A stretch of 61,113 nt of DNA. It comes from a virus. Its lineage: Duplodnaviria; Caudoviricetes. The position numbers and the translations under genes were made by a program. Below the pieces are notes generated by a model. The model did no database searches. It saw nothing but the letters and a program-made list of their open reading frames with translations, and was not told where the DNA came from. How positions within the stretch are numbered: position 1 is the first letter of the stretch; each line of letters begins with the position of its first letter. The stretch lies in IMG/VR virus record IMGVR_UViG_3300038308_000004, positions 1 through 61,113 of that record. The stretch is one strand, 5' to 3'. This document shows positions 1-61,113 of the stretch, in pieces.

Positions 1-456
1 ATGCAAGTGCCCATCGGCACAGATCAGGCGGAGGCCAAAGGGGCGATTTCGGCGCTTTGCCACAAGCTGGAGATCGATCTGTTTCTTCCGATCGATCGGA
101 GCGATGATGACTCCCGGATAGACTGCTATGTCTTCCATACCGATCTATCCGCTGAATATTTGCAAGGGAGTTGGGCAATAGAATTTCCCGGAAGGGCGAT
201 CTCGGTCGTAAAGTTTATAGATGAGTTTGATGTATATGTAGAAAAAGCGGCAGAGATTTATCAGCACTCACTGGGCATGGAAAAGCAAGAGCTGCACGAT
301 CACGTTAGAAGGCATCTGCTACATTACTTATTCAATGCGCTTGGATACAGTTATCTTGATGAGGCCAGGTTTTTCCTGGATTGCTCTGAGAAGTATGTTG
401 CAGCCACCCGGAAGTGCCTGGAGAAGCTTCCTAGCCTTATTATGTTGCCAAGATAG
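1..456 (+). CDS. hypothetical protein (start at window edge, may be incomplete)
   Basis: 151-aa ORF, co-oriented with the downstream operon; no recognisable motif. Confidence 0.55.
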   Translation: MQVPIGTDQAEAKGAISALCHKLEIDLFLPIDRSDDDSRIDCYVFHTDLSAEYLQGSWAIEFPGRAISVVKFIDEFDVYVEKAAEIYQHSLGMEKQELHDHVRRHLLHYLFNALGYSYLDEARFFLDCSEKYVAATRKCLEKLPSLIMLPR

Positions 457-465
457 GGGAAAAGC

Positions 466-795
466 ATGTCAATTTGGTCTTGGGGAACTGTTTGCGAAGA
501 GCTAACCACAGTGCTTGAAAACATCAATAAATTATTGCAAAGACATGTGGATGGGGAGAAGATCAAATCAGAGGATTCGGCAACTATCCGTCCTGATCAT
601 AAATGCCCAGCTTGCGGGAAGATCATGGTACGACATGACAAACAACTGTATTCGCCAATGGAAGATAGCTGGTTCTGGTGGTGCAAATGCGGACATGAAG
701 AACAACCCTCCCATGAAACTCTATTAGAAGCAGGGGCAAGGCTGAAGAGGGAAACAGCGGATCTGTGGGAGAGAATCAATAAGGAGGAGCCATAA
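466..795 (+). CDS. Zn-ribbon hypothetical protein
   Basis: CPACG and WWCKCGH motifs; purine-rich RBS upstream; stop overlaps the next ATG. Confidence 0.65.
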   Translation: MSIWSWGTVCEELTTVLENINKLLQRHVDGEKIKSEDSATIRPDHKCPACGKIMVRHDKQLYSPMEDSWFWWCKCGHEEQPSHETLLEAGARLKRETADLWERINKEEP

Positions 796-1898
796 TGCAA
801 GAGCCTGAATGGATCGTAAACGACATGGGCGAGCTTGGAGTAAAGCTGGGCAATCGCTGCTTTTTCCTCTACAAGGGCGACAACATCGAATATGAGGATG
901 GCACGCATAGCGATGGCACACCGATCATGTACCGCATGGTAGGCAAGCGCGAGTTTGGCGAAACCTGCAAGCCGGATGCCTATTATCAGAAAGGCTACAG
1001 TAAGACCGGACGCTATACGGAGGAACTCATGTTTCATCCGGGGTTCGGCCCCACATCAGGAGATTGGACGTGGAAACCGTTGCCCTCGAAGGGGGACCAA
1101 GGCAAGGAAGCGTCTACGGTTATGAAAGCAGAAGACTCCGCAAGCTGTCTCAAAGATATGGAACGCTTGATCCTCCAATATTCCCAAGAAACCGCCTGGG
1201 ATACACCAGATTACATTCTGGCCCAATATTTTAGAGCGTGTCTACGTGCGTTCAAAGTGGCGGAAAGCATGTATGCGGAGAGGTGTAGGACAATCCCAGA
1301 CCAAGCACGTGAAAACGGGACATTGATAGAGAATCAAGTAATATCGTGGGGTAAGCCCGAGGCATATATAGATGGCGACACCAACGCCAATATTAAACAT
1401 TATATAGAAAAGCTTCGGGTAAAATGCGTCAACGATGAACAATTGCATAAAGCAAAGCAGGATTATAACTTTATTGGGGTATGTGCTTATCCTCCGGATG
1501 TAAAGCAATTTTATAATGAAATGGGTCATAATTGTGATGTACGTTATGTGCTCGACAAGAAAATAGATGTGCAGTTGTCGAAAGATGTCCAAGAATTTGC
1601 GAATAACATTAATGATAATCTGTCTTTAACCATTCATACAGAAATCAATAAGTTGCTATTATATATTCGCCAGAGAGGCTTTGCGCCATTCATAACTCCT
1701 ATAAGAATAATGCAAGAAGAAGGGATGTATGGTATGATCACAGTGGTACACTGCTTTGGTGGATACATCGGAAAGCGACTGGCGGAAGTGGTAGAGGTAA
1801 TCAAAGGCTTCGATGAATTAAATGAATACCAGAAAGTGGCAGTAAAGATAGATCCAGAATTTAAACCATCACAGCAGAAGGAGACCCCATGCCCGTAA
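795..1898 (+). CDS. mosaic hypothetical phage protein
   Basis: AGGAGG RBS; 367 aa; the 3' part is more AT-rich, suggesting fused modules. Confidence 0.65.
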   Translation: MQEPEWIVNDMGELGVKLGNRCFFLYKGDNIEYEDGTHSDGTPIMYRMVGKREFGETCKPDAYYQKGYSKTGRYTEELMFHPGFGPTSGDWTWKPLPSKGDQGKEASTVMKAEDSASCLKDMERLILQYSQETAWDTPDYILAQYFRACLRAFKVAESMYAERCRTIPDQARENGTLIENQVISWGKPEAYIDGDTNANIKHYIEKLRVKCVNDEQLHKAKQDYNFIGVCAYPPDVKQFYNEMGHNCDVRYVLDKKIDVQLSKDVQEFANNINDNLSLTIHTEINKLLLYIRQRGFAPFITPIRIMQEEGMYGMITVVHCFGGYIGKRLAEVVEVIKGFDELNEYQKVAVKIDPEFKPSQQKETPCP

Positions 1899-2407
1899 TC
1901 CTGGATCAAGACTCGGCCAATATTCTCGAAAGCAAGCCCTGGCGCCGCGGCGTGTACGGCGAGAATATGCAGCCCTTGACCGCTCCCAATATTACTGCCA
2001 GCTGGTGCAAGCATTGTGGGGACTGGATCGAAGATTCGGCCTATTCCCGCGAACATAGATGGTGGCACAGGGCGCGGCGCAGGTCCTGGAATTATGAGAA
2101 TCCCCGCAATAAGCGTCGTAATTCCGATGATATCCTGCCGGATCATGAAGAATGGTTGCAGGAGATGAGGGATTGGGCGTCTAGAGTAGGCCAATATCTG
2201 CAAGTATGCAGTATCAATGGTCCAATGCCGGGAAGGATACAGGCTTTTCATTCTCTCGAAGAGGCCCGATCTATTCTGGAGCCATTCGGCCTGGAAATGA
2301 TTTTTGACATAGATGCCGGATTCAGCAACGACGGGATACACTGGAGTGGTGCATGGTTAGTTCGCCCTGCCGTGGCGATAAAAGAGGAGAACATCGTATG
2401 CCCATAA
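1889..2407 (+). CDS. hypothetical protein (CxxC, Trp-rich)
   Basis: AAGGAG RBS, overlaps upstream gene end. Confidence 0.6.
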   Translation: MPVILDQDSANILESKPWRRGVYGENMQPLTAPNITASWCKHCGDWIEDSAYSREHRWWHRARRRSWNYENPRNKRRNSDDILPDHEEWLQEMRDWASRVGQYLQVCSINGPMPGRIQAFHSLEEARSILEPFGLEMIFDIDAGFSNDGIHWSGAWLVRPAVAIKEENIVCP

Positions 2408-3114
2408 TCCCAGCAATAACCGTGGCCCTGGCCACCTATCACCCCCTGCGGCAGTTCCCTGTCATCGAAGGCATCTCCCATTTCCAGGGCTGGATAGACA
2501 GTGTCAGCCGACTCCGCGTCGCCGACGAGATCCTGATCCTGGAGCGCATGGATCCGGGAGCCGATCCCGATCTCATGACCGGGCATCCGCTCCTCGAAGA
2601 CCCCCGATGCCGCATGATCTATGAGCCCAATGATCCTCCATGGATCGACTGCACCCGGCAGCCGATGCAGGGCATGGCCAAAAATGATTGGGTGCTGTTC
2701 CTGGATGATGACGAGCGGCTCTCTGAGGGCGCCCTGCGCTGGATCGACTCGCTGGCCCAGGAGGACCCCTGCCCCAACCGCGACTGGTCCGTGGTGCGCT
2801 TCGCCCGCGAGGACTATATCGCCCACCGGGGCCTTTGGCGCCATATCCCTGCCAATGCTGAAGATCCCCAGATCCGATTGGTGGACCGCCGCCGGGTCCA
2901 ATGGCCGGGGACGCCCCACAACTTGCCCCAGGTTCAGGGGCTGATCCTGGATGTGCGGGGCCAGGATACGCAGATCCTGCACTACCGACAATACGAGAAG
3001 ATCGTGGCACGCACGGCCCAGACCGACGCCCTGTTCGCGGAGTCTCCCAACCTGATCTGGATGCAGGATGCATACGTCGATCGAGTTCGGGCCATGCTGG
3101 GGATAAGGGAATAA
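2398..3114 (+). CDS. glycosyltransferase family 2 (GT-A fold)
   Basis: VADEILIL, NDWVLFLDDDERLS (DxD motif), DPQIRL, ILHY are typical of GT2 beta-glucosyltransferase-like proteins; ATG 2398 follows GAGGAG. Confidence 0.8.
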   Translation: MPIIPAITVALATYHPLRQFPVIEGISHFQGWIDSVSRLRVADEILILERMDPGADPDLMTGHPLLEDPRCRMIYEPNDPPWIDCTRQPMQGMAKNDWVLFLDDDERLSEGALRWIDSLAQEDPCPNRDWSVVRFAREDYIAHRGLWRHIPANAEDPQIRLVDRRRVQWPGTPHNLPQVQGLILDVRGQDTQILHYRQYEKIVARTAQTDALFAESPNLIWMQDAYVDRVRAMLGIRE

Positions 3115-3123
3115 GGAAATTCT

Positions 3124-3151
3124 TTGAAAAGAAACGTCGATATGGTAAAAT
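3124..3151 (+). promoter_or_regulatory. putative sigma70-type promoter for the tail operon
   Basis: TTGAAA-N16-TAAAAT with TG extension in an AT-rich intergenic gap. Confidence 0.45.
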
Positions 3152-3207
3152 CTATCCGAACGGAAACGATTTAGCCCCAACTTAGCCCCCGAGGAGGTTC
3201 CGGCCCG

Positions 3208-3693
3208 CTGGCCGACAACTGGTACAATCTTTTAGAGCAACAGCTGGTCTATACCACCCAGGCCAATTCCTGGCTGGGAACCTCTGGCACCAATATCGCC
3301 ACCATCGAAGCCCGTCTCAGGGACGGCCCCCGCAGCTTCCTGGACCACGAAATACCCGCCATCATGTTCAAGGTACTGGGCAAGCGCCAGCAGAGGATCA
3401 CCAACCAGGAATTTGACAAATTCTTCCGCTTCGCCGCCTTCATCCTGGACCGACGGGGAGACCTCGACTCCGCCCTCAACAATATCCAAACCATCGCCTC
3501 AGAACTCGAAGACGAACTTTCCCTGCATTATGGTGGAACCAATGATCTCAAAGGTATGGGGACCCATGCTAACGTCAGGGGCGGCCCCATCGTCGAATTG
3601 GGGGAAACGATCATCGATTACCGCGAGAGCGATGACTCCATCTTCACCGTGCTGGCCACGGTGGAAGGCGTGATCAACATCGTGACAACGTGA
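3208..3693 (+). CDS. putative tail completion/terminator-like protein, paralog 1 (CTG start)
   Basis: Frame of ORF 3364..3693 extends upstream to CTG 3208 behind GAGGAGG (3191-3197); the extension aligns with the N-terminus of 3700..4188; function inferred from position before the tail tube. Confidence 0.7.
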   Translation: MADNWYNLLEQQLVYTTQANSWLGTSGTNIATIEARLRDGPRSFLDHEIPAIMFKVLGKRQQRITNQEFDKFFRFAAFILDRRGDLDSALNNIQTIASELEDELSLHYGGTNDLKGMGTHANVRGGPIVELGETIIDYRESDDSIFTVLATVEGVINIVTT

Positions 3694-3699
3694 GGCTCT

Positions 3700-4188
3700 A
3701 TGCCCAGGGACTTTTACAACCTGACCGAGCAGCAATTGGTCTATGCCGTCCAGGCCGACAGTTGGATGGGAACCACAGGCACAAACGTTACCACCATCGA
3801 GGCCAAGTTCCGGCAGGGTCCACGATCGTTCTACGACCACGAGCTGCCAGCGGTTCTGCTCAAGGTCCTGGGCAAGCCCCGGCAGGCGGCATCGACATTC
3901 TATAGCGATGACCGCTTTTACCGCTTCGTGGCCTACGTGCTGCACCGTGGCGGGGACCTGGACGCCATCGTGGACAGCGTGCAGAACATTGTCTCCGCAT
4001 TGGAGGACCTGCTGGAATCGCAGACGGACTCCAGCAATGATCTCAAGGGGCTGGGGACCAATGCCAATCTCTGGGGGGGGCCATTCGTCGAGATGAGCGA
4101 GGCCGTCATCAAATACAGTGAGGACGCGGATGCCTCATTCACCGTGTTGGCCACGATGGAGGGTACCGTGGAGATTATTCCAGCATAA
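3700..4188 (+). CDS. putative tail completion/terminator-like protein, paralog 2
   Basis: 162 aa, full-length similarity to 3208..3693; function inferred from synteny. Confidence 0.7.
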   Translation: MPRDFYNLTEQQLVYAVQADSWMGTTGTNVTTIEAKFRQGPRSFYDHELPAVLLKVLGKPRQAASTFYSDDRFYRFVAYVLHRGGDLDAIVDSVQNIVSALEDLLESQTDSSNDLKGLGTNANLWGGPFVEMSEAVIKYSEDADASFTVLATMEGTVEIIPA

Positions 4189-4200
4189 GGGGATGGGGAG

Positions 4201-4749
4201 ATGATAAACATAATCCGAAAAGGCCGCTGGATACAATGGCTGATTCTCATGGCGAGCGTTTTGGGAATGACCTCCTGCACCAATAGAGCCGTAACCTATC
4301 ATGGCATGGTCATCGAGGACAATGCCGTCATTCATGCTGCTAGTACCCTGCATGATGCGGAAGTTATTTTCACGGGGATACTGGATTATTTGCAGAAAGC
4401 AGCCAGGGTTTCCCCAGATGACGGCCGCGCCGTTGGGGCATTCCGCTACTATACGATTATCATGGCCCCCAGGGGGCAGGCCGTGTTGGATTCGGGATCG
4501 GCTACTCTCAGGGGCTACGCCTATGGCCAACCCCTGGATAACAAGCGGATCTTGGATTGGGAGATGGTGGCGGCGGTTGCCGTCATGGAAGCGGGAAGGT
4601 ATGCCGAGCGGCAGGGATGGGCATCGCCTACCATGGAGCAAGAATGGGACAGCATTGATCTCAATGATCTCGGCAAATTCCATCGGCATGCCATGGCTGA
4701 AGCCCGCAGAATTATGGCTGACATGGAAATAAAAATCTCCATTCCCTAG
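4201..4749 (+). CDS. putative lipoprotein
   Basis: Basic N-terminus, hydrophobic stretch and lipobox-like MTSC. Confidence 0.55.
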   Translation: MINIIRKGRWIQWLILMASVLGMTSCTNRAVTYHGMVIEDNAVIHAASTLHDAEVIFTGILDYLQKAARVSPDDGRAVGAFRYYTIIMAPRGQAVLDSGSATLRGYAYGQPLDNKRILDWEMVAAVAVMEAGRYAERQGWASPTMEQEWDSIDLNDLGKFHRHAMAEARRIMADMEIKISIP

Positions 4750-4765
4750 AGGAGGTACCGAGTGA

Positions 4766-5863
4766 TTGCCTGGAAGGATGAAGGGGTTCAACAAATGGAT
4801 CGGCCTGAACACGGGCACCGGCTATGCCTTTGGTACCTACGGGACCGTCGATAGCCTATTTAATGTCACATCGGGCTTCTGGACGCGCACCGTCGAGCGA
4901 CAGGATGACCTCGACGAATACACGGGCTACGAGGAGGATACCAGCTCCGGAACGCAACGCATCCTGAGCTCCGCCGTCAACGGCCCCATGGCGGGGCGGG
5001 CCACGCCTCATGCCGTGGCCATCCTGGGCATCGGCGCACTGGGGACCTGGTCGTCAGGAACGGCGGGGACCCTGGGCACGTCAGCCACCGCCTATCGCCA
5101 CCGGATCCGGCCAATGAAGGGCACGGCGGGGACACAGGGTGCGGGCACGCTGCCAGCGCTCCACGTGACTGAATCGCTCTCGGGGGCCTCGGACCTCCAA
5201 TTCGATTACCAGTCTTGCATGGTCAATAGCTTCGGGTTGTCGGCCACGCGCAAGAGCTGGGTAGAATACACCGCCGAGCTAATCGGTAACGGCGTGTGGC
5301 GAGCCTCCACGGTGGCCAAGCCCTCTGCCGTCAGCGAGAGCTATTTAAAAGCCGGAGACTGTTCAATCTTCTTCGGCACGTCCTTAGCCGCCACTCCCGC
5401 CCAGAGCAAGACCGCGCCGGGGGACATCACCGGCACGGCCTACGGGGCCGCCATCGAGGTCACGTCCAGAGTCGTGAGCTTCAACTGGCAGGTCAACAAC
5501 AACCTGCCCACCGACCAGAACTACGGCTTCAATTCCGGCACCACGGCCGACCACAATGACCGCGGGCGCCGTACTCAAACCCTGTCGATGACGCTCGAAC
5601 TCCACAATTCGGGGCAATTGTCGCTACTGGAGAATCAGAAGACGCTGGCTCTGGAGTTCGAATGCTTCAACGAATTGATCGAGTCAAATGCTTACTACGG
5701 ATTTAACTTGGGCTTCCCTAGGCTGATCGTTGAGAGCTTCGCCGTCAATAGCGCGACCGGGGATATGGTGACGGTGGACTACACCTTCAAAGTGGGGGAG
5801 GACACCACCAAAGGCAGTGTCCTCCTGGACGTCTACAATACCCGGTCCGCGTATCTCGGCTAA
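4766..5863 (+). CDS. major tail tube protein
   Basis: 365 aa, beta-rich, upstream of chaperone and tape measure; TTG start with GAGGAGG. Confidence 0.75.
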   Translation: MPGRMKGFNKWIGLNTGTGYAFGTYGTVDSLFNVTSGFWTRTVERQDDLDEYTGYEEDTSSGTQRILSSAVNGPMAGRATPHAVAILGIGALGTWSSGTAGTLGTSATAYRHRIRPMKGTAGTQGAGTLPALHVTESLSGASDLQFDYQSCMVNSFGLSATRKSWVEYTAELIGNGVWRASTVAKPSAVSESYLKAGDCSIFFGTSLAATPAQSKTAPGDITGTAYGAAIEVTSRVVSFNWQVNNNLPTDQNYGFNSGTTADHNDRGRRTQTLSMTLELHNSGQLSLLENQKTLALEFECFNELIESNAYYGFNLGFPRLIVESFAVNSATGDMVTVDYTFKVGEDTTKGSVLLDVYNTRSAYLG

Positions 5864-5869
5864 ACCTTG

Positions 5870-5939
5870 GCAGGCGGCATGGCTTTCGGGGGGGACTTGG
5901 AACCTCCGACTCCCGGGGCCTTCAGATCTCGCCGCCTGC
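5870..5939 (+). other. intergenic stem-loop after the tail tube gene
   Basis: GCAGGCGGC (5870) pairs with GCCGCCTGC (5931-5939); no U-tract. Confidence 0.45.
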
Positions 5940-5970
5940 CGCTTCAATCGCAGTCACGGCGGCTATCAAG

Positions 5971-6456
5971 ATGCTGCCCCTAACAGAAGGAGGATTTGTG
6001 GGGAGAAGAGCAGGAGCGAGTGAGCACATAATGATCTTCAACGATCATGTCTCCGGCGAGGAAGTCGGCCTCAAGTATCGGCTGCCGACAGACATCGAGC
6101 GCATCGAGTATCAGGACCAAAGTTTCCAATTTAAGAATGGCAAGCTCAAGACCCGTGCCTATCAGACGAGGATAGACAAGGGTATGGCGATCCTAACCGG
6201 GATCGTGGACGGGGCTTTTGAGGTTCAGCGCAGTGGCCAGTGGGTCCCGATCTCCTCGGATCCCAACGCTCAGGCCCCCTATATCTATGAGCCGAGATGG
6301 CGAGAGGTTGTGCGGGAGGACGGCGCAGACCTGGTGGCCAATTTGGCCATGACGATCTTTGAGCCCAGCACCGGAATTCCGCAGGAGACCGAGGACGGGG
6401 CTAAGCCAAAAAACTCCCACAGCTCGCAGCCCGGTATTTTGACCCTGAGCGAGTAG
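5971..6456 (+). CDS. tail assembly chaperone (gpG-like; true start may be further downstream)
   Basis: Between tail tube and tape measure; slippery AAAAAAC near the 3' end. Confidence 0.75.
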   Translation: MLPLTEGGFVGRRAGASEHIMIFNDHVSGEEVGLKYRLPTDIERIEYQDQSFQFKNGKLKTRAYQTRIDKGMAILTGIVDGAFEVQRSGQWVPISSDPNAQAPYIYEPRWREVVREDGADLVANLAMTIFEPSTGIPQETEDGAKPKNSHSSQPGILTLSE

Positions 6457-6722
6457 GCTGCAGCGAATGTCATGTCGATGAAGACTGCGTCAACCCGGCC
6501 GCCATCTGCGCAGAATGCGAGGAGGGAGACGACCCCGGGTTTCTGTATCTGCAGCATCTACTGTACCTGCACCGGCTGCGGCTGGGGGGTATGAAGCTCG
6601 AAGACTGCGCCCTGAGCCTGGAGACCCGCATGGACCTGGGATGGCTCGTCGAGTACCTGGAAGCGCGGAGGCTGCAGAACCTGGCCATGGCGCTCTGGGG
6701 GGGAGGGCGAGAGCAGAGTTAA
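6408..6722 (+). CDS. -1 frameshift extension of the tail assembly chaperone (gpGT-like)
   Basis: A AAA AAC heptamer at 6408-6414; -1 frame open to TAA 6720-6722 (KLPQLAARYFDPERVGCSEC...GGREQS). Confidence 0.8.
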   Translation, partial: KKLPQLAARYFDPERVGCSECHVDEDCVNPAAICAECEEGDDPGFLYLQHLLYLHRLRLGGMKLEDCALSLETRMDLGWLVEYLEARRLQNLAMALWGGGREQS

Positions 6723-6788
6723 AGCCTTCCCTAATTCACTTTTCACTCACCATTCAATCCGACTGTGATGAGGCTGGTACCCGTATAA

Positions 6789-9700
6789 TTGACCACGGGA
6801 AACACTAACAAGATTGTACTCACGGCTTCCTTGGAAGATCGGGGTATGGGGGCCGGCCTCAAGCAACTCGAAACCGCCATAGATCTTCTTCAGAAGCAGT
6901 ACGCCGCCCTGCAAGGCATCCTACAGGCGGTCTCCCGCGCCCATACCCAGGAAAAGACGGCTGTCGACCAACAACGGGTGGCCACGGAGGCCGCCAAAAA
7001 GGCCGCAGAGGAGGAGACCGTTGCCCTCAAGGCCAAGATCGCCGCACTCAAGGGCAACATCGACGAGGAGACCCGATACACCGCCGAGATCAAGAAACGC
7101 GAGCAGGCCGAACTGGCTGCGAAGATCGGGGACGAGGATCTTGCCGGGAAGGTCATGCAGCTGCGCGGGGAGCAAGAGAAGCTCACCCAGGCGCATTCCA
7201 GGCAGAGTGGTGCGCTCTCCAGCCTGGGCATGGGCCTCAATGCCGCGGGGATCGCTTATGTTGGCATAGGGGCATCGATCCTCGCCGCCGCCAAGGCCAG
7301 CATCGAAATTGAAGACGCCATGGTCAAGGTTCAGAAGACCTCGGGTCTGACCGATACAGAGATCTCTGCCCTAACCGAGACCTTCCGCAATATGTCGCTG
7401 CGGATCCCAGAATCCACCGTGGCCCTGGCCAGAATCGGAGAGATCGCTGGCCAACTCGGGATCACGGGTAAGGACAACATCGCCAAATTCACCGAGACCA
7501 TCGCCAAGCTGACCACCGTAACCGACTTGACCGTGGATGAAGCGGCCACGGGCATGGCGCGACTCTCCAACATCTACAAGATTCCCATCGCGGACATCGA
7601 GCGGCTGGGATCGACCCTAAACGAGCTCGAAAACCAGACCACGGCCACGGCTCGGTACCTGCTGGACTTCATGGAGCGTGTGGGCGGCAAGGCCACCCTG
7701 CTCGGGGTCACTGCCACCCAAGCCGCTGGCCTTGGAGCAGTGCTCAACGAACTGGGCACGGAGTCGGAGGTCGCGGGCACGGCCATGTCCCAGGTCTTCG
7801 GGTTCATGCTGGAGAAGGTCGAGATCTTCGCCCGCCAAACCGGCCTGACCATTGAGGAGTGGCGGCAGATGGTCGAAACGCGCCCGATCGAGGCCCTGAA
7901 CCTTTGGCTGTCCAAATTGGGGGAGCTGGACAAGTTCGAGCGCATCCAGGCCCTGGAGACCATGAAGCTGGACGGCGAGCGCGCAGCGGGCGTAGTGCTC
8001 AAGCTCAGCGAAAACACCGGCATGCTCGCCGACAGGATCGCCATCGCAGACCGGGCCTATCAGGAGAATGTGAGCCTGCAGCAGGAATTCGAGACTCGCA
8101 TCAAGAGCACCAACCAGCAATTGCAACTGCTCTGGAATCAGGTCACCGACCTCGGGGTGTCGCTGGGAAACTTCCTCCTTCCCAGCATCAACGCTGTCGT
8201 GTCCGCCTTGAGATTGATGATCGACGGGCTGCGGGGGGTCGGATCCTGGATCGCGCAGACCAGCCAGTCAATTGCTGATTATGGAGGGATGTGGGAATGG
8301 ATCAAGAGCAAAATCGCAGGGGTCACCCTTGCCTATGGTGAGCAGGCCCAGGAACTGCAGGAGCACCGTCGCATCAAGGCCGACATAGCGGAATACGAGA
8401 AAAAGCATGCCGGGGTCATACACAGCACGGCTGTCGCAATTCGGGATGCCACCTTCCAGATACGGGAACAGAGCGATTCCCTGGTATTCTTGGGCCAGAA
8501 GATCAAGAGCTCCAGTAGCGGCCAAAACCAGCAGACGGAAGCCCAAAACAAGGCCACCGAAGCCGCAAAACTCCGCGTGGCTCAGCTTAAGCTCCAGATC
8601 GCCGAGGAGAAGGGGAATGCCCAGGCTATCGCCCGGGCCCGCGCCGAGGTCGAAAGGCTCACAGCGGCCCACCTCAGAGAGACCACGGGCTCCAAGGATC
8701 TGGCGGCTCAGCAGACTCGGCTGACCTCGCAACTCGACGCGCTCAAGGAGAGTAAGAAGCGGGCGCGCCAGGAAACCGAAGCCGCCAACACCGTGGCTAG
8801 GTTAGAGATAGAGATTCGCCAGGGGTTCGGGGATCTCTACAAATCCGAGGGCGATAAAATTGAGGCCCTTTATATCCGCAAGAAGCAGCAGATCGACGAA
8901 TTTGCGAGTAAGGACAAGGCCACTACCAAGCAGATACTGGGGCTACGGCAGGACCTGGAGACAGCCTACCGCGAGGCCTCCGAGGCTGCCACTGCCGCTT
9001 ATCTCCAGGCCATTAATGATGCGCTAGAGTCGGCCAATACCAAATACTTAGCCCTGGAGTCCGAGAAGCTTGTACAGATCTTGCTTAATACTGACCTTGA
9101 ATCCAAGGCCAAGCTAAAGCAGATCACGGATCTTACGACGGCAACACAGAAGGCCGCCGATGACATCATCGCGATCTTTGGCAAGGCCAAGGAGAAGCGG
9201 ATCGACATCGGCGACGAGGAACTCCTGGCCCTCATCGAACAACTGAATCAGCATAAATCCAATGTAGCCCTCAATTCCGAAGCTATCCTAGAAGCATTGA
9301 GATCGGCAGGAACCGAGGACATCCGAATCAATCAGAAGACCATAGCGGCCATCGCGGCCGATACCGATCTCTCGGTACAGGCCCGCATTGCCAAGATCGG
9401 AGAATACATGGCGGCTGTCACGGCCAATGCCGAGGCCGTCAAAAAGATCGAGGATGACTTGGCGACGCACAACGTCAATTTGGCCACGGACGAATGGAGC
9501 AAGAAGGTACAGGCCGAATACGACTATTATGACAAACATGCCCTGATCATCCAAGACCTCAAGGTCTCCGAAGAAACAAAGGCCCGGCTCTTCGAGGACC
9601 TGGCCCGCACGACCAACGCCAACATCCTCAAAATCGATGAGGACTATGCCGTGAGCCACGGCGGCGTGCTGGATAAGCTCGGGGCCGCCTGGACCAAGCT

Positions 9701-12554
9701 CAAGGACGATACCGTAACTAAGGTCGATGCCACCTACAAGTTCTTTTCCGAGACCTTCACGGCAGCGGCAAACTTCTTCAAGGAAGTTTTTGTCGCCGCA
9801 ATCACAGGAGATCTCGACCGCTTGGGCAAGGCCTTCGCCGACTTCGCGTCACGGGTCTTTCGCGCCCTCGAAGACCTGGCGGCCCAGATCGTGGCGAAAA
9901 AGGTACTGGAATGGCTGAAATTGCTCTGGGACTGGATCCGGGGCACAGGCGAGGAGGCCGACAAGACCAAGGAGAAGATGGGGGACTGGATTCCGCTCAT
10001 GGGGGGCCTGGGCACGGCCATCGCGGGGCTCACGGGAGCATGGACGCTGTTCAACTTCCAAGTCGAGCGCGCCAACTTGTTGCTCTCGCAGACACCGTCC
10101 CTGAGTCGGGGTGGAGGGCTTTTCGGTTCGGGCGGCGCTGGGGCAGCAGATCCTGGCTCGGTACTGGGGGTGATCGGGCGGGTCATGAGTTGGCTCGGGG
10201 GACGGATCGGCGGAGGTATGGGAGGGGCCCTGGGGTTGGGAGGTGCCATTGCTGGGGGGGCCTCGGTCTTTGCAGGTCAGGGGGCAATGCTGGCCCGTGC
10301 GTTCGGCGGAAACCCAAGGGTAGGCACCGTTGGCGCTCTCGCTGGGGGTGCAATTGGAGGGATCGTCGCGGGGATAGCTTCGGGACTCTTCGGGGGGGAA
10401 AAAGAGCACACCTCGCGGGAGGAGCGCGTGACGAGTTGGCTGCGGGAGGCCTTGAAGCGCAACACCCTGGAGGATGCCCTGATGCGCTTCGGGGGGGCAC
10501 TCCATATCTCGGGTCCCTCGGGGCGATTCCGGCGGGCACTGGGAAGCGACCCCGAAGGGCTGCCGTTCCGGGACGACTTGCTCCGATTCATCCGCGAGGA
10601 GATCGGCCTGGCCATCGACAACCCGCGTGCCAGGCCGAGGCGAACCGCAGGCCTCGGCGACATCGAGACCCTGACCGGATTCCTGGAGCGCGGCCGGGCC
10701 CTGACTCCCACGGGGCGCGATGCCTACCTGGTGGAGCGGATCGTGGGAACCCTGGAGGCGATCGTGACTCGGTTCCGGGGCCAACTCGAATCGCTCGCGG
10801 ACCTGGAGAGGCTGCTGCCCGGGACGGGGACCGGGGGCGCGTTGCAGGAGTTTTTCAAGAAATTCAGCGGGCTTAAAAAGGCCGAGGCCCAGGCGGATTT
10901 CAATGCGGCCATTACTTCTCTGGATAGCACCCTCGCCGCTTTCGATCGCATCGGGACCCTGCTCAGCGAAGCGGACTTCTTGGCCCTCAGCGCCCGCATC
11001 GGGCAAACAGTCGAGAGCGCGGCGGCCCTGGAGAAGGGGGACATCGATCAGGCGCGTGAGGCCTTCGAGGGACTATCCGCTTATGTGGCGGGGGTCTCCT
11101 CCTTCCTCAATGAGCAGCAAGCCATCATCGACGCCGAGGTCAAAAGCGACTTCGGCCTAACCCTGGACGACCTGCGGCAGAAGTTCGAGGACAACCAAGT
11201 GGTCGCGGACGCCCTGGGCCTGACACACGACAAGCTCAATCGCGCATACGGCATCCAGCTCATGGGCCTCGCGGGGCTCCGGGACATGCAGGAGCAAATC
11301 GCGGAGCGCACCACCCCCGAGATGGTGCTCGCCATGAATGGGCTCTTGGATTGGGGCGAGGGCGTGCGCGAGCGCGTAGATGCCCTCTGGGAGGCCCTCA
11401 ATGCGGGGCTGATATCGGCGTCGGAGTTCAATGCCTTCACAGCGGCCGCGAGCAACATCAAGGACCTCGATCTCGCGGATCTGGAGCGAGAGTTCGTCAC
11501 CCCCTTCTCCGAGTTCCTGGATGACATCGACGCCATGATGGGCGAGCAGGTGGATTGGCTGGCGGAGTACAATGCCAGGCTGGCCGGCATCCGCACCGAG
11601 GAGGGCCTAGCCAAACTGGACGCGGCCGATGCCGCCATCGATGCCATCAACAGCTGGTTCTCGTCACTGGGGGATTTCGCGGGGATCGCTGCTGAAGCCG
11701 CCAACAGGATCTATCAATATGAGGTCTCCACGGTCGAGGGCATCCGGAGCAAGATCCAGGAGCTAACCGGGGCGGCTGTGACCGACAGCGCCAGTGCCAT
11801 CGACGCCCTGACGGCCCTGCTGAATCAGGCGCAGGCCGCGCCACTAGAGGAAAGGGCAGCCCTGCTGGAAAAGCTCAGTGAGGGATTGACCCTCTCCGAG
11901 GACCTAGCCGAGCGACAGATCCGGGCCCAGGAGAATGCCATTGCCAAATGGGCCGATGAGCAGTCCAGGGCCGTATCCCACGCCGAGAACCGCGACGCCC
12001 TGCTGCAGGCGATCACGGCCCAGGAGCAGGCCATGCTTGAGGCCCTACGGCTTCAGGCAGAAGGAGATACGGCGCGGATGATCGAGGTCTGGCGCGGGCT
12101 ACAACAGGCAGCGGAGACCTCGGCGACTGAGGCCGATGCCCGCCTCCACAGCATGATGACTGAGGTTAGGGATGCGATCCTGAGCGAGCGCGATGCCCTG
12201 CTTGCGGAGCTCTCTCTCCTCAACACCAACTTGAATGCGGTGATCAGCGGATACCGGGCGCCGCTTGCTGAGGTCTCCGCGCAGCACGGCCTGGATTACG
12301 TTCCCGCCGACGACTTCCGGGTCCGGGCACATCGGGGAGAGGCCGTGATCACGGCGCGGGGCAATGAGGCCTTGGGGGAGATCCTGGCCGAGCTCCGGCG
12401 GGGAAACGGCGGTGGCAACATCACCGTGGTGATCCAGCCCGCTCCCATCTATCTCGACGGCAAGCAGGTTTCCGAGGCCGTATTCAGGATCCTCAAGGTC
12501 GAGGGCGAAAATGGTCGCTCAATCGTCCCTGATAAGGCTGTTTATAAGCGATGA
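6789..12554 (+). CDS. tail tape measure protein (TP901-like core)
   Basis: 1921 aa, helical and Ala-rich; IEDAMVKVQKT...GQLGI core; C-terminal GLDYVPADDFRVRAHRGEAVI motif. Confidence 0.93.
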   Translation: MTTGNTNKIVLTASLEDRGMGAGLKQLETAIDLLQKQYAALQGILQAVSRAHTQEKTAVDQQRVATEAAKKAAEEETVALKAKIAALKGNIDEETRYTAEIKKREQAELAAKIGDEDLAGKVMQLRGEQEKLTQAHSRQSGALSSLGMGLNAAGIAYVGIGASILAAAKASIEIEDAMVKVQKTSGLTDTEISALTETFRNMSLRIPESTVALARIGEIAGQLGITGKDNIAKFTETIAKLTTVTDLTVDEAATGMARLSNIYKIPIADIERLGSTLNELENQTTATARYLLDFMERVGGKATLLGVTATQAAGLGAVLNELGTESEVAGTAMSQVFGFMLEKVEIFARQTGLTIEEWRQMVETRPIEALNLWLSKLGELDKFERIQALETMKLDGERAAGVVLKLSENTGMLADRIAIADRAYQENVSLQQEFETRIKSTNQQLQLLWNQVTDLGVSLGNFLLPSINAVVSALRLMIDGLRGVGSWIAQTSQSIADYGGMWEWIKSKIAGVTLAYGEQAQELQEHRRIKADIAEYEKKHAGVIHSTAVAIRDATFQIREQSDSLVFLGQKIKSSSSGQNQQTEAQNKATEAAKLRVAQLKLQIAEEKGNAQAIARARAEVERLTAAHLRETTGSKDLAAQQTRLTSQLDALKESKKRARQETEAANTVARLEIEIRQGFGDLYKSEGDKIEALYIRKKQQIDEFASKDKATTKQILGLRQDLETAYREASEAATAAYLQAINDALESANTKYLALESEKLVQILLNTDLESKAKLKQITDLTTATQKAADDIIAIFGKAKEKRIDIGDEELLALIEQLNQHKSNVALNSEAILEALRSAGTEDIRINQKTIAAIAADTDLSVQARIAKIGEYMAAVTANAEAVKKIEDDLATHNVNLATDEWSKKVQAEYDYYDKHALIIQDLKVSEETKARLFEDLARTTNANILKIDEDYAVSHGGVLDKLGAAWTKLKDDTVTKVDATYKFFSETFTAAANFFKEVFVAAITGDLDRLGKAFADFASRVFRALEDLAAQIVAKKVLEWLKLLWDWIRGTGEEADKTKEKMGDWIPLMGGLGTAIAGLTGAWTLFNFQVERANLLLSQTPSLSRGGGLFGSGGAGAADPGSVLGVIGRVMSWLGGRIGGGMGGALGLGGAIAGGASVFAGQGAMLARAFGGNPRVGTVGALAGGAIGGIVAGIASGLFGGEKEHTSREERVTSWLREALKRNTLEDALMRFGGALHISGPSGRFRRALGSDPEGLPFRDDLLRFIREEIGLAIDNPRARPRRTAGLGDIETLTGFLERGRALTPTGRDAYLVERIVGTLEAIVTRFRGQLESLADLERLLPGTGTGGALQEFFKKFSGLKKAEAQADFNAAITSLDSTLAAFDRIGTLLSEADFLALSARIGQTVESAAALEKGDIDQAREAFEGLSAYVAGVSSFLNEQQAIIDAEVKSDFGLTLDDLRQKFEDNQVVADALGLTHDKLNRAYGIQLMGLAGLRDMQEQIAERTTPEMVLAMNGLLDWGEGVRERVDALWEALNAGLISASEFNAFTAAASNIKDLDLADLEREFVTPFSEFLDDIDAMMGEQVDWLAEYNARLAGIRTEEGLAKLDAADAAIDAINSWFSSLGDFAGIAAEAANRIYQYEVSTVEGIRSKIQELTGAAVTDSASAIDALTALLNQAQAAPLEERAALLEKLSEGLTLSEDLAERQIRAQENAIAKWADEQSRAVSHAENRDALLQAITAQEQAMLEALRLQAEGDTARMIEVWRGLQQAAETSATEADARLHSMMTEVRDAILSERDALLAELSLLNTNLNAVISGYRAPLAEVSAQHGLDYVPADDFRVRAHRGEAVITARGNEALGEILAELRRGNGGGNITVVIQPAPIYLDGKQVSEAVFRILKVEGENGRSIVPDKAVYKR

Positions 12555-15346
12555 GTTATCAGTACCTACTGGAGATCGATATCGGATATCATATCAAGCG
12601 CTGGGGCACGACCGGCACGGTGGGGATGTTTTCACACGCATTTACGGAATTTGACCCCGCCAATGTTTACGTGGACGGCACGCAATTGGGGGAGCGCACG
12701 ACCTATGCGGCCTGCGCAGGAACCCAGAGCACCTGGTTTGTAAGCCGGGGCACCACGCTCTATATCCATACCCCGGGCAATGCCGATGCCAACACCAGCA
12801 CCGTCAAGGTCGAAAGCACACAGCACTATTCCCGCGAGGGCGCCGTGATCCCCAAGGCCCTGGGCACCGGGGGCACAGTATTTCCGCTGTTCTACGACGG
12901 TCGCATGGAGACCGTGCCGTCGGTTGCCTACAGTGCCACTCCCAACAGCGTGGGCGGGGGCGTAATCCCCAGCATCGGCCAGATCACGCTGCGGAACAAT
13001 GACGGACATTTTGACAGCTTAATGCCGCAGGCGCTATGGAAGAATCAGCCGGCCCGGCTCTACGTGGGCGAGGAGGGTGGGACGCTGCCTTCGGGCTACA
13101 CGTTGCGCCAGACCTTCAATATCGACGCTCCCACAATCGATGAGATCTCGATGACGATCCCTACAGCGGCGGGGCTCGAGAAGTTGCGAAACACCCTAAA
13201 TGATGGCAGTAGCATCACAATTCTTGCCGGAGAGCAAAGTACCGTCAAGCCGAGCCCCATGGTTTTTGGCCCCTTCGTAGGCGTTCCTGCTTATTTTACG
13301 GGCTCCTCGGGGACAGTGGGAACATACCAGATCTGTAGCCATACCATCGGTACTGTAAACAAAGTCTGGGCCTCGACGGGGACACCGGGGACGTTGCTCA
13401 ATAGTGGCAGCAAATTCAGCGCCCATCCCCTGGCCACCCTGGGGCGTGATGTGGTCTACGTCGAAGGCACAGGCCTTACTAGCGGCGGTGCAGCCTTAAT
13501 GAAAGCCGGGGAAATCATGCAGTATATGCTTGCCAGCCAAGCCAAGATTCCGGCGGCACAGATCGATACTGCAGCTTTTACTAACCTCGATACCAACCGA
13601 TCGGTGCGAATGCAGGCATGGTTCGGCCGAGATGAGACGATCGCGGAGGCCCTGGATTCCATCTCCCGGTCCGTCTTTTCACAGTGGAGCGTAGGCCGAG
13701 ATGGAAAATTCTCGGTCAACTTGATTCAAAACACACTGGGGACAAGCAATACCATCACCAATGGAGATTTTGAAGTAGGGACCCCTATTATAGAGAATAA
13801 TTCTCCGCTGGATAACCTCTCTGGCGCCATATATCCATTGAGAGCAAGCGCGTCTAAAATGCTGCTCTATAATGGAGTTTTGCTGAAAGATTCGACCGCA
13901 GGGATTAGCTTGTATCGGGGAACTACATACGGAACGCTTGATGGGAACTGGGAACAAAAGGCGACAATGACCCTGGTTATTCCATTTGATTCCGTTATCG
14001 GTGACCCGCATGCTTATTGTTTTTACACTGGCAGCCCCGGAAACGACACTGGATATGAGGTCATTCTGGGCACTCAAACAAATCCCATTCTTACTACCAA
14101 CAAAATCGTCAATGGTACAAAAACGTTGTTGGGTACCGGAACTTCTTCCGCTGGAACTACGGCGGGAACGAAAACGCTCACTTTACACGTAAGCGGGAAT
14201 ATCAGCGGGACCCATACGATTATCCCCTACCTTAATGATTCTGGCGCAGGGATTTATACCACCACCGATGAATTGGTTGGATCTGGATACATTGCTGTGG
14301 GGTGGGGATCTTGCGTTTTCGCCCTTGGGGTGAGTAAATTGCAAGAGTGGATCTCCGGGACTGCAGGGACTACAAGCCTAAATGAAGGGTATGGTACATT
14401 GGTATATTCAGACTGGTTTAACATCAATGGAGCGTCTTATGACGGAACAATAGTAAACAATAAAGCTTTTTCGGGAACGGAAGTATTGCGGGTGTCCCGG
14501 GGAACAGATGGCGGATCGGCAGCAATTGCCTATGGTCAAATTGCTGTCAACGCTGGCAGCACTTATTTGCTTACCATGCTTGCTGCCAAGCAGTCAGGGG
14601 ACACCGGGAGCTTCCGGTTGGGATTTAGGGATGGCTCCGGCACGCAATATCTATCCGCTACCTCCTGGGGATTGGGTACATCAAAGTGGCTGCGAACCAA
14701 CTATGTCTTTCAACCCCCAACTGCGGGGGTGTCGCCTTTAGAGCAAGGGACAATTCAGATTTATCCCTCTTACGGCGGGACAACCGCCGGGACATGCTGG
14801 ATCGATTACGTGGAGATGTACCTGATCAAGACCATAAACTCCTGGCAGCTCAAAAATTTCGCCACGCAACTGATCAACCCCATGGCCCATCAAATAAGTG
14901 TTAAATACGCAGGGACGGGGACGGTAACCCGCCTCCCGGCGGAAGTCATGAAGAGTTCTATCAACGCCAACGACAACTACTATACCGCTACCGCCGCCGG
15001 GACCATCCCGGCATATCTCTATCCTGGACTGGAGCGGCGCGTAATCCCCGCGCTCTGCTATGCATACGAAGACGCTACCACCGTCGCCGATGCGGCCCTA
15101 TCTTACTGGAATAAGTCTAGGATCCGATGGGAAGCGGAGTACCAGGATTTCCAGCAAGCCTCGATCAATCTCTGGGACGTACTTTATATCCAGGACGGCC
15201 GCTTCCCTGGCATCCCCGAGCAGCAGCGGCTGCTGATGGTGACCGAGATCGAAGACTCGGCCCAGGGCGGGATCCCCCGGACCCGAATCGGGGGCGAGTT
15301 CGTCTTCGACGCAGCGCAGGATCTGCTGTCAATCACTTACGAATGA
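12551..15346 (+). CDS. tail tip/hub protein with carbohydrate-binding-like domain
   Basis: ATGA overlap with tape measure; NGDFE CBM-like start; Gly/Thr-rich. Confidence 0.75.
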   Translation: MSYQYLLEIDIGYHIKRWGTTGTVGMFSHAFTEFDPANVYVDGTQLGERTTYAACAGTQSTWFVSRGTTLYIHTPGNADANTSTVKVESTQHYSREGAVIPKALGTGGTVFPLFYDGRMETVPSVAYSATPNSVGGGVIPSIGQITLRNNDGHFDSLMPQALWKNQPARLYVGEEGGTLPSGYTLRQTFNIDAPTIDEISMTIPTAAGLEKLRNTLNDGSSITILAGEQSTVKPSPMVFGPFVGVPAYFTGSSGTVGTYQICSHTIGTVNKVWASTGTPGTLLNSGSKFSAHPLATLGRDVVYVEGTGLTSGGAALMKAGEIMQYMLASQAKIPAAQIDTAAFTNLDTNRSVRMQAWFGRDETIAEALDSISRSVFSQWSVGRDGKFSVNLIQNTLGTSNTITNGDFEVGTPIIENNSPLDNLSGAIYPLRASASKMLLYNGVLLKDSTAGISLYRGTTYGTLDGNWEQKATMTLVIPFDSVIGDPHAYCFYTGSPGNDTGYEVILGTQTNPILTTNKIVNGTKTLLGTGTSSAGTTAGTKTLTLHVSGNISGTHTIIPYLNDSGAGIYTTTDELVGSGYIAVGWGSCVFALGVSKLQEWISGTAGTTSLNEGYGTLVYSDWFNINGASYDGTIVNNKAFSGTEVLRVSRGTDGGSAAIAYGQIAVNAGSTYLLTMLAAKQSGDTGSFRLGFRDGSGTQYLSATSWGLGTSKWLRTNYVFQPPTAGVSPLEQGTIQIYPSYGGTTAGTCWIDYVEMYLIKTINSWQLKNFATQLINPMAHQISVKYAGTGTVTRLPAEVMKSSINANDNYYTATAAGTIPAYLYPGLERRVIPALCYAYEDATTVADAALSYWNKSRIRWEAEYQDFQQASINLWDVLYIQDGRFPGIPEQQRLLMVTEIEDSAQGGIPRTRIGGEFVFDAAQDLLSITYE

Positions 15347-15359
15347 GGCCCGAAACCCC

Positions 15360-16148
15360 ATGGCCATCGAAAATCTACGTATTCTCGAAAACAACCTGCT
15401 GACGGGAACCTCGGTCACGGTCACGGCATCCACGGCGGTGGTGACATTACCTGGGACGAACGCCGTGAGTCCCAACCGGCGCAAGGTCTGGCGGGCTACG
15501 GGCTCTTCAAGCGAGACCTTAACCTTCGACTTGGGAGCGGCCTATGACGTCAGCACCGTGGCCCTGATATCGAGCAACCTCGGCACCACGGGCACGGTAT
15601 CGGTTCTGGGCAACACCGCCGACTCCTGGGGTTCCCCGGCCTTCACCAGCAGCGATTTTACACCTTATGATCAAGCCTTCACGGGGACGCTGCTTTTCTA
15701 TTTCCCAGTCAAAAATTATCGGTACTGGAGGATCGTGCTGGAGGACCCCAGCAACTCGGCGGCGGTTGAGGTTGGCGTGGCTTGGTTGGGGACCTGGGCC
15801 AAGATGGAGCGCAATTTCGGTTTCGGCTGGGACCTGGAGCAGATGGACCTGTCCAAGGTGGACTACGCCACCGACGGCACGCCCTACACCGATGAGCTGT
15901 CGAGCTACAAGCTCGTGACTTTAAGCTTCAGCTTCCTGACCGAGGGCTGGGCGCTGGGGACGCTGGCGCGGACGCTGCAGCGGGTGGGGATCAAGCGAGA
16001 CATCATTCTGGCGCTGTTCCCGGAGTCTGATGGCTCCCCGACCTCCGAGCGGGCAACGAACCTCTATGGGAGGTTTCTGCGGTTGCCGATAAAAAATGAA
16101 AGTTATTTGCGGCACGGATTCACAACCACGTTTCGCGAGAGTTTATGA
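15360..16148 (+). CDS. minor tail protein (discoidin/F5-8-like N-terminal part)
   Basis: WRA...LTFDLG...YRYWRI pattern; located in the tail module. Confidence 0.7.
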   Translation: MAIENLRILENNLLTGTSVTVTASTAVVTLPGTNAVSPNRRKVWRATGSSSETLTFDLGAAYDVSTVALISSNLGTTGTVSVLGNTADSWGSPAFTSSDFTPYDQAFTGTLLFYFPVKNYRYWRIVLEDPSNSAAVEVGVAWLGTWAKMERNFGFGWDLEQMDLSKVDYATDGTPYTDELSSYKLVTLSFSFLTEGWALGTLARTLQRVGIKRDIILALFPESDGSPTSERATNLYGRFLRLPIKNESYLRHGFTTTFRESL

Positions 16149-16408
16149 GGAGGGCAGGGATGACCCCGATAGATGATCAGGATCGAGAGCTCGGGAAGAT
16201 TGAGGGGCGCATCAATGGCATGCATGATTCCATTCTGGAGATCAAGCAGATGCTCCTGCGCTGGGAGGATCAGCATAGCCAATGCAAGATCGGCATGGAT
16301 GCACGCATGAGGCGCTGCGAGGAGACCCGCGCTCAAGCCATCGCCGTCGGCGGGGTGGTGGGATTTCTCGCGGGAATATCAAGCTGGATCAAGGATTTAT
16401 TGCGGTGA
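16145..16408 (+). CDS. small coiled-coil plus TM protein (holin/XhlA-like)
   Basis: Coiled-coil N-terminus and a single C-terminal hydrophobic helix. Confidence 0.55.
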   Translation: MRRAGMTPIDDQDRELGKIEGRINGMHDSILEIKQMLLRWEDQHSQCKIGMDARMRRCEETRAQAIAVGGVVGFLAGISSWIKDLLR

Positions 16409-16421
16409 GGAGGTTTAGGAC

Positions 16422-16727
16422 ATGCCACAGGGGACCATCGGCGGCGTGGTGACCGACGAGCTGGGAGCGGGGGCCAATACCACGCTAGATTTTCACACTG
16501 GATGCCTGAGTATCAATGAGAATGGGCAGATAGTGTTGCAGAAAAACAAGCGCGTGACCTATAGCAACGGCACCATGGCCCTTTTGACTTGGCCCACGAA
16601 CTACTTGTTATCCTTCCAGGCCAATCCTCGCTATACCCTGCACGTACTGGCGAGCGGGAAGGACGCCTGGTTGAACGACAAGACCATCAACAATTCTGGC
16701 ACCACGGTCACCGTGGGGAGCCTCTAG
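16422..16727 (+). CDS. hypothetical virion-associated protein
   Basis: GAGGAGG RBS, 101 aa, beta-rich. Confidence 0.6.
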   Translation: MPQGTIGGVVTDELGAGANTTLDFHTGCLSINENGQIVLQKNKRVTYSNGTMALLTWPTNYLLSFQANPRYTLHVLASGKDAWLNDKTINNSGTTVTVGSL

Positions 16728-16737
16728 GGGGGGGGTC

Positions 16738-17511
16738 ATGAGCGAGCGATCCTTCAAAATCTTCCAGATGGAGGAAGGCGATGGCGGCGTCACCCTCGGC
16801 GTGGAGTTCATGCAAAACGACACCACGCTAGCCCGGCACAACTATAGCTTTGGGGGAGATACCACCCCGGAGCAGATTCAGTCGTTCCTGGAGTCTCAAC
16901 TCAACGGCAAGATCGCGGCCCTAGAGCGGGCCCGGAGTCTGGCGGCGCTGCTGAGGCCGGATATCAACAGCATCCATCCCGTGGCGCCCCCAGTGGATAT
17001 TACGTTCTCGCCGTCGCCAGGACCCCAGGATTATCCCGTGGCCGTAACGATCGCGGGCGCGGCGCCGGCAGGCTGCGAGATCCGCTACACCAGCGATGGC
17101 CTTGACCCCGGGGAGCTATCCTCGCCCTACCGCATCCCGATCACGATCTCGGCTCCGACTACGATCAAGGCCGCGGTCTTCACGGTTGAGGGCGCTCGCG
17201 GGGCCATATATGTTGCCACGTATCTGGCCACGCAAGCCCCGGTGGCCCCAGCCCCAGTGCCGCTCACGAAGTCAGCTGTCCTGGCGCTTCTGCCCCAGGC
17301 CGACATCTCCGCCGCTATGGCCAACGAGGGTGCGTGGCGGGTCTTCCAGGCCTTCTTGATCATGGGGTCAGAGACGATCGCAGACAACCAGGCTGGGATC
17401 TCCAAGGTCAAGGCCTTCTGCGATCAATTTTTGGCAGGGGCGATCCTCAGCCAGGGCAGTTACGACGCCATCCGCGCCCAGGCTCAGTTCTTGGGGTGGA
17501 ACTGGGCATAA
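16738..17511 (+). CDS. protein with Fn3-associated/chitobiase C-terminal-like domain
   Basis: FSPSPG...IRYTSDGLDP...YRIPITISAPTTIKAAVF signature. Confidence 0.7.
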   Translation: MSERSFKIFQMEEGDGGVTLGVEFMQNDTTLARHNYSFGGDTTPEQIQSFLESQLNGKIAALERARSLAALLRPDINSIHPVAPPVDITFSPSPGPQDYPVAVTIAGAAPAGCEIRYTSDGLDPGELSSPYRIPITISAPTTIKAAVFTVEGARGAIYVATYLATQAPVAPAPVPLTKSAVLALLPQADISAAMANEGAWRVFQAFLIMGSETIADNQAGISKVKAFCDQFLAGAILSQGSYDAIRAQAQFLGWNWA

Positions 17512-17523
17512 GGAGGTCTCCTA

Positions 17524-20061
17524 ATGGCCAATATCGTTGGCACCATGGTCTATCCCGATGGCACGGCTTTCAACGGCACGCTGACGCTGCGCCTGAATGG
17601 CCCCGCCAAGGACGGCAGCAACAACCTGGTCATGCCCGCCTACCAGAACTTCACTATCACCACGGGCGTGGTGAATATCACCATCGGCGACACCGAGACC
17701 TTAACCAGCATTGACAGCTCCGAGGTCTATTATGATGCCCTGGTGGATGATGACGGGACCCCCTATGTGATCGGGCAGCTCAAGTTCGGGACGGGGACGA
17801 CTTTTATGGCCGACGCCTGGATCAACTCCAAGGACGCCCCACATTCGGGGCTGCTCTGCTACATGCCGTTTAACAACATGGCCAACAAATATCCCAGGAG
17901 ATCGGGGAACGACATCGGTACCTTCAGCTCCGCGATGGCGTACCAAACGGGCAAGCTCTCCCAGGCCATCGCTGTTAATGGACATGACAACGGCACCTTC
18001 GGAGATCTGGCGCTGTTCCCTCCGGGATCAAGTTTTGGCGGTAATATCTATGCCAACATCAATGCCAACCAGGGCGCGGTATCCATGTGGGTCAATCCCC
18101 ACTGGAACGGCAACGGCACCGTCGAGAGCGTGCTCCTGGATACGGCGGCGCCTACCCCGATCCGCCTGCGCAAGACCACGGGGACCACTCTGACGATGAC
18201 AGTCGGAGGGCAAAGCGCCAGCGCCGCCATTGATACGTGGTCCGCAGGTACCTGGTACCATCTGGCTGCGCGCTGGGACAAAAACAATGTGGTCTCCGGG
18301 ACCAATTATTTCGAGCTCTACGTCAATAACGTGCTTTCTGGAAACTCGGCCTCGGCGCCGGTGGGGACCACATCGGGCAACATCTATGTCGGATGCTCGA
18401 ATAGCGGCAGCTCTCAGGCCAACGCAGAGATCGATGACTTAGCAATCTGGGACCGGGTGCTGACGGCGGCGGAGATTGCATATATCTACAATTCCGGAAC
18501 TGGGGTAGAAGCCGGAAATTTGGTCGACACTTCCCTTAAGGTTTATTGCAAATTCGATGGCTCCGGAAACCTCACGAGCGGAACCAATACGGCACTGGGC
18601 TGCTCCTTCCCCTGGGCAGCAAACCTCTTAACGAACGGCAATTTTGAAAGCGGGACATCTGGCTGGGTAGTTCAGCGAGGAACCTGGTTGCCGTCAATTG
18701 ATTCCGGCACACATTTGCTGTATGATGGAACTACCGCAGTTTTTAGCGGCACGGATGGATCATGGGGATATATAAACGAATCGTTTATACCTGGAAGTGG
18801 TGCAAATTACTATATGTCAGCCTGGGGTAAGCATGGAACAAGCAACAACAACCTTTCAGGCGCAATACAATTGGCCAATATTGCGTATCAGTTAACATTG
18901 GGGACAATATATAGTCTGCTTGAAGTTGCATACCAAGCCACCGCTGCAGCCCAACAAAGTGCATTCTGTTGGTCAGGAACGCAGGGGGGGACTTCTTACC
19001 GAGATAATGTATGGATGGGGACATCCCTCCTCAACAATGGAGGATTCAGCTTAACTTGGAATGGCGGGACATTGCCGGAAGGATGGACCAAGACGGGAAC
19101 GCCTACGGGAACGTCAGATACTTCCAACAAACACTCTGGAGGGACCAGTCTAAAGGTCCTGGCCGGAGATAGTAGTAACAATTACTACCAGAACTCGATT
19201 ACGATTACCAATAACAAATGGTATGCATTTGTCGGCTACATCCTGTCCGGGGCGGGGACCTGTAACATCAATCTCTCTGGGGCTGCCACTACGACATTGA
19301 CCGGCACCCAGACATCATGGACCCGCACCGCACACACCTTCAAGGCCACAGGAACAACGCTTAATGTCCGTGTCTACGCCAATAGCGGCGGCACGGCCAA
19401 TTTTGACGACTTTGCCTTAATCCAAATGAAAGACGTAGACATAACCTCTACCCCCGCGGCCCTGGGCTCCAGCTATGACACCGGAAAATGGGGAACGGCC
19501 CTGGGGGCGTTGCGAATCGATGGCGGGGATACTTTCACAATCCCAGGGACAACTACGATCGGGAGCAATATCGGCTTCGGTACAGGCGCCATCAGCATCT
19601 GGGTCTATCCCGAGGGATGGCATGGGGGGGATAGTGTCAATCATACTATCCTGGATATAGGACAATCGGGAAGCACAAACCGCGTCTATTTGCGCAAGGG
19701 CGCGGACAACAATCTGTCCTTGGGACTATATGGCAGCAATGCTAATGGGTTCAAGGGCATCGATTACGCCGTGGGGACGGCGACTTTCGGAAGCAACGCC
19801 TGGCATCATATTGAATGCGGCTGGACGGCGGGGAGTGCCGATTACCTGATGCTGGACGGGACCAGCGTGGGCACGGGCACGACTGGGGGCACATGGTCCA
19901 ATCTCACGCAGTTAGGGGCAAACATCTATCTTGGGAGCGATACCGCAGGGGCCAATGAGTTCGGCGGTTTAATCGATGAATTGCGGATTTACGATGTCAT
20001 CCCCAGCGCCGCGAATAAGACCGCGATTTACAACGACGCCCAGTATTTGGGCTATGCTTAG
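17524..20061 (+). CDS. receptor-binding/tail fibre protein with LamG-like and CBM-like domains
   Basis: LamG motifs (SMWVNP, WYHLA, IDDLAIWDRVLT; SIWVYP, WHHI, IDELRIYD) flanking NGNFE/NGGF CBM-like domains. Confidence 0.85.
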   Translation: MANIVGTMVYPDGTAFNGTLTLRLNGPAKDGSNNLVMPAYQNFTITTGVVNITIGDTETLTSIDSSEVYYDALVDDDGTPYVIGQLKFGTGTTFMADAWINSKDAPHSGLLCYMPFNNMANKYPRRSGNDIGTFSSAMAYQTGKLSQAIAVNGHDNGTFGDLALFPPGSSFGGNIYANINANQGAVSMWVNPHWNGNGTVESVLLDTAAPTPIRLRKTTGTTLTMTVGGQSASAAIDTWSAGTWYHLAARWDKNNVVSGTNYFELYVNNVLSGNSASAPVGTTSGNIYVGCSNSGSSQANAEIDDLAIWDRVLTAAEIAYIYNSGTGVEAGNLVDTSLKVYCKFDGSGNLTSGTNTALGCSFPWAANLLTNGNFESGTSGWVVQRGTWLPSIDSGTHLLYDGTTAVFSGTDGSWGYINESFIPGSGANYYMSAWGKHGTSNNNLSGAIQLANIAYQLTLGTIYSLLEVAYQATAAAQQSAFCWSGTQGGTSYRDNVWMGTSLLNNGGFSLTWNGGTLPEGWTKTGTPTGTSDTSNKHSGGTSLKVLAGDSSNNYYQNSITITNNKWYAFVGYILSGAGTCNINLSGAATTTLTGTQTSWTRTAHTFKATGTTLNVRVYANSGGTANFDDFALIQMKDVDITSTPAALGSSYDTGKWGTALGALRIDGGDTFTIPGTTTIGSNIGFGTGAISIWVYPEGWHGGDSVNHTILDIGQSGSTNRVYLRKGADNNLSLGLYGSNANGFKGIDYAVGTATFGSNAWHHIECGWTAGSADYLMLDGTSVGTGTTGGTWSNLTQLGANIYLGSDTAGANEFGGLIDELRIYDVIPSAANKTAIYNDAQYLGYA

Positions 20062-20077
20062 GGGAGGAGGTAGGGGC

Positions 20078-21484
20078 TTGAAACTCAAATCTCAATTACA
20101 GAATGAGCTGGCAGGTGAAGAATCTCGGGAGATCATGGCCTTGATGGAGGACGAGAAGGCCCGCGAGCTGGCGCAGGCGATGCCGGAGCGCATCCTCAAT
20201 GCCGAGGCCCAAAGCCGCAGCGCCTACGCAGAGAGGGAGGCGTGGGCCAGGGCCGCACGCGATGAGGCTCTAGCCACCATGGATATCCGGTATGAGGCTG
20301 CCATGGAAGCCGCAAGCCAGGGGCAGCTCGAACGGCTGTGTAATCTGGAGGAGGAATGCCGGTGTCAACGCACTGGCTATGCCGATGCCGAAGCCCAAGC
20401 CCTGCAAAATATACTCTCGGCCACACAGGACCAGGCTCATGGCCTGATCCAAGCATGGGCCGATGCACGGGCGGCCCGTCGGGTGGGATGGAAGCGGCGG
20501 GCGAGGGGTTGGCTCAAGGACGCGACTTCAGCCCGAAAAGCCGCAGACGATCGCTGTGACGCCGCCATGGCCGCGGCTTATGACGCCTACCGCCAGGCCA
20601 TGGCTGAAGCCATGATATTTGAAGCTGGACAAATCTCTGATGCGGGTCTGATCGCCGAAGCCAGGGCCACGGAAATCGCCAATGGATTGTCTTTAAACCT
20701 TCTCTACATAGCCCAGGAACTTCGGGACCGGCTCGGGGGCTGCGCGCAGTCGGGAACTGAGGGCATTGAACGCCTGCTTGCGGGGCTCGACAACTGGCGG
20801 GTATCCGCTGCGGAGGACGCCACGCCATCGGAGCTGATCCGGGCCGACGAGGAGGCCCACCGGGCGCTGATCTTGAGCTATTTCCAGGAGATGGTCTCGC
20901 TCCGGGCCGATGGGGATGAGAGGACACATCAGGCTTTTGCAGCCTATCGCCGGGAGCAGGAGGCCCACATGGAAGCATCTCGGCGGGAACTTGCGACCGT
21001 ACGCGAGGACGAGAACCGGCAACTGCAAGCGGCCCGCAGCGAGGGGCAGGCCCGAAGGGGTGCCGCCGCCGCTTCATATCTGAAAGACGTTGCCCGTGCA
21101 TGGGAGGTACGAAGCACGGAGCTCTCATCCGTCGCCGAGCAGGAATCTCAAAACCGGATGGTGGTGGAGGAGCAGATGCAGGGCGATCCCGCTCCCCATG
21201 ATGCTGTCAGCGACCTTTTGGCGCATGGAGAAGCTGCAATGACGGAGATCCGGGTCAAATATGCCAGGCTGATGGAGGAGTCGGCCGCGGCGGAAACCGC
21301 GGCCAAGCAGGCCATCGAGCACGAATACCGCCGAGCATTGAAGGAAGCTCAAGACCTCCGGCAGGAGGCCCATCAGCAGGCACTCGATATCTACCGCGCC
21401 GAGGAACGGGCAGCCTGGATCGATCACCAGACCGCCATGGAAGCAGTCAAGGCAGAAATGGAGGCCGCCATTGGCAAAGACTAA
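20078..21484 (+). CDS. long coiled-coil hypothetical protein
   Basis: TTG 20078 after GGAGGAGG; A/E/R-rich helical sequence. Confidence 0.7.
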   Translation: MKLKSQLQNELAGEESREIMALMEDEKARELAQAMPERILNAEAQSRSAYAEREAWARAARDEALATMDIRYEAAMEAASQGQLERLCNLEEECRCQRTGYADAEAQALQNILSATQDQAHGLIQAWADARAARRVGWKRRARGWLKDATSARKAADDRCDAAMAAAYDAYRQAMAEAMIFEAGQISDAGLIAEARATEIANGLSLNLLYIAQELRDRLGGCAQSGTEGIERLLAGLDNWRVSAAEDATPSELIRADEEAHRALILSYFQEMVSLRADGDERTHQAFAAYRREQEAHMEASRRELATVREDENRQLQAARSEGQARRGAAAASYLKDVARAWEVRSTELSSVAEQESQNRMVVEEQMQGDPAPHDAVSDLLAHGEAAMTEIRVKYARLMEESAAAETAAKQAIEHEYRRALKEAQDLRQEAHQQALDIYRAEERAAWIDHQTAMEAVKAEMEAAIGKD

Positions 21485-21944
21485 ATCCTCATCTCCCGAT
21501 CAACGGCTGCATGCTCTGAGCGATGAGGATCTCTTCGCGGCCTGCCTGTGGGCCGAGGCCCGGGGCGAGCCCGAGGACGGCCAAAAGGCCGTGGCCGGGG
21601 TGATCCTGAACCGCGTTTCCCGGGGGATGGGCAAGAACATTAGGGCCGTGATCTTGAAGCCCCGGCAGTTCTCCTGGACCGATCCCGGAGACACAAATTA
21701 TGGGAAGGCCCTTCAGGCACCGATCGCCGACCCCGGAGGCTGGAAGCGGGCGCGCAGGATCGCAGGTGCCGCGATGACGCCGGGATTCGAGGATCTGAGC
21801 CGGGGAGCTGACCACTATCTCAATGTGGCCCTGACCCGAAGGCTTGGGCATGGCCAGCTCCCACGCTGGGCCGAGGCTGGGATCCGGGATGGCAAGGTCA
21901 CCGCAGAGATCGGGCATCATACATTCTTGCGACTGCTGGGATAA
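21471..21944 (+). CDS. cell wall hydrolase, SleB/Hydrolase_2 family (endolysin candidate)
   Basis: AEARGE...AVAGVILNR...QFSW...GADHY...IGHHTF. Confidence 0.9.
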   Translation: MAKTKSSSPDQRLHALSDEDLFAACLWAEARGEPEDGQKAVAGVILNRVSRGMGKNIRAVILKPRQFSWTDPGDTNYGKALQAPIADPGGWKRARRIAGAAMTPGFEDLSRGADHYLNVALTRRLGHGQLPRWAEAGIRDGKVTAEIGHHTFLRLLG

Positions 21945-22069
21945 GATGAAATCCCTCTCCCTCTGGACCCGCACATGCCCCCGTTGCGGCGCGGTCCTAC
22001 GAAAACATGATCCGCTAACTGTCGTCCGCTGCGCTTGCGGGTGGATCTGGGGAGATTGACTCTTTTGCC

Positions 22070-22414
22070 TCATTTGTGCCCTATACATTTATCTTGCGCC
22101 AAGGGCCATGGCGGCAAAGTACCGTAGCCCCTCAGCTTCATGCACTTTGATTCGATGATGGCATGGTTGAAGCCCGCTTTCACAGCATTACCCGTTCCGC
22201 TCCCACTTCCCGCTGTAGCCTTCTCGGCTTCGTAGGAACATTGGGCATAGTCTCTCTCGATTTGAGAGACAGACCGCTTTGGGTGGCAATATCCGTGAGT
22301 AGCTGAACATCCAAGAAATAACAATCCTAACAACCCTGCAGATAAGATCAATATGATTAGCCATCTAACGAGAAACATCCGTTGCCATTGGTTTACTTTT
22401 GCCCCCTTTAACAT
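22070..22414 (-). CDS. putative lipoprotein
   Basis: Hydrophobic signal with FLGC lipobox; CSYEA and CMKLRGY. Confidence 0.6.
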   Translation of the reverse strand: MLKGAKVNQWQRMFLVRWLIILILSAGLLGLLFLGCSATHGYCHPKRSVSQIERDYAQCSYEAEKATAGSGSGTGNAVKAGFNHAIIESKCMKLRGYGTLPPWPLAQDKCIGHK

Positions 22415-23301
22415 GATTTTCCCCTCTTCATGGAATGAGCAACAAGATCAGCAGCAATCCGATCAATATCGACTCCTTCACTGCTATCCCCTTCTCTTTC
22501 CAGTTCCCGCTTCAGCTTTAGCAGAAACCATTTTTCTTCAATGTCCAAGAACTCACAGACGCCCTTAAATGTGAATGGGTGTCCGTTCGCGGGCGCTTGA
22601 AACCACCTTCGGGCGTCGTTTTTCTTCTCCTCGTCGTCCCCTCGCAGGTCCATGACCGCCACTGCCACGACACTGGCGAGGAGCTTTTTGATCCTGCTCG
22701 TCTCCGTTGCAGCATCTGCGTATGCAACAGCAGTCAGGAGATTTGCCCTGTAGTCCCTCCCGCCCTCGTCCTCGTTGTCGTTTCCCTTCTCCCCTATCGC
22801 CTCCCTGAGCAAGTATTTCCCGGGATACCCTGAGCCCCGGGTAATTCGCACCAGCACCCCCTCCGCCATCAGCGCCCGCAGCACCGTGGCCGTCCGCGAT
22901 CTGGAGTACCCGGTCGCGACCTGTATCTCCTGCTGGGTTACGACGCGGCCCCCATCAAGTCCCTGGAAATACGCCAGCACCCGGGCCCTACAGGTGGCAG
23001 AGATCCCCTCGAGGCCCTTATGCTGGCCCCGGGGGTATGGGGGAGGAGGGGCAAAAGCCGGGATTTCGGCGAATGTTTCCTCGTTGCGCGCGAAATAAAA
23101 CGTGCGCTCCCCATGCACCTTCCGGAGCACGATCTCGCCCCGCGCGGCCAGGGGCAGAAGATAATTCCTGGCCGTCTGCGGCGTGACAGAGATGGCTGCG
23201 GCGACGTCGGCGAAGGTCAGAGGCCGGTCAGCGGTCATGACGGTCTTGAGTATGACCCGTGACATCTCGGCGGGTCGGGGGCGGCGCGTAGGGAGCAACA
23301 T
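22408..23301 (-). CDS. tandem winged-HTH DNA-binding protein
   Basis: Two HTH-like segments (LTFADVAAAISVTPQTARNYL; VTQQEIQVATGYSRSRTATVL); ATG 23301 after GAGGAGG. Confidence 0.65.
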   Translation of the reverse strand: MLLPTRRPRPAEMSRVILKTVMTADRPLTFADVAAAISVTPQTARNYLLPLAARGEIVLRKVHGERTFYFARNEETFAEIPAFAPPPPYPRGQHKGLEGISATCRARVLAYFQGLDGGRVVTQQEIQVATGYSRSRTATVLRALMAEGVLVRITRGSGYPGKYLLREAIGEKGNDNEDEGGRDYRANLLTAVAYADAATETSRIKKLLASVVAVAVMDLRGDDEEKKNDARRWFQAPANGHPFTFKGVCEFLDIEEKWFLLKLKRELEREGDSSEGVDIDRIAADLVAHSMKRGKSC

Positions 23302-23472
23302 GGGGTCCCTCCTCAAAAAAGCTGCCACAGCAGGCCCAGGATGGCCACGATCCCCGCGCAGGCGAGGGCTGCGTGGAGGAAGCGGCGCCTGGGGGCGGGC
23401 GAGGGGAGGGGGCGGCACGCGGACCGATCAACCAGCCTCACCGACACGCTGCAGTGGGGACAGGAGTTTGGG

Positions 23473-23904
23473 CTATTGTCGGGCATGGGAGACCTCCTTT
23501 CTTCGCCAATTCGATGCGACAATCAGTTCCAGATCTCGGAACGGGTCCAGGAACCCCTGATTACTCTCCGCCGCCTGCGCGATTACGACATCGGCCCACT
23601 TCTCCGCGCCCTCTCGCATGAGGGCGGAGAGCTGGGCCCGGTGTTCTCTGCAGGCGCCGATAGCGGCGCCGGGGATGAGCTCGCCCGCGCGGTAGATCGC
23701 GACTGCCCCGCACCAGTGGCAGAGGAGGCTCTTGCTGGCCTCATGCTCATCGCGACAACTGGGGCAACGGGGCTGGACGGAGCGGAAGTGGGTTCCCAGG
23801 GCGGCCGCGGCTACGCGGAAGCTGAACTCTGCACCGCAGTCGATGCAGCGAACCTTGATCAATTGCCTGCTGGGGAGAGTGTCCATTTTCCTCAACCAAA
23901 ACAT
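23473..23904 (-). CDS. Zn-finger hypothetical protein
   Basis: CIDC, CPSC, CHWC and CREH motifs. Confidence 0.6.
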   Translation of the reverse strand: MFWLRKMDTLPSRQLIKVRCIDCGAEFSFRVAAAALGTHFRSVQPRCPSCRDEHEASKSLLCHWCGAVAIYRAGELIPGAAIGACREHRAQLSALMREGAEKWADVVIAQAAESNQGFLDPFRDLELIVASNWRRKEVSHARQ

Positions 23905-23974
23905 TAGGATTTATGGTCTATCTTATTGATATTAAAGGACTTTTATCTTGCGACCTTATCCCGTAGTTGCTCCC

Positions 23975-24373
23975 TCACTCTCCCGCGTTGGAAGGCATCA
24001 GCCCATACGCCCTTGCTGCCGCACGAACTTGCGCCATCGCCTCGCCATAGCCCCAAAGATCCCCACCACAAAGCCATTCGGGCCACGGCCCAAGCCCAAG
24101 CTGCTGTTGTTCTCCGGTACGGATATAGTCGCAGAGTTTGAGCACTAGATTGCGCAGTGTCCCGCCCTCGCTGAATCCACGCCACCTACCCCACCTACAT
24201 TGTAGGTAAATCCGCGCCGGTCGGTATGCGTCCACAAACCAGACGCGGCCGCGCATATCGACCTCGAACCGCGACACGCGCCCATTATGGGCAAAAAACT
24301 TGCGCCCGCAACTCGCAACTACCTCCAAGAACTGGTCTACTTGTGCTACGCGCTCCTGCTTCGTGGTTGACAT
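23975..24373 (-). CDS. hypothetical protein
   Basis: Plausible ORF in the early operon (GRVWFVDAY, WRGFSEGGTLR). Confidence 0.6.
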   Translation of the reverse strand: MSTTKQERVAQVDQFLEVVASCGRKFFAHNGRVSRFEVDMRGRVWFVDAYRPARIYLQCRWGRWRGFSEGGTLRNLVLKLCDYIRTGEQQQLGLGPWPEWLCGGDLWGYGEAMAQVRAAARAYGLMPSNAGE

Positions 24374-24412
24374 TATGACCCCCCCCATCTCTAAGTCGAT
24401 ATGCCCCCTTGC

Positions 24413-24832
24413 TCACCAGGAAGCGATCTGAGGTGGTTTGATTTTTGACCCATCCCTTCCTATTCGCCGAGAGGGAGAATCGGAAGCATGGCCGGTTTCT
24501 GTTGGCCTCCACAATCCCGTGGCTGCCGCCTCGATCTCCCGGGTGCTGGCCTCACCGCAGGCCCGGATCAGCGCCGCCATCTCCCGGGGTCGCTCCCGGA
24601 TGATTTGCAGGAGGTCCTGAGATACCCTCCCGACCAGGGATAGAAGCCAATCCGGATCTACTTCCAGGACCCCGGCCATCAATCTCAGCTTCTCCTCTGT
24701 TGGTAGGGACGCCAGGCCGCGCTCGACCTGCGACAGGTAGGACGCGGAGACGTGGATCATCTTGGCCATACGGCGCAGGGTGATCCCCTTTCCTTCCCGT
24801 ATGGCCCGCAGAAATCCGCCAAAAGTGGTCAT
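24413..24832 (-). CDS. XRE-family HTH regulator
   Basis: FGGFLRAIREGKGITLRRMAKMIHVSASYLSQVERG. Confidence 0.85.
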   Translation of the reverse strand: MTTFGGFLRAIREGKGITLRRMAKMIHVSASYLSQVERGLASLPTEEKLRLMAGVLEVDPDWLLSLVGRVSQDLLQIIRERPREMAALIRACGEASTREIEAAATGLWRPTETGHASDSPSRRIGRDGSKIKPPQIASW

Positions 24833-24843
24833 ATATGGTCTCC

Positions 24844-25551
24844 TCATGCCTGGCAGATCAGGCAGGGCTCTCCCTCGGGCTCGGGGAAAAGGCAGAGATG
24901 GCTCTCCTGGGCCAGGCGGATCTGCCTCAGTGTCCGGCCCTGAGCCCATGTGAATCCGTTGCTTCTTTCCATACTTAGCCGCTCCCATTCCTCGGCTAAG
25001 CCGAAGAAATCGGGGTGGTGTTTATGAAGCCCCCTCCAGTCACCCACCCGCTGGAAGGGGCAACAGAAACAGGAGCAATTTGAGCGCCAGGAATAAATGG
25101 GATTTAGGGCGGCGTATTTCTTGCAAAGGGCGCTCGCTGCCCGCTTGTCCATACCAGCTTCGACCAAAGGATAGGAGACATCATGTTTGTAATCTCCCTT
25201 CGTCCGGATGCGGTGCGCTTCATCGGCACGGATACCAATATGAACAAGCGTATTTGGGAGAGTAAAAAATGCATTCATTGGTTTTTGCTTAAGCAAACGA
25301 GTACACCATCTAGCATGCCGAGACGGAATCATGAATCCGTAGTTGGCAAGATGCTGATAGAAGCTTCCGTTGCTCAGCACGATCAATTTGTGGCCGATCT
25401 GCCTCGCAAAGCGTGGAATGAACCACAAGGTTTCAGGCAGCTCACAAGAAGTATCTGAAAACACTAATTCAAATTCTACTCCCCTTTCATGTAGGAGTAA
25501 TGCAACTGCCGTGCTATCCGCACCGCCACTAAATGAGACATATTCGCTCAT
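24844..25551 (-). CDS. PAPS reductase family (PP-loop) protein
   Basis: VSFSGGADS, RWCTRLLK, GIRADE, SCFCCPF. Confidence 0.88.
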   Translation of the reverse strand: MSEYVSFSGGADSTAVALLLHERGVEFELVFSDTSCELPETLWFIPRFARQIGHKLIVLSNGSFYQHLANYGFMIPSRHARWCTRLLKQKPMNAFFTLPNTLVHIGIRADEAHRIRTKGDYKHDVSYPLVEAGMDKRAASALCKKYAALNPIYSWRSNCSCFCCPFQRVGDWRGLHKHHPDFFGLAEEWERLSMERSNGFTWAQGRTLRQIRLAQESHLCLFPEPEGEPCLICQA

Positions 25552-25555
25552 GCTC

Positions 25556-25963
25556 TTATCCTCCATGGCACGAAGAAAACGAATTGATATACCGCGCAGC
25601 TTCCGGTAACCCGTCGAAAACCTTACCGCCGTTGGTTTGCACCATTCGCGCCACCGCGCCAAGAGATTTCCATTGCCCGTCGTCGAATCTCAGCGCCCCA
25701 TCATTCCGCAGCCGCACAAACACGGTCTTCGAGGGTCGCTTATTGCTGTCATCCACCACCTCGGCAATCGAATACACTCCAGTCATGCGAGGCGTAATCA
25801 CGTACAGGCAGAAGTCGCATTCCTGCCGTTGCCGCAATTCTTCCGCTTGACATTCTGGAGTCCAGTCATCAACAACCGGGTTGAAATGTCCAATCGTCAG
25901 CAATGGCGCAAACTCGTCGCGCCATTGAGATTCGTTGCAGGTTCCGCCGAGAAAAACTTTCAT
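25556..25963 (-). CDS. nucleoside 2-deoxyribosyltransferase-like protein
   Basis: MKVFLGGTCN...WRD...FNPVVDDW...GVYSIAE; the frame is also open upstream to 26329. Confidence 0.75.
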   Translation of the reverse strand: MKVFLGGTCNESQWRDEFAPLLTIGHFNPVVDDWTPECQAEELRQRQECDFCLYVITPRMTGVYSIAEVVDDSNKRPSKTVFVRLRNDGALRFDDGQWKSLGAVARMVQTNGGKVFDGLPEAARYINSFSSCHGG

Positions 25964-26001
25964 CTGTTTCTCTCCCTTTGTCCATGGCACGAAGAAAACG
26001 A
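25562..26001. repeat. 21-bp direct repeat flanking the NDT-like gene
   Basis: TCCATGGCACGAAGAAAACGA at 25562-25582 and 25981-26001. Confidence 0.85.
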
Positions 26002-26235
26002 TATGATCCCCCAACGTATACGTCAAAAACGCCCCCGCAGCAATTTGTGGGGACAGCAGATACCGCGCAAGCCCAAGGGAGCCATATATCTTATTACATA
26101 GACTTACCTTGGGCGCTGTCTTCACCATTTCCCAGAAATCTTTGCTTACCGACTCAAATTTGTTGACTTCATCCTGCAACTCATTTCCTCCTCCCTCATG
26201 GCTTCGCCAAAGGTGGTCATACGTGTGGTCTCCTC

Positions 26236-26799
26236 TCATCCCTTGCTTACCTTCCTTGCCATTGCAACCAACCACTGGGCAAATAACGGAGTGGTGGCCG
26301 ACTTCTGCACCCCACTCATTACCTGCCACTGGTGTTTATTCCCTCCATTGGCGGTCAAGATAAGGGGATAGTCTACTTCATGGCGCCACAGGCCCGAAAA
26401 ATAAAGCCATGTGGCCTTTTTTTGGGGATATCCAAACCAGGCCTGCCATACCTCCAGCGACCAGGATTGCTCATTCTCTGCGCGGCCGGGCTTGGGCAAC
26501 CTCGTTGTTTCCCACAATCGAGAGTGCGCCGGCTGCTCCAATACCCCACCCCAGCGCCTGACTTGCTCCACACACCACAACCCCAACTCCTTTTCTCCCG
26601 GCTCCGGGTTAGCCTGATGCGCACAAAATGCCGACCACGCGCGGCAGGGAGGGTGGGCAATTACCGGCATCCCGCCAGGAAAGGTATGGGCATCCCGCTT
26701 CTTGTCATAGACCTCGACGCCCTCCAGTGTGTGGTAGATCGATCGAGGGCGGGCGCACAAGACGGCAACGAGCTTCAATCCCATTCCATTGCAGATCAT
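26236..26799 (-). CDS. C5-cytosine methyltransferase-like small protein
   Basis: VIAHPPC and VLEQP resemble motifs IV and VI; motif I is atypical. Confidence 0.5.
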   Translation of the reverse strand: MICNGMGLKLVAVLCARPRSIYHTLEGVEVYDKKRDAHTFPGGMPVIAHPPCRAWSAFCAHQANPEPGEKELGLWCVEQVRRWGGVLEQPAHSRLWETTRLPKPGRAENEQSWSLEVWQAWFGYPQKKATWLYFSGLWRHEVDYPLILTANGGNKHQWQVMSGVQKSATTPLFAQWLVAMARKVSKG

Positions 26800-27386
26800 C
26801 TCCTTCTCCTCCCTCTCCCCCGCCTCCCATTTCTTCTCAACTCCGCCACTTCGACCAGCGCGGCCTGTGCCAGAAGCTGGCGGTCGGCGGCCACGAGGGC
26901 GATGCCGATAGCATCGAGCTCGTGGGGGGTCAGATTGGCCACGGACTCGATCTCCAGCCGCGCCTTGATCATCGCCTGAAGCTGGTGCCTGTAGGCGTCG
27001 GGGATCTCCCGGCCATCGATGTAGACCTTGTGTGCCAATCGACGACTCAGGAGCTGCTCGCGCCACTCCCTGGCCGTCAGGCGTATCAGGATGGCCTTAT
27101 GACGCAACTCGTAGAGGTTGCCCACAAGCCGGTAGCAGGCCTGGGCCTCGACGTTGAGGCCGTGCCCATGAAATTCAAACTCTTCCAGGGCGGCGATATC
27201 GGGCCGATGGCTCACCATAAAGGCATCGACCCGGTCCATGACCGCGCAGATCCGGTCGTAGTTGCTCCTGACCTCACCCACTTCGATCGTGTCGAGGGCG
27301 AGGAGGAGGGGGGTTTCGCCGCGGGCAACTTTGAGGGCGGCGACGCCGGTGAAGGTGCTGCCGGGGTCGATACCAATGATTATCAT
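26796..27386 (-). CDS. ruvC: Holliday junction resolvase, RuvC family
   Basis: IIGIDPG, ALEE and HELDAIGIAL catalytic motifs. Confidence 0.85.
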   Translation of the reverse strand: MIIIGIDPGSTFTGVAALKVARGETPLLLALDTIEVGEVRSNYDRICAVMDRVDAFMVSHRPDIAALEEFEFHGHGLNVEAQACYRLVGNLYELRHKAILIRLTAREWREQLLSRRLAHKVYIDGREIPDAYRHQLQAMIKARLEIESVANLTPHELDAIGIALVAADRQLLAQAALVEVAELRRNGRRGRGRRRR

Positions 27387-27417
27387 TTCAGGCACATCCT
27401 CCTCGCCCTCGGGGCAA

Positions 27418-27787
27418 CTACATTTCATCCACGATCTTCGTCAACTCTTCGACTGACATCCCTCGCAACTCCTCATCCTGCTTGTCTGCGATGATTCCCA
27501 AGAGCCGCTGCTTGCGGTCAGCCTTGGCCGCTGCATCTTCCCGCGCCTTTTGCTCTTGCAAGCGTACCTCAACCACATGCCTGACGATGGCAACCTTGAT
27601 CTCCATGATCTCGTCTTCCTGGCTCTTCTTCTCCAGAAGACTTTCTTCCTTCTCCGTCCTGATCTGAGCGTTCAGCCCCTTGAAGATGGTATCAAGCTCT
27701 CGCAGGGGGAGATCCCAAAGATCTTCTGCCGAGCATAGCCCTTTGTGCTCAAATCTCAGCTTGAGTCTTGCCGCCTTCTCGAACATC
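27418..27787 (-). CDS. conserved phage hypothetical protein
   Basis: MFEKAARLKLRF...EDLWDL; AAAGGAG RBS; adjacent to the upstream 678-aa gene. Confidence 0.7.
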
Positions 27788-27797
27788 GCCTCTCCTT

Positions 27798-29834
27798 TCA
27801 GAATATGATCTTGATGGTTCTTTCTACATGCCCTTTGAGCTTGCAAATCAACGAATTTCGCTTCGTCGAACTGAAGCCCAGGCCGGACAATTGATCCTCC
27901 GACGGATCAACACGCATCTTGCTGCCAAGAGCCTCAAACACCCGCTTATGCGGCATCAAATCTTCCCGTAGAAACTCATTGAAGAACCCGTTGGGCTGGG
28001 TATCGTTTCGGCACCCCTTCAGGATAAAGAAATAGTGCCGATGGCCGATCCCAGTTTGCTTATCCCAGTAATTTGGCGAGAACATGCAGACCGAGACCGG
28101 ATGAAACTGGTTGGTATCGAACCCCCAGATCTTCTTGGAGGCCATAGTTGATGGCAGGGATTCAACGATCTGAAATCCTTGGCCCCGGCGATATCGAACC
28201 CGGGCCACCCTCACCCTTTCGTCCTGCCGCAGCTCCTTTCTGTACTCGTAGGCGTAAATCTGCCCATTGTATTCGATCTCTGCTGCGAACCCTGAAACGC
28301 CTCCCCGATGGCTATAACAATGAACGGAGAAGTCATAATCCCCCTCTGGCATCCGCCCCAGCCAGGACCAGATAATGTTCTCCACTGCTACCTGATCTTT
28401 TTGGGGATGGATGATGTCCACATCCAGCATCCCGGTGGAGGGATGCCTTCTACCCTTGTTGGGGTAATAGATGTGATTCCCTCCCGGCTCGACGCAATGC
28501 GCGTCGAAATCGTTGAGGTTATCTCCATCCTCATTCCATTGGATGGAGAACCGAAGCACGCCTTCAACATTCCCCCCAGCGGCCTTGACCCGCTCCTTCA
28601 TGCTGTCCGTGGTGTTCCCGTTATAGGCCCAGGAAAAGGCGTTGCCCCACTTGAACAACGTGGGGCTACTGCCGAAAACCGGGGCGATCACGGAGACCAG
28701 GTTGGGAGCATGGCGGTTTTCGAGGAACGCCTCGATATGGGTTGTCCTGGGCAGGATATGCCCCAGGAAATGCTCAATTCCAACCTCCTCCACTCGGTCA
28801 AACTGCTTGGGATTGATTCCCACCTCCCGTTGCAACTCGGCGAAGACATTTCCCCCCATTTGCTTCAGCGTGTCGCGGTTGGCGAACAAGATGTTGTTAA
28901 TCGTGATGTCCTCGATGCAGGCAAACCGCCGCCCCAGGGAATTGAGCAGCCCCATATCTGCTAGCGTTTGCTGTGCCTGCTCTACCATCCGCTTCGTGAA
29001 GACAGCCCGGGGCCGCTTGTAGTTCGTGGGGGCGACAATCGCTTCATACCGCCTTACGGCCTGGTCCAACTCCATACCTTCCGCGATATCAGTCAATAGG
29101 ACGCCGATCGAATGGTTGCGGATCTTGCCGATGGCCCCACCGACCTCGACCGACTTATTCCAGCAAAAGCAGTCCATTTCCTCGGCTGGTAGGCTGTGAT
29201 ACTCGTTGTGCAGAGCCAGGAATTTTGTCAAGGGCCCTTGCCACTCTTCGCCCTTATAGAGAGAGTTTTGGGCGATGAGATCAAGGACGGTCTCAATAGC
29301 ATCCCTTGAGATCTCGTCCAGGGATCGCTTGAAGACATTCTTGACGTCCCTGAACGCAGCCATGAGGGAAGCATCTGATGTGCTGGATCGAGGGACCGTA
29401 AAACGCTTCGGGAGATCTATGCGAAAGTGCTCCCAGGTGTGGACCGTTCCGTCCTCTCGCTGCTCGTAGTTTTTGTCCGTTCCAAATCCCTGTTCTTTGG
29501 TAACAAAGACATCACGGATAGGAGCAGACCTTACAAGAGATGATAGCGCGTCAACAATTGGCTGATATTCTCCTGCCTGGAAGTCCCAGATGGTTACCAC
29601 CTTATTTTCTTTGATGACAATTGCGTTCCCAAACGCTCGGATGAATTGGCGGCAGCAATGGCAATCATGCTCCCTGCGCTCTCTGAATATCTCGTTGGTT
29701 CCCGGAGGGAAGCTTCTCAGGTATGTCTCCCACAGCCGATCTTTATCGACTTCGGCAATGAAGAGATGGGTTTGCTGTTCCAGCATTGCCAGAACGTGAG
29801 CTTGTAATATTTGTTTGAATTTTATAAACTCCAT
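27798..29834 (-). CDS. large conserved phage hypothetical protein
   Basis: 678 aa; HDCHCC; FSIQW...DFDAHC...LDVD...VENI segment resembling DUF2135/YfaP-like domains. Confidence 0.8.
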   Translation of the reverse strand: MEFIKFKQILQAHVLAMLEQQTHLFIAEVDKDRLWETYLRSFPPGTNEIFRERREHDCHCCRQFIRAFGNAIVIKENKVVTIWDFQAGEYQPIVDALSSLVRSAPIRDVFVTKEQGFGTDKNYEQREDGTVHTWEHFRIDLPKRFTVPRSSTSDASLMAAFRDVKNVFKRSLDEISRDAIETVLDLIAQNSLYKGEEWQGPLTKFLALHNEYHSLPAEEMDCFCWNKSVEVGGAIGKIRNHSIGVLLTDIAEGMELDQAVRRYEAIVAPTNYKRPRAVFTKRMVEQAQQTLADMGLLNSLGRRFACIEDITINNILFANRDTLKQMGGNVFAELQREVGINPKQFDRVEEVGIEHFLGHILPRTTHIEAFLENRHAPNLVSVIAPVFGSSPTLFKWGNAFSWAYNGNTTDSMKERVKAAGGNVEGVLRFSIQWNEDGDNLNDFDAHCVEPGGNHIYYPNKGRRHPSTGMLDVDIIHPQKDQVAVENIIWSWLGRMPEGDYDFSVHCYSHRGGVSGFAAEIEYNGQIYAYEYRKELRQDERVRVARVRYRRGQGFQIVESLPSTMASKKIWGFDTNQFHPVSVCMFSPNYWDKQTGIGHRHYFFILKGCRNDTQPNGFFNEFLREDLMPHKRVFEALGSKMRVDPSEDQLSGLGFSSTKRNSLICKLKGHVERTIKIIF

Positions 29835-29919
29835 TGGTCCTCCCTCCTTTGTTCGGGCCTATCTTCCCAACAGATCCTCCGCCAGCCGGAGGAGATCCTC
29901 CACCCCCTCCTGCCGTGTG

Positions 29920-30074
29920 CCTGAGCCAATCTCTGTATGCCCCATTGTCGAATCCCCAGGGCTCTCCTGGATAAGGCGTGGGCTTCTGGTCACAATCCAA
30001 ATGCGACCATATCCCCGTCCTTGAAGCCAGGAGACCAATTTTTTGTCGCGAGTGTCCCCAGTGAGGAAAATCAC
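29920..30074 (-). pseudogene. frameshifted, truncated gene remnant (DNGAY motif)
   Basis: GTG 30074 overlaps the upstream stop; IFLTGDTR...GRIWI shifts frame into DQKPTPYPGEPWGFDNGAYRDWL, then breaks off before the 27798..29834 gene. Confidence 0.5.
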
Positions 30075-30325
30075 TTCAAGCACCTCCCACGATACGCCCT
30101 CACCCGCTCCTCGTACCACTCCTGCAGATCCTCCCCGCGCCCGATCTCGCCCCAGTCGTGTCCGTTGAGGCAGATCACCCTGCCGCCTCTGTGGTCGAGC
30201 CGTTCCAGGCCGTGGGCATCGCGCACGGAGACCGGGGCGCCGCACAGGGCGCAGGGGCCGCGCTTGCCCGAGCATTGAGTGCGGGAGCTGAGGTGATCGC
30301 GATCGCAACGACAGCAGGTCAACAC
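30071..30325 (-). CDS. Cys-rich Zn-finger protein
   Basis: CCRC, CALC and CLNGH motifs. Confidence 0.55.
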   Translation of the reverse strand: MLTCCRCDRDHLSSRTQCSGKRGPCALCGAPVSVRDAHGLERLDHRGGRVICLNGHDWGEIGRGEDLQEWYEERVRAYRGRCLK

Positions 30326-30546
30326 TCGGAATCCTCCTCCTCAGATTCTATCATTTCAACTGTATGACATTCCCCTTTTAGATGAGGTCCCAACATAAGA
30401 CATTGACCGGGATAGCAACATCCTTCGTTCATCATCTCGCCTTCATCATAGAGCAGCATATTGCAAGCGTCTTCTCCACTATCCTCGTCAATGTTGAGCT
30501 CCCACTCCCATTGGCATGAGAGGGAGATTCCATCCTCGATCCTCAT
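30319..30546 (-). CDS. small acidic Cys-rich protein
   Basis: ATGA overlap with the radical SAM gene stop. Confidence 0.5.
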   Translation of the reverse strand: MRIEDGISLSCQWEWELNIDEDSGEDACNMLLYDEGEMMNEGCCYPGQCLMLGPHLKGECHTVEMIESEEEDSEC

Positions 30547-31346
30547 TTTCTTCCCCGATATGCCGCTGGCCGGCTCCACTTCCGGGCCAGCGCCTTCCAA
30601 TGCCAGTCGTATGGCGGCATCGCCTGGCAGCTATCAGCGGGCCTGTAAAGCTGCGCGAATGGGAGAAACCCCAGCGCATACACTCGCTCTAGCCGCGCCT
30701 CTGCCTCCTGAATCGAGCCCAGCCCGATCATGCAGTAGCACCGCTTTTTCTTGATGTCGAGCCATGTTAGCATCTCCGCTGCTCTTTGCAATGGCTTGAT
30801 CGCCGCAGCGGAATCACAGGCAAACCATACCCCTCCCAGCCGCGGCAGCCCTCGGATCAGGTCAATGTGCCAGGGCTGGAGCAAAGTGGCATCCAGGCCG
30901 CCACTGAACACGGCTCCCCGGCGCTGCTGGGAGAGCATATCGAAAACGGCCTCGATATGGGGGCGGGAGCAGGCCAGGAGGTTGTTATCAGCGATGATGT
31001 GCCCGGGCCGGATCGGGAGCTCCATGATGTTGCCCTCCCGCTTCGGCACTAGGCAAAAGGGACAGTGATGGGGGCAGCCCCGGCTGGTAAAGATGATGCC
31101 GGGCTTGATGAAGAGTCCGGGCTCAAAGTCGTCTCCGGGGTCATCGAAAGCCGGCCCTCCCAGGGTCACATGGGGGTAGAAAGCCCCCCAGGCGCGAGCC
31201 AAGCGCCGACTTTCGGGGATGTCCCAGGAAAAGACACACGACACTCGCACATCATCGTCTTTTGGCCGAAAGAGAGGAGGATCACCTACGAAGGCCAGAG
31301 GATCAGTAGGAGTGTATGAAGTCCTCCTCGGGAATACTCGGATCAT
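30543..31346 (-). CDS. radical SAM protein
   Basis: TSRGCPHHCPFC (CxxxCxxC), DNNLLA. Confidence 0.88.
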   Translation of the reverse strand: MIRVFPRRTSYTPTDPLAFVGDPPLFRPKDDDVRVSCVFSWDIPESRRLARAWGAFYPHVTLGGPAFDDPGDDFEPGLFIKPGIIFTSRGCPHHCPFCLVPKREGNIMELPIRPGHIIADNNLLACSRPHIEAVFDMLSQQRRGAVFSGGLDATLLQPWHIDLIRGLPRLGGVWFACDSAAAIKPLQRAAEMLTWLDIKKKRCYCMIGLGSIQEAEARLERVYALGFLPFAQLYRPADSCQAMPPYDWHWKALARKWSRPAAYRGRK

Positions 31347-31511
31347 AGCTCCTTCCTTTCATCCCCCAAATTCTTGCCCACCAGGATGCCTTTTAAGGCA
31401 CCCGCCCCCACCCCCCCCACCCAACAACATTACACACACATAAAATCAACGCAAGGGCGGTTTATGTGAGCGAGAGGGCCAATTTTAGGGAGCAACAGAG
31501 GGGGCTTATCT

Positions 31512-31961
31512 TCAGTTCTCTCCCCGCATCTCCGCGACACACCCGGGGCAGCCGCTCTCCCGGCTCGCGTCCCACCACCCATGAGTGGGACAGCTATACT
31601 TCAGGTGCGGGGGGGTCGCTCTCGCCGCTTTCAGGATGGCGACGACATGATCCCGCTCCCGGGTATAGGGGACGGTTCTAAGCCAGCGAATATCCTCCTC
31701 GATCAACTCTCTGTAGGCTTCAGGGGTTAACTGGTTAGACCGCTCGGCGGCATCAGCCGAGCGGCCTTCCTGGTTGTCCACTGCTTCCTTAACCGCCAGC
31801 CAGAGGTCGCGCAAAATCGCGGCCCTGGGGTTATCCTCACCCAGCCATCTCTCATCGGAGAGGAGATGATCCAGGTGTTTGAATTTCTCGTAGACCCCCC
31901 TTCGCAATTCCTCCAAGGGGCCGCCGATATTAGCGCCATACTGCGCTTCCCGCTCGCTCAT
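31512..31961 (-). CDS. hypothetical protein
   Basis: AGGAG RBS; C-terminal CPTH...CPGC. Confidence 0.6.
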   Translation of the reverse strand: MSEREAQYGANIGGPLEELRRGVYEKFKHLDHLLSDERWLGEDNPRAAILRDLWLAVKEAVDNQEGRSADAAERSNQLTPEAYRELIEEDIRWLRTVPYTRERDHVVAILKAARATPPHLKYSCPTHGWWDASRESGCPGCVAEMRGEN

Positions 31962-32137
31962 GGCCAGGGCTCCTCTTTTTTGATCCTCACCATGGTTTTG
32001 ACCATCTGTCCCCCAGCGCAGCAACGGGGAGCGTTTTCGGGGGGATCATCCTCGCTGCACCATTGCCCGCTGATAAGACCACAGGTCTGGCATTGCCAGT
32101 GCCAGACTTCAGCATAGCTATTGTCCTTCTCGCTCAT
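31958..32137 (-). CDS. small Zn-ribbon protein
   Basis: WQCQTCG...PRCC. Confidence 0.5.
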   Translation of the reverse strand: MSEKDNSYAEVWHWQCQTCGLISGQWCSEDDPPENAPRCCAGGQMVKTMVRIKKEEPWP

Positions 32138-32615
32138 TTCTATCCAACCATATTTTATGGGTTTCCTTCCACTCCCCATTTCCTATGCTTTTGGCCACCT
32201 GCTCCCGGAACCAGCGCACATGCTCTCGGCGCGTGGGGCGGCAGAGGATCTTGGGCTCGGTATAGGTATGCAGCCACAACCACCACGTTGGCGCGAGACT
32301 CCAGGAAAACTTGTCCGCCCGAAACATGCGGCTCTCTGGCTCCCCACTGTGCTCGCTATGGCCTGCAACCAGGAGGTAGCCCTCGCGTCCGAAGAGTATC
32401 CCCGCGATTCTTGCCCCCAGCTCCCAATGGCCCTTCTTCTCCTCATAGTTATCGAGGTAATTGCGGCCGAGATGGCCAAGATCGTGCACGATAATGCAGG
32501 CCCACTCCCACGGGCTCGGCCATACACCATAGAGGCGACGCCAGGCCAGGCCGACGAGGAGGGAGTGGATGGGGCTGTGGCAGCCGATGATGACGGAGAT
32601 AGTGCCCTGGGTCAA
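32118..32615 (-). CDS. HD-like hypothetical protein
   Basis: HDLGH, HWELGA, GHS and ADK resemble HD-fold metal ligands; TTG start overlaps the upstream stop. Confidence 0.55.
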   Translation of the reverse strand: MTQGTISVIIGCHSPIHSLLVGLAWRRLYGVWPSPWEWACIIVHDLGHLGRNYLDNYEEKKGHWELGARIAGILFGREGYLLVAGHSEHSGEPESRMFRADKFSWSLAPTWWLWLHTYTEPKILCRPTRREHVRWFREQVAKSIGNGEWKETHKIWLDRNEREGQ

Positions 32616-33655
32616 AATAGCCTCCCCTGCTGAGCCCTCTTGGGCTTTAGCGCATGAGGGGAGAACCAGATCCTTTCCTTGTTCGAGTTCTCCCGCCCCC
32701 TGCCATTGCCCTGTGTACCATAGCCACCATGGGCTTTCCAGTCCACGACATCCCATCCTACTGCCTCCAATGCCTCATGGCCCTCCCCAACATAGCCCGA
32801 CAACGCGATCCGCAGCAATGGATTATCGCCATTCTCCAGGCACCACTTGCGCACATCATGGGCCACGGTCATGTCGTCGCAGGAGTAAACCGTATCTCGG
32901 CCCGCCTCTGCGGAATAGGGTGGATCCAGATATATGCCCGTAAGACCCTGTTTCCATGTCGGGGTTGGTCCCATGATCCGGCTCCAGTCTCCGCAGCAGA
33001 CCCTGACGCGCCGAAGTCTCTGGGCCAAGGCCTCCATCCACTGGTAGAGGCCGCAGAGTCCCTCGCCACACTGGGGGCAGATCTCGTGTCCCCGCCCCGC
33101 ATCCCCCAGGTGGACGAGCCGTCGGTTCACTCCCCGCCCCGCATCCCCCAGGTAGACGAGCCGTCGGTTCACTCCCCGCCCCGCATCCCCCAGGTGGACG
33201 AGGTTAAAGATGCCATTTGCATCTTCTATCGCCCTCCATGGCCCCTTCCCCGAACAGAACTCGCCGCCGATCCAGCAAGAGATCCCCCACACCCACCAGC
33301 CCGCAATTTTGGCGTCGTAGTAATCGGGATCGGCCTCGAGGCGAGAGATGAGCGCGTCCTTTCTCTCTACCAGCCAGAGATGGCGGGCATGGAGGTCATT
33401 CTCATTGACCATGTGGTCGGCATACCGGGCCACGGTTGCGGGGTCATCGCGGATCGCCCTAAAGACGTTACACACAAACCCATCTTTGTCGTTCACGGTT
33501 TCGATGACGGTATCCGGGAGTCTGGGACGGGAGAGCAATACAGCGCCGGAGCCGAAGAAGGGCTCACAGTAATTCGACACATCGGCCCCCAGCCGCTCCC
33601 AGATGAGTGGGGCTACGGTGCTCTTACCACCAAAATATGGGAAGGGTGCCTTCAA
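32612..33655 (-). CDS. DNA adenine methyltransferase (Dam/D12 class)
   Basis: PFPYFGGKS, EPFFGSG, YLDPPY; TTG 33655 behind AGGAGGAG. Confidence 0.9.
   Translation of the reverse strand: MKAPFPYFGGKSTVAPLIWERLGADVSNYCEPFFGSGAVLLSRPRLPDTVIETVNDKDGFVCNVFRAIRDDPATVARYADHMVNENDLHARHLWLVERKDALISRLEADPDYYDAKIAGWWVWGISCWIGGEFCSGKGPWRAIEDANGIFNLVHLGDAGRGVNRRLVYLGDAGRGVNRRLVHLGDAGRGHEICPQCGEGLCGLYQWMEALAQRLRRVRVCCGDWSRIMGPTPTWKQGLTGIYLDPPYSAEAGRDTVYSCDDMTVAHDVRKWCLENGDNPLLRIALSGYVGEGHEALEAVGWDVVDWKAHGGYGTQGNGRGRENSNKERIWFSPHALKPKRAQQGRLF
33089..33202. repeat. in-frame 42-bp tandem repeat (about 2.7 copies) in the MTase gene
   Basis: Units start at 33089, 33131 and 33173, encoding LV(H/Y)LGDAGRGVNRR. 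Confidence 0.92.
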
Positions 33656-34413
33656 TGGAGATCTCCTCCTGCCTTCTCCATCTCCACCATGACCGCACTC
33701 ACCTCGGTCCCGCTCTCCCGGAAGCTCCCCTCGGGTAGCGTCCTCCAACTCCCATTGGTTTCCACCAGCGCCCGGAACTCTTGTGATTTGCGATTGCTCC
33801 GAAACGTCCACCCAGCGGACATGATCGCCACCAGCCGCCCTCCGGGCTTGAGGGCCTGCCAGGCATGAAGCACATGATCAATGTCCTTCTGGCCGGAGAA
33901 TGGAGGGTTCATGATCACGCGATCATAGATTGCCGTCCAGGAGAATCCCAGGAAATCTCCCTGAATAACCCTCCCGAATCCCTTGCGGATCAATACATTT
34001 ACATTTTCTGGTAAGATTTCCACACAGAGAATCGCACTCGTTCCAACTATCTCCGCCGCCGCCAGAGCCAGCGCCCCCTGCCCCGCCGAGGGCTCCAGCA
34101 CCGATTGCCCAGGGGATAGCCGAGCGGCACGGATAACCTCTCCAACGATCTCAGGCGGAGTGAAGTAGCAGCCCCACTCCTGCTGCTGGCTCACCACTTC
34201 CCCCGTGCTGAGTGCATCATAAAGCCGCGCCTCCGGGGACTCGGGGAACACGTGGCCGCCGGCCTTGCGGCTCCATTTGCCGCCCATGGCCACCAGAACC
34301 TTGTTGGTAGCCTCATAGCGGCGCCGATCCAGTTGCCCGCAGGTCAGTCGCAGGCAATTCCCTTCCACTTCTGCGCTGCTCAGGATCTGCAATATTTCGG
34401 ATGTAATTTTCAT
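33652..34413 (-). CDS. amino-methyltransferase (N6A/N4C, NPPF type)
   Basis: YFTP, VLEPSAGQG, IMNPPF, LKPGGRLVAI. Confidence 0.88.
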   Translation of the reverse strand: MKITSEILQILSSAEVEGNCLRLTCGQLDRRRYEATNKVLVAMGGKWSRKAGGHVFPESPEARLYDALSTGEVVSQQQEWGCYFTPPEIVGEVIRAARLSPGQSVLEPSAGQGALALAAAEIVGTSAILCVEILPENVNVLIRKGFGRVIQGDFLGFSWTAIYDRVIMNPPFSGQKDIDHVLHAWQALKPGGRLVAIMSAGWTFRSNRKSQEFRALVETNGSWRTLPEGSFRESGTEVSAVMVEMEKAGGDLH

Positions 34414-34420
34414 TTGTTTT

Positions 34421-34975
34421 TCATTTTCCCTCTCGTAGTGCCTCTTCTGCCCACTCCATATTTTGCTTCCTTTGCCCCTTGCCCTCGTCGCATCCCGGGC
34501 ACCCCACCCGCAGCCAAAACGGGCGCTTCTGCCCCCAGCGCCGGAACAAGTAGGGCTCCTTGACCCAGTAATATTCCACATAATTGCCGCACCAGGCACA
34601 ACGTTCCTCCGGGGGGCTGTCGGGATCGCAGGAGATGTCGGACTGAACCCAGTGAGGGTCCCAGACGCCGGGGTTGACGGCGTTGACGATGCCTCGAACA
34701 TCCTTCTTGCCCTCCAGGAAGTCGGCCAACTCTTTTTCCGATGCCATATCCTTGGGGATCGCCGGGGCATGCTCGCGGATTAGGGCCGCGAGGTTATCAT
34801 TCGGGTGGATCGATCGGACGGTACGGCAAATTTTGAGGATGGATTCCTCAAATTGCCAGTCAGAAAGGTCAGCAAGGATCTCCAGCCAAAAATCTTGGCT
34901 TTCTGGGGTTGGGTTGAGGCCGGGATGGGCCAGCGTAAGCCTGATCATTCCGTCTTTAAACGTCTTTCTTTCCAT
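34421..34975 (-). CDS. putative helicase loader/inhibitor, partner of the initiator
   Basis: Immediately after the O-like gene; W..IL.DL pattern; C-terminal CxxC pair. Confidence 0.5.
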   Translation of the reverse strand: MERKTFKDGMIRLTLAHPGLNPTPESQDFWLEILADLSDWQFEESILKICRTVRSIHPNDNLAALIREHAPAIPKDMASEKELADFLEGKKDVRGIVNAVNPGVWDPHWVQSDISCDPDSPPEERCAWCGNYVEYYWVKEPYLFRRWGQKRPFWLRVGCPGCDEGKGQRKQNMEWAEEALREGK

Positions 34976-35786
34976 CTCTCATCCTTTCCCTTTCTGCCTG
35001 TTTGGCGCGCACATCAGCCAGTACACGAGCGCGGGCCTCTGCCATTGCTGCGTCTTGTCCTATAGGTTGGGCCTTGCGTCCGTTGGGGCCAAATTCAACG
35101 GCCCTCCGATACCAGTTCCGTATCGTAGCTTTCCAGTCTACCATGGCTACTCCACGCCCATTAAAATTGTCTCGGCACTTTTCAAACTCTAAAGTGGCAT
35201 CAATTGAAGGCGTATTCTCGTTGGCCCATATTTTCATCTCTTCAAGGAGCGTGAGGGCTTCGGAACCTTCTGGGAAAGGAGTTTTTGTTAATCTCCTCTT
35301 TTTGGGGGCGGGAGGAGAAGCCTTTGCTTCTCTCTCTCTCTTTAGAGAGAGGTTTTTTTCTTTTGTATTATTTTCTTTTGTGGGTAAGGATTTCCTTACT
35401 ACCCCTGTTGGCTTTTCCTTACTACCTAGTAAGGATTTCCTTACTACCCTCTCAGGGGATACCCATGTCTCCCAATCCTTGTTAAATCTGTAGATAGAGG
35501 GGGGGGTAGTAAGGTTTTCCTTACTATGTAGTAAGGTTTTCCTTACTAGGATGTTTTTCTTGATGAGCCGCTCAATAGCATCCCAAACCGTCCATCTGGG
35601 AAACCCTGTTGCCTGTTGGAATTGGGTCAGGGAGATCATGTCTTCGCTCTTGTGCCACCCGTAAGTACGCCGGAGAACCACCATGAGGACACGAAACTCT
35701 GCCCCGGATAGCGGCATTTGGGCGAGTTTCTCCAGGATCTCATGGGCAATGTCTGTATGCCCATTCTCAGCTTGTGGCGATGCCAC
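34956..35786 (-). CDS. replication initiator, lambda O-like
   Basis: SPQAENGHTDIAHEILE...RRTYGWHKSEDMISLTQF...YRFNKDWETW; internal iterons. Confidence 0.9.
   Translation of the reverse strand: MASPQAENGHTDIAHEILEKLAQMPLSGAEFRVLMVVLRRTYGWHKSEDMISLTQFQQATGFPRWTVWDAIERLIKKNILVRKTLLHSKENLTTPPSIYRFNKDWETWVSPERVVRKSLLGSKEKPTGVVRKSLPTKENNTKEKNLSLKREREAKASPPAPKKRRLTKTPFPEGSEALTLLEEMKIWANENTPSIDATLEFEKCRDNFNGRGVAMVDWKATIRNWYRRAVEFGPNGRKAQPIGQDAAMAEARARVLADVRAKQAERERMRDGKKDV
35341..35548. other. putative replication origin: iterons plus AT-rich tract
   Basis: TAGTAAGG(A/T)TTTCCTTACTA at 35427, 35507 and 35529, variant at 35382, half-site at 35413; T-rich tract at 35341-35380. Confidence 0.85.
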
Positions 35787-35870
35787 TGCTTCCCCTCCAT
35801 CCAGGGTGCACGGCGAGGGGCGGAGAGTCAGGATGGTGACCCCCCGCGACCGGGCCAGGGTCTACCCCTC

Positions 35871-35944
35871 TTGAAAAGTTGATCTAAATATGATATCATC
35901 TTAGATACAAGATAATGATAGCATACACTACAGGAAAATGTCAA
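35871..35944. promoter_or_regulatory. opposing sigma70-type promoters with an operator-like palindrome
   Basis: + strand TTGAAA-N17-TATCAT (35871-35899); - strand TTGACA-N18-TATCAT (35944-35915); ATCTAA..ATGATATCAT.TTAGAT dyad at 35882-35906. Confidence 0.6.
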
Positions 35945-35968
35945 GGGGAAAATAGAAGGAGCCTGCAC

Positions 35969-36148
35969 ATGCGTAAAATTTCCCATAATGTCGAATTAGA
36001 CCCATTTTTGAAAGAGGCGATCGCTGATTTTTCTCGGAGAACAGGCAAACCCCAGAATGCCCTCATCCGGGAAGCCATCCGCGATTACCTGGAGAAGCAG
36101 GGCTACAGGGAGAAGGTCGCGCCCTCTCCCCCCGCCCCCACGCCATGA
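35969..36148 (+). CDS. ribbon-helix-helix (CopG-like) DNA-binding protein
   Basis: NVELDP...TGKPQNALIREAIRDYL; AAGGAG RBS. Confidence 0.8.
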   Translation: MRKISHNVELDPFLKEAIADFSRRTGKPQNALIREAIRDYLEKQGYREKVAPSPPAPTP

Positions 36149-36212
36149 TCCGCGAGCGCGCCGGGGAAGCCCTCCTTAGTCAAAGCGGCCCCCAAGGGGC
36201 CGCCCTTGACTG

Positions 36213-36284
36213 TTCCGGGTCGTCTAGCTGGTAGGACGGCGGACTTTGAATCCGCAGACCCAGGTTCGAGCCCTGGCCCGGAAG
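36213..36284 (+). tRNA. tRNA-Gln (anticodon TTG), CCA not encoded
   Basis: Acceptor TTCCGGG/CCCGGAA; D-arm; anticodon arm GCGGA-CTTTGAA-TCCGC; T-arm CCAGG-TTCGAGC-CCTGG. Confidence 0.95.
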
Positions 36285-36294
36285 CTCTCCCCGG

Positions 36295-36507
36295 TCAATC
36301 CTTATCCCACCACCAGCCCGCCGCCAAAATTCCCCCGGTGATGATCAATCCTATCAATGCCATGTATCCCCCAAAGCTCCAGGCATCGTAGGACTGATAT
36401 CCCTGATCTAAATGGGCCAGTATGAATCTGCAGCGCAGAAAGGCCCACCCTCCCCACCACACCAGGAAGGCGAGGGCGATGAGGATACTGATGGCCTTCG
36501 CTTTCAT
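36295..36507 (-). CDS. small two-TM membrane protein
   Basis: Two hydrophobic helices; ATGA overlap with the upstream gene. Confidence 0.6.
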   Translation of the reverse strand: MKAKAISILIALAFLVWWGGWAFLRCRFILAHLDQGYQSYDAWSFGGYMALIGLIITGGILAAGWWWDKD

Positions 36508-36728
36508 CCTTGCCTCATCTCGATCTCGCAGCATCCCCGGCCGCAGGGCAGGGGCAGCCCTTCAGTGCGAGCGATGACGCTGGCGATCCTGAGCAGCTCG
36601 TTGATATGCCGCTGGCAGAATTCTCCCCTTTGCCCATGCCGGGCTATGTTGCCCACGGCTTGCAGAGCCTCCTCGAAGCTGATTTTGGTGGATACGGACT
36701 CGAATTTTTTTTCCTCTTGGATTTTCAT
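36504..36728 (-). CDS. hypothetical protein
   Basis: GAGG RBS, abuts the SPFH gene stop. Confidence 0.5.
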   Translation of the reverse strand: MKIQEEKKFESVSTKISFEEALQAVGNIARHGQRGEFCQRHINELLRIASVIARTEGLPLPCGRGCCEIEMRQG

Positions 36729-37526
36729 TCACCTCACGCTCGCCATAGGGATGGCATCCACCCCCACGACGAATGAGCAATTTCCCTGCTTGCAGACCTC
36801 CCGCCAGGTCTTCAACTGCTCAAGCTGGAGAAACTGGGCGAGGGAGAGCTGCATCTGGGCCTGATATGCCTGATCGGCCTTGGCCCGGCTCTCTTCGGCA
36901 AAGCGTCGCTGGTCTTCGGCCAGCTTTCGCTGCTGCTCCGTGAGTTGACGCTGTTGCTCAGCAGCCGTGGCAATCCTCTGATTCTTGATCGCGTCCGGGG
37001 GGTTGGCTTTCCCTACGGTCACCTGGATGAGTTTGATCGGGATCTTGGCCTCTTGGATGTATTTCTCCATCATGGCCGATACCTCCTGATCGATCTGCTC
37101 GATAGCCACGGTAGAGATCGCGGTTTCGTTCATCCCGTGCTTCCGCACGGACTGCCTGACCCGGTTGGCCAGCTCCTTTTCAAGATTGTTTTCGTACCAT
37201 TTAGGACCAAAATCCCTGACCAACCTGACGGAATCCATGACCTGAAGCCGGATGATGGCGTCGAAATCCAGAGGCACACCATCCAGGGACATCAAGTCAT
37301 CGAAATGGACCTTGTACTGTTCGGGAACCACGGAGACGTCCACTACATGGGTCGTGATGGCAATCACGGATCGGCCAGTCTTCACAGCCTCCGGGTAAAC
37401 GCCACCATGACCAAATAACCAAGGTTTCATTACCAGCACGGCTTCATGACCTGCGTCGGGGGACGCAAAGCCACATCCAGAAAGAAACAAAATCCCCATT
37501 ATTACCCCAATAAACCACTCTCTCAT
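36729..37526 (-). CDS. SPFH/band-7 (prohibitin-like) lipoprotein
   Basis: LSGC lipobox, PDAGHEAVLV, SLDGVPLDFD, coiled-coil C-terminus. Confidence 0.85.
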   Translation of the reverse strand: MREWFIGVIMGILFLSGCGFASPDAGHEAVLVMKPWLFGHGGVYPEAVKTGRSVIAITTHVVDVSVVPEQYKVHFDDLMSLDGVPLDFDAIIRLQVMDSVRLVRDFGPKWYENNLEKELANRVRQSVRKHGMNETAISTVAIEQIDQEVSAMMEKYIQEAKIPIKLIQVTVGKANPPDAIKNQRIATAAEQQRQLTEQQRKLAEDQRRFAEESRAKADQAYQAQMQLSLAQFLQLEQLKTWREVCKQGNCSFVVGVDAIPMASVR

Positions 37527-37564
37527 TTCTCTTCCCTCTCATGATTTTAAAGTCTGTTTGTCAT

Positions 37565-37630
37565 TGGAGGTGGCCGAGTTTGATTCCGGCAGCGTTTCCG
37601 CCCCCGGCCCTTACTGCTGCCACAACCTCC
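37565..37630 (-). ncRNA. candidate 66-nt tRNA-like structured element
   Basis: GGAGGT/ACCTCC closing stem plus A, GGCG-GAAA-CGCT hairpin, T-arm-like GCCGGA-ATCAAAC-TCGGC. Confidence 0.35.
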
Positions 37631-37694
37631 TTTAGCGCCCCCGCGGCCCGGGTATGTTCGGGCCAGGAGGGCCAGATTCATCTCCTTGTGCTTA

Positions 37695-39059
37695 TTATGC
37701 CTCCTCCGCCGCCTTAGCGACACACTCCGGCCCGTATGGATACGAGACCCCGTTAACCGTCAACATGACGGGCATCCCTGTGTGCTGCTGGTGGCAGCCC
37801 TCGCAGTGATAGGAATCGGGGGAGTGGGTGGGGAGATCTCTCGATTGGGGGGACCCTTGGGTCTCCCAGGGATACTGCTTGATCTTTTCCCAGGCCCGGA
37901 AAAGAGGGAGGATCTCCCTCTGCCAGGCCGACACGAGGTACGTGAGCTTCTCCGATGGCACGCTGGCCAGGGAGAGTGTGCCACACTCATCCGGCCGGAG
38001 GTAGGCGGGATCCTGAGCGAGGAACCGGAGGAAGGCGCTTTCATCGATCTCCGCCTCCTGGAGAAAAATTACGAGCTGTCTCCGCCCTTCCCATGCGCGG
38101 AAGGCGGCCGCCGTCTCAGGTTTGGCGGCGCGGATGGCCTGGATTTTGGCGACCGGGAGATCGTGGAGATGGAGTTTGTCGTCCGAGCCGGCCTCGAGAT
38201 CTCCGCTGGCGGCCAGAAACTCCTTGAATAGCTCCCGGTCGATCCCGGACTCCCGTATCCATGCCTCCAGCCCCTCGCGGAGTTTGGCATCGGCGTCAGA
38301 GTCCTTGCTGTTGCCGGGGGCAGGGGGATCGGAGGGGGCTGCCTTGGTTCCTGCGGCCTTGGGGATCTCGGGGGGCTTCTCGCCCTTGAGCCAGGCCGCG
38401 AGGACTTCGGCAACCTCCTTGCCCGGCTTTTCGATCACTGCACCCTGAAGGGCAGGACAGCGGCTCTTGGAAATAACCAGCGTATTGGTGTAGTCGAGCT
38501 CGCCCACTACGTCGAACTCATGCTCCAGTCCATCCCGCTGCACAGGGGCCAAACCGACCTTGCGGATCACGGTCTTACCGCGATCGTCCTTTTCCTGCGC
38601 ATACTCGGTTTTGGTGCGCATGGTGACGATGACGTGGCACGCGCTGCCGGTGATAGCGTCTACCAGCGCGTTTTGGAGGGGCGTGACGTCCCGCCAGGCC
38701 ACGTAGCTGTTTTGGCTCTTACTCGCCTTTGCGGCTTTATCTACCAGCTCCAGTGCGCCGTCCTTCCCCATCCAGGCGTGGGATAGGGAATCGATGATCA
38801 GGATGGCATAGCCGGCGGCCTCAGCCTCCCGGATGGCGTCGATATATCGCTGAGGGTGGAAGCTCGAGAGCTCGCAGACATCGAACTCAAAGAGGTCCGC
38901 GTATTTGCTGGCGCTTCCCCGCTCGGTATCGATGAGTGCGATGGAGCCGCCCAGGCCGGTGGCGATCGCCAGGGCCGAGAAAGTTTTCCCCGATCCGCTG
39001 GGTCCGGTGAGGGCCATGCGCAACTTGGAATCCAGTTTTATCGCCTTCTTAAAGGCCAT
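37695..39059 (-). CDS. AAA_24/Sak4-like ATPase (recombination protein)
   Basis: GPSGSGKT Walker A, IDTERGS, IIDSLSHAW, QRDGLEHEFD. Confidence 0.88.
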   Translation of the reverse strand: MAFKKAIKLDSKLRMALTGPSGSGKTFSALAIATGLGGSIALIDTERGSASKYADLFEFDVCELSSFHPQRYIDAIREAEAAGYAILIIDSLSHAWMGKDGALELVDKAAKASKSQNSYVAWRDVTPLQNALVDAITGSACHVIVTMRTKTEYAQEKDDRGKTVIRKVGLAPVQRDGLEHEFDVVGELDYTNTLVISKSRCPALQGAVIEKPGKEVAEVLAAWLKGEKPPEIPKAAGTKAAPSDPPAPGNSKDSDADAKLREGLEAWIRESGIDRELFKEFLAASGDLEAGSDDKLHLHDLPVAKIQAIRAAKPETAAAFRAWEGRRQLVIFLQEAEIDESAFLRFLAQDPAYLRPDECGTLSLASVPSEKLTYLVSAWQREILPLFRAWEKIKQYPWETQGSPQSRDLPTHSPDSYHCEGCHQQHTGMPVMLTVNGVSYPYGPECVAKAAEEA

Positions 39060-39186
39060 GGTCTCTTTCCTCCTTGCATTTATCATATCGGGGGTGGGGA
39101 GGACATCGCGGCCGACGGACGCCTCCCCATCCCCGGCTCATCCCCTATCAGCGCCGCGCGGATAACGGGGGCGAGATCGTTTCCTC

Positions 39187-39519
39187 TCATGAGAGTCGCT
39201 CCAATCGAGCGATCTCCCAGTCCTCATCTGCGGTCCCGAGGAGCCTCCCCTTGAGCGCGGGGTCCCCGAGCCGATACCGCAGCCGCACTACCATCGCCAC
39301 GTCCCCAGGGGCCATGGCCGACAGCTCGCGGCTGATGGCGGGCCGGATGCCCAGCCATTCCTCGATTTTCGCGGCGGTCTCCTCGTAGCCCACCCGGCTC
39401 TCGTAGGGGCCGGAGCGGATGAAATCGCGCAGGTCGTTCTTCGTCGCGGGGCTATAGCGATAATCGCCGTAAGCTCCGGCGGCGATGACGGCGGAATTGA
39501 GGAGCAGTCTACGGGCCAT
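39187..39519 (-). CDS. DUF1874/STIV-B116 family protein (AcrIII-1-like)
   Basis: LLNS...SRVGYEETA...LG...SR...PGD.A.V.RL..RL follows the AcrIII-1 layout, with GY in place of GH. Confidence 0.7.
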   Translation of the reverse strand: MARRLLLNSAVIAAGAYGDYRYSPATKNDLRDFIRSGPYESRVGYEETAAKIEEWLGIRPAISRELSAMAPGDVAMVVRLRYRLGDPALKGRLLGTADEDWEIARLERLS

Positions 39520-40048
39520 AAATCTTCTCCTCTCCAAATCGAAATCCCCGTTTTTTGTACCATTTCTCCCACGCCTCCTGGGCTCGGTAAAAGAGAAATC
39601 GGTATTGACCCAGTTGGGAGCTGGGCTGGAGAAATCCCATGTCCTTCAATCGCCGCCAATTTCGGCGATGCCCATTATCGATGTTGTCCCGGCGGGAAAA
39701 GATCTCGTCGGGCCAGATATAGCAATCCTCTATTGGCCCGCATTGTTTGGCCTCGAAAATAAGGATGCGGAGTGTCCGGGCCTGCGCATCGGTGATCGTC
39801 TCAGTACCTCCTTGGCCGCCGTCCTCAACTGATACAAGCCGAGCAGCGGTTCGTACATTGCGCGATTCATTGAGCCAGATCCTCAGATCCCGTTCGGCTT
39901 GATCTCGGCTGGCCCGGACCGGCAGGTATTTAGAGACGACTCGGCGCAGGGCCCCATTGGGCTTTTGGGTATAGGTCGCCCAAGCCTTCCCGCCCGAGAT
40001 GCCGTCGCTGACAAAAAAATGCTCTTCTTCCCGCTCATTCCGCTTCAT
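39509..40048 (-). CDS. hypothetical protein
   Basis: 179-aa ORF, ATGA-coupled to the upstream gene, GGAGG RBS. Confidence 0.6.
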   Translation of the reverse strand: MKRNEREEEHFFVSDGISGGKAWATYTQKPNGALRRVVSKYLPVRASRDQAERDLRIWLNESRNVRTAARLVSVEDGGQGGTETITDAQARTLRILIFEAKQCGPIEDCYIWPDEIFSRRDNIDNGHRRNWRRLKDMGFLQPSSQLGQYRFLFYRAQEAWEKWYKKRGFRFGEEKIYGP

Positions 40049-40710
40049 CTCAGCACCTCCTTGGCCGCCTTTCGCAACTCCCGCGCCCAGTGTCTGTAAA
40101 CCTCGCCGAGATCATCGAGGATCTTGGCCAGGGCGACAGCCTTCGCTGCCGACGTGAAACATTCCCGCAGCAGCGGCTCGGGCTCGGTGGGGATGGGATC
40201 GGGAGGTGGGGGTTTGATCCCCCGTGGCGCAATCGAGGGGAGGCAGGGCTTCTCCCGGATCTCCGCCGCCATCGCTCCCGGGGTTCCGCAGACGACGCAG
40301 AAAAAGCCGCCGTCGGGGCGGTGCAAAGGGAGGATGGTGCCATGGGGATGGAGGTGCTGGGTGCAGGGGCAGGGCTGGCCGCCACTGAGCGATTGCCCGC
40401 AGCGGGGACAAAAAGGGCGGGGGTCCTGGCCGGTCTCCCGAAATGCCTGGCAGCTCGGGCAGATGGGGCCTCCCGCAGACGGATGGAGGATCTCCCCCGG
40501 CAGCGGAGGCATCCCGCAATAGCTGCAGGTAGCCCGCTCGCAGATCTCGCAGGTGCGGGTGGCGAACCGGGGGTCAGGGCTCTCGGTCCCCAGGACCTCC
40601 GCTCCGTCGAGGTGATCGGCACACCGCCAGGCGAAGGGGCGGTCGCCGTTGAGACCGGGGCCGACCCGGCATAAGTACATTTGACGGGATATTGTGGAAT
40701 GTGGTAACAT
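40045..40710 (-). CDS. multi-Zn-finger hypothetical protein
   Basis: Several CxxC pairs; start may be 40680. Confidence 0.6.
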   Translation of the reverse strand: MLPHSTISRQMYLCRVGPGLNGDRPFAWRCADHLDGAEVLGTESPDPRFATRTCEICERATCSYCGMPPLPGEILHPSAGGPICPSCQAFRETGQDPRPFCPRCGQSLSGGQPCPCTQHLHPHGTILPLHRPDGGFFCVVCGTPGAMAAEIREKPCLPSIAPRGIKPPPPDPIPTEPEPLLRECFTSAAKAVALAKILDDLGEVYRHWARELRKAAKEVLR

Positions 40711-40941
40711 AATAGCACTCCTAAGCTGTTGGGTTTGTCTCGAGGGGCTTGCGGTTATTGCCTGACCGCAAGCCCTTTGTCTTTCTGGGAGATTAGGCTT
40801 GGCCCGTGGGCCTGACCGCGCCGCCTCCCCCTTGCTCCAAAAAACCTGGCATCGTCAAGGCCCCACCGGGTGACCAGCCCTTGGCGTGGCCCCTTTCTCC
40901 TGGTCCCGACCAGCCCGCCCACCCGGCTGGCCGTCTGACGT

Positions 40942-41229
40942 TCACATGGCATGGCCCTCCTCTCCTGATCCCAGCGGTTCACCAGCTCCACAGTACTGGC
41001 CTTCCGCCGGGAGATTGTCTGAAAGCCCTTGCCAAACCAACTCCTCCAGCCGCAGGAGGATCACCTCGAACTTCGATCCCCGCCGCGGCCGCTTCGATTT
41101 TCCCCAATAGCGGTGGATCACTGCGCGGAGACTATCCTCCGACCAGCCCTCCTCCCGGATGAGATCCCGGAGAGTCCTGCCGGGACCCAAGATCTTCCTC
41201 CGGGCTATTTTCCATTCGGGCAAAATCAT
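40942..41229 (-). CDS. small DNA-binding protein (Cro/Ner-like, tentative)
   Basis: Divergent from the XRE gene; GAGGAG RBS; HTH-like TLRDLIREEGWSEDSLRAVI. Confidence 0.5.
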   Translation of the reverse strand: MILPEWKIARRKILGPGRTLRDLIREEGWSEDSLRAVIHRYWGKSKRPRRGSKFEVILLRLEELVWQGLSDNLPAEGQYCGAGEPLGSGEEGHAM

Positions 41230-41251
41230 TGCTATTCTTTCTCCTCGATCT

Positions 41252-41269
41252 TATAGTATTAAGACTATA
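41252..41269. promoter_or_regulatory. operator-like palindrome between divergent regulators
   Basis: TATAGTATTAAGACTATA, a dyad with one mismatched pair. Confidence 0.55.
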
Positions 41270-41356
41270 GCTGTAGATTATACCAAAAGGAAAAAAGAAA
41301 TCAACCCCAAAATTATCGAAAGGATGAAAATGTGGGGGTCAGAGGAGGCACTGGAA

Positions 41357-41710
41357 ATGGAGGGAGAGAGGGTGAGGTGTGCTGTGGGCGTGCTGTCCCG
41401 CGCCGAGATCGATCACCGCTGCCGCGTGGCGGCGATCCTCAGGCACTGGCGGGAGGAGGCGGGGCTGAGCCGGGAGGAGCTAGCGGCCCGTATAAACGTG
41501 TCCGCGATAACGGTCTACCGCTATGAGGAGCGACTCCGGGGGGAGCCGATTCCCCGCCTGCCGAGGATCGACTACATGGTGCGGTGGGCGCTGGCGTGCG
41601 GCAGCGATCCCCACCGGATCCTCGACGCCGAGATATCGTTTGAGGTTTCCCGGGGTTCGGGCAGGGGCAGGGCTGCGCCATATTTGCAGCAGCATCCCGC
41701 CTTGATGTGA
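41357..41710 (+). CDS. XRE-family HTH repressor-like protein
   Basis: LRHWREEAGLSREELAARINVSAITVYRYE; GAGGAGG RBS. Confidence 0.8.
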   Translation: MEGERVRCAVGVLSRAEIDHRCRVAAILRHWREEAGLSREELAARINVSAITVYRYEERLRGEPIPRLPRIDYMVRWALACGSDPHRILDAEISFEVSRGSGRGRAAPYLQQHPALM

Positions 41711-41774
41711 CGAGGGGAAGCGGATGCGCGGGGAATAGTGGAGAAAGTGGTGCAGGGTGGTCAGGATTTGGGGC

Positions 41775-41815
41775 AAAAAAAAGAGCCCCTGCTGGCCTTC
41801 GGGCCAACAGGGGGC
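41775..41815 (-). terminator. rho-independent terminator
   Basis: GC-rich hairpin (GCCCCTG-CTGGCC-TTCG-GGCCAA-CAGGGGGC on +) followed by a U-tract on the - strand. Confidence 0.75.
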
Positions 41816-41823
41816 AAGGGGGG

Positions 41824-42150
41824 TTAGGTCTCTTTCAGGAAGAGCGCCCCAAATTGCTTTTCCTCTTTTGACCCCCTCTCTGGGGTTCTTGACCATGTCT
41901 CCTGTCGGATACGTAGTAAGGGGGTCCCCCCGTGTTCGCACACGGCCCGAGGGGCCAACCAGTGCGCGCGACACCGGAAGGAAGAGGGTTCCTCCTCCGG
42001 GAGCGTCTCACAGTCTCTGTACCAGTTCCTTTCGTATCCCCCCTTTTCTTTCACACAGATGGGGCAGGGCTCCTTTTCGGCTATCCACTTCGCGGATAGC
42101 CCAGATCCCCAAATGGTGTCTGATGAATAGTAATCCGCTAGTTCTCCCAT
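41824..42150 (-). CDS. hypothetical protein
   Basis: GGAGG RBS; CPIC, CRAH and CEH motifs. Confidence 0.55.
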   Translation of the reverse strand: MGELADYYSSDTIWGSGLSAKWIAEKEPCPICVKEKGGYERNWYRDCETLPEEEPSSFRCRAHWLAPRAVCEHGGTPLLRIRQETWSRTPERGSKEEKQFGALFLKET

Positions 42151-42460
42151 TCTTCCTCCTTCTCCCTCGCTGCCACTTTGTCCTGGGGGTGGCAAATGCA
42201 CCTGTGCCCTCGCGCCCACTGGCCCGGGCCTCCAAGGCGCGATGTGGACCATTCCCAGGGAAGCCCAGCTTCCCTGATTGCTTCTAGGGGAGCTAGACCG
42301 TCCTGGTTCGCAAATTGTGCGTACGAGGGATTGCTCAGTAGCTCCCTGGGGACCGCGGGAAGTAGTGGAATGGCTGATAAAAATTTCATTGAACTCCTTG
42401 ATAGCCTTCATCTTCGTTCCTCCTGGGGGAGAGATGTCCCTCCCCCCTCTTGCGGATTTG

Positions 42461-45400
42461 CTACTTAACCCGGGTCTTTCCTCCTCGGAGCCGATCTACC
42501 AGTTCCGAGAGGATCCCGGTTTCCGCTCCGGTCGCCGAGCCTTCGGTGGCCGCATCTACCACTTGGCGCTTAGTCTCGATGAGGCTCATGATCTCCTCGT
42601 CGATGGTCGCCTGACCGAGGAGATACCAGGCCATCACTGAGTCGGTCTGCCCGATCCGGTGGCAGCGGTCCTCAGCCTGGTCATGGGCGGCCGGTGTCCA
42701 CTCCAACTCGATGAAAGCCACATTGGAGGCAGCGGTGAGAGTCAGGCCCACGCCCCCGGCCTTGATGTTGCAGACGATGACCCGGCAGTTCGGGTCCGTC
42801 TGGAACCGATCCACGGCGGCCTGGCGGGCTTCCACCGGCGTCTGGCCGGTGATCGATGGCGCGTTGAAGGCCTGCGCCAGCTCCTCCACCACAACCTGGT
42901 GGTGAGCGAAAATCACGAGCTTCTCCCCGGTCTCCAGGAGGGACTCGACCCACTCCTTGACCGCCTCCATTTTGCCCCGGGCGGCCAGTTGCTTGAGAGC
43001 TTCGATGCGGACCAACTGCTCGGCCCGCGCCGCCGTCTCCTCGGCGCTCATACGATGGTCGGAGATGGCTCGCCGCTGCTCTTCGGGGAGGAGATCGGCC
43101 ACGCTGGCCAGGAAAGCATCCTCTTTTGCGGCCTGCTGCCCCAGCCAGGAGACCACGTCGGCCTGCGCTCGGTCGTATTCACGCCGGTTAGTCAGTTCGA
43201 CCGGGACGATCGTCCGGGTTTTCGGCGGTAGCTCGGAGAGTACCTCCTCCTTCGTCCGGCGGATGTAGCAGCTCGAGCGTAGCTTTTCGTTGAGCTCGTC
43301 CAGGTGGGCGGCTCCCGAGAAATCCCACCCGAAGCGGGTCTTTTGGGCGCAGCAGTACCGCTTCGCGAATTCCCAGAACCCGCCCATCTCCTCCAGGCGA
43401 CCGATAATCTGTAGCTGGCTGAGCAGCTCCTGGGGTCGGTTGAGAACCGGGGTTCCGGTGAGGGCCAGGCGGATGGGGACCTTCTTGGCCAGGTCCTTGG
43501 CGGCCTCCGTGCGGGCGGCCTTGTAGTTCTTGCAATTGGAAACGAGAACACCGTTGGCGAAAAAGTTTTCGTTATCGGCTACGGAGAGGCAATAGACGCG
43601 AGGATCTGGGTTGCCACTTGCTCCAGGTTCTCCATAACCTCCTGATTGGAGAACCTCAACACGGACCACCCGAGAGCGGCCAAAACTTCCATTTTTCGTT
43701 TGTCCAGATATCTCCAACGGCGTGTCTGGTGAGATAGCCCGTCCACTTCGATTGCCAGTTTCCGGGCGGGATCGGCCAAATCCACCTTGTAGGCACTCGG
43801 GAGGGAAGGAAAGAGATGTTTGACTGGTGCAGTTAGAATAGGATATTCCACGGGTAGGTTCAATCTTGCGGAAAGAATCTTCTGGGGTTCGGTCAATTGA
43901 CCGTTGCCCCCACGAGACAGGAATGTCTGTCCCGTTTTGGCCCGCCGCATCTTTTCCACTGTTGCGGGATTTGACATGGGGTTGTTCCGCTTCATTCTTT
44001 CCGATGAAGCCGGATCTTTTTTCCCTCGTCTCAAATTTTGAGCGCAGGCAATTGCTTTCCTGCTCTGTTCTTTCCGGTGAGGCAGGTTCATCCGCCAGGA
44101 AGCAGCACAACTCTGTCCGCAAAATCGACGTTTCACTGACAGCTTGCCTCTTGATGGAAGCTGAAACGGTTTCTTGCACCACTCGCAGGTCTTTTTGATA
44201 AGAGGCTTGCGGAATCTGGCAGAGATGGCTGCTCTGATTTCCGGCCTGCTGTTCGTATATGTCGCCGCACAGCTCCGGCTGCAAAACCTCGCAGTGTGTC
44301 TCCCCTTCGTAGGCGTTTGGAACGGCGCTTGACACAACTTGCAGATACGCGCTACTTTTGAGCGTACCCGCTTCCACGTAGTATCCGTCCTTTGTCCACA
44401 CCGGATGGTCTGCTGTACAGGTAAACTCTCCTTGCTCATGCGCCACCCTCACCAAATCCGCGTAAAGGTTGAATTCAAGCCAATCTTTGATTGGTTTAAA
44501 TTCTAACGCATTATTGGATAAATTACAAGACAAAACAGACACATCAAGCCGACGGGAAACAATTTCTTCTATCGGCAATGGCCCTCGATCCGTCTCTACC
44601 ATCGTTCCGGCAGGGAAACAATAGTGACTCTCATCAAACACCACCGCCTTAAACCCGCACTTCTGCAGGGCCTCCAGGTTTTTCTTTAGGACATCGTAGT
44701 TTAAAATTACGATGTCCGCCTCCTCCGGGATACCGTTTTTGCCGCCATTCACCATGGCCAACCGCTTCCCCGGCAGCCACTTTTCTGCCTCCCGCTTCCA
44801 GTTGAGTTTCAGGGATGCGGGGCAGACGATGCAGGCCGGGAATGCCTGCGCGGCCTGGATGGTGGCCAGAGCCTCAACCGTTTTTCCCAGGCCCATCTCG
44901 TCGCAAATGAAGGCCCGCTTTGCCTCCACCGCGTAGGCCACCCCGGCCTTTTGGAACGGCCGCAGTGTCCCGCCCAGGCCTTCCACCTCTAGCGTGGCCT
45001 CCTTCGCCCGTGACCCTTCCAGGCGCTCGCTGTAGGCCTCCTCCAGAGATTGGACAACCTCGGGCAGGTCTTTGGCCTCAAACCCGTAGGTTTGCGCCCA
45101 CTGCAGCAGCTCCCGGGCACTCTCCCGGGTCAGCTTAAGAGTCCAGGTTTTGGTTTTCGCATCGAACCGAGCCCCGGGGAGGGCCTTGACCCGGTTCACC
45201 ATGGCCGGGTCATAATCGAAATGGATGGTGGCCGTCTGACCACCGGAGAGGGTGATGAACCGGGCAGGCGCGGGGGCGGGCTTGTTAGTGGCCCCCTCGA
45301 TGGCGTTTATCAGTTTGTCCGCAAACTCGAACCGATGGGCCACCGCAAAGTCTAGGAGGGCCTGGGCGTTGGTGGCGTCCAGCTTGAGCCACCAGGCTTT

Positions 45401-45775
45401 TTTCTGTCCGTCAAACCGGGCCCCCGGGAGGGCCTTAATGAGTGTCACCAGGTTTGCATCATAAGGAGAATAGATGCGGGCGTATCCCGCATCATCGATT
45501 GTGATGAGCCGAGCGGGTTTGTCCCCCGACTCAGACTTAGGGGGCTCGGGGATCGCATCATAATCAATCCCTATCCCTGCAAGCTGCCCCCGGTATTTTC
45601 GTAACATGGCCCAGGCGGCCCGGGCCTGCCAGGGGGTCCATTGAGTCTCGGGCTGATCGGCGAGCCAGTGGCCGAACCGGGTGTCCGAACCATTGAACCC
45701 CTGGCCATCCCGAGTGACAGCTCCATCGCATCGGCCCGCGAGGACCTGAACGGCTTGATATAGTAGTGAGTTCAT
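42461..45775 (-). CDS. SNF2/SMARCAL1-like helicase with two HARP-like domains, intein-containing
   Basis: DEMGLGKT, DESH, LTGTP, AGGVGLTLT, QAEDRCHRIGQ; two YD..LV..IKALPGARFD repeats; ATG 45775 after AAGGAGG. Confidence 0.92.
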   Translation of the reverse strand: MNSLLYQAVQVLAGRCDGAVTRDGQGFNGSDTRFGHWLADQPETQWTPWQARAAWAMLRKYRGQLAGIGIDYDAIPEPPKSESGDKPARLITIDDAGYARIYSPYDANLVTLIKALPGARFDGQKKAWWLKLDATNAQALLDFAVAHRFEFADKLINAIEGATNKPAPAPARFITLSGGQTATIHFDYDPAMVNRVKALPGARFDAKTKTWTLKLTRESARELLQWAQTYGFEAKDLPEVVQSLEEAYSERLEGSRAKEATLEVEGLGGTLRPFQKAGVAYAVEAKRAFICDEMGLGKTVEALATIQAAQAFPACIVCPASLKLNWKREAEKWLPGKRLAMVNGGKNGIPEEADIVILNYDVLKKNLEALQKCGFKAVVFDESHYCFPAGTMVETDRGPLPIEEIVSRRLDVSVLSCNLSNNALEFKPIKDWLEFNLYADLVRVAHEQGEFTCTADHPVWTKDGYYVEAGTLKSSAYLQVVSSAVPNAYEGETHCEVLQPELCGDIYEQQAGNQSSHLCQIPQASYQKDLRVVQETVSASIKRQAVSETSILRTELCCFLADEPASPERTEQESNCLRSKFETREKRSGFIGKNEAEQPHVKSRNSGKDAAGQNGTDIPVSWGQRSIDRTPEDSFRKIEPTRGISYSNCTSQTSLSFPPECLQGGFGRSRPETGNRSGRAISPDTPLEISGQTKNGSFGRSRVVRVEVLQSGGYGEPGASGNPDPRVYCLSVADNENFFANGVLVSNCKNYKAARTEAAKDLAKKVPIRLALTGTPVLNRPQELLSQLQIIGRLEEMGGFWEFAKRYCCAQKTRFGWDFSGAAHLDELNEKLRSSCYIRRTKEEVLSELPPKTRTIVPVELTNRREYDRAQADVVSWLGQQAAKEDAFLASVADLLPEEQRRAISDHRMSAEETAARAEQLVRIEALKQLAARGKMEAVKEWVESLLETGEKLVIFAHHQVVVEELAQAFNAPSITGQTPVEARQAAVDRFQTDPNCRVIVCNIKAGGVGLTLTAASNVAFIELEWTPAAHDQAEDRCHRIGQTDSVMAWYLLGQATIDEEIMSLIETKRQVVDAATEGSATGAETGILSELVDRLRGGKTRVK
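43535..44620 (-). mobile_element. intein (362 aa) inserted just after helicase motif II
   Basis: DESHY|CFPAGTMV (block A), CTADHPVW (block B), VYCLSVADNENFFANGVLVSN|C (blocks F/G); removal restores DESHYCKN. Confidence 0.93.
43579..44439 (-). CDS. DUF559/Vsr-like endonuclease with Zn-finger repeats, nested in the +1 frame inside the intein
   Basis: 286-aa ORF; CKLC..F...RFCSRSC and CEWC..F...RFCGQSC; YKVDLA...LAIEVDGLSH...D..K...L...GWSVLRFSNQEV; GGTGAGGG RBS-like sequence upstream. Confidence 0.88.
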   Translation of the reverse strand: MSKESLPVQQTIRCGQRTDTTWKRVRSKVARICKLCQAPFQTPTKGRHTARFCSRSCAATYTNSRPEIRAAISARFRKPLIKKTCEWCKKPFQLPSRGKLSVKRRFCGQSCAASWRMNLPHRKEQSRKAIACAQNLRRGKKDPASSERMKRNNPMSNPATVEKMRRAKTGQTFLSRGGNGQLTEPQKILSARLNLPVEYPILTAPVKHLFPSLPSAYKVDLADPARKLAIEVDGLSHQTRRWRYLDKRKMEVLAALGWSVLRFSNQEVMENLEQVATQILASIASP

Positions 45776-45825
45776 TTTGCCTCCTTTTGTGGGGGAGGGC
45801 AGCCCCTCCCCGTCCTTGGTTCTTA

Positions 45826-47202
45826 CTACTTCTCCGGGGCCTTGAGCTCGCCCCGGTAGGCCCTGCTCCCGATCCCCCAGTGGCTCAGGGCCTTCTTCAC
45901 GGCGTCCGTGATCGCCCCCTTCAGGGCGTCGGCGCCGTCCCCGTTGACGCTGCCCCCGACCACCGGCCCCCGGCAGAACCACTCGCCGGAGTCGAGCCGG
46001 ATCGAGAGCTGCAGGAGGACCATGGCACGGTGGGCCTTTCCGCTGTCGCCCGCCTTCTCAATCTGGTGGTCGAGGATCTCGTACCGCCAGGCATCGAGCC
46101 CCAGCCCCTCGTTGACGGCATCCAGGACGTACTGGGCGCCGTAGCCGGTGAATCCCTTCTGGTCAGTCTCGACGGCAACATTGCCGAAGGAGACCAGGAT
46201 CTCGTTGATCCGGGCGATGCGGACCGTCAGAGCCCGCACCGCCGCCCACTTCCGGGCGGATTCGGCGGTTGCGGCCCGGATCTCGGCGGTCTCCCGCCGG
46301 AGCCTCTCTGTCTCGGCCCGGTAGGCATCGAGCTGCTCCGGGGTCCAGGAGTAGGGGTCGGTGGCCTCCCGTTCGGCCCGGATGGCCCTCGCGACCGCCG
46401 CGTCTCGGGCCAGTTGCTCCCGGCCCGCCTCCCGCATTTGCTCCAGGGCGTCCGCCGAAGCCTCATCAGCACATTCCTGGCAGATGAGCCCGCTGCCCTC
46501 GGGGATCTGCGTGGGGATCATCTCGGAGGCGGGCAGAAGCGCCCCGCACTCCATGCAGGGGTCCAGGGGGTCGCCCGGGGTCAAGGGGATCTCCGCCTCA
46601 GTCTGGGGGGCCATGTCGGCCGCGGGATGGGGAGAGTGTGGAACCTCGATCGCTGGGGCGGTATCGCTGGCGGCCTTGGCCTTGCCCCAGCCGAGCTTGC
46701 GGGCCGCCTCCTGGTCGCCGAACATAGCGGCCGCCTCGAGGCTGATCCGGGCCTTCGGGGAGAGGCCGGGGGCCTCCGCCAGCGCGTCCTGGTCCCCGAG
46801 GGTGGGGTCTGCGCTGGTGGGTGCCTCCACACCGAACGCCCCCAGGATGGCCTCCACCATCCGCTCCCTCTCGGGCCGAGGGTCGGAGGGGATATAGGGA
46901 GTAGCCTCCGGGTAGAGGGTGGGGACCAGCCGGGGAGCCTCCGCTGGCGCTGGCGCGGGCTGAAGGCTCGCCTGGACCGCCAGGATGTGCTTGCAGGTCC
47001 AGGAGGGGTCCGTCTCCCGGTGCTGCCGCTGGTCCTGGCAGGAACAGGACCAGCCCATGGTTGCGCCCATCGTTTCATGGCGGACCTGATGGCGCAGGCC
47101 GGGGCGGCTCTCGCTGGTCACGAGCCAGGTTTCGTGGCCGTGGGGCTCTACGGCTAGAGTTTCGGCCTTGGCCGCTCGTGCGGCCCTTTCTGTTTGGGTC
47201 AT
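45826..47202 (-). CDS. SWIM Zn finger plus Rad52/Sak-family ssDNA annealing protein
   Basis: WSCSCQD...CKHILAV at the N-terminus; YVLDAVNE.LG...W...DALKGAITDAVKKALSHWGIG at the C-terminus. Confidence 0.85.
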   Translation of the reverse strand: MTQTERAARAAKAETLAVEPHGHETWLVTSESRPGLRHQVRHETMGATMGWSCSCQDQRQHRETDPSWTCKHILAVQASLQPAPAPAEAPRLVPTLYPEATPYIPSDPRPERERMVEAILGAFGVEAPTSADPTLGDQDALAEAPGLSPKARISLEAAAMFGDQEAARKLGWGKAKAASDTAPAIEVPHSPHPAADMAPQTEAEIPLTPGDPLDPCMECGALLPASEMIPTQIPEGSGLICQECADEASADALEQMREAGREQLARDAAVARAIRAEREATDPYSWTPEQLDAYRAETERLRRETAEIRAATAESARKWAAVRALTVRIARINEILVSFGNVAVETDQKGFTGYGAQYVLDAVNEGLGLDAWRYEILDHQIEKAGDSGKAHRAMVLLQLSIRLDSGEWFCRGPVVGGSVNGDGADALKGAITDAVKKALSHWGIGSRAYRGELKAPEK

Positions 47203-47391
47203 CGCATTTTCTCCTTGCCCTGGAGCCTGCTGGTATGCTCCAGGGCTGATAATTGGTGTGCAGCGCTGATTGTCACCTGGCCTCCTGCCTGCCGCAAACA
47301 GGTGAGGCGGGCCTTTGGTTTTATCCTCTGCGGCCCGGGCTTGCCACCGGCCAGCCGCATTACCCGCCCCGGAGGGCGGTGGCTCTGCGAT

Positions 47392-47520
47392 TTAACCTTG
47401 CACGGCCATACAATTTGGGCACAGGGCCGGACCGCTGGCCGGGTGTACGAGGCAATCATCTCCGCAGACCTCGCAGATCGCCTCGATCTCTTCCTCGTCC
47501 TCCTCTTCGGCTTTCATCAT
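47392..47520 (-). CDS. tiny acidic Zn-ribbon protein
   Basis: MMKAEEEDEEEIEAICEVCG...CPNC; overlaps the stop of a 46-aa upstream ORF (MAPRKNMISEF...). Confidence 0.45.
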   Translation of the reverse strand: MMKAEEEDEEEIEAICEVCGDDCLVHPASGPALCPNCMAVQG

Positions 47521-47676
47521 TTCATAGCGGTTGCGGATTTCCTGGGGGATGCCGGCCCGCTCTGGCGGCCGCTGGGCTGCCAGGCCATCCGCCAGGCTTT
47601 TTCTGCTGCCCTGTCCTGCGCTAAAAATTCCGAGATCATATTTTTTCTTGGTGCCATCTTTCTGTCCCTCCCCTTC

Positions 47677-48075
47677 CCCCCAGCTTTTTCGGGCCTCCCG
47701 GGTCATTCCGGGAGTGGCTTTAATGCTGGGGGGGTGCCCCAGGGGCCGAAGCCCCTTCAAGCCTGCCTTATGGATACACGGGGAGCAGTCTGTCCCCGTT
47801 TCTTCCCCGGTACTCGATCGGGCGGGCCTTGCGCCCGAATCCATTGCATCCGCATCCCCCCCCCCGAGAGTTCAGGGGGCCGCCACAATAACCACAGCGG
47901 CCCCACTTGAAGGGGCAGTCATGGTCCTTCGGGTCATCCCCGAAGGAGGAAAAAATATCCTCCCCAATGTAGCTCCCGCAGTCGATACAATAATAACTTG
48001 TCATTTTTTTCTCTCTCCTTCTTCCCCCAGCTTTTTCGGGCCTCCCGGGGTATTCCGGGAGTGGCTTTAATGCTG
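47677..48075. repeat. 52-bp structured direct repeat (2 copies plus a partial third at 48131-48153)
   Basis: 47677-47728 and 48024-48075 differ only at 2 nt in the hairpin loop. Confidence 0.9.
47768..48004 (-). CDS. small Cys-rich protein
   Basis: CIDC, HDC, CGYC, CGC; AAGGAG RBS just after the repeat. Confidence 0.6.
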   Translation of the reverse strand: MTSYYCIDCGSYIGEDIFSSFGDDPKDHDCPFKWGRCGYCGGPLNSRGGGCGCNGFGRKARPIEYRGRNGDRLLPVYP

Positions 48076-48125
48076 AGGTTACGTTGCCCCGGCCCCCCGC
48101 AGGGGGGGGGCCACAAGCCTATTGG

Positions 48126-48533
48126 TCATTGCGGAAGCGGCTTTAGTGCTGGGGTGATTGTCCCGGGGGCCGTAGCCCCCACAAAGCCGTTAGGAGTGAC
48201 GGCCCGTCCATGGGCCATCCTCCGCCTCATCAAAAGGATCTTCGGGGAGCGGAGCTCCCCCTTTCTTGTGTGCCTTGCAGGCGGGACATCCCGCCCACAC
48301 TTCCACAGCCCCTTCCAGGCCCGCCGGAGCCAGCTCCTCGGGACCTGGACCTCCAGCACCACCACCTGATCCAGGGTGACACCGTGGCGGCGCTGGACAT
48401 GGGCGATGGCCCAGTGGGTTTTGGAGGCCACATGCAACCACACCGCGGCCTCTTTCCCCGTACTCTTGCTCGTCAGCAGCCCCTCGGCCAGGATGCCGGG
48501 GAGGTTGGTGGCGGTCGTGGTATGATGGTACAT
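48126..48533 (-). CDS. ADP-ribosyltransferase-fold protein (Tpt1/KptA/DarT-like, tentative)
   Basis: HTT..NL.GIL.EGL...AVWL...VVLEV...W...VPP pattern. Confidence 0.6.
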   Translation of the reverse strand: MYHHTTTATNLPGILAEGLLTSKSTGKEAAVWLHVASKTHWAIAHVQRRHGVTLDQVVVLEVQVPRSWLRRAWKGLWKCGRDVPPARHTRKGELRSPKILLMRRRMAHGRAVTPNGFVGATAPGTITPALKPLPQ

Positions 48534-48568
48534 GGTGAACTTCCTTTCGTAGGGGGAGTTTTTGGTTG

Positions 48569-48605
48569 AGCCCTCCCTAAGTTGCCGCTTGGGGAGGGCT
48601 TTTTT
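48569..48605 (+). terminator. rho-independent terminator (+ orientation)
   Basis: AGCCCTCCCTAAG-loop-CTTGGGGAGGGCT followed by TTTTT. Confidence 0.7.
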
Positions 48606-48888
48606 ATGGCATTTCGACCTTCGAGGTCTCCTTCGGCAAGGGTCCTACCCTACAGATGCCACCAACCTTCTGCTGCGAGTTTTCGGTCTCGCCTCCTACC
48701 GGCGGGCCTTTTTGCCCGACCCCGGGGACCGCACCATTCTCGGGTCTTGGTCACTTCGCACCTGCTCCGGGCTAGTGCTGGTTCGCCCGCCCCCGTGGGG
48801 GACTCAGATCCGCCTGTCAACCCCCAGGGGGTAGAGGCCCTGCCTTCGCGTGCCCCCTGGGGTCCTGCCGCCTACGCCCATATATAGG

Positions 48889-48905
48889 TGCAACCTCCGG
48901 GCCAA
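48889..48905 (-). promoter_or_regulatory. putative sigma54 (-24/-12) promoter
   Basis: TTGGCCCGGAGGTTGCA on the - strand, with exact GG-N10-GC spacing. Confidence 0.55.
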
Positions 48906-48921
48906 AATATACAGATTTCAT

Positions 48922-49154
48922 AATTTGTGACAAATTTATTTTCTCCAATGTTTTCAAAGGCTTGGCACGTCCTGCCCATTCCCCTAGCCCACATGCCCCT
49001 AAAATATGCGGATATTTTTCTTTCTGATTATCATTTTGGTAGATGGATTGGCACGAATTTTTCAGATCTCCGTAAATGTTTATCAAATAAGGCCTTATCT
49101 GATTATCAAAATGGGAAGAAAATTGATGGAAATGGGCTGATTTTTTCATTTTGG
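48922..49154. promoter_or_regulatory. AT-rich control region: palindrome, IHF-like site, three repeated motifs
   Basis: AATTTGT-G-ACAAATT at 48922-48936; TTTCAAAGGCTTG at 48952-48964; CTGATT-(1-3 nt)-TCA-WWW-TGG motifs at 49024, 49099 and 49137. Confidence 0.5.
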
Positions 49155-49191
49155 CAAGGAGGGGAAGGGGGAAACCCTCTTCGCCCTCCGC

Positions 49192-49437
49192 CTATTTGGG
49201 GTAGATCTCTCGCGTCCGGGGCCGCCCGTTCCGCGTCTTGGGGCGGTCCCAGTAGGGATTGCGGCACTGGGGGCAAGTCGTAGGCCGCGCGAGCCGACTC
49301 CTCCATTCGTGGCCGCACCGCAGACACCGGTGGCGGCGCCTCACCCCTTCCGCCAGATCCGCCACGCAGTCGGGGCAGAGGATCACCACGCGCCCCTGGT
49401 CGGTCTCCATGCCGCAGCAGTTGCAGGTTTCCGTCAT
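49192..49437 (-). CDS. small Zn-ribbon protein
   Basis: CNCC, CPDC, CLRCGHEW...CPQCRNPYW; GGAGGTG RBS. Confidence 0.7.
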   Translation of the reverse strand: MTETCNCCGMETDQGRVVILCPDCVADLAEGVRRRHRCLRCGHEWRSRLARPTTCPQCRNPYWDRPKTRNGRPRTREIYPK

Positions 49438-49511
49438 CGCCGATCACCTCCTCTCCGCTGATTCAGATGCAATTCCTATTCCGCAAGTCGGGAGGGTTCC
49501 GCGCCCGAGGG

Positions 49512-49540
49512 TTGCCGAACGGATATAAATCTGCTATGAT
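49512..49540 (+). promoter_or_regulatory. putative sigma70-type promoter of the packaging/late arm
   Basis: TTGCCG-N17-TATGAT with TG extension. Confidence 0.5.
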
Positions 49541-49562
49541 TTTCTCAAAATGGAGGAAAATA

Positions 49563-49617
49563 ATGACCAATGACAAGCAGCCCTGGCGAAGAGCCCCCGG
49601 ACCAGCTTCTCGCCAAT
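49563..49617 (+). pseudogene. remnant 5' end of the ParB-like gene
   Basis: GGAGG RBS and MTNDKQPWR, then frameshifted GEEPPDQLLAN matching SEESPDQLLAS at 50265-50297. Confidence 0.75.
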
Positions 49618-49654
49618 ATAGCATTCATAGAATGGATATGCTATAATCTGTTCT

Positions 49655-50251
49655 ATGGAAAAGCGATTTTGTCATTATTGCAAACAAGAGAAATCAGTTG
49701 ATTTATTTGTAAGCAATCGAAAGTGTTGGGATTGTGCTCAATGGCGTACATGTTATACTTGTGGCCAGCGTAAGCATATCAAAGAATTTCCACAAGAAAC
49801 GAGTAAGGGCTGCTCAGAATGTCGGCGATCAGGATTAGCTAAACAGAAGAAAGCAGAGCGAGAAGCAAAGCGATATAGAGAGAATACCAAGGATATTTTG
49901 GCACGAAATGAGGCATGGAGAAAAGCTAATATATCACGATGGGAGAGCAAACAAAGAGAATATAGAAATCGCAAACGCATGGAGCAACGAAATCAAGTAT
50001 TAGTCCATTATGGTGGGAAATGTGCATGTTGCGGAGAATCAGAGCCACTTTTTTTAACTATTGATCATATAGATGGAAATGGTGCCCAACATCGCAGAAT
50101 GATAGGGAAGACCGATATGTGGAAATGGTTGTGTCAACAAAATTTCCCTGGTGGTTATCGACTGCTATGTTTCAATTGCAATGCAGGTCGTTATCGTAAT
50201 GGTGGACGATGCCCCCATGAAGATTCCAAATTAAATGAATTGGCAGAATAG
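49655..50251 (+). CDS. HNH endonuclease (free-standing, homing-type)
   Basis: GKCACCGE...LTIDHIDG...LLCFNCN; N-terminal CxxC repeats; AT-rich; TGCTATAAT ends 7 nt before the ATG. Confidence 0.88.
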   Translation: MEKRFCHYCKQEKSVDLFVSNRKCWDCAQWRTCYTCGQRKHIKEFPQETSKGCSECRRSGLAKQKKAEREAKRYRENTKDILARNEAWRKANISRWESKQREYRNRKRMEQRNQVLVHYGGKCACCGESEPLFLTIDHIDGNGAQHRRMIGKTDMWKWLCQQNFPGGYRLLCFNCNAGRYRNGGRCPHEDSKLNELAE

Positions 50252-50795
50252 AATTGTAGGTTATTCAGAAGAATCTCCAGACCAGCTCTTGGCATCCCCT
50301 TGGAATTGGAGGATACATCCAAAAATACAGCAGGACGCATTGAGTGCCATTCTTGAGGATGTCGGCATAGTTCAAAACATTGTCTGCAACCGCACTACGG
50401 GTCATGTCGTGGACGGCCATCTGCGAGTAATGTTGGCTCTGCGGAACAATCAGCCGCTTGTGCCCGTAACCTGGATTGAGGTATCTGAAGCCGAAGAGAA
50501 ACTTATAATATCTTCCCTCGACCCCCTGGCGGCCATGGCTGCTGCTGACAAGGAGCGCCTGGATGCGTTGCTGCGGGAGATCCCGCCGGTGGACGCGCGG
50601 CTTCAGGAGATGCTGGCGGAATTGGCAAAGAAAGAGGGCCTTTATTTGGATGAGTCGGACGGTACCGATACCATGGCTGCCGTTATCCCACAACAATATA
50701 TCATCATGATTGAATGCGCCGGCGAGGCGGAGCAATCTACTCTTCTGGAACGGCTCTTGTCCGAGGGGATCCAATGCAAAGCGTTGATATCATAA
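50235..50795 (+). CDS. ParB-like N-terminal domain protein
   Basis: NWRIHP...VG.VQ.I..N..TGHVVDGHLR. Confidence 0.8.
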   Translation: MNWQNRIVGYSEESPDQLLASPWNWRIHPKIQQDALSAILEDVGIVQNIVCNRTTGHVVDGHLRVMLALRNNQPLVPVTWIEVSEAEEKLIISSLDPLAAMAAADKERLDALLREIPPVDARLQEMLAELAKKEGLYLDESDGTDTMAAVIPQQYIIMIECAGEAEQSTLLERLLSEGIQCKALIS

Positions 50796-51961
50796 GAAGC
50801 TCCTCAATTCAACGGACTCCGCAGGTCGCCCAAGTTGAGGGCATCTTCGATATTCCTCCCTCGGCTCGCTCGGAGGAGCGATGGACGGTCAATCTGGATC
50901 TGCCCGAAAAATGGAACGTGGGCGCGATCGTGGGACCATCCGGGAGCGGAAAAACGACGATTGCTCGCGAACTCTTCGGGGTCAATCTTATCTCCGGCTG
51001 GTCCTGGCCGGAGGATAAGAGCATCTTGGACGGCTTTCCCTCGGCAATGAGCATCAGAGAGATCGTAGACCTCCTCTCTTCCGTGGGATTCTCCTCTCCC
51101 CCCTCCTGGGTCCGCCCCTTCCGTGTGCTCTCCAACGGCGAGCAGTTCCGTGTAAACCTTGCTCGCACCTTGGCCGAGATGCCCGCCCTTGCCGTGATTG
51201 ATGAATTTACCAGTGTCGTGGATCGTACAGTGGCGCAGATTGGGAGTGCGGCGCTGGCCAAGACAGTCCGCCGAAGGGGCCAACGTTTCATTGCTATCAC
51301 TTGTCACTATGACGTGATTAGTTGGCTGGAACCCGAATGGGTTTATCAGCCGCATGTGAATCAACTTGATCGGGGGCGTCTTTGGTGCAGACCGAAAATC
51401 ACATTGGAGATTCGCCGGGTGCATCGTAGTGCTTGGGGAATGTTCCGCAAGCATCACTATTTAGATACCAAACTTCATCCGGCCGCCGTTTGCTTCGTGG
51501 CTTTCTGGGAGGGTGTCCCGGTGGCGTTTGCTTCTGTTTTGCATTTTCCCCATCCCAAAGCTCCCAACGTGAAGCGGGAGCATCGAACGGTCTGCTTGCC
51601 GGACTTTCAGGGTGTGGGAATCGGCAATGCTGTGAGCGACTTGGTTGGTTCACTCTGCCGTGGACTTGGTTGCCGCTATGTCTCGATCACTTCTCATCCA
51701 GCCATGATCCAGACTCGCAATCGTTCTCAGAACTGGCGGATGTATTCGAGACCAACTCATCAAGGCAAGACGCTCCCCAATGCCCCAAGAGGATTCGCAG
51801 TTTCGATGAAGAATGGCGGAAGCAGTGGTTGTAGCAAAGGTCACTCCATGCGTCTGCGAGCAAGCTTTGAATATGTGGGTCCCGCGATGGATCAAGTTTT
51901 GGCGAGAGCGCTATGGAGCGGTGCTGAGATTCCGACTGCAGCACTCCAAGCACCTTCCTAA
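50774..51961 (+). CDS. ABC-type ATPase fused to a GNAT-like acetyltransferase
   Basis: GPSGSGKT, LSNGE, IDEF, CH; C-terminal KHHYL...RTVCLPDFQGVGIG. Confidence 0.88.
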   Translation: MQSVDIIRSSSIQRTPQVAQVEGIFDIPPSARSEERWTVNLDLPEKWNVGAIVGPSGSGKTTIARELFGVNLISGWSWPEDKSILDGFPSAMSIREIVDLLSSVGFSSPPSWVRPFRVLSNGEQFRVNLARTLAEMPALAVIDEFTSVVDRTVAQIGSAALAKTVRRRGQRFIAITCHYDVISWLEPEWVYQPHVNQLDRGRLWCRPKITLEIRRVHRSAWGMFRKHHYLDTKLHPAAVCFVAFWEGVPVAFASVLHFPHPKAPNVKREHRTVCLPDFQGVGIGNAVSDLVGSLCRGLGCRYVSITSHPAMIQTRNRSQNWRMYSRPTHQGKTLPNAPRGFAVSMKNGGSSGCSKGHSMRLRASFEYVGPAMDQVLARALWSGAEIPTAALQAPS

Positions 51962-51973
51962 CAGGGACTTTCC

Positions 51974-52537
51974 ATGAAACAACGCGGTGGCCCGCCCAAA
52001 ATTCAAAGCAAATCCGAAAAAGAAGAGCGCCTAGCTCTGGTCTGGCGGCTCTGGAACCGGGGCCGGACGCAGTTCGAGATCGCCAAAGAGGTCGGTATCA
52101 GCGATCGTCAGGTTAGATATGACCTGAAAACTTTGGAGATTCGCTGGCGCCAGGAATCCAGCGCCGGCATCGCCGCCCACAAAGAGCGCCAGCTCGCCCG
52201 CAACGAGGAGATCTTCCGTGAGAACTGGTCCGCGTGGCTCCGCAGCCTGGAGGAGAAGCTCACCACCGCGACCGAGCAGAGCGACGACTCCGGCGGCAAG
52301 GGCCACAAGAAGGCCAGTCTCAAGCGCGAGCAGAAGGAGGGCAATCCTGCCTTCCTCGCAGGGGCCGCCGCTGCCATAGAGCGCCACTGCAAGATCCTGG
52401 GCATCCCCATGACCACCTTGAGCCTCGCCAACCTCCCTACGGAGGAGCTGATTCGCCTTGCGCAGACCGTCTTTGGCGCCGTCCCCGGAGCTGAATCAGG
52501 CACTCCAGGCCAACTTGCCCTGCCGGAGGAGGATTGA
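51974..52537 (+). CDS. putative terminase small subunit (HTH)
   Basis: TQFEIAKEVGISDRQVRYDL; GNPAFL; upstream of terL. Confidence 0.65.
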   Translation: MKQRGGPPKIQSKSEKEERLALVWRLWNRGRTQFEIAKEVGISDRQVRYDLKTLEIRWRQESSAGIAAHKERQLARNEEIFRENWSAWLRSLEEKLTTATEQSDDSGGKGHKKASLKREQKEGNPAFLAGAAAAIERHCKILGIPMTTLSLANLPTEELIRLAQTVFGAVPGAESGTPGQLALPEED

Positions 52538-52538
52538 A

Positions 52539-52826
52539 ATGTCCTGGAATTATCGCGTGATCAGGCAGGATGAGGGTGGAGGTGAGTATAATTATGAGAT
52601 TCATGAGGTCTACTATAATGATGACGGCTCTATCTGGGCCATCGCGGAATCGGCTTCATATCCCGGCGGAGATAGCGTGGAGGAGTTGCAGAAGGATTAC
52701 GAGATGATGCGAGAAGCCTTCAATCTCCCGGCTCTTGATGCCAACATGGAGCTGGCTGAGCCGATGGGGCCTCCACTGAGGCCAGATCCTTATGTCAGCA
52801 GCGATCCACTTAGAGTCAAGGATTAG
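52539..52826 (+). CDS. conserved hypothetical protein
   Basis: MSWNYRVI...IHEVYY; GGAGGAGG RBS. Confidence 0.7.
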   Translation: MSWNYRVIRQDEGGGEYNYEIHEVYYNDDGSIWAIAESASYPGGDSVEELQKDYEMMREAFNLPALDANMELAEPMGPPLRPDPYVSSDPLRVKD

Positions 52827-52834
52827 CCCCATCC

Positions 52835-54424
52835 ATGCGCATGCCGACCTTGACCCCAGACCTGATCCAGAACCTGCGCCAGGCCCTGCCCCGAGAGATC
52901 GAGGCCGAGCTCGCCAGGCGTGGCCTCTCCATCCCCCAGGCCCTGGCCCACCGGGAGGGCCCTGCGCGATCGGCCTTCGCTCAGTCCCTCCTCCAATTCC
53001 GCGCAGGCGAGATCTACCCCGACGAGATGCTCAGGCGTTGCGAGGAGCAGCTTGGCCTCAAACTCCCCACCGAGCCCGTTTGCAGCAACCACCAGGCGCC
53101 GGGGCAGTATTTTCTAGACTCCATTTCCAGCAGGGACGGCGGCCAGCCCATTGTCTGTGCCTGCAGGAGCGGGGGCAAGACCGAGCTCACGGCGTTGATC
53201 GCCCTCATCGAATCCGTGGCCTATAGTGACTGTGGCACGCGGATACTGGGTGGCAGCGAGACTCAGAGTCTGGGGCTCTATGAGCATCTCACGGAGTTCA
53301 TCAAGCATGGTGACCTCTATGATTTGCTCGACGGCGAGCCGCTGACGACGCGGGTGAAATTCAAAAACGGTAGCCGTGCACGCATCCTAGCCGCAAGCCA
53401 AAGAAGTGTCCGCGGCCCCCATGTGCCGCGCTTGATCCTGGACGAAGTTGATGAGATTGAGCCCGAGATCTACCGGGCGGCGTTGCCGATCCTGACATCC
53501 ACATCTGACATCCCGGGCACGCTAAGAATCCTCTCGACCATGAACCGGCCCGATGGCCTGATGGGCCAGATCATGGAGGAGGGCGTTGACGCCGGCCGAC
53601 AGTTCTATACCTGGTGCGTTTTCGATGTCATGGAGCGATGCGAGGGTCGGGACTGCAGCAAGTGCGTGCTCTGGGAGGACTGCCAGGGCAAGGCCCAGCG
53701 GGCCAACGGCTATTACAAGGTCGATGACGCCGTCAAACTCCGCACCGCTCCCGGCTTCTGCCGCGAAGACTGGGAAAGCCAGATGCTGTGTTTGAAACCC
53801 GGACACAAGAGCTTGATCTGGTCCGGCTATAACGAGCAATTTCACCTATATACCCCCCCTGCAGACTTCGACTTTCGAGAGTTCCGCAAGACCCTGCGTC
53901 GGGTTCTGGCTGGGGTGGACTGGGGCTATGAGAACCCTGCCACCATTATTGTTGTAGGCGAGGACAGCAGGGGCAGATTGTGGGCAATAGAAGAATTCTA
54001 TAAAGCACATATTTTGGATGAAGATCTGGGGGAGGAAGCCAAGCTCCTGCACGATAAGTGGGGCATAGAGATGTTTTATTGTGACCCCGAGGATGCGGGC
54101 GCGATCGCAAAATGGCGACGCCCCCCCCTGAGCCTCCCTGTGCGCAGGGCGAAAAATGCCGTGGAGAAGGGAATCTCCGCCGTGGCCTCCCGCTTCCAGT
54201 TGCTGCCGCCCCACAACCTGCCCAGGATCTACATCTTCAACTCCTTGACCAATTTACGCCGGGAGATCAAAGGCTATCGGCGGCGGGGCGACGGTGTGCG
54301 CAGTTCCAGTCTACGGGGGGATAAGGCCAAGGAGGACATCATCAAGAAAAATGATCATGGTTGCGACGCCTTCAGGTATGTTATAATGGCGTTTGATCGG
54401 CCGGGATATGCGGGGGGGTATTGA
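52835..54424 (+). CDS. terL: terminase large subunit
   Basis: CRSGGKT, VRGPH, LILDEVD, LST, GVDWG, YCDP, DHGCDAFRY. Confidence 0.93.
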   Translation: MRMPTLTPDLIQNLRQALPREIEAELARRGLSIPQALAHREGPARSAFAQSLLQFRAGEIYPDEMLRRCEEQLGLKLPTEPVCSNHQAPGQYFLDSISSRDGGQPIVCACRSGGKTELTALIALIESVAYSDCGTRILGGSETQSLGLYEHLTEFIKHGDLYDLLDGEPLTTRVKFKNGSRARILAASQRSVRGPHVPRLILDEVDEIEPEIYRAALPILTSTSDIPGTLRILSTMNRPDGLMGQIMEEGVDAGRQFYTWCVFDVMERCEGRDCSKCVLWEDCQGKAQRANGYYKVDDAVKLRTAPGFCREDWESQMLCLKPGHKSLIWSGYNEQFHLYTPPADFDFREFRKTLRRVLAGVDWGYENPATIIVVGEDSRGRLWAIEEFYKAHILDEDLGEEAKLLHDKWGIEMFYCDPEDAGAIAKWRRPPLSLPVRRAKNAVEKGISAVASRFQLLPPHNLPRIYIFNSLTNLRREIKGYRRRGDGVRSSSLRGDKAKEDIIKKNDHGCDAFRYVIMAFDRPGYAGGY

Positions 54425-54687
54425 TGAAAGAGAATAATGAAATTATGCAGGATATTGTGAATGATCCCACCAGAAGAATAGCATTTCGAGACATGATGGC
54501 CAGAGCCCTTTATGCTGAGTATTGCAAAAGTGAAAGTCTTTATATCAGGGACGATATAAGCATTAGAACTGCCTGGGCGGCAGATGGACGAAACCGTAAA
54601 ATGTGGACAGAACGGGCAGAGAGAGTATTGATAGAATTAGTGCAGGCATGTTATAATGGCGTTTGATAAGCCAGGATATGCGGGGGG
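54373..54687. repeat. 45-bp imperfect direct repeat of the terL 3' end
   Basis: CAGGYATGTTATAATGGCGTTTGAT...GGATATGCGGGGGG at 54373-54417 and 54643-54687. Confidence 0.88.
54421..54666 (+). CDS. AT-rich hypothetical protein (moron-like)
   Basis: Lies between the two repeat copies. Confidence 0.55.
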   Translation: MMKENNEIMQDIVNDPTRRIAFRDMMARALYAEYCKSESLYIRDDISIRTAWAADGRNRKMWTERAERVLIELVQACYNGV

Positions 54688-54714
54688 ATGGCGTATGTAT
54701 TATGGTGGTGACGC

Positions 54715-54945
54715 ATGATTACAAGACACCCTACGAACAAAATGATTGAAGTAGACCAAGAAAAGCTATTGCTGGCAGATTGGATCTGGCAAAGTCATAG
54801 TTGGGTCGAATTGAGTCCGGGATATGCAGAGTGCAAGTGGTGTGAGAAGAAGCATAGCTTCAATTGGTGCATAACTGCAGAAGATGATCTGTGTCCGGAA
54901 AATCCAGCGGTGAAGAGACTTAACAGGACGGTTCCCCTTAACTGA
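54715..54945 (+). CDS. AT-rich hypothetical protein
   Basis: HSW...CKWC...CP motif; stop overlaps the portal CTG. Confidence 0.55.
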   Translation: MITRHPTNKMIEVDQEKLLLADWIWQSHSWVELSPGYAECKWCEKKHSFNWCITAEDDLCPENPAVKRLNRTVPLN

Positions 54946-56498
54946 CCGATTTTTTCGCCAGCATCGCCGAGAAGGTCGTCCGTGGCGGCCTGACCGAGCT
55001 CGCCCAAAAAGATGACGTTCTGCGTTTGCAGCAGATCACCAAAGCCTGGGACTTCTATCGCGGCGACCAGATCCAGTACCTGGAGCAGGAGGACCGGGCC
55101 TTCGTCCTGCGCCATCCCGAGATCCGCAAAGAGGAAGGCGACGCCATCCTCTCCCGCCTCAGAGTCCACCTCAACTATACCAAGCTCATAATCAATCGAT
55201 ACCTCAACGGCGTCTACGGCCTTGAGACCCTGCGCAAAGTCGCCGACGAATCCAATCATATCCTGCTGGAGCAGATCTGGAAGCGCAACCGCATGCGCGG
55301 GTTTATGACCGGAGTTCAGCGTGTGTCCGAGATCGAAGGCACCTGTGCCGTAATCCCTCGCTGGAAGGAAAAACTCAAGGCCATCAAATATGAGAAGTAC
55401 GGCGCTCAGCACATCATCCCCATCTCCCAGCCCGACGACCCCACGAGCCTCCACGCCCTAATCCTATCCTGGCCGGCCGAGAATAAGTGGGGCCTAATCC
55501 CGGATGTGATCTCCGATACCCTGCCCGGGAGTGGGGGCGTCTGGAAATATGCCTGGAACGCTGTGACCGGCCGCACCGCCGACCTCCGTGGCGTGCAGAA
55601 ATACACCGAGATCTGGACCGAGGAGTGGGTCGAGGCCTACCTGGGCAAGAAGCTCCTGACCTCCATCCCCAACCCCTACGGCGTCATCCCCTTCGCCGTC
55701 TTCCGGGCCGAGGAGGATGATGGCACCTTCTACGGCCAGACCAACATCCACGACGTCGTCGCCGTCAACCACATCATCAACCGCATGGTCAGCGACCTCG
55801 AAGAGATCATCCGCGTCCACGGTTTCAGTTTACTTTTTGTCAAGGGGGACATGGTGGACACGCTGATCATGCGGCCGACATCGTTCCTGAAGATGGAAGC
55901 GGATAAGGAAAGCAACTCCGATGCCAAATACTTGACCCCCAATTCCCCTATCGGCGAGATCCAGGAATTCGTGCAGTGGCTCGTGGCCCGCATGGCCGAT
56001 GTTTCCCAGGTCCCCCAGGCCGCTATTGCCAGCAGCGACTTCCCGGAGTCCGGGTTCGCGCTGACCATCCGCTGGCTGCCCTACACGCAGGCGCTGGCCC
56101 AGAAGCGACTGCTTTACAAGGACGCCGAGGATGACCTGGCCATCAAGACGCTGTTGGTACAGCGGGCACATACCGGCCAGGGCGACCCCGACAACTGCGA
56201 CCTGAGCCTGGAGTTCAAGGACCGCGATTTCTTGCCGAAACCGGAGGCCGAGGAGCGCGCCAGGAATGAATTCGCCCTGCTCCATAACGTCATTACGCCG
56301 ATCGATCTCCTGCGAGAGCGATTCCCCGACCTGGACGAGGAGCAGTTGGAGGAGAGGTTCTGGCGCAATGTGGCCTTCAACCGGCAACTGCAGGAGCGGG
56401 GGATAGAGAGCGATGAGGCCTTGGCGGCAGCGGGGGCTCGCAAAATGAAAGCGCGGGCGGAGGCCGAGGCTCAGGAGCTGGAGACGGAGGAGGAGTAA
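54942..56498 (+). CDS. portal protein (SPP1 gp6-like); CTG start proposed, TTG 55026 is the alternative
   Basis: FYRGDQ, NYTKLII, NPYGVIPF, SGFAL; follows terL. Confidence 0.88.
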   Translation: MTDFFASIAEKVVRGGLTELAQKDDVLRLQQITKAWDFYRGDQIQYLEQEDRAFVLRHPEIRKEEGDAILSRLRVHLNYTKLIINRYLNGVYGLETLRKVADESNHILLEQIWKRNRMRGFMTGVQRVSEIEGTCAVIPRWKEKLKAIKYEKYGAQHIIPISQPDDPTSLHALILSWPAENKWGLIPDVISDTLPGSGGVWKYAWNAVTGRTADLRGVQKYTEIWTEEWVEAYLGKKLLTSIPNPYGVIPFAVFRAEEDDGTFYGQTNIHDVVAVNHIINRMVSDLEEIIRVHGFSLLFVKGDMVDTLIMRPTSFLKMEADKESNSDAKYLTPNSPIGEIQEFVQWLVARMADVSQVPQAAIASSDFPESGFALTIRWLPYTQALAQKRLLYKDAEDDLAIKTLLVQRAHTGQGDPDNCDLSLEFKDRDFLPKPEAEERARNEFALLHNVITPIDLLRERFPDLDEEQLEERFWRNVAFNRQLQERGIESDEALAAAGARKMKARAEAEAQELETEEE

Positions 56499-56499
56499 G

Positions 56500-57507
56500 T
56501 TGGCCCTGCCGCTCTCGACCATCCTCGTCACCCTGACCCGGATCTCGGATGAGTACCGCATGCAACTCGACGACATCGAGGACGGAGCCGAAAGGGATCT
56601 CATCCGGATCCTGCTCGACGCCGAGGGCAAGACTGTACGGGTTATCGAGAAGCAGTTGCGCCGGGGCGAGTTGACCCTGGAGCAGTCGGTCCGCATGGTC
56701 TCCGAGATTCAGCGCGTGCTGCGGCGCGACATGGTGGGCCGGGGTCTGTCTTGGGTGGACGACAACTTCAGCCTGGCCTACCGCAACGGGACCGCGATGG
56801 TGCGGGACAGCTACCTGGCGGGGGAGGAGCTTGGCGTCGGGGCCAAGGGGCTGCGGCTGATCGATTCGGACCCCGTGCGGGCGGCCTTTATCAACTTCAC
56901 CGAAGCCGACGAGGTCGCCTTCGTCTCGGGCTCGGAAAAGGGGTATACCCTGATCCGGCAGATCGAGAGCGATACCGTGACCCACCTGCGTGAGGTCTTC
57001 ACGCGCCACGTTGCCCTGGGGAGCGACACCAACACCATCGCCGAGGCCATCTTGGAGGGCGGAAAGCTCAAGCCCATCGGACGATTCAGCGCCGAAACCC
57101 GGGCTAAGATGATCGCCCGCACCGAGCTGGCCCGAATCGCCGAGCTGGCCGAGGAAGTCAAAGCCCGCGAGGTGGGCATCGAGCACTTCCGCTGGCATGC
57201 CACGTTCGATCACCGCACGGCCAGGGACTCGGTGATCCGCCACGGCAAGGTCAAGACCCGCCAGGAGTGGGAGCGATACTCCCCCGACCGCCACCGCGGC
57301 ACTCCGCCCCTGAGGCCCAGGGATCGCTGCATGTTGATCCCCATGCGGCGCAAGTGGATTAGGGATGATGCGGGCCGAGACGATTTCGACCGCGCTGTAA
57401 GTGAGGGCCTGCGACTGTTGGTCCATCCCGATGAGCGCCGATTCATCTCCGAGATGGCCGCCGCAAGCAAGGGTGGGGCCAAGATCTCGCTCGATTTTTT
57501 GAACTGA
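56500..57507 (+). CDS. minor head/morphogenesis protein (SPP1 gp7/Mu gpF-like)
   Basis: RAKMIARTE...WHATFDHRT...HGKV...PPLRPRDRC. Confidence 0.85.
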   Translation: MALPLSTILVTLTRISDEYRMQLDDIEDGAERDLIRILLDAEGKTVRVIEKQLRRGELTLEQSVRMVSEIQRVLRRDMVGRGLSWVDDNFSLAYRNGTAMVRDSYLAGEELGVGAKGLRLIDSDPVRAAFINFTEADEVAFVSGSEKGYTLIRQIESDTVTHLREVFTRHVALGSDTNTIAEAILEGGKLKPIGRFSAETRAKMIARTELARIAELAEEVKAREVGIEHFRWHATFDHRTARDSVIRHGKVKTRQEWERYSPDRHRGTPPLRPRDRCMLIPMRRKWIRDDAGRDDFDRAVSEGLRLLVHPDERRFISEMAAASKGGAKISLDFLN

Positions 57508-57592
57508 AAAACATTTTGTTGCCAAACGGCATAATTTTTGGTAATTTTATGCCAGTGGATTCATTGTATTCCAATGAAAGGAGTTCTTAACT

Positions 57593-58429
57593 TTGGAAGG
57601 AGAACCCAGTGTAATCCCTGCAACCGATCCTGGCAAAGCGCCCGGTGCTACTTCTCCTCCCCCAGCGGAGTTACTCTCCAATCCCCATGTCCAGCAGCTG
57701 CTCCGCAGCCACGCCGAAGCCCTGGGGTCCAAGGAGGCCGCCATCCTGGCGGGACAACGGGAGATCGAAGCCATCAAGGGTCAGCTCACGCCCCTGCAGC
57801 AGAGGATCGCCGAGCTTGACGCCGCCGAGAAGCGGGCCAAGGAAGCCGGGATGAGCGAGATCGAGAAGCTAACCACACATCTCACGGAGGCCGAGTCCAA
57901 GCGGATGGAGCACGAGACCGCCCTCAAGGCCGAACGCGAGAGTCGGGCGGCCCTGGAGGCCAGCATCACAGCGGAGCGGGAGCGCGGCCGCAATGAGCGC
58001 GATTTCTTCTCCCTGTTGGCAATCCAAGCCGTCTCCCCCAATGCCTATGAGTTGCGCGGGCTGCTAGATGACGTGGCGGGTCTCAAGTACACCGGGGAGG
58101 AGGAGCGCACGCAGAAGATTCAGGCTGTCATCACCAACTTCGTAGAGGCCACGGGCCGCAAGAAGGCCGCAGATCAGGGAGTGGAACAGGGGCCGCAGCA
58201 GCCAGCGGCAGGGGGGGCCCAAAAAATCGCGGTTCTGCCCACGCCTCCTGGTGGCCAGCCGCCCCAGGGGGCGGCTCTGATCCCGGATACCTATACCGAG
58301 GAGCAGATGATGGCGCTGGCCCGTAGTAAGGACCCACGGGACCGGGAACTCTATGCCAAGATCCGGGACCAGCGCATCGCCATCAATCAGGCCAAGGGGG
58401 TCGGACCCTTGAGGATGAAACTGGCGTAG
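57593..58429 (+). CDS. capsid scaffolding protein
   Basis: Coiled coil with MSEIEK; immediately upstream of the capsid gene. Confidence 0.7.
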   Translation: MEGEPSVIPATDPGKAPGATSPPPAELLSNPHVQQLLRSHAEALGSKEAAILAGQREIEAIKGQLTPLQQRIAELDAAEKRAKEAGMSEIEKLTTHLTEAESKRMEHETALKAERESRAALEASITAERERGRNERDFFSLLAIQAVSPNAYELRGLLDDVAGLKYTGEEERTQKIQAVITNFVEATGRKKAADQGVEQGPQQPAAGGAQKIAVLPTPPGGQPPQGAALIPDTYTEEQMMALARSKDPRDRELYAKIRDQRIAINQAKGVGPLRMKLA

Positions 58430-58513
58430 AGGATTCGGGGCGGCACTCTGGGGCTCGCAAGGGGAGCCCATTGGCCGCCTTAAACCACATCATCAGAGGA
58501 GGTACCCCCTTGA

Positions 58514-59500
58514 TTGCCTAACCAATACATGGAAGTCGCAACCGGAACCTTAGGCGGGTTTATGGTCCTGGACTATACTTTCGGCATTGATTTGCTCCTG
58601 GATGCCGAGCCCAGGATGAGGTTTGCTCAATATGTTACGCGCGTCGACAGGCCGGGCGCGAAAGCTGGAGAATCCATTACTGTCCCGACCATTGGGACGA
58701 TGGACCTCAGCGGTACCACGGCTCTAACCGAAGGCACGGCCATCACGGTCTCCAGGCTGACGCTGGGCAGCGCCAACGTCAGCATTTCCGAGTACGCGCG
58801 GTCTCTAGGCTGGACGGGCAAGTTAGACGCCATGAGCTGGTTTGCTTTGGACCCGCAGCTCAAGCGCAAATTGCTCGATTCCTACGCCAAGACCATCGAC
58901 GCCCTGGCCAGGGCCGCCTACTTCGGCGCGGCTACGACCGGCACCTACGTCACCGTAGCCCTAGGCCCGACGACAGCGCCGGGCACGGTCTACAGCAGCG
59001 GCACGGGTACCGGGACCGCCACCGATGAGTTGACGTACAACTGCATCGAGCATGCCGTAGACCAGCTCAGGGGCCGCGATGTGCCGCCCTTCGAGGATGA
59101 GGGTGGAGAATACTATGTCGGGATCTTCACCCCGGCAGCATTGCGGGGTCTGAAACATGACCCCAATTACCAAAACGCCCATTTGTACTCGGGCGCCAGG
59201 GCGCTGCTGCGGGGCGAAGACGGGGAGCTCGAAGGGGTGCGGTTCCTGACGACTACCAACATCCCCGCATATGCTCCCGCCGGAGGGGCTACGACATATC
59301 CGCATGGGGTCATCTTTGGGATGGACGCCGTAGGTCGGGCGGTGGCGATGGAGATGGAGCTCCGGGTCGAGCTCGACAAGGACACGGACTTCGGCCGGCA
59401 AAAGGCCATCGCTTGGGTGTCCCTGGAGGGTTTCGGGCCCCTGATGACGGCACACGTCCAGGAAGTCCAGTGTCTCGCCGGCAAGTACACGGTACAATAA
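58514..59500 (+). CDS. major capsid protein (N4-gp56-like, HK97 fold)
   Basis: GESIT.P, LTEG, GE.G.LEGVRF..T, DFGR; position after scaffold. Confidence 0.88.
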   Translation: MPNQYMEVATGTLGGFMVLDYTFGIDLLLDAEPRMRFAQYVTRVDRPGAKAGESITVPTIGTMDLSGTTALTEGTAITVSRLTLGSANVSISEYARSLGWTGKLDAMSWFALDPQLKRKLLDSYAKTIDALARAAYFGAATTGTYVTVALGPTTAPGTVYSSGTGTGTATDELTYNCIEHAVDQLRGRDVPPFEDEGGEYYVGIFTPAALRGLKHDPNYQNAHLYSGARALLRGEDGELEGVRFLTTTNIPAYAPAGGATTYPHGVIFGMDAVGRAVAMEMELRVELDKDTDFGRQKAIAWVSLEGFGPLMTAHVQEVQCLAGKYTVQ

Positions 59501-59586
59501 CCCCCTCTGACGGGGTCTAAAGATTGACGGCCAAAGGGGAGGGGTGATCAGCTCCCTCCCCAAATCCAGAAGGGGGTTACGAGTGG

Positions 59587-60585
59587 TTGGCCAGGAAGAA
59601 ATTTACGGCGGGGGGGAAGATCCCCGACAAGTATATGGAGAAGGACCAGGATGGTACTACCTCCGGCCAGCAGGTTATCACCAAGGCCGGGACTACGGCG
59701 TTGGCGCTTTCGGGCTCGGACGCGGATCTGGTGCTCTCCGGCACCATGGCCCAGATTATCTTCAGCGGGACCAGCGGGACCTTGAACATGTCCGGTCCCA
59801 CCCCGGCCATCGTGGGGGCCATCCAGCACCGCAACACCAAGGCCGGGACGGTGGCGATCGATCTCTCGGGCTCGGATGCCGATATTCAGCTCACGGGCAC
59901 CAATTCCCAGATCATCCTGTCCGGCAACGCCAGCAAGATCACATTTTCCGGCACCAGCCAGGTTCTGGATATGGCGGGCGAGACGCCAGCAATCACCGGC
60001 GCCATCCAGTTGCGAGTGAGCAAGGCTGGCACCGTGGCCGTCGATCTCTCAGGGTCGGATTCGGACATCCAGCTCACGGGGTCAAACGCTCAGATCATCA
60101 TGAGCGGCGATACCCCAACGCTGAATATGAGCGGGGCCGGGGGGCTGCTCACGGGCACCATGCAGGTCGTGACCAATCGCGCTGGTACCGTGGCCATCAA
60201 CGTGCCGGGATCAGACGCCGATATTCAGCTCACGGGTACCAATTCCCAGATTATCTTGAGCGGCAATGCCAGCAAGATCACTATGAGCGGGACCAATCAG
60301 GTCCTGGATATGACGGGCGAGGCACCATCGATCGCTGGGGCGATCCTGCTCAACACCAGCAAGGCCGGGACAACCGCGGTGCTGCTCTCTGGAAGTGACG
60401 CGGATCTGGAAATCACCGGCACCAATGCCCAGATTCTCATGAGCGGCAATGCTTCAGGGATTCGATTAACGGGAACGAGCTCCAAATGGTACATGACCAA
60501 TGATGTAGGCCAGGTGGGCACCATCGACTTTACCGGCAGCTCGATCCGGCTTTACTTCGGCGGTGGAACAGGGACCTTCGTATAA
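59587..60585 (+). CDS. repetitive beta-solenoid-like virion protein (head fibre/decoration candidate)
   Basis: Five (K/R)AGT...GSD.D units built on a 9-residue periodicity. Confidence 0.7.
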   Translation: MARKKFTAGGKIPDKYMEKDQDGTTSGQQVITKAGTTALALSGSDADLVLSGTMAQIIFSGTSGTLNMSGPTPAIVGAIQHRNTKAGTVAIDLSGSDADIQLTGTNSQIILSGNASKITFSGTSQVLDMAGETPAITGAIQLRVSKAGTVAVDLSGSDSDIQLTGSNAQIIMSGDTPTLNMSGAGGLLTGTMQVVTNRAGTVAINVPGSDADIQLTGTNSQIILSGNASKITMSGTNQVLDMTGEAPSIAGAILLNTSKAGTTAVLLSGSDADLEITGTNAQILMSGNASGIRLTGTSSKWYMTNDVGQVGTIDFTGSSIRLYFGGGTGTFV

Positions 60586-61113
60586 ATGGCGGTAGATGAT
60601 CAATTTATTAAAGATGTTTTGGCCGGTGTCTCGGCTACCGAGCTTTGCTCCAAACACGGGCTCTCTCATGCCGCAGTAGCGGCCAGGATCCGCTGGGCCC
60701 GGGAGCACGGCAAACTCGGCGATGATATCAGGAAAGCCCCCCCGGGATCCGATTCCGCTCCGGATGCCCAGGGCACGCTTTCCGCCCAGGGGGCAGGGGA
60801 TCCTCTCACTCCTGCTCCCGCCCCCACTCCCACGGGCCGCCATGCAAAGACCCGCGCGGAGATCCTGGCGCTGATCAACAGCCAGCGCGGGCGCAGCGTC
60901 GAGCGGCGCCTAGCGGTTTTGGTTAGGACCCAGATCGCAGCCCATGAGGCCGCACATGGGCCAAATGCCGCCTATCGGCTGGGGCGGTTTCAATGGGCCA
61001 GGACCGAGCGGCTGCGGATGCTGGGCCTGACCATGACCGACATCCGCCGACTGCGGGGCATCCTCCCCGACCCGGCCCCAACCACAGAGGAGGCCGCCGG
61101 CGATGGCCAATAG
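60586..61113 (+). CDS. hypothetical protein with N-terminal HTH-like segment
   Basis: SATELCSKHGLSHAAVAARIRW; ends at the window edge. Confidence 0.55.
   Translation: MAVDDQFIKDVLAGVSATELCSKHGLSHAAVAARIRWAREHGKLGDDIRKAPPGSDSAPDAQGTLSAQGAGDPLTPAPAPTPTGRHAKTRAEILALINSQRGRSVERRLAVLVRTQIAAHEAAHGPNAAYRLGRFQWARTERLRMLGLTMTDIRRLRGILPDPAPTTEEAAGDGQ

Follow-up and report, generated by a model that had tools for sequence, protein, structure and literature searches.

The window, that is, the whole stretch of DNA analyzed here, corresponds to a provirus record in IMG/VR (61,113 bases) and carries phage genes throughout (Table 1). The record holds the provirus only, with no host DNA. The gene under study encodes a protein of 110 amino acids (MARRLLLNSAV...LERLS, hereafter P0001) followed by a TGA stop codon. 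It is the fourth ORF in an operon that runs leftward from a divergent HTH region, and this position suggests early expression. A promoter-like site, facing leftward from the region of the HTH regulator, is likely to be the early promoter of the operon, judging by its agreement with the consensus.

P0001 could also begin further upstream, at a TTG codon (39537), which would make it longer; the ATG at 39519 was preferred because it matches the N-termini of the homologues. An 11-nt overlap between the stop region of the preceding 179-aa ORF and the start of P0001 points to translational coupling of the two. The GC3 value of the P0001 ORF (0.79) is in line with that of the neighboring genes.

Table 1. 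Annotated features of the window, ordered by position.
Feature	Position	Strand	Basis	Remarks
Tape measure	6789-12554
Replication O-like protein	34956-35786
tRNA-Gln	36213-36285	+		Anticodon TTG; between replication and recombination genes
SPFH lipoprotein	36729-37526
AAA_24 / Sak4-like ATPase	37695..39086	-		Recombination module; downstream of P0001
CDS of P0001, 110-aa Tyr-type DUF1874 protein	39187..39519	-	ORF calling, Pfam, profile, structure model	Stop codon 39187-39189
Lid-loop segment R83-L-G-D86-P87-A-L-K90-G91	39247..39273	-	hmmalign	R83 aligns with gp29 R85; Lys90 codon 39250-39252
Motif S41-R-V-G-Y45-E-E-T48-A49	39373..39399	-	Alignments	Equivalent of S-x-I-G-H-x-x-T in AcrIII-1/Crn2; Tyr45 codon TAC 39385-39387
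Upstream ORF, 179 aa, no family	39509..40048	-	ORF list, Pfam/PHROGs-type annotation	TAG stop 39509-39511
Shine-Dalgarno-like GGAGAGGAG	39527..39535	-	Read from sequence	7 nt before ATG at 39519
Cys-rich ORF, 221 aa, no family	40045..40710	-		Same leftward operon as P0001
ORF of early operon, 95 aa	40942-41229	-
HTH regulator gene	41159-41710	+		Divergent from P0001 operon
Promoter-like TTGATT-16-TATAAT	41277..41304	-	Consensus scan only	10 of 12, TG extension
SNF2 helicase with intein-like insert, 1173 aa	42461-45982	-	Pfam
Terminase	52835-54424
Portal	55026-56498
Major head protein	58514-59500

Some other elements of the window deserve mention in their own right. A 17-bp GC-rich hairpin at 40741-40779, between the 95-aa and 221-aa ORFs of the early operon, could be a terminator or attenuator. 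In the SNF2 helicase, the N- and C-lobes flank the intein-like insert, which matches Pfam Intein_splicing at residues 469-816 (28.3 bits, below the cut-off of 35.8). A type-P5 twister ribozyme (Rfam RF02684) was found at 47335-47389 on the minus strand, in the region of a plus-strand ORF (47194-47910); the match covers the full model (1-58) with 54.3 bits against a gathering threshold of 37.6 (E 1.6e-8). Just upstream of the packaging genes, a plus-strand gene (50714-51961) encodes a 415-aa protein with an ABC-type ATPase signature and a GNAT acetyltransferase domain (phrog_11143, E 7e-100). Two minus-strand genes, for a PAPS-reductase-like protein (24844-25662, phrog_424, E 6e-44) and a radical-SAM-like protein (30543-31346, phrog_9298, E 8e-19), may represent a phage DNA- or nucleotide-modification module. 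The RNA listed in Rfam as the 'DUF1874 motif', which is described in PMC5737381, had no match in the window at the gathering threshold.

Fold, dimer and pocket residues

P0001 had been read from sequence alone as a protein with the DUF1874 layout carrying the motif SRVGYEETA, and the coordinates, length, motif and family of that reading were confirmed by the ORF and by Pfam. The match to PF08960 (STIV_B116-like, formerly DUF1874) scored 29 bits with a cut-off of 26 (E 1.2e-6). When an alignment of 108 single-domain relatives (A2) was used as a profile, it matched AFV3-109 (3.1e-20), Csx1-Crn2 (8e-14), STIV B116 (3.5e-9) and SIRV1 gp29 (2.7e-8 and 5e-7). NCBIfam gave no match to P0001 at E <= 10, and in PHROGs there was a weak match to one family of no known function (phrog_5063, E 5e-4).

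The AlphaFold2 model of P0001 had a mean pLDDT of 92.7 and a pTM of 0.85. A Foldseek search of the PDB with this model returned 15 matches with E <= 0.001, and all rows listed for them are DUF1874 structures, among them AFV3-109, Marinitoga Csx1-Crn2, SIRV1 gp29 and STIV B116. P0001 has the DUF1874/AcrIII-1 fold, as the sequence-only reading had held.

Two copies of P0001 were predicted to pair through residues 9-24, 79-82 and 102-109. The ipSAE was 0.78 versus 0.00 for the best control, with a contact agreement of at least 97% and a partner pLDDT of 86, although this pass may be a memory of solved DUF1874 dimers. Of 30 solved pairs, 20 reached the mark applied, as did 1 of 23 single chains. 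Because solved DUF1874 dimers exist, the predicted dimer is best regarded as a likeness to them and not as independent proof.

The replacement of the catalytic histidine by tyrosine was borne out by the alignments. In the phmmer alignment, SRVGYEETA of P0001 lies over SAIGHQATA of AFV3-109 (2J6B), and in all five printed profile alignments (AFV3-109, three Csx1-Crn2 entries and STIV B116) the G-Y of the family lies over G-H or, in the H495A mutant, over G-A. Residues of gp29 (SIRV1 ORF114, taken from the public SIRV1 record) were mapped with hmmalign, which places H47 on Tyr45, S49 on Glu47, T50 on Thr48, R66 on Arg64, Q81 on Arg79, R85 on Arg83 and E88 on Asp86. The DUF1874 assignment and the placement of G-Y on G-H are far beyond chance.

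For gp29, contacts to cA4 by R66, T50, S49, N8, S11, N13 and Q81 are described in 10.1101/778746, as is the locking of the lid by R85. T50, R66 and R85 are kept in P0001, and S49 and Q81 are changed (to Glu47 and Arg79). Asn8 of P0001 was equated with gp29 N8 by eye, the N-terminus being unaligned. The same source calls gp29 H47 the 'absolutely conserved' general acid and reports a more than 2500-fold loss of activity for H47A; homologues with a mutated H47 were deliberately left out of its phylogeny. P0001 lacks this general-acid histidine, by which AcrIII-1 is recognized, and Tyr45 fills the column.

A clade with tyrosine in the histidine column

The tyrosine is not peculiar to P0001. A word-indexed search found 24 proteins including the query, 23 with G-Y and one, the most distant match, with G-H. 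A HMMER search over 1.84 billion cluster representatives found 304 proteins with E <= 1e-3, of which 67 had E <= 1e-10; the best 150 of the 304 were retained as relatives. Pooled proteins that filled 75 or more of the 107 profile columns, one row per protein, gave a conservation set of 169 rows, mostly cluster representatives at 50% identity. The column of Tyr45 contained 160 Tyr, 6 His, 1 Phe, 1 Leu and 1 Cys, with the Tyr type over-represented because relatives were ranked by likeness to a Tyr-type query. G-Y was also present in all ten homologues on genome or viral contigs, and in the second homologue from the phylum genome sample.

Other residues were strongly conserved in the 160 Tyr rows, with fractions of 0.93 for N8, 0.96 for S41, 0.94 for G44, 0.84 for T48, 0.94 for R64, 0.98 for G72, 0.96 for D73, 0.96 for R83 and 0.92 for E102. 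Some positions differ between the types. Position 47 is Glu, Gln or Asp in 0.81 of the Tyr rows versus Ala, Asn, Val or Ser in the His rows, and the lid has [DN]86 (0.70) and P87 (0.81) in the Tyr rows versus E-G in the His rows. Lys90 is found in 0.93 of the Tyr rows, whereas five of the six relatives of the His type have Leu there. The exception, P0078, has D-P and Lys alongside His and resembles an intermediate in these alignments.

As judged from the alignments, the tyrosine is a hallmark of a large, mostly viral clade and not a lesion. A tree of 170 rows was poorly resolved (11 of 167 branches starred), for which reason we claim no strict monophyly of the Tyr clade; the exchange between Y and H needs only 2-3 changes in this tree. 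Among Atlas clusters, the nearest are PF08960 families in which 47-71% of the members are viral. Taken together, the alignments and the predicted structure identify P0001 as a genuine, conserved, phage-borne protein of DUF1874 fold that belongs to a new Tyr-type clade.

Longer Tyr-type relatives contained only PF08960, RHH or unknown domains, and no CARF or HEPN domain was found in them. P0067 is a fusion of RHH_1 and DUF1874, and in locus L011 an RHH gene (5766-6002) overlaps the start of a Tyr-type homologue (5998-6333). By analogy, the overlap and the fusion are reminiscent of anti-CRISPR/Aca operons. An all-helical domain of about 95 aa, with the motif L-[IV]-C-[DE] ... D-x-K-W-x-V, recurs in eight relatives as a fusion partner of the Tyr-type domain, which it precedes in P0041, P0046, P0054, P0055, P0075 and P0176 and follows in P0039 and P0102. 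The helical domain had no Pfam match and no PDB sequence match, Foldseek of a two-domain model matched the DUF1874 half only, and the domain was absent from the window and the related loci. These recurrent fusions, with the helical domain or with RHH, may point to a counter-defence module that is regulated or made of two parts. A tandem DUF1874 duplication, considered for P0175 and P0176, was dropped; P0176 consists of the partner domain and DUF1874.

Related loci included one from a profile search of genome contigs and seven from a metagenome search with alignment A1, three of the latter being too short for context. All 14 related loci resemble phages or MGEs. Their neighboring genes encode primase-polymerase/VapE, SNF2 helicase, DNA methylases, RecT, PD-(D/E)XK nuclease, integrases, HNH, small terminase and RHH/HTH regulators. 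Pfam detected no cas genes among 150 of the 151 ORFs selected from these loci, a selection that displaced some real genes in the GC-rich loci L004, L005 and L007, and no cas family in 32 ORFs of the window between 27798 and 60585. Seven neighbor proteins from the window gave no tblastn match to any of the related loci, from which we conclude that the gene moves as a single cassette with no conserved partner. P0001 itself had no tblastn match with E <= 1e-3 in INPHARED phages or PLSDB plasmids.

Tyr-type homologues are also present in two MAGs from a single phylum. One (G220) has Csm1/Cas10 matches of 337 and 250 bits on a different contig, and the other (G001) only a sub-threshold, Cmr2-like match of 54 bits; with n=2, these MAGs carry no statistical weight for or against the use of type III CRISPR by the host, which the sequence-only reading had taken to be implied.

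Proposed function and alternatives

The fold, the residue equivalences, the conservation in the clade and the viral context are observations, and from them we infer, tentatively and with a probability somewhat below even, that P0001 may be a dimeric anti-type III ring nuclease using Tyr/Lys chemistry. The homodimer would enclose cA4 made by Cas10 of a host type III CRISPR system and open the ring, like AcrIII-1, Crn2 and Csx16, so that cA4-activated effectors would be switched off early in infection or on prophage induction. Tyr45 would take the place of the His47 general acid. Together with Lys90 of the lid, and perhaps Glu47, it could form a metal-independent acid/electrostatic pair for transesterification by the 2'-OH. 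RelE and the tRNA-splicing endonuclease carry out the same type of RNA transesterification with Tyr, Lys and Arg residues. That Tyr is far more frequent than Phe, and that a new Lys is nearly invariant in the lid loop, which in gp29 shuts over its ligand, suggests that the hydroxyl and the amine may act in the chemistry.

Several points count against this ring-nuclease reading. Tyrosine (pKa about 10) is less acidic than protonated histidine, which speaks against a Tyr acid. As no Tyr-type domain was found fused to CARF or HEPN or beside cas genes, the link to the cA4 ligand comes entirely from homology. The absolute conservation of H47 and the activity loss of H47A reported for gp29 (10.1101/778746) also weaken the ring-nuclease reading. 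An anti-CRISPR role of P0001 is further weakened by a preprint on SIRV2 gp37, a close homologue of gp29, which is described as having no anti-CRISPR action in native infection and as binding a host lysine methyltransferase (10.1101/2023.01.10.523387).

The missing histidine would also fit a sponge for cA4 or another cOA, with a dimer lid that closes on the signal and does not cleave it, and with the Tyr hydroxyl and Lys90 providing binding contacts instead of catalysis. This main rival is rather unlikely in our estimate. It draws on the conservation of the aligned ligand-contact residues and on gp29 H47A, which according to 10.1101/778746 still binds and fully buries cA4, sufficiently for a co-crystal; viral cyclic-nucleotide sponges are cited as a precedent in PMC12409355. 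A sponge should nevertheless tolerate Phe or other residues, yet the 169 rows contain 160 Tyr and a single Phe, and the invariant Lys that appears together with Tyr looks catalytic. Sequestration would also be costlier than catalysis, because it is stoichiometric, and titles, abstracts and selected passages of the literature on AcrIII-1, DUF1874, Crn2 and Csx16 mentioned no DUF1874 sponge. A retargeting of the same fold to cA6, cA2 or a messenger of CBASS, Thoeris or Pycsar, as an anti-defence protein aimed at a system other than type III CRISPR with cA4 signalling, would agree with the clustering of clade-specific changes in the pocket-forming motif and the lid (positions 45, 47, 86-87 and 90), with the 14 loci free of cas linkage, and with the broad-specificity ring nucleases bridging CRISPR and CBASS that have been reported for Csx15. 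We consider it improbable, since the equivalents of the gp29 cA4 contacts T50, R66 and R85 are retained and the characterized relatives are cA4-specific as described in PMC12409355 and 10.1101/778746.

Equally improbable in our judgement is a role away from nucleotides, as an inhibitor of a host protein or as an early-operon protein that binds nucleic acids or acts in regulation. The methyltransferase binding of SIRV2 gp37 would fit such a role, as would the RHH linkage (the P0067 fusion and the L011 overlap) and the recurrent helical domain in eight proteins, but conservation falls on the aligned counterparts of ligand-pocket residues and not on a surface patch. RHH linkage is, moreover, equally typical of Acr-Aca operons. 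Decay to a non-functional remnant of AcrIII-1, for which the loss of His is the only argument, is effectively refuted by the conservation and has a negligible probability: 304 representative clusters were found at E <= 1e-3, the listed relatives have an intact frame and strongly conserved motifs, the GC3 value is like that of the neighboring genes, and the structure model is confident.

The sequence-only reading had offered a ring nuclease with altered chemistry and a sponge, and these two would still be the best explanations. It did not include the tyrosine as a hallmark of a clade, the remodelled lid with its new lysine, or a 'Csx16' model as the nearest HMM, with His types as its best scorers. 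AcrIII-1 is the reference case for viral evasion of type III CRISPR by destruction of cA4, and its His47 is treated as defining. A viral clade that keeps the pocket and always combines Tyr with a new Lys would point either to a second catalytic solution in this fold or to an enzyme that has become a sponge. More broadly, the Tyr-type DUF1874 proteins could be a widespread, unrecognized family of phage anti-signalling proteins, comprising at least about 160 clusters at 50% identity, in which the His acid is replaced by Tyr45/Lys90. In that case these proteins would be the first ring nucleases of the fold that work without His, or else the first DUF1874 cOA sponges; we put this at just short of an even chance. 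If it is true, anti-type III genes in uncultured bacterial phages could be sought with a wider search profile. Tyr-type genes are now missed or annotated just as hypothetical, and three clusters of relatives that we looked up were named 'hypothetical protein' or had no name. In titles, starts of abstracts and selected passages of the literature on AcrIII-1, Crn2, Csx16 and DUF1874, we found no published description of the Tyr type.

Comparison with known systems

The best named HMM for P0001 is PADLOC PDLC01147 'Csx16', which matches over the full length with 47.1 bits (E 7.9e-13). It matches 99 of the 108 members of A2, and the B. subtilis control genome contains a match as well. Individual scores lie at 92-100 bits for five of the six His-type relatives, at 55.6 bits for the remaining one (P0078), and at 18-64 bits for 45 of the 48 Tyr types scanned, the other three having no match. 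As five of the six His types outscore the Tyr types, PDLC01147 describes a His-type sister group. Pfam PF09652 (Cas_VVA1548), which we take to be the original Csx16 family, had no match to P0001 at E <= 10 and none in the two MAGs with homologues, and 401 genomes of the phylum of G001 contained one sub-threshold match with an internal stop. Csx16 is described as a cA4-specific ring nuclease in PMC12409355. Unlike the CRISPR-associated Csx16 and Crn2, P0001 and its relatives showed no cas neighborhood among the ORFs scanned in the window and the 14 loci.

Crn2 of Marinitoga Csx1-Crn2 (8Y7G, 8Y7F and 8Y6Z), which PDB titles link to cA4, is encoded by the host within a type III locus, as part of a fusion with the effector Csx1, and has His495, whereas P0001 is stand-alone and phage-borne and has Tyr.

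P0001 resembles AcrIII-1 (SIRV1 gp29, 6SCF/2X4I; AFV3-109, 2J6B; STIV B116, 2J85) in several respects: it has about 110 aa, is viral and is a predicted homodimer, and it shares the motif S-x-[IV]-G-X-x-x-T and the equivalents of gp29 T50, R66 and R85. Its identity to solved DUF1874 structures is only 12-21%, and its host is bacterial, as indicated by the tailed-phage genes, versus archaeal for the solved viral AcrIII-1 members. Tyr45 stands against the general acid His47 of AcrIII-1, position 47 (Glu, Gln or Asp in the clade) against gp29 S49, and the lid of the Tyr clade, R-x-x-[DN]-P-x-x-K-G, against R-L-E-E-G. The characterized relatives known from the sources cited here, AcrIII-1, Csx16 and Csx1-Crn2, are all cA4 ring nucleases.

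What the first reader, a model, noticed from the sequence alone, without database searches (positions are those of the whole stretch)
43535..44620. Intein whose endonuclease is a separate overlapping gene in the +1 frame (about 860 bp dual-coded)
Seen: a 362-aa intein (C1 CFPAGT, block B TADH, C-terminal VSN, C+1 Cys) sits in helicase motif II and its frame has no stop. Between blocks B and F it has no LAGLIDADG or HNH motifs, only a linker that looks like off-frame sequence. The same DNA read in the +1 frame (44439..43579) is an intact 286-aa protein with its own ATG, an RBS-like GGTGAGGG, two CxxC...FCxxxC fingers and a DUF559/Vsr-like nuclease (VDLA...IEVDGLSH...GWSVLRF). It overlaps blocks B and F themselves. 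Established: canonical mobile inteins carry the homing endonuclease in-frame. Inference: here the nuclease is translated independently, which uncouples homing from splicing. I do not know of a description of this architecture but cannot check the literature.
Basis: partly seen in the sequence, partly recalled or inferred. Interest (0 to 1): 0.93.

Follow-up and report, generated by a model that had tools for sequence, protein, structure and literature searches.

The report
Helicase intein with overlapping out-of-frame endonuclease
A phage helicase gene carries a self-splicing protein insert (intein) whose middle also encodes, one base out of step, a complete separate DNA-cutting "homing" enzyme; the double coding is real and kept by selection, but this kind of intein has already been described.

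Summary
On the minus strand, a HARP/SNF2 helicase gene carries a 362-aa intein (43535-44620) after DESHY. A 286-aa ORF (43579-44439) lies inside it in the +1 frame.

- The ORF is a two-zinc-finger DUF559/Vsr-like nuclease (Pfam 51.3 bits; model pLDDT 91; best fold match I-Bth0305I).
- In the intein frame the model shows two confident Hint lobes joined by 212 disordered residues.
- The intein frame is free of stops by selection: 0 of 20000 synonymous shuffles are stop-free, and about 12.6 stops are expected.
- The same layout, always +1, occurs in 31 further loci (30 distinct): viral contigs, MAG/genome contigs, and cultured Vibrio, Pseudomonas and Corynebacterium phages, where the nuclease is unannotated.
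- Substitutions follow the nuclease frame in the middle and the intein frame at both ends. About 87 nt are constrained in both frames.
- All 80 related helicases examined lack the intein.

Independent translation of the nuclease is inferred, not shown.

The architecture is not new. Out-of-frame intein endonucleases are in print (Gorbalenya 1998, as cited by others; Gosselin et al. 2025; Phillips et al. 2026), and this scan has noted such inteins before on other DNA. My eight searches found no description of this helicase/Vsr-like same-strand version. Interest is moderate.

The parts
42461..45775 (-). Host gene: HARP-SNF2 helicase precursor (1104 codons from the ATG at 45775; the start is chosen by eye, and the ORF is open up to 45982).
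   Evidence: ORF list. Pfam SNF2-rel_dom 9.4e-25, Helicase_C 4.3e-15, HARP 7.1e-07 in two stretches.
44621..44635 (-). Last five N-extein codons, DESHY (helicase motif II); the intein insertion site.
   Evidence: Sequence. 80 of 80 related helicases read DESHY|(A/V/C/L/I)K.. contiguously.
43535..44620 (-). Intein, 362 codons, Cys1 ... Ser-Asn, no stop.
   Evidence: Intein_splicing hit. Hint fold. GC 51% against helicase GC3 of 73-82%.
44327..44620 (-). N-terminal splicing lobe (intein residues 1-98, with block A CFPAGT and block B TADH).
   Evidence: pLDDT about 90, beta-rich. Conserved in the intein frame. Substitutions peak at intein codon position 3.
43691..44326 (-). Shadow linker (intein residues 99-310). 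It is kept open but not conserved, and is predicted disordered.
   Evidence: pLDDT about 30. Mean BLOSUM about 0 in the intein frame. Stop avoidance. Substitutions peak at nuclease codon position 3.
43535..43690 (-). C-terminal splicing lobe (intein residues 311-362; strand SRVVRVEVLQSG, blocks F/G ...VYCLSVADNENFFANGVLVSN).
   Evidence: pLDDT mostly 70-93 (block 331-340: 51); strands 313-324 and 341-361. Conserved in the intein frame.
43532..43534 (-). +1 Cys codon of the C-extein (CKNYK).
   Evidence: The closest intein-less relatives have Ala here.
43579..44439 (-). Nested +1-frame gene: 286-aa zinc-finger / Vsr-like (DUF559, EDxHD-type) putative homing endonuclease, stop codon included.
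44446..44453 (-). Shine-Dalgarno-like GGTGAGGG, 6 nt upstream of the nuclease ATG and written inside intein codons.
   Evidence: Sequence. 5-mer SD in 13 of 31 related loci against a 6% background (confounded).
44500..44528 (-). Sigma-70-like promoter match TTGTAA-17-TAGAAT inside the intein N lobe, 61 nt upstream of the nuclease ATG (consensus match only).
   Evidence: 2 matches in the region; shuffles give a mean of 0.5.
44269..44343 (-). Zinc finger 1 (CxxC...CxxxC, nuclease residues 33-57).
   Evidence: C33, C36 and C53 nearly invariant in 63 sequences. Model strands 28-43.
44107..44187 (-). Zinc finger 2 (CxxC...FCxxxC, nuclease residues 85-111), FCS/MYM-like.
   Evidence: C85, C88, C107 and C111 invariant. 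zf-FCS 0.0014. Profile hit to the FCS finger 2l8e, 9.7e-4.
43975..43998 (-). RMKRNNPM motif (nuclease residues 148-155). It is shared with HNH-type relatives and is probably a DNA-binding module.
   Evidence: N153 nearly invariant; R148 invariant. Also present in L010-L012. PHROG HNH/homing endonuclease hits on this part.
43591..43794 (-). Vsr-like catalytic domain (nuclease residues 216-283; D220, E231, D233 and H237 invariant).
   Evidence: Pfam DUF559. Invariant columns. Foldseek 3r3p/3hrl/1vsr. Profile against 3hrl 6.2e-15 and 3r3p 6.3e-4.
43588..43674 (-). About 87 nt where both frames encode structured, conserved protein: nuclease last strand and helices (LGWSVLRFSNQEVMENLEQV...) over intein strand VVRVEVLQSG...
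   Evidence: Substitutions are reduced at all three codon positions (0.33/0.18/0.21).

Best explanation
This is a mobile intein of a recently described non-canonical type.

A class-1 Hint splicing domain sits in motif II of a phage HARP/SNF2 helicase. At the usual endonuclease insertion point between its two lobes lies a free-standing-type homing endonuclease gene: two zinc fingers, an RMKRNNPM module and a Vsr-like/EDxHD nuclease. The gene is on the same strand but one base out of step.

Likely mechanism (inferred):
- The helicase mRNA is read straight through in frame 0. This gives a precursor in which the two intein lobes are joined by about 212 residues of meaningless, disordered 'shadow' peptide.
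- The lobes dock and splice out, restoring DESHY-CKN.
- The nuclease is made separately from its own ATG, from the same mRNA or from an internal promoter.
- It cuts intein-less alleles of the helicase during co-infection, so that repair copies the intein and the nuclease gene together.

Selection acts on three things: the nuclease protein in the middle, the splicing lobes at the ends, and the absence of stops in frame 0 throughout. The nuclease's C-terminal strand and helices share about 87 nt with the first strand of the C-terminal intein lobe.
For: Shown in the window:
- Both ORFs are present.
- Stop avoidance in the window: 0 of 75 risk contexts have T; 0 of 20000 shuffles are stop-free.
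- DUF559 hit at 51.3 bits.
- Nuclease model pLDDT 91.3, with residues 1-24 low. Top Foldseek hits are I-Bth0305I (3r3p, E 2.9e-3, TMt 0.62) and 3hrl (TMt 0.72); Vsr (1vsr, 1cw0) lies lower, at ranks 15 and 21. Profile against 3hrl is 6.2e-15 and against 3r3p 6.3e-4.
- Intein-frame model: residues 1-98 about 90 pLDDT; 311-362 mostly 70-93, dipping to 51 at 331-340; residues 99-310 about 30. 41 PDB matches at E<=1e-3; nearly all of the listed ones are intein/Hint-fold domains.

Shown in relatives:
- 8 of 13 viral loci (7 distinct) are nested in +1.
- 5 of 5 examined GenBank phage groups, out of 40 records, are nested in +1.
- 19 of 19 genome-contig loci with a long nuclease match are nested in +1.
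- All 32 loci (31 distinct, window included) have intein junctions in motif II, and the nuclease stop lies 8-50 nt before the intein end in 31 of them.
- No T in any risk context in 32 of 32. Stop-free shuffles: 0/1000 in 30, 2/1000 and 76/1000 in the other two.

Frame-specific conservation:
- Per-column conservation supports the frame split.
- In 10 pairs, the mismatch fraction by intein codon position 1/2/3 is 0.34/0.28/0.58 in the N lobe, 0.54/0.30/0.28 in the middle, 0.33/0.18/0.21 in the overlap with the C lobe, and 0.16/0.10/0.58 after the nuclease stop.

Other evidence:
- Start codon before the first CxxC in 31 of 31 distinct loci (ATG 28, TTG 2, GTG 1). 5-mer SD in 13 of 31 against a 6% background.
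- Mobility: 80 of 80 related helicases lack the intein. Intein GC is 51% against extein GC3 of 73-82%. The window's nuclease groups with copies in about 2100-aa proteins of Chloroflexota MAGs, at a site one residue away.
- The best 150 of 2248 family hits are all 138-441 aa, and none sits inside a long protein.
Against: - There are no expression data. No RNA run holds the stretch, and translation of the nested ORF, splicing and cleavage are all untested.
- The SD enrichment is confounded. GAGGT is the Glu-Val codon pair of a conserved intein strand, and the loci are related.
- Splicing has to tolerate a 212-residue disordered insert and a penultimate Ser (VSN) instead of His.
- The genome-contig scan used a pattern (GW[SKT]VLRFSN) that lies in the dual-coded stretch, so '19 of 19' is biased towards the nested clade. 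12 of the 40 loci were not examined.
- The window's nearest relative is only 46-54% identical. The substitution test therefore rests on other members, with 10 non-independent pairs.
- Two database gene calls (P0016, P0147) have the N-terminal intein lobe in frame with the nuclease. Other expression routes may therefore exist in the family.
Confidence: 0.85

Rival explanations
1. Artefact or broken gene: a canonical intein with an in-frame endonuclease that appears out of frame because of two compensating indels (sequencing or assembly errors, or recent mutations).
For: In-frame versions of a distantly related nuclease do exist inside inteins of another host protein (L010, L011). Only one sample holds the window's DNA.
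Against: - The same +1 relation is seen in 31 other loci (30 distinct) from different assemblies and cultured phages.
- Stops are avoided across about 860 nt in each, which errors cannot produce.
- The nuclease frame is closed 1-46 codons upstream of its start in every locus.
- A second assembly is identical.
- The in-frame forms are a distant branch.
Confidence: 0.02
2. The nested ORF is real but is expressed by programmed +1 ribosomal frameshifting (or translational coupling) from the helicase/intein frame, giving an N-extein-IntN-nuclease fusion rather than a free protein.
For: - Gene calls P0016 and P0147 fuse the N-terminal intein lobe in frame to the nuclease.
- SD-like motifs are absent upstream of the start in 18 of 31 loci.
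- The first 24-30 residues of the window's nuclease are unconserved shadow of block B.
Against: - A start codon lies between the upstream stop and the first zinc finger in 31 of 31 distinct loci, and 28 are ATG.
- The window for a shift is only 1-46 codons and sits at different intein positions (offsets -5 to 295 nt). I did not look for a common slippery motif.
- A free-standing member (L009) has the same protein without any intein.
Confidence: 0.08
3. The element works as a split intein, a 'fractured gene' in disguise. Read-through of the linker is unimportant, and the C-terminal intein lobe plus C-extein is translated separately, as in the loci of Dassa et al. 2009.
For: - The nuclease 3' end overlaps the start of the C-terminal lobe, as in 15 fractured loci with 6-69 bp overlaps (Dassa 2009 passages).
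- The nuclease family is the same Vsr-like type.
- A GTG codon stands at the first Val of VVRVEVL (read).
Against: - The host frame is stop-free across the nuclease gene in 32 of 32 loci, far beyond chance. That is explained only if read-through matters.
- GenBank annotators and ORF calls find one continuous helicase ORF.
Confidence: 0.04
4. The nuclease gene is a decaying passenger that no longer homes. Only the open host frame is under selection.
For: - Remnant copies exist (L046: 87-aa open stretch; L055: 28 residues matched).
- The homing cycle predicts decay after fixation (Gosselin 2025, passages).
Against: - The ORF is intact in 32 of 32 nested loci.
- D220, E231, D233, H237 and four zinc-finger cysteines are invariant in 63 sequences.
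- Substitutions in the middle concentrate at nuclease codon position 3.
- Model confidence is 91.
- The intein is absent from all 80 related helicases, so it is not fixed.
Confidence: 0.05

Closest known systems
Non-canonical actinobacteriophage inteins (Gosselin, Arsenault & Gogarten, bioRxiv 10.1101/2025.01.02.630785; abstract, sections 8 and 15 and passages read)
   Same: - A contiguous intein whose homing endonuclease is encoded outside the intein's reading frame.
- The in-frame stretch has no recognisable fold.
- Origin proposed by invasion of an intein by a free-standing endonuclease gene.
- A Vsr-like/EDxHD endonuclease is among the types.
   Different: - Their Vsr-like endonuclease is on the antisense strand. 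Their same-strand case is endonuclease VII-like, in frame 3.
- Their hosts are DNA polymerase, minor capsid, terminase and thymidylate synthase, not helicases.
- They state that the second ORFs typically lie outside the splicing domain. Here the ORF starts upstream of block B and ends in block F, with about 87 nt functional in both frames.
Cyanobacterial dnaX intein with an out-of-frame LAGLIDADG endonuclease (Phillips, DeSimone & Gogarten, bioRxiv 10.64898/2026.09.14.751524; abstract and sections 11 and 17 read; they credit Gorbalenya 1998, which I could not fetch)
   Same: - A same-strand overlapping ORF between the splicing lobes.
- A disordered in-frame linker.
- Shine-Dalgarno motifs before the nested start.
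- Purifying selection follows the endonuclease frame.
- Sporadic distribution with intein-free alleles.
   Different: - The endonuclease is LAGLIDADG, in the +2 ORF.
- The setting is a cellular gene of cyanobacteria.
- Here the endonuclease is Vsr-like with zinc fingers, in +1, in phage/prophage SF2 helicases across many phyla.
Fractured genes: split inteins with a free-standing Vsr-like or GIY-YIG endonuclease gene between the halves (Dassa et al. 2009, PMC2677866; abstract and passages read)
   Same: - The same endonuclease type (Vsr-like) sits at the same place in the intein.
- It has its own expression signals.
- Its 3' end overlaps the coding sequence of the C-terminal intein part.
- It is mainly found in phage DNA-metabolism genes.
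   Different: There the host gene is broken into two ORFs and must trans-splice. Here the upstream frame never stops, so the intein stays contiguous (cis-splicing). That paper states that Vsr-like endonucleases were not then known in inteins.
[quoted passage not shown] 2011, PMC3239194; abstract and passages read)
   Same: - A C-terminal Vsr-like catalytic domain: best structural match and profile match at 6.3e-4.
- N-terminal DNA-binding modules.
- A phage mobile element.
   Different: - I-Bth0305I lies in a group I intron and has NUMOD/HTH modules.
- This protein has two Cys4 FCS-like fingers and an RMKRNNPM motif, and is closer in sequence to DUF559 (3hrl, 6.2e-15).
ShiLan-type out-of-frame HNH insertions in phage methylases (Arsenault et al. 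2025, PMC11855218; abstract read)
   Same: An endonuclease gene hidden in an alternative frame of an insertion that leaves the host frame open.
   Different: No splicing domain is found there. Here a complete intein surrounds the nuclease.

Membership tests
Intein (class 1, Hint fold) | Nucleophile at position 1, block B TxxH, C-terminal Asn, and a nucleophile at +1. | tested here: met
   Cys1, TADH at residues 69-72, Asn362, +1 Cys. The penultimate residue is Ser, not His; 13 of the 32 loci also read SN.
Intein (class 1, Hint fold) | Hint fold of the splicing domain. | tested here: met
   Model residues 1-98 have pLDDT about 90 and residues 311-362 mostly 70-93. Foldseek: Mtu RecA mini-intein 2.2e-6 and 41 matches at E<=1e-3, nearly all intein/Hint-fold domains. 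Pfam Intein_splicing is below its cutoff (32.9 against 35.8).
Intein (class 1, Hint fold) | Precise in-frame insertion relative to intein-less homologues. | tested here: met
   80 of 80 related helicases read DESHY followed directly by xKN.
Intein (class 1, Hint fold) | Protein splicing activity. | not testable with these tools
   Inferred from the open frame under selection and the conserved blocks.
Non-canonical intein with an endonuclease in an overlapping alternative frame | Complete endonuclease ORF between the splicing lobes in a frame other than the intein's, with the intein frame uninterrupted. | tested here: met
   Recurs in 32 of 32 loci.
Non-canonical intein with an endonuclease in an overlapping alternative frame | Purifying selection follows the endonuclease frame in the overlap, and the in-frame linker is unstructured. 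| tested here: met
   (relatives). (pLDDT about 30 for residues 99-310).
Non-canonical intein with an endonuclease in an overlapping alternative frame | Separate translation of the endonuclease. | tested here: inconclusive
   A start codon is present in 31 of 31 distinct loci and an SD-like 5-mer in 13 of 31. There are no expression data.
DUF559 (PF04480) / Vsr-like nuclease superfamily | Pfam profile match above the gathering score. | tested here: met
   51.3 bits against 20.6, residues 216-283.
EDxHD homing endonucleases (I-Bth0305I type) | Vsr-like catalytic fold. | tested here: met
   Foldseek rank 1-2 is 3r3p (E 2.9e-3, probability 1.00, TMt 0.62). 1vsr and 1cw0 rank lower. No match reached E<=1e-3.
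EDxHD homing endonucleases (I-Bth0305I type) | Composite catalytic motif E, D, H, D. | tested here: inconclusive
   D220, E231, D233 and H237 are invariant and D246 nearly so in 63 sequences. The residue-by-residue mapping to I-Bth0305I is unclear, because the crystallised chain carries active-site mutations and the His column is offset in the HMMER alignment.
EDxHD homing endonucleases (I-Bth0305I type) | N-terminal NUMOD/HTH DNA-binding modules. | tested here: not met
   The N-terminal part has two Cys4 fingers (FCS-like) and RMKRNNPM. No NUMOD family was reported by Pfam at E<=1.
EDxHD homing endonucleases (I-Bth0305I type) | Site-specific cleavage of the element-free allele. | not testable with these tools
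   -
Fractured gene (Dassa et al. 2009) | Host gene split into two ORFs by a stop after the N-terminal intein part. | tested here: not met
   There is no stop in the host frame. The same holds in 32 of 32 loci.

The most novel reading that the evidence does not exclude
The overlap may be a lock rather than an accident of insertion. The nuclease's indispensable last strand and helices are written on the same roughly 87 nt as the first strand of the intein's C-terminal lobe, and its start signals sit inside the N-terminal lobe. If so, neither partner can be deleted or decay without damaging the other. That would slow the 'degeneration' step of the homing cycle. It would explain why one overprinted intein-endonuclease unit has stayed intact while hopping between at least three adjacent positions of motif II (DE^C, DExH^C, DExHY^C) in unrelated SF2 helicases, in phages and prophages of many phyla.
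Probability: 0.25. Interest if true: 0.6.

Novelty: new variant of a known kind. Interest (0 to 1): 0.4.

Why it matters
- **Annotation.** The nuclease gene is missing from the GenBank records of the cultured phages I examined (CP-T1 gp10, phi673 gp43, MR14 gp44, Vibrio phages 1.088.O and 104E43.1). Gene callers that forbid long same-strand overlaps will miss the whole family.
- **Evolution.** The family links three states of one endonuclease lineage: free-standing beside an intein-less helicase (L009), nested out of frame in a contiguous intein (this case), and in frame in an intein (L010/L011). That is the series of intermediates proposed for how inteins gain endonucleases and how split inteins arise (Dassa 2009; Gosselin 2025).
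- **Overlapping genes.** It is a clear natural example in which one frame is selected only for the absence of stops.
- **Practical use.** The splicing lobes tolerate a linker of 200 residues or more, and the nuclease is a compact zinc-finger/Vsr-like enzyme. Both may interest protein engineers.

None of this overturns current understanding.

Tried and rejected
I could not see the genomic context of the 150 best family hits, so the share of the 2248 family members that are nested is unknown.
- **Alignment A2** was too diverse for the search for related loci (error). A smaller alignment, A3, worked, but its only pattern lies in the dual-coded stretch, which biases the result.
- **Metagenome scan with P0016**, to find the contig of an 'IntN fused in frame to nuclease' form, gave 1 irrelevant locus (L140). 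Whether P0016 and P0147 are real variants or frameshift errors stays open.
- **Megablast of the helicase region** against GenBank phages: no match.
- **Own record:** the nuclease has no second copy in the 61-kb provirus record.
- **Sequencing runs:** no RNA holder is listed. One DNA run, probably the source sample, holds the stretch. Its contig is identical, so it is not independent support.
- **RNA fold around the nuclease start (44405-44500):** a hairpin pairs the SD, but z = -1.36 and 17 of 200 shuffles fold as well. No evidence for a regulatory hairpin.
- **Promoter-like site at 44528-44500:** a consensus match only.
- **Single-sequence PDB search:** only weak hits (3hrl 0.0019, 3r3p 0.37). 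The profile search was needed.
- **PHROGs:** no family for the intein frame.
- **Gorbalenya 1998 (PMC147447)** is not held. I know it only through citations.
- **Literature searches for this exact version** found the general architecture, but no description of a same-strand Vsr-like endonuclease nested in helicase inteins. The supplements of the papers are closed, and the tables of Gosselin et al. might list such cases.
- **Rows dropped:**
  - L005 (identical to L004 in the region) and L026 (intein DNA identical to L002) were counted once.
  - 12 of the 40 genome-contig loci (L042, L044, L045, L047, L050-L054, L056-L058; short DUF559-only matches) were not examined.
  - The tree used 31 nested loci plus L009, L010 and L011.


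Full report
**1. The observation**

On the minus strand an ORF (42461..45982; likely start at the ATG at 45775) encodes a helicase. It has two HARP repeats, an SNF2 N-domain and Helicase_C.

After DESHY of motif II the reading continues CFPAGTMVETDRG... TADH ... VYCLSVADNENFFANGVLVSN, followed by CKNYK. This is 362 codons (43535-44620) without a stop.

One base out of step lies a second ORF. An ATG at 44439, preceded by GGTGAGGG and six bases, opens a 286-codon ORF that ends at the TAG at 43581-43579. The third frame has 16 stops.

The ATG sits at intein residue 61, upstream of block B. The stop lies on residues 347-348, inside block F.

Pfam results:
- The +1 protein hits DUF559 at 51.3 bits (cutoff 20.6).
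- The intein frame hits only Intein_splicing, and no endonuclease family.

**2. Is it more than chance?**

A stop arises in the intein frame whenever a nuclease codon ending in T is followed by one starting AA, AG or GA.
- There are 75 such contexts and none has T, against 26% T at other third positions.
- 0 of 20000 synonymous-codon shuffles of the nuclease gene leave the intein frame open (3-25 stops, mode 12-13).

A second assembly of the one public run that holds this DNA, probably its source, is identical over 43300-44900, with no gaps.

The intein is compositionally foreign: GC is 51% against extein GC3 of 73-82%.

**3. What the two frames encode**

*The +1 protein.* With a 63-sequence alignment it folds with mean pLDDT 91.3. 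Only residues 1-24, the part lying over block B, are uncertain. It has:
- two Cys4 fingers (C85, C88, C107 and C111 invariant; C33, C36 and C53 nearly so);
- an RMKRNNPM motif;
- a C-terminal nuclease domain with invariant D220, E231, D233 and H237.

Foldseek ranks the catalytic domain of the homing endonuclease I-Bth0305I first (3r3p, E 2.9e-3, TMt 0.62). A DUF559 protein follows (3hrl, TMt 0.72), with E. coli Vsr lower at ranks 15 and 21. No match reaches 1e-3. A profile of the alignment matches 3hrl at 6.2e-15, 3r3p at 6.3e-4 and an FCS zinc finger at 9.7e-4.

*The intein frame.* Folded with eight relatives, it gives:
- an N lobe (residues 1-98) with pLDDT about 90;
- a C lobe (residues 311-362) with pLDDT mostly 70-93, dipping to 51 at 331-340;
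- a 212-residue stretch between them with pLDDT about 30.

The model matches mini-inteins: Mtu RecA is at 2.2e-6, and there are 41 matches at E<=1e-3, nearly all of the listed ones intein/Hint-fold domains.

**4. Relatives**

The nuclease family is large. There are 2248 representatives at E<=1e-3, and the best 150 are all 138-441 aa, so none sits inside a long protein.

*Viral contigs.* 13 loci encode a relative.
- In 8 (7 distinct) it lies in the +1 frame of a long open frame of 687-2546 codons, with intein blocks on both sides.
- 2 (L010, L011) carry a distant version in frame inside an intein of another protein.
- 1 (L009) is free-standing and overlaps the start of an intein-less DECH helicase.
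- 2 share only the N-terminal modules.

*GenBank phages.* 40 records match, and in each the annotated feature under the match is a helicase or a hypothetical protein. I examined one record of each of five groups: Vibrio phage CP-T1, Corynebacterium phage phi673, Pseudomonas phage MR14, and Vibrio phages 1.088.O and 104E43.1. In all five the match is in the +1 frame of the annotated CDS, inside an intein DE|CF(P/V)AGT...HN|CHH. The nuclease is not annotated.

*Genome and MAG contigs.* 19 of 19 loci with a long match are nested in the same way, in hosts of 771-2521 codons from many phyla. The search pattern lies in the dual-coded stretch, so this count is biased, and 12 weak loci were not examined.

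*All 32 loci together* (31 distinct, window included):
- The intein sits in motif II: after DE in 26 rows (25 distinct), after DExH in 5, and after DESHY in the window only.
- The nuclease stop lies 8-50 nt before the intein end in 31 rows; L029 runs 40 nt beyond it.
- None of the 32 has a T in any risk context. Stop-free shuffles are 0/1000 in 30 loci, 2/1000 in L016 and 76/1000 in the GC-rich L033 (also 0/3000 for nine rows).

**5. Which frame is selected where**

*Column conservation across 31 sequences.*
- The intein frame is conserved over nt 0-270 and 945-1086 of the intein, and near zero between.
- The nuclease frame is conserved strongly over nt 585-990, moderately at the fingers, and not at all in its first 30 residues.
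- Over 43631-43675 both frames are conserved.

*Mismatch fractions at intein codon positions 1/2/3, in ten pairs with 55-76% nuclease identity.*

| Region | Pos 1 | Pos 2 | Pos 3 |
|---|---|---|---|
| N lobe | 0.34 | 0.28 | 0.58 |
| Middle | 0.54 | 0.30 | 0.28 |
| Overlap with C lobe | 0.33 | 0.18 | 0.21 |
| After the nuclease stop | 0.16 | 0.10 | 0.58 |

In the middle, wobble falls on intein position 1, which is nuclease position 3. The pairs are not independent, and none includes the window, whose nearest relatives are 46-54% identical.

**6. Mobility**

112 related helicases were found in viral contigs, and the best 80 were kept. All 80 read DESHY followed directly by (A/V/C/L/I)K.., without an intein. 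One was flagged by my regular expression but is contiguous by eye.

In the nuclease tree the window groups (89/76) with three Chloroflexota MAG copies. These sit after DEFH in about 2100-aa proteins, within a 100/100 clade of 11 rows.
- The DExH site needs at least two origins.
- The free-standing L009 nests among the nested copies.
- The in-frame forms are a distant branch.

This fits an element that moves between related motif-II sites.

**7. Expression (inferred)**

- Every distinct locus has a start codon between the upstream stop of the nuclease frame and the first finger: ATG 28, TTG 2, GTG 1 of 31. The window has only this one candidate (read).
- A 5-mer Shine-Dalgarno core lies 5-20 nt upstream in 13 of 31 loci, against 6% of positions in the host ORFs. 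GAGGT is also the Glu-Val codon pair of a conserved intein strand, so this is suggestive only.
- A sigma-70-like match lies 61 nt upstream, inside the AT-rich N lobe.
- A hairpin over the SD is not significant.
- No RNA run is listed.

**8. Comparison with what is known**

- Dassa et al. 2009 (abstract and passages) described free-standing Vsr-like endonuclease genes between the halves of split inteins, overlapping the downstream half by 6-69 bp. They stated that such endonucleases were not known in inteins.
- Taylor et al. 2011 (passages) characterised I-Bth0305I and named the EDxHD family.
- Gosselin et al. 2025 (abstract, sections 8 and 15, passages) reported actinophage inteins with antisense LAGLIDADG, antisense Vsr-like and same-strand frame-3 endonuclease VII-like genes, in four non-helicase hosts.
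- Phillips et al. 2026 (abstract, sections 11 and 17) showed a same-strand +2 LAGLIDADG ORF in the cyanobacterial dnaX intein, with a disordered in-frame linker, SD motifs and frame-specific selection. They credit the idea to Gorbalenya 1998, which is not held.

So the kind is known. What my eight searches did not find in print is this version: a same-strand +1 Vsr-like zinc-finger endonuclease in SF2/SNF2 helicase motif-II inteins, with a conserved functional overlap onto the C-terminal splicing lobe.

This scan's own notes list 122 findings in at least 119 genomes that share these key words. They include phage helicase inteins with out-of-frame endonucleases judged real and known in kind. 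None shares sequence words with this nuclease.

**9. Verdict**

It is best filed as a new variant of a known kind: the contiguous-intein counterpart of the 'fractured gene'. It has practical value for annotation and as a well-sampled model of an overlap in which one frame is selected only to stay open. Interest 0.4.

Noticed in passing
L009:3980-6272: A free-standing homologue of the nuclease (228 aa) overlaps by 83 nt the start of an intein-less helicase of the DECH type. This is the same endonuclease lineage beside, rather than inside, its presumed target gene.
   Followed up: partly
L010:3329-6958 and L011:1-1335: A distant version of the same endonuclease (finger, RMKRNNPM, Vsr-like domain) lies in frame inside an intein (C...VVHN|C) of a different, unidentified phage protein. 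This is a canonical in-frame Vsr-like intein endonuclease.
   Followed up: partly
L012:1079-2044: The same N-terminal finger and RMKRNNPM modules are joined to an HNH-like C-terminus instead of the Vsr-like domain, which suggests modular exchange of the nuclease head.
   Followed up: no
P0016 and P0147: Two database gene calls have an N-terminal intein lobe (one in a clamp-loader-like ATPase, YILDE|CFHEN) fused in frame to the nuclease. They could be fractured-gene forms or frameshift errors. Their contigs could not be fetched.
   Followed up: partly
L014-L018 (GenBank NC_019457.1, NC_042354.1, MT104474.1, MG592463.1, MW824411.1): In five cultured phages neither the intein nor the nested nuclease is annotated. 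The helicase CDS is annotated as one protein of 836-993 aa.
   Followed up: yes
L029:3264-4280; L032:4183: Two exceptions. In L029 the nuclease ORF runs 40 nt beyond the intein end into the C-extein. In L032 the +1 residue is Ser, not Cys.
   Followed up: no
L046 and L055: Helicase inteins in which only a short remnant of the nuclease frame matches (an 87-aa open stretch; 28 residues). These are possible decayed copies.
   Followed up: no
window 44621-45775 (-): The helicase has two HARP repeats before the SNF2 domain, the layout of annealing helicases of the SMARCAL1 type (layout recalled; Pfam HARP 7.1e-07).
   Followed up: no

Follow-up and report, generated by a model that had tools for sequence, protein, structure and literature searches.

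How can a phage gene be interrupted by an endonuclease gene and still encode an intact protein? To our knowledge, homing endonuclease genes are thought to survive in essential genes only by way of introns or inteins or, rarely, by splitting the gene. The question is raised here by a tailed phage, as judged from its gene content. In the window, by which we mean the whole stretch of 61,113 nt that was analyzed (Caudoviricetes record IMGVR_UViG_3300038308_000004), an HNH endonuclease gene is lodged between the Asn codon of ..PDQLLAN and the next Pro or Pro-Ala codons of a ParB-like gene. The order is remnant, 37-nt spacer, HNH ORF and intact ParB-like ORF (Table 1). The insert of about 680 nt has three parts: a 37-nt leader bearing an extended -10 box, the HNH ORF, and a duplicate of ParB codons 1-21. 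From comparison with related loci, we consider it likely that this is a free-standing HNH homing-endonuclease cassette which targets the conserved LLAN/P site (the slash marks the insertion point) and co-transfers the donor's 5' codons.

Table 1. Features of the interrupted ParB-like locus and of the genes that follow it (positions in the window).
Feature	Positions	Strand	Remarks
Promoter-like site, TTGCCG-17-TATGAT, TG before the -10	49512..49540	+	original ParB-like gene
Original RBS GGAGGA (49552-49557) and original ATG (49563), MTNDKQPWR	49552..49589	+	
Deletion junction TGGCGA	49584-49589		..W R N R I V G x G E E.. in relatives
Second half of remnant, one frame shifted, GEEPPDQLLAN	49585..49617	+	stops at the Asn codon where the insert begins; GC3 0.69
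Left end of insert, 37 nt	49618..49654	+	contains the extended -10 box
Extended -10 box TGCTATAAT	49639-49647		7 nt ahead of the HNH ATG
HNH endonuclease gene, 198 aa	49655..50251	+	phrog_2255 'HNH endonuclease', E 4.6e-12
Mini-ORF ATG AAG ATT CCA AAT TAA	50217..50234	+	ParB frame, abuts the ParB ATG
Intact ParB-like ORF	50235-50795	+	starts MNWQNRIVGYSEESPDQLLASPWNWRIHPK; +1 frame; 17-nt overlap with the HNH stop
Insert-borne replacement 5' end, codons 1-21 (MNWQNRIVGYSEESPDQLLAS)	50235..50297	+	+1 frame relative to HNH
Rest of ParB-like gene (ParB/Srx N-terminal domain)	50298..50795	+	phrog_620, phrog_498
ABC-type ATPase and GNAT acetyltransferase gene	50774..51961	+	phrog_11143, E 6.7e-100
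TerS-like gene	51974-52537		downstream of the ATPase/GNAT gene
TerL	52835-54424		downstream of the TerS-like gene

The native start of the ParB-like gene, with promoter, RBS and ATG, is a dead remnant upstream of the insert, and in the window it has been broken further by a microhomology deletion. The promoter-like site at 49512-49540 is the sole sigma-70-like site called within 49100-50900. An earlier, sequence-only reading of the window had described a GC-rich remnant with promoter, RBS, MTNDKQPWR and, out of frame, EEPPDQLLAN. Each of these elements was found in place, with EEPPDQLLAN at 49588-49617 and the next frame of the remnant reading ..PGEEPPDQLLAN. When the 2370 six-frame fragments of the window were searched with a profile of 8 HNH-less relatives, the remnant scored 13.2 bits (E 0.0099) and the runner-up fragment 6.5 bits. 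One 23-nt deletion between TGG CG. and.GGC GA accounts for the frameshift and at the same time for the loss of RNRIVGxG, which fits the earlier proposal that an NRIVG segment was lost by microhomology deletion at TGGCGA.

At the other end of the insert, the AT-rich restart of ParB over the HNH stop was likewise verified (EESPDQLLAS at 50268-50297). The replacement copy joins the rest of the gene in frame, so that ParB is intact without an intron or intein, and the protein has every invariant column of the alignment (A3), in which the insertion site falls between invariant A20 and N24-W25-R26-x-H28. The HNH ORF itself is bounded by stops and lies in a frame other than that of ParB. The only Rfam matches in the window at gathering score were to a tRNA and a twister ribozyme, both outside 49.5-50.4 kb. 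Lacking an Rfam intron family and standing out of the ParB frame, the element is neither an intron nor an intein. Base composition changes sharply over the locus, with GC falling from 0.67-0.73 at 49150-49450 to 0.35-0.45 at 49600-50400. GC3 is 0.29 in the HNH gene and 0.38 in new ParB codons 1-21, compared with 0.69-0.78 in the remnant and 0.74-0.82 in the TerS-like, TerL, portal, MCP and TMP genes.

The HNH gene appears to carry its own expression signal. No Shine-Dalgarno sequence was found between the -10 box and the HNH ATG, which bears out the earlier description of a box ending 7 nt before the ATG with no clear RBS; a TGnTAnnnT box stands at the same distance in a second phage described below. 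The frame-A stop TAA of the remnant (49644-49646) falls within this box, 8 nt short of the HNH ATG. TGNTATAAT occurs 4 times in the 61 kb against 0.55 expected, a count reached by 0 of 100 shuffles. The encoded protein comprises two CxxC..CxxC zinc modules (residues 1-60), a helical hairpin (61-119) and an HNH core (120-190). Ten positions are invariant in 20 of 20 sequences, namely C123, C125, C126, H138 (in DH), H146, C172, N174, C175, N176 and H188, and to these Cys, His and Asn columns we assign putative catalytic roles. PHROGs gave a second match (phrog_4234, E 2.5e-6); Pfam gave no HNH family even at E up to 10, and the PDB no match by sequence. The AlphaFold2 (AF2) model has a pLDDT of 91.2. 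Foldseek found nothing for it at E up to 0.001, with weak top rows that were mostly HNH nucleases, and in VIA-align all matches were weak, among them Cap5 (Z 4.2), Gme HNH (Z 4.0; 26% identity over 68 residues) and EndoVII (Z 3.0).

Related ParB-like genes without the HNH gene have one contiguous N-terminus, ..WRNRIVGxGEExPDQLLANPxNWRIHPK, as had been predicted beforehand; an example is ..QEKGWRNRIVGTGEEAPDQLLANPANWRIHPK in L001 and L002. The HNH gene was found in 0 of 9, 0 of 80 and 0 of 31 related loci (for the 80, within 1.8 kb fetched per side), and none of the 80 held a second N-terminal copy of at least 10 bits, so that HNH-less relatives keeping both copies, which would have spoken against a homing insertion, were not seen. 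Weak secondary N-terminal matches in L322, L270, L288 and L291 (7-9 bits) look like noise on inspection, and WRSRIVG on the minus strand of L220 and L221 was rejected as a remnant, the rest of the motif being absent. No near-identical HNH-less relative was found in the collections, where ParB DNA identity is at most 69%, and the position of the junction is therefore uncertain by about 6 nt.

The same layout occurs in a second carrier, L011, a complete phage of 65.8 kb whose own closest relative is 57% identical at the protein level. Its insert is about 665 nt long. In its remnant, MTSTWNNQEHLLANPA (ending ..LLANPA), the Asn codon is separated from the HNH ATG by exactly 37 nt, just as it is in the window; its box TGGTATGTT stands 7 nt before that ATG, in the same place as its counterpart; and ParB again restarts in the +1 frame. 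The remnant profile does not detect this copy, which is too decayed; what identifies it is LLANPA, found at precisely the homologous position, and LLANP has a background rate of 1.3e-6 per six-frame position. In L011, GC3 is 0.73 in the HNH gene and 0.77 in the new 5' codons against 0.90-0.93, so that at both loci the HNH gene and adjoining 5' codons have lower GC3 than their neighbours, a mark of horizontal transfer. Between the two carriers, the HNH proteins are 62% identical and the ParB N-domains 49%, and this excess was also counted as a sign of transfer. Each carrier record has one HNH copy. With its contiguous HNH-less relatives, the lack of duplicate copies among them and the second carrier, the locus supports the earlier proposal of a splicing-free homing cassette inside a conserved gene. 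Two traits expected of homing genes are present, sporadic occurrence among related genomes and a common insertion site in unrelated ones, the latter in the window and L011 and, at ..PDQL, in a third homolog.

In this third homolog, P0007 (HNH 60% identity), a ParB N-terminus (..WRNRIVGEGMEAPDQL; E 5.5e-8) comes first and runs in frame into the HNH, the point of fusion being ..PDQL. The same-site evidence thus comprises two DNA loci and one protein. In P0013, P0016 and P0022, the C-terminal tail allows for a ParB start that overlaps it, since its +1 frame can read W[RQKA][NS]RI[VI]; P0002, the L011 protein, served as control and was positive, and the shuffled rate is 2e-4 per 7-mer. The wider family is large, with 27,647 representatives at E up to 0.001 for a profile of 20 HNH relatives. 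Among the 160 and 73 more distant HNH-relative loci listed, ParB adjoins only in the contig of L011, and in the sequences compared the association with ParB is specific to this HNH subfamily. A single-protein scan of viral contigs found nothing, and profile scans of the same contigs (best 80 of 539 relatives, with P0018 and P0007 added as queries) returned as close relative only the contig of L011. The matches listed from metagenomes were all to distant HNHs, with identity of at most 59% over partial stretches, and ParB adjoined none of them. A degenerate GKTDMWxW pattern gave 14 stretches in genome contigs and 0 HNH relatives by tblastn; 33 GenBank phage records matched only in the catalytic half (31-53% identity), none covering 80% of the query; and 147 further representatives yielded no new ParB fusion or tail overlap.

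Could the arrangement have come about without homing? The best surviving alternative is that a module was swapped once, through ordinary or illegitimate recombination. On this view the HNH gene was simply an upstream neighbour or operon partner of ParB in the donor, the exchange displaced the recipient's ParB start and left a scar, and the HNH neither targets ParB nor spreads itself. Several observations suit it. The loci known at the DNA level number two, and the overlap of HNH and ParB resembles that of translationally coupled genes in an operon. The new 5' end closely resembles ordinary HNH-less N-termini such as that of L259, and low GC3 runs past the duplication, remaining at 0.42-0.5 up to about ParB codon 48. 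These codons are probably a co-conversion tract whose right edge is not sharp; GC3 of the whole ParB-like gene (0.57) and of the next gene (0.58) is intermediate, which means that the module itself, and not a conversion tract, may be the source of some of the low GC. The same two features bear on the earlier suggestion of a recoded replacement N-terminus, of which the new N-terminus stood and purpose-built recoding did not. A single swap nevertheless has to account for the same breakpoint (within 6 nt) and a 37-nt leader in two phages whose TerL proteins have no similarity detectable by BLASTP (E 5.9), for a third homolog joined to a ParB N-terminus at ..PDQL and for 80 and 9 ParB-relative loci with no HNH within the fetched flanks. 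Moreover, the two remnants are unlike in age and in composition, and this requires that one site was broken repeatedly. On this balance we regard the module swap as unlikely.

A second alternative, which had been named in advance as one that would overturn homing, assigns the HNH protein to packaging. In HK97-like cos phages, HNH proteins act as terminase packaging cofactors, and here the TerS-like and TerL genes follow the HNH gene at a distance of 1.7 kb. Weak structural matches to Gme HNH (4h9d, Z 4.0) and phage GVE2 HNH (5h0m, Z 3.0), both small phage-type HNH nickases, point the same way. Terminase linkage is not conserved, however, since the HNH proteins of the two carriers are 62% identical and their TerL proteins share nothing that BLASTP detects, and 0 of 80 ParB-terminase neighbourhoods hold an HNH gene (1.8 kb per side). 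The HNH gene has a foreign composition and interrupts a gene, its 120-residue zinc-finger and helical N-terminal part would be superfluous in a bare cofactor, and the portal and Mu-F-like (PF04233) head module is probably associated with headful and not with cos packaging. A role as packaging cofactor therefore appears very improbable. That the locus is an artefact, whether a chimeric assembly of AT-rich foreign reads or a chance peptide resemblance, is hardly credible: the GC change at 49618 is abrupt and the 10-residue tblastn match of the remnant taken alone has E 2.9, but an independent Logan assembly, probably of the source run, holds 49200-50900 in one contig with 0 differences over 1701 nt, the layout recurs in the separate record L011, and the remnant, with the profile E-value given above, lies exactly behind the gene's own promoter and RBS. 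The Logan contig is 34 kb long, its mean word depth is 33 (a single value given for the contig as a whole) and, coming from the same reads, it argues only against an assembler chimera. The sequencing-run search listed one holder of the locus, probably the source, and no RNA holder; its contigs showed no joints or variants, and X2 and X3 were without anything.

Returning to the homing cassette, we infer from the sequence that the HNH gene is transcribed without a leader, that its product cleaves uninterrupted alleles and that the new allele resists it. The HNH would cut HNH-less ParB alleles at or near the LLAN/P(A)NWR codons, and the right end of the break would invade the ParB body of the donor. 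Repair synthesis would then have to copy donor codons 1-21, the HNH gene and the leader, and the left end would be joined through the donor's own remnant or by microhomology. By that route each transfer would turn the recipient's own 5' end into the new remnant. As for the 'recoded' 5' end, it appears to be the ParB start of the previous host, dragged along on account of its position between the HNH gene and the presumed site of cutting. A new allele would be immune through the donor-type sequence that surrounds this site, such as TGG AGG for TGG CGN. Both HNH-bearing alleles (2 of 2) have AGG as the Arg codon of NWR; among the 55 parsable of the 80 HNH-less loci it is AGG in 0, CGN in 51 and AGA in 4. 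A WQ[NS]RIVG start, common to both restarts, was discarded as a cassette signature, since 5 of 55 HNH-less loci have it as well. A single origin is probable, through one-sided illegitimate break repair at a time when the HNH gene lay just upstream of ParB; this founding event would have given the element its own left homology arm. More tentatively, we suggest a portable 'gene-start replacement' cassette with its own leaderless promoter, which has captured a piece of its target as left arm and passes on the ParB N-terminus of its previous host. If self-contained in this way, it could home into any ParB-like gene that keeps the LLANP-NWR codons. The predicted cut site is a defined one, the LLAN/P-NWR codons of ParB-like genes.

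The closest parallel is with the mORF gene hybrids of fungal mitochondria, described for atp6 of Allomyces macrogynus and for atp6, atp9, cox2 and nad3 of Glomus (PMC3630166). As described there, an endonuclease ORF likewise lies in a protein gene with no intron or intein, a foreign gene end joins the core in frame, and the displaced native end persists as a native-looking duplicate of an inserted copy that is divergent in DNA (PMC3630166). The duplicates are 63.5% identical in Glomus atp6 (PMC3630166), and 19 of 30 nt are identical between remnant and replacement copy here. In the hybrids, the 3' end is replaced, in mitochondrial DNA and with LAGLIDADG or GIY-YIG enzymes (PMC3630166), whereas here it is the 5' end, in a tailed phage and with an HNH enzyme. 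The HNH cassette thus works like a mORF hybrid, with a duplicated end, the inserted copy in frame and the native copy displaced, in mirrored polarity, and is not a member of those families. With the 5' end replaced, the insert must also supply the signals for starting translation, and it has its own -10 box.

Among T4-like phages, intronless homing of SegF, SegG and MobE with co-conversion of flanks has been described (PMC2988022, PMC2790892). There too, a free-standing endonuclease gene, of the HNH or GIY-YIG type, stands by a conserved phage gene, occurs sporadically and drags its flanks along in break repair; the genes are intergenic and the cut sites hundreds to thousands of bp off (PMC2988022). 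In contrast, the HNH gene lies within a reading frame and its presumed cut site is the insertion site, as for intron-borne enzymes. Conserved coding sites such as this are said to be favoured by homing endonucleases (PMC2988022). Laboratory work on an intron in 1999 found that one-sided homology led to a second junction at microhomology, and this was proposed as a route to new sites (PMC2988022). Such repair is a possible origin of remnant plus insert; where it is discussed in that source the element is a laboratory intron, and no natural element so built is reported (PMC2988022). The present locus may be a natural example of the product proposed for one-sided, illegitimate break repair, and it suggests how a free-standing endonuclease can gain target homology on both sides. 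Finally, genes-in-pieces, in which a homing endonuclease splits a ribonucleotide reductase gene into two functional pieces (PMC10448857, PMC2988022), and fractured genes with split inteins (PMC2677866) also combine a free-standing endonuclease gene in a phage coding region with retained function. Those genes yield two polypeptides or are religated by a split intein (PMC10448857, PMC2677866), whereas here there is one full-length polypeptide with a substitute start, the old start being discarded.

In the openly accessible article texts that were searched, we found no phage endonuclease gene with a replacement gene start, and no counterpart in phages of the mitochondrial mORF hybrids. The locus points to another solution in phages, in which the start of a gene is replaced and the old one abandoned. 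Should the portable cassette suggested above be real, homing endonucleases would have a fourth means of residing in phage coding regions, in addition to introns, inteins and gene splitting, and N-terminal segments and expression signals would be shuffled among otherwise unrelated phages as a side effect. For annotation, what looks like a short out-of-frame 'gene' ahead of an HNH gene can be a displaced gene start, and the true start of the host gene may overlap the HNH stop. At the ParB restart in the window, the ATG of the mini-ORF aligns with the ParB start of L011, and the window is 15 nt longer there than L011.

The window is a 61,113-bp provirus from IMG/VR, belonging to a tailed phage. 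Genes mapped on it cover the tape measure, replication, the portal, a Mu-F-like protein and a major head protein. The sequence-only reading had placed within a ParB-like gene an HNH gene that carries a replacement N-terminus. We found this layout to be present: a displaced remnant of the ParB-like start is followed by the HNH gene and a restarted ParB-like gene.

Features of the HNH locus, and the other perfect extended -10 boxes of the window
Feature	Position	Strand	Remark
Promoter-like site TTGCCG-17-TATGAT	49512-49540	+	
GGAGGA, then ATG reading MTNDKQPWR..	ATG 49563	+	
Remnant in next frame, ..PGEEPPDQLLAN	ends 49617	+	
37-nt stretch holding TGCTATAAT	box 49639-49647	+	
198-aa ORF (HNH)	49655-50251	+	
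186-aa ORF (ParB-like), starts MNWQNRIVGYSEESPDQLLASPWNWRIHPK	50235-50795	+	17-nt overlap with preceding stop
ABC-ATPase/GNAT protein, TerS-like HTH protein, TerL			3' of ParB-like ORF
TGNTATAAT box	41277-41285	-	
TGNTATAAT box	54379-54387	+	
TGNTATAAT box	54649-54657	+	

The 10-residue self-match of the remnant is weak alone (tblastn E 2.9). With a profile made from the first 34 aligned residues of 8 HNH-less relatives only, 49585-49620 scored 13.2 bits (E 0.0099) among all 2370 six-frame window fragments, the runner-up reaching 6.5 bits. Immediately upstream of the remnant are a good RBS and the one promoter-like site of the region. The remnant has the phage's native composition, with GC3 of 0.69-0.78 compared with 0.74-0.82 in five other genes (TerS-like, TerL, portal, MCP, TMP), 0.38 in the downstream ParB copy and 0.29 in the HNH gene. 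Where relatives read W-R-N-R-I-V-G-x-G-E-E, the window has CCC TGG CGA AGA GCC, the first frame being correct through TGG CG and the next from GGC GAA. The microhomology deletion proposed earlier for the lost NRIVG segment fits, as a single 23-nt deletion between two GGCG(A) repeats suffices to produce both the missing RNRIVGxG and the frameshift.

HNH relatives number 125 in a large protein set, and close ones are rare. Among the IMG/VR matches listed, the only other record with a close HNH (62% identity over 189 residues) is L011, a complete phage of 65.8 kb that has terminal repeats and one HNH copy. Upstream of this copy, a short ORF begins with MTSTWNNQEHLLANPA..; the end of its Asn codon and the HNH ATG are 37 nt apart, the spacing found in the window. 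TGGTATGTT stands in place of the window's TGCTATAAT, both ending 7 nt before the ATG. On the 3' side, a ParB-methylase gene starting MSSWQSRIVGSGTEEPGQLLANPRNWR overlaps the HNH gene in the +1 frame. The remnant profile detected no remnant in L011, where it is too decayed; LLANP at the exact homologous position is not due to chance, since its background is only 1.3e-6 per six-frame position (244 unrelated loci). GC3 in L011 is 0.73 in the HNH gene, 0.77 in the first 35 ParB codons and 0.90-0.93 in the rest of the gene and its neighbours, the foreign composition spanning the HNH and the new 5' codons. Between the two phages, BLASTP finds no TerL similarity (E 5.9), and the identity of the ParB N-domains is 49%; the HNH is therefore more conserved than the gene it sits in, and its linkage is with the ParB start rather than with a terminase type. 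The arrangement recurs at one site in two otherwise unrelated phages (two DNA loci). A one-off module swap is unlikely, as it leaves unexplained the same breakpoint and leader in both, with remnants of different age.

ParB-like relatives were drawn from IMG/VR as a set of 9 loci and a second set of the best 80 of 392. A single contiguous N-terminus, predicted earlier for HNH-less relatives, was found in all of these loci; retention of both copies, named as the contrary outcome, did not arise, with no second N-terminal copy of at least 10 bits. Four weak secondary N-terminal matches were inspected and rejected. HNH relatives were absent from the fetched flanks in the first set (0/9) and in the second, the best 80 of 392 (0/80 by tblastn with an E limit of 0.01). 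This absence, together with the dissimilar TerL proteins of the carriers, the foreign composition of the HNH gene and its extra DNA-binding-like N-terminal part, makes a role as terminase cofactor quite improbable. An artefact is more improbable still: a second assembler (Logan) gave 49200-50900 with 0 differences in a 34-kb contig, very probably from the same reads and so excluding an assembler chimera only.

We favor a homing-like cycle in which the HNH enzyme would cut naive, HNH-less ParB alleles in or close to the insertion junction. This junction, located to about 6 nt, falls between invariant A20 and an invariant N-W-R-x-H block; a conserved coding site is a typical target choice of homing enzymes (PMC2988022). 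Donor codons 1-21 would sit between the HNH gene and the site, and repair copying the HNH would have to copy them too. Such copying would account for a donor-like replacement end, resembling the N-termini of the L259 type (a locus from another viral record), and for low GC3 out to about codon 48; the imported tract has no sharp right edge. The recipient's own start, severed at the break, would become the remnant. Carriers and non-carriers have different sequence near the site: for the Arg of NWR, 2/2 carriers use AGG, while the 55 parsable non-carrier loci out of the best 80 of 392 use AGG in 0/55, CGN in 51/55 and AGA in 4/55, making AGG a candidate immunity change. The origin is best explained by one-sided, illegitimate break repair, in which an HNH upstream of ParB would have been copied into a genome that lacked homology upstream, its end being joined at the break; such repair has been described for T4 intron homing (summarised in PMC2988022).

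The closest known kind is the gene hybrid made by mobile endonuclease ORFs (mORFs) in fungal mitochondria, where the ORF supplies the C-terminal end of a gene from a foreign source and leaves the native C-terminus displaced further downstream (PMC3630166, which cites Allomyces atp6). New relative to this kind are the mirrored polarity, in which the 5' end is replaced and the insert must therefore supply start signals, the HNH enzyme and the phage host. In the available parts of PMC2988022, PMC10448857 and PMC2677866, phage free-standing endonucleases lie between genes, in introns or inteins, split a gene into two polypeptides or are paired with split inteins. A phage endonuclease with a replacement gene start was not found in the literature searched, which left most subscription journals outside.

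Protein records hint at further carriers. P0007, a close homolog known as protein only (60% identity to the window HNH), begins ..DGWRNRIVGEGMEAPDQL and runs directly into the second zinc module of the HNH; its N-terminus matched the ParB profile (25.9 bits, E 5.5e-8). Because ParB begins inside the HNH tail, in the +1 frame, at both DNA loci, we examined whether HNH tails can encode W[RQKA][NS]RI[VI] out of frame. P0002, the L011 protein and positive control, passed, as did P0013, P0016 and P0022; each match is in the +1 frame and falls among the 25 C-terminal residues. In 120 proteins, 8/22,427 7-mers pass (shuffled rate 2e-4 per 7-mer), comprising these four tails and four internal sites in distant members. 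Matches in 147 further wider-family representatives were internal only, at background rate. Among the matches listed, loci of distant HNH relatives (160 + 73) had ParB nearby only in L011's contig. Many wider-family representatives among P0122-P0267 (e.g. P0193, P0167, P0236, P0245) have tandem HNH domains, with 2-4 matched stretches per protein.

The 198-aa protein matched PHROG HNH families (phrog_2255, E 4.6e-12) and no family in a Pfam search. In its alignment with 19 relatives, the metal-finger Cys pairs and His/Asn columns are invariant. An AlphaFold2 model (pLDDT 91) comprises two small zinc modules, a long helical hairpin and a C-terminal beta-beta-alpha unit; structural matches were weak (Z at most 4.2), with HNH nucleases in the top rows. 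Its predicted HNH membership comes from PHROG profiles and motifs; neither Pfam nor a strong structural match contributes to it. The 186-aa protein has ParB-like and methylase N-terminal PHROG matches and retains all invariant columns of the family alignment. It stands alone, while in many relatives (L003, L005, L007, L008, L011; GenBank phages H26-H29) the N-domain is fused to a DNA methyltransferase; the homolog in cultured Stenotrophomonas and Xanthomonas phages is annotated DNA methylase or sulfiredoxin. An ABC-type ATPase-GNAT acetyltransferase fusion (50714/50774-51961, plus strand; phrog_11143, E 6.7e-100) adjoins the 3' side of the ParB-like gene in the window and several relatives (L260, L267, L261, L269), a conserved pair just before the terminase genes.

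TGNTATAAT occurs 4 times in the window (0.55 expected); two of the other three boxes flank small ORFs just after TerL. In both carriers no Shine-Dalgarno sequence intervenes between the box, 7 nt upstream, and the HNH ATG, which fits a leaderless or near-leaderless transcript. The stop codon of the window's frameshifted remnant ORF (TAA, 49644-49646) precedes the HNH ATG by 8 nt, a feature absent in L011, so termination-reinitiation from the old RBS is a possible alternative there. ParB translation is probably coupled to the HNH; in L011, GGGAGGTG lies 5 nt before the ParB ATG. The window has a five-codon mini-ORF (ATG AAG ATT CCA AAT TAA, 50217-50234) in the ParB frame, ending directly before the ParB ATG. 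The L011 ParB start codon aligns with the ATG of this mini-ORF, the window having 15 extra nt including the stop, which suggests a start-codon shift after insertion with possible termination-reinitiation.

Elsewhere, a type-P5 twister ribozyme (47335-47389, minus strand; Rfam RF02684, 54.3 bits against a gathering score of 37.6, E 1.6e-8) lies 2.2 kb upstream of the HNH locus, inside a 1.7-kb stretch (~47.2-48.9 kb) without a convincing ORF. A second AT-rich patch (48850-49150, GC 0.31-0.46), between that ORF-poor stretch and a zinc-ribbon ORF (49192-49437, minus strand), may have a regulatory function or be a further foreign insert; Pfam gave no match for the 110-aa ORF on its minus strand. 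Over 600-nt segments, the GC of the record is lowest (0.39) in the HNH region and in 795-1898 (plus strand, lowest at 1100-1900), where a 367-aa ORF without PHROG or Pfam match is possibly another recently acquired gene.
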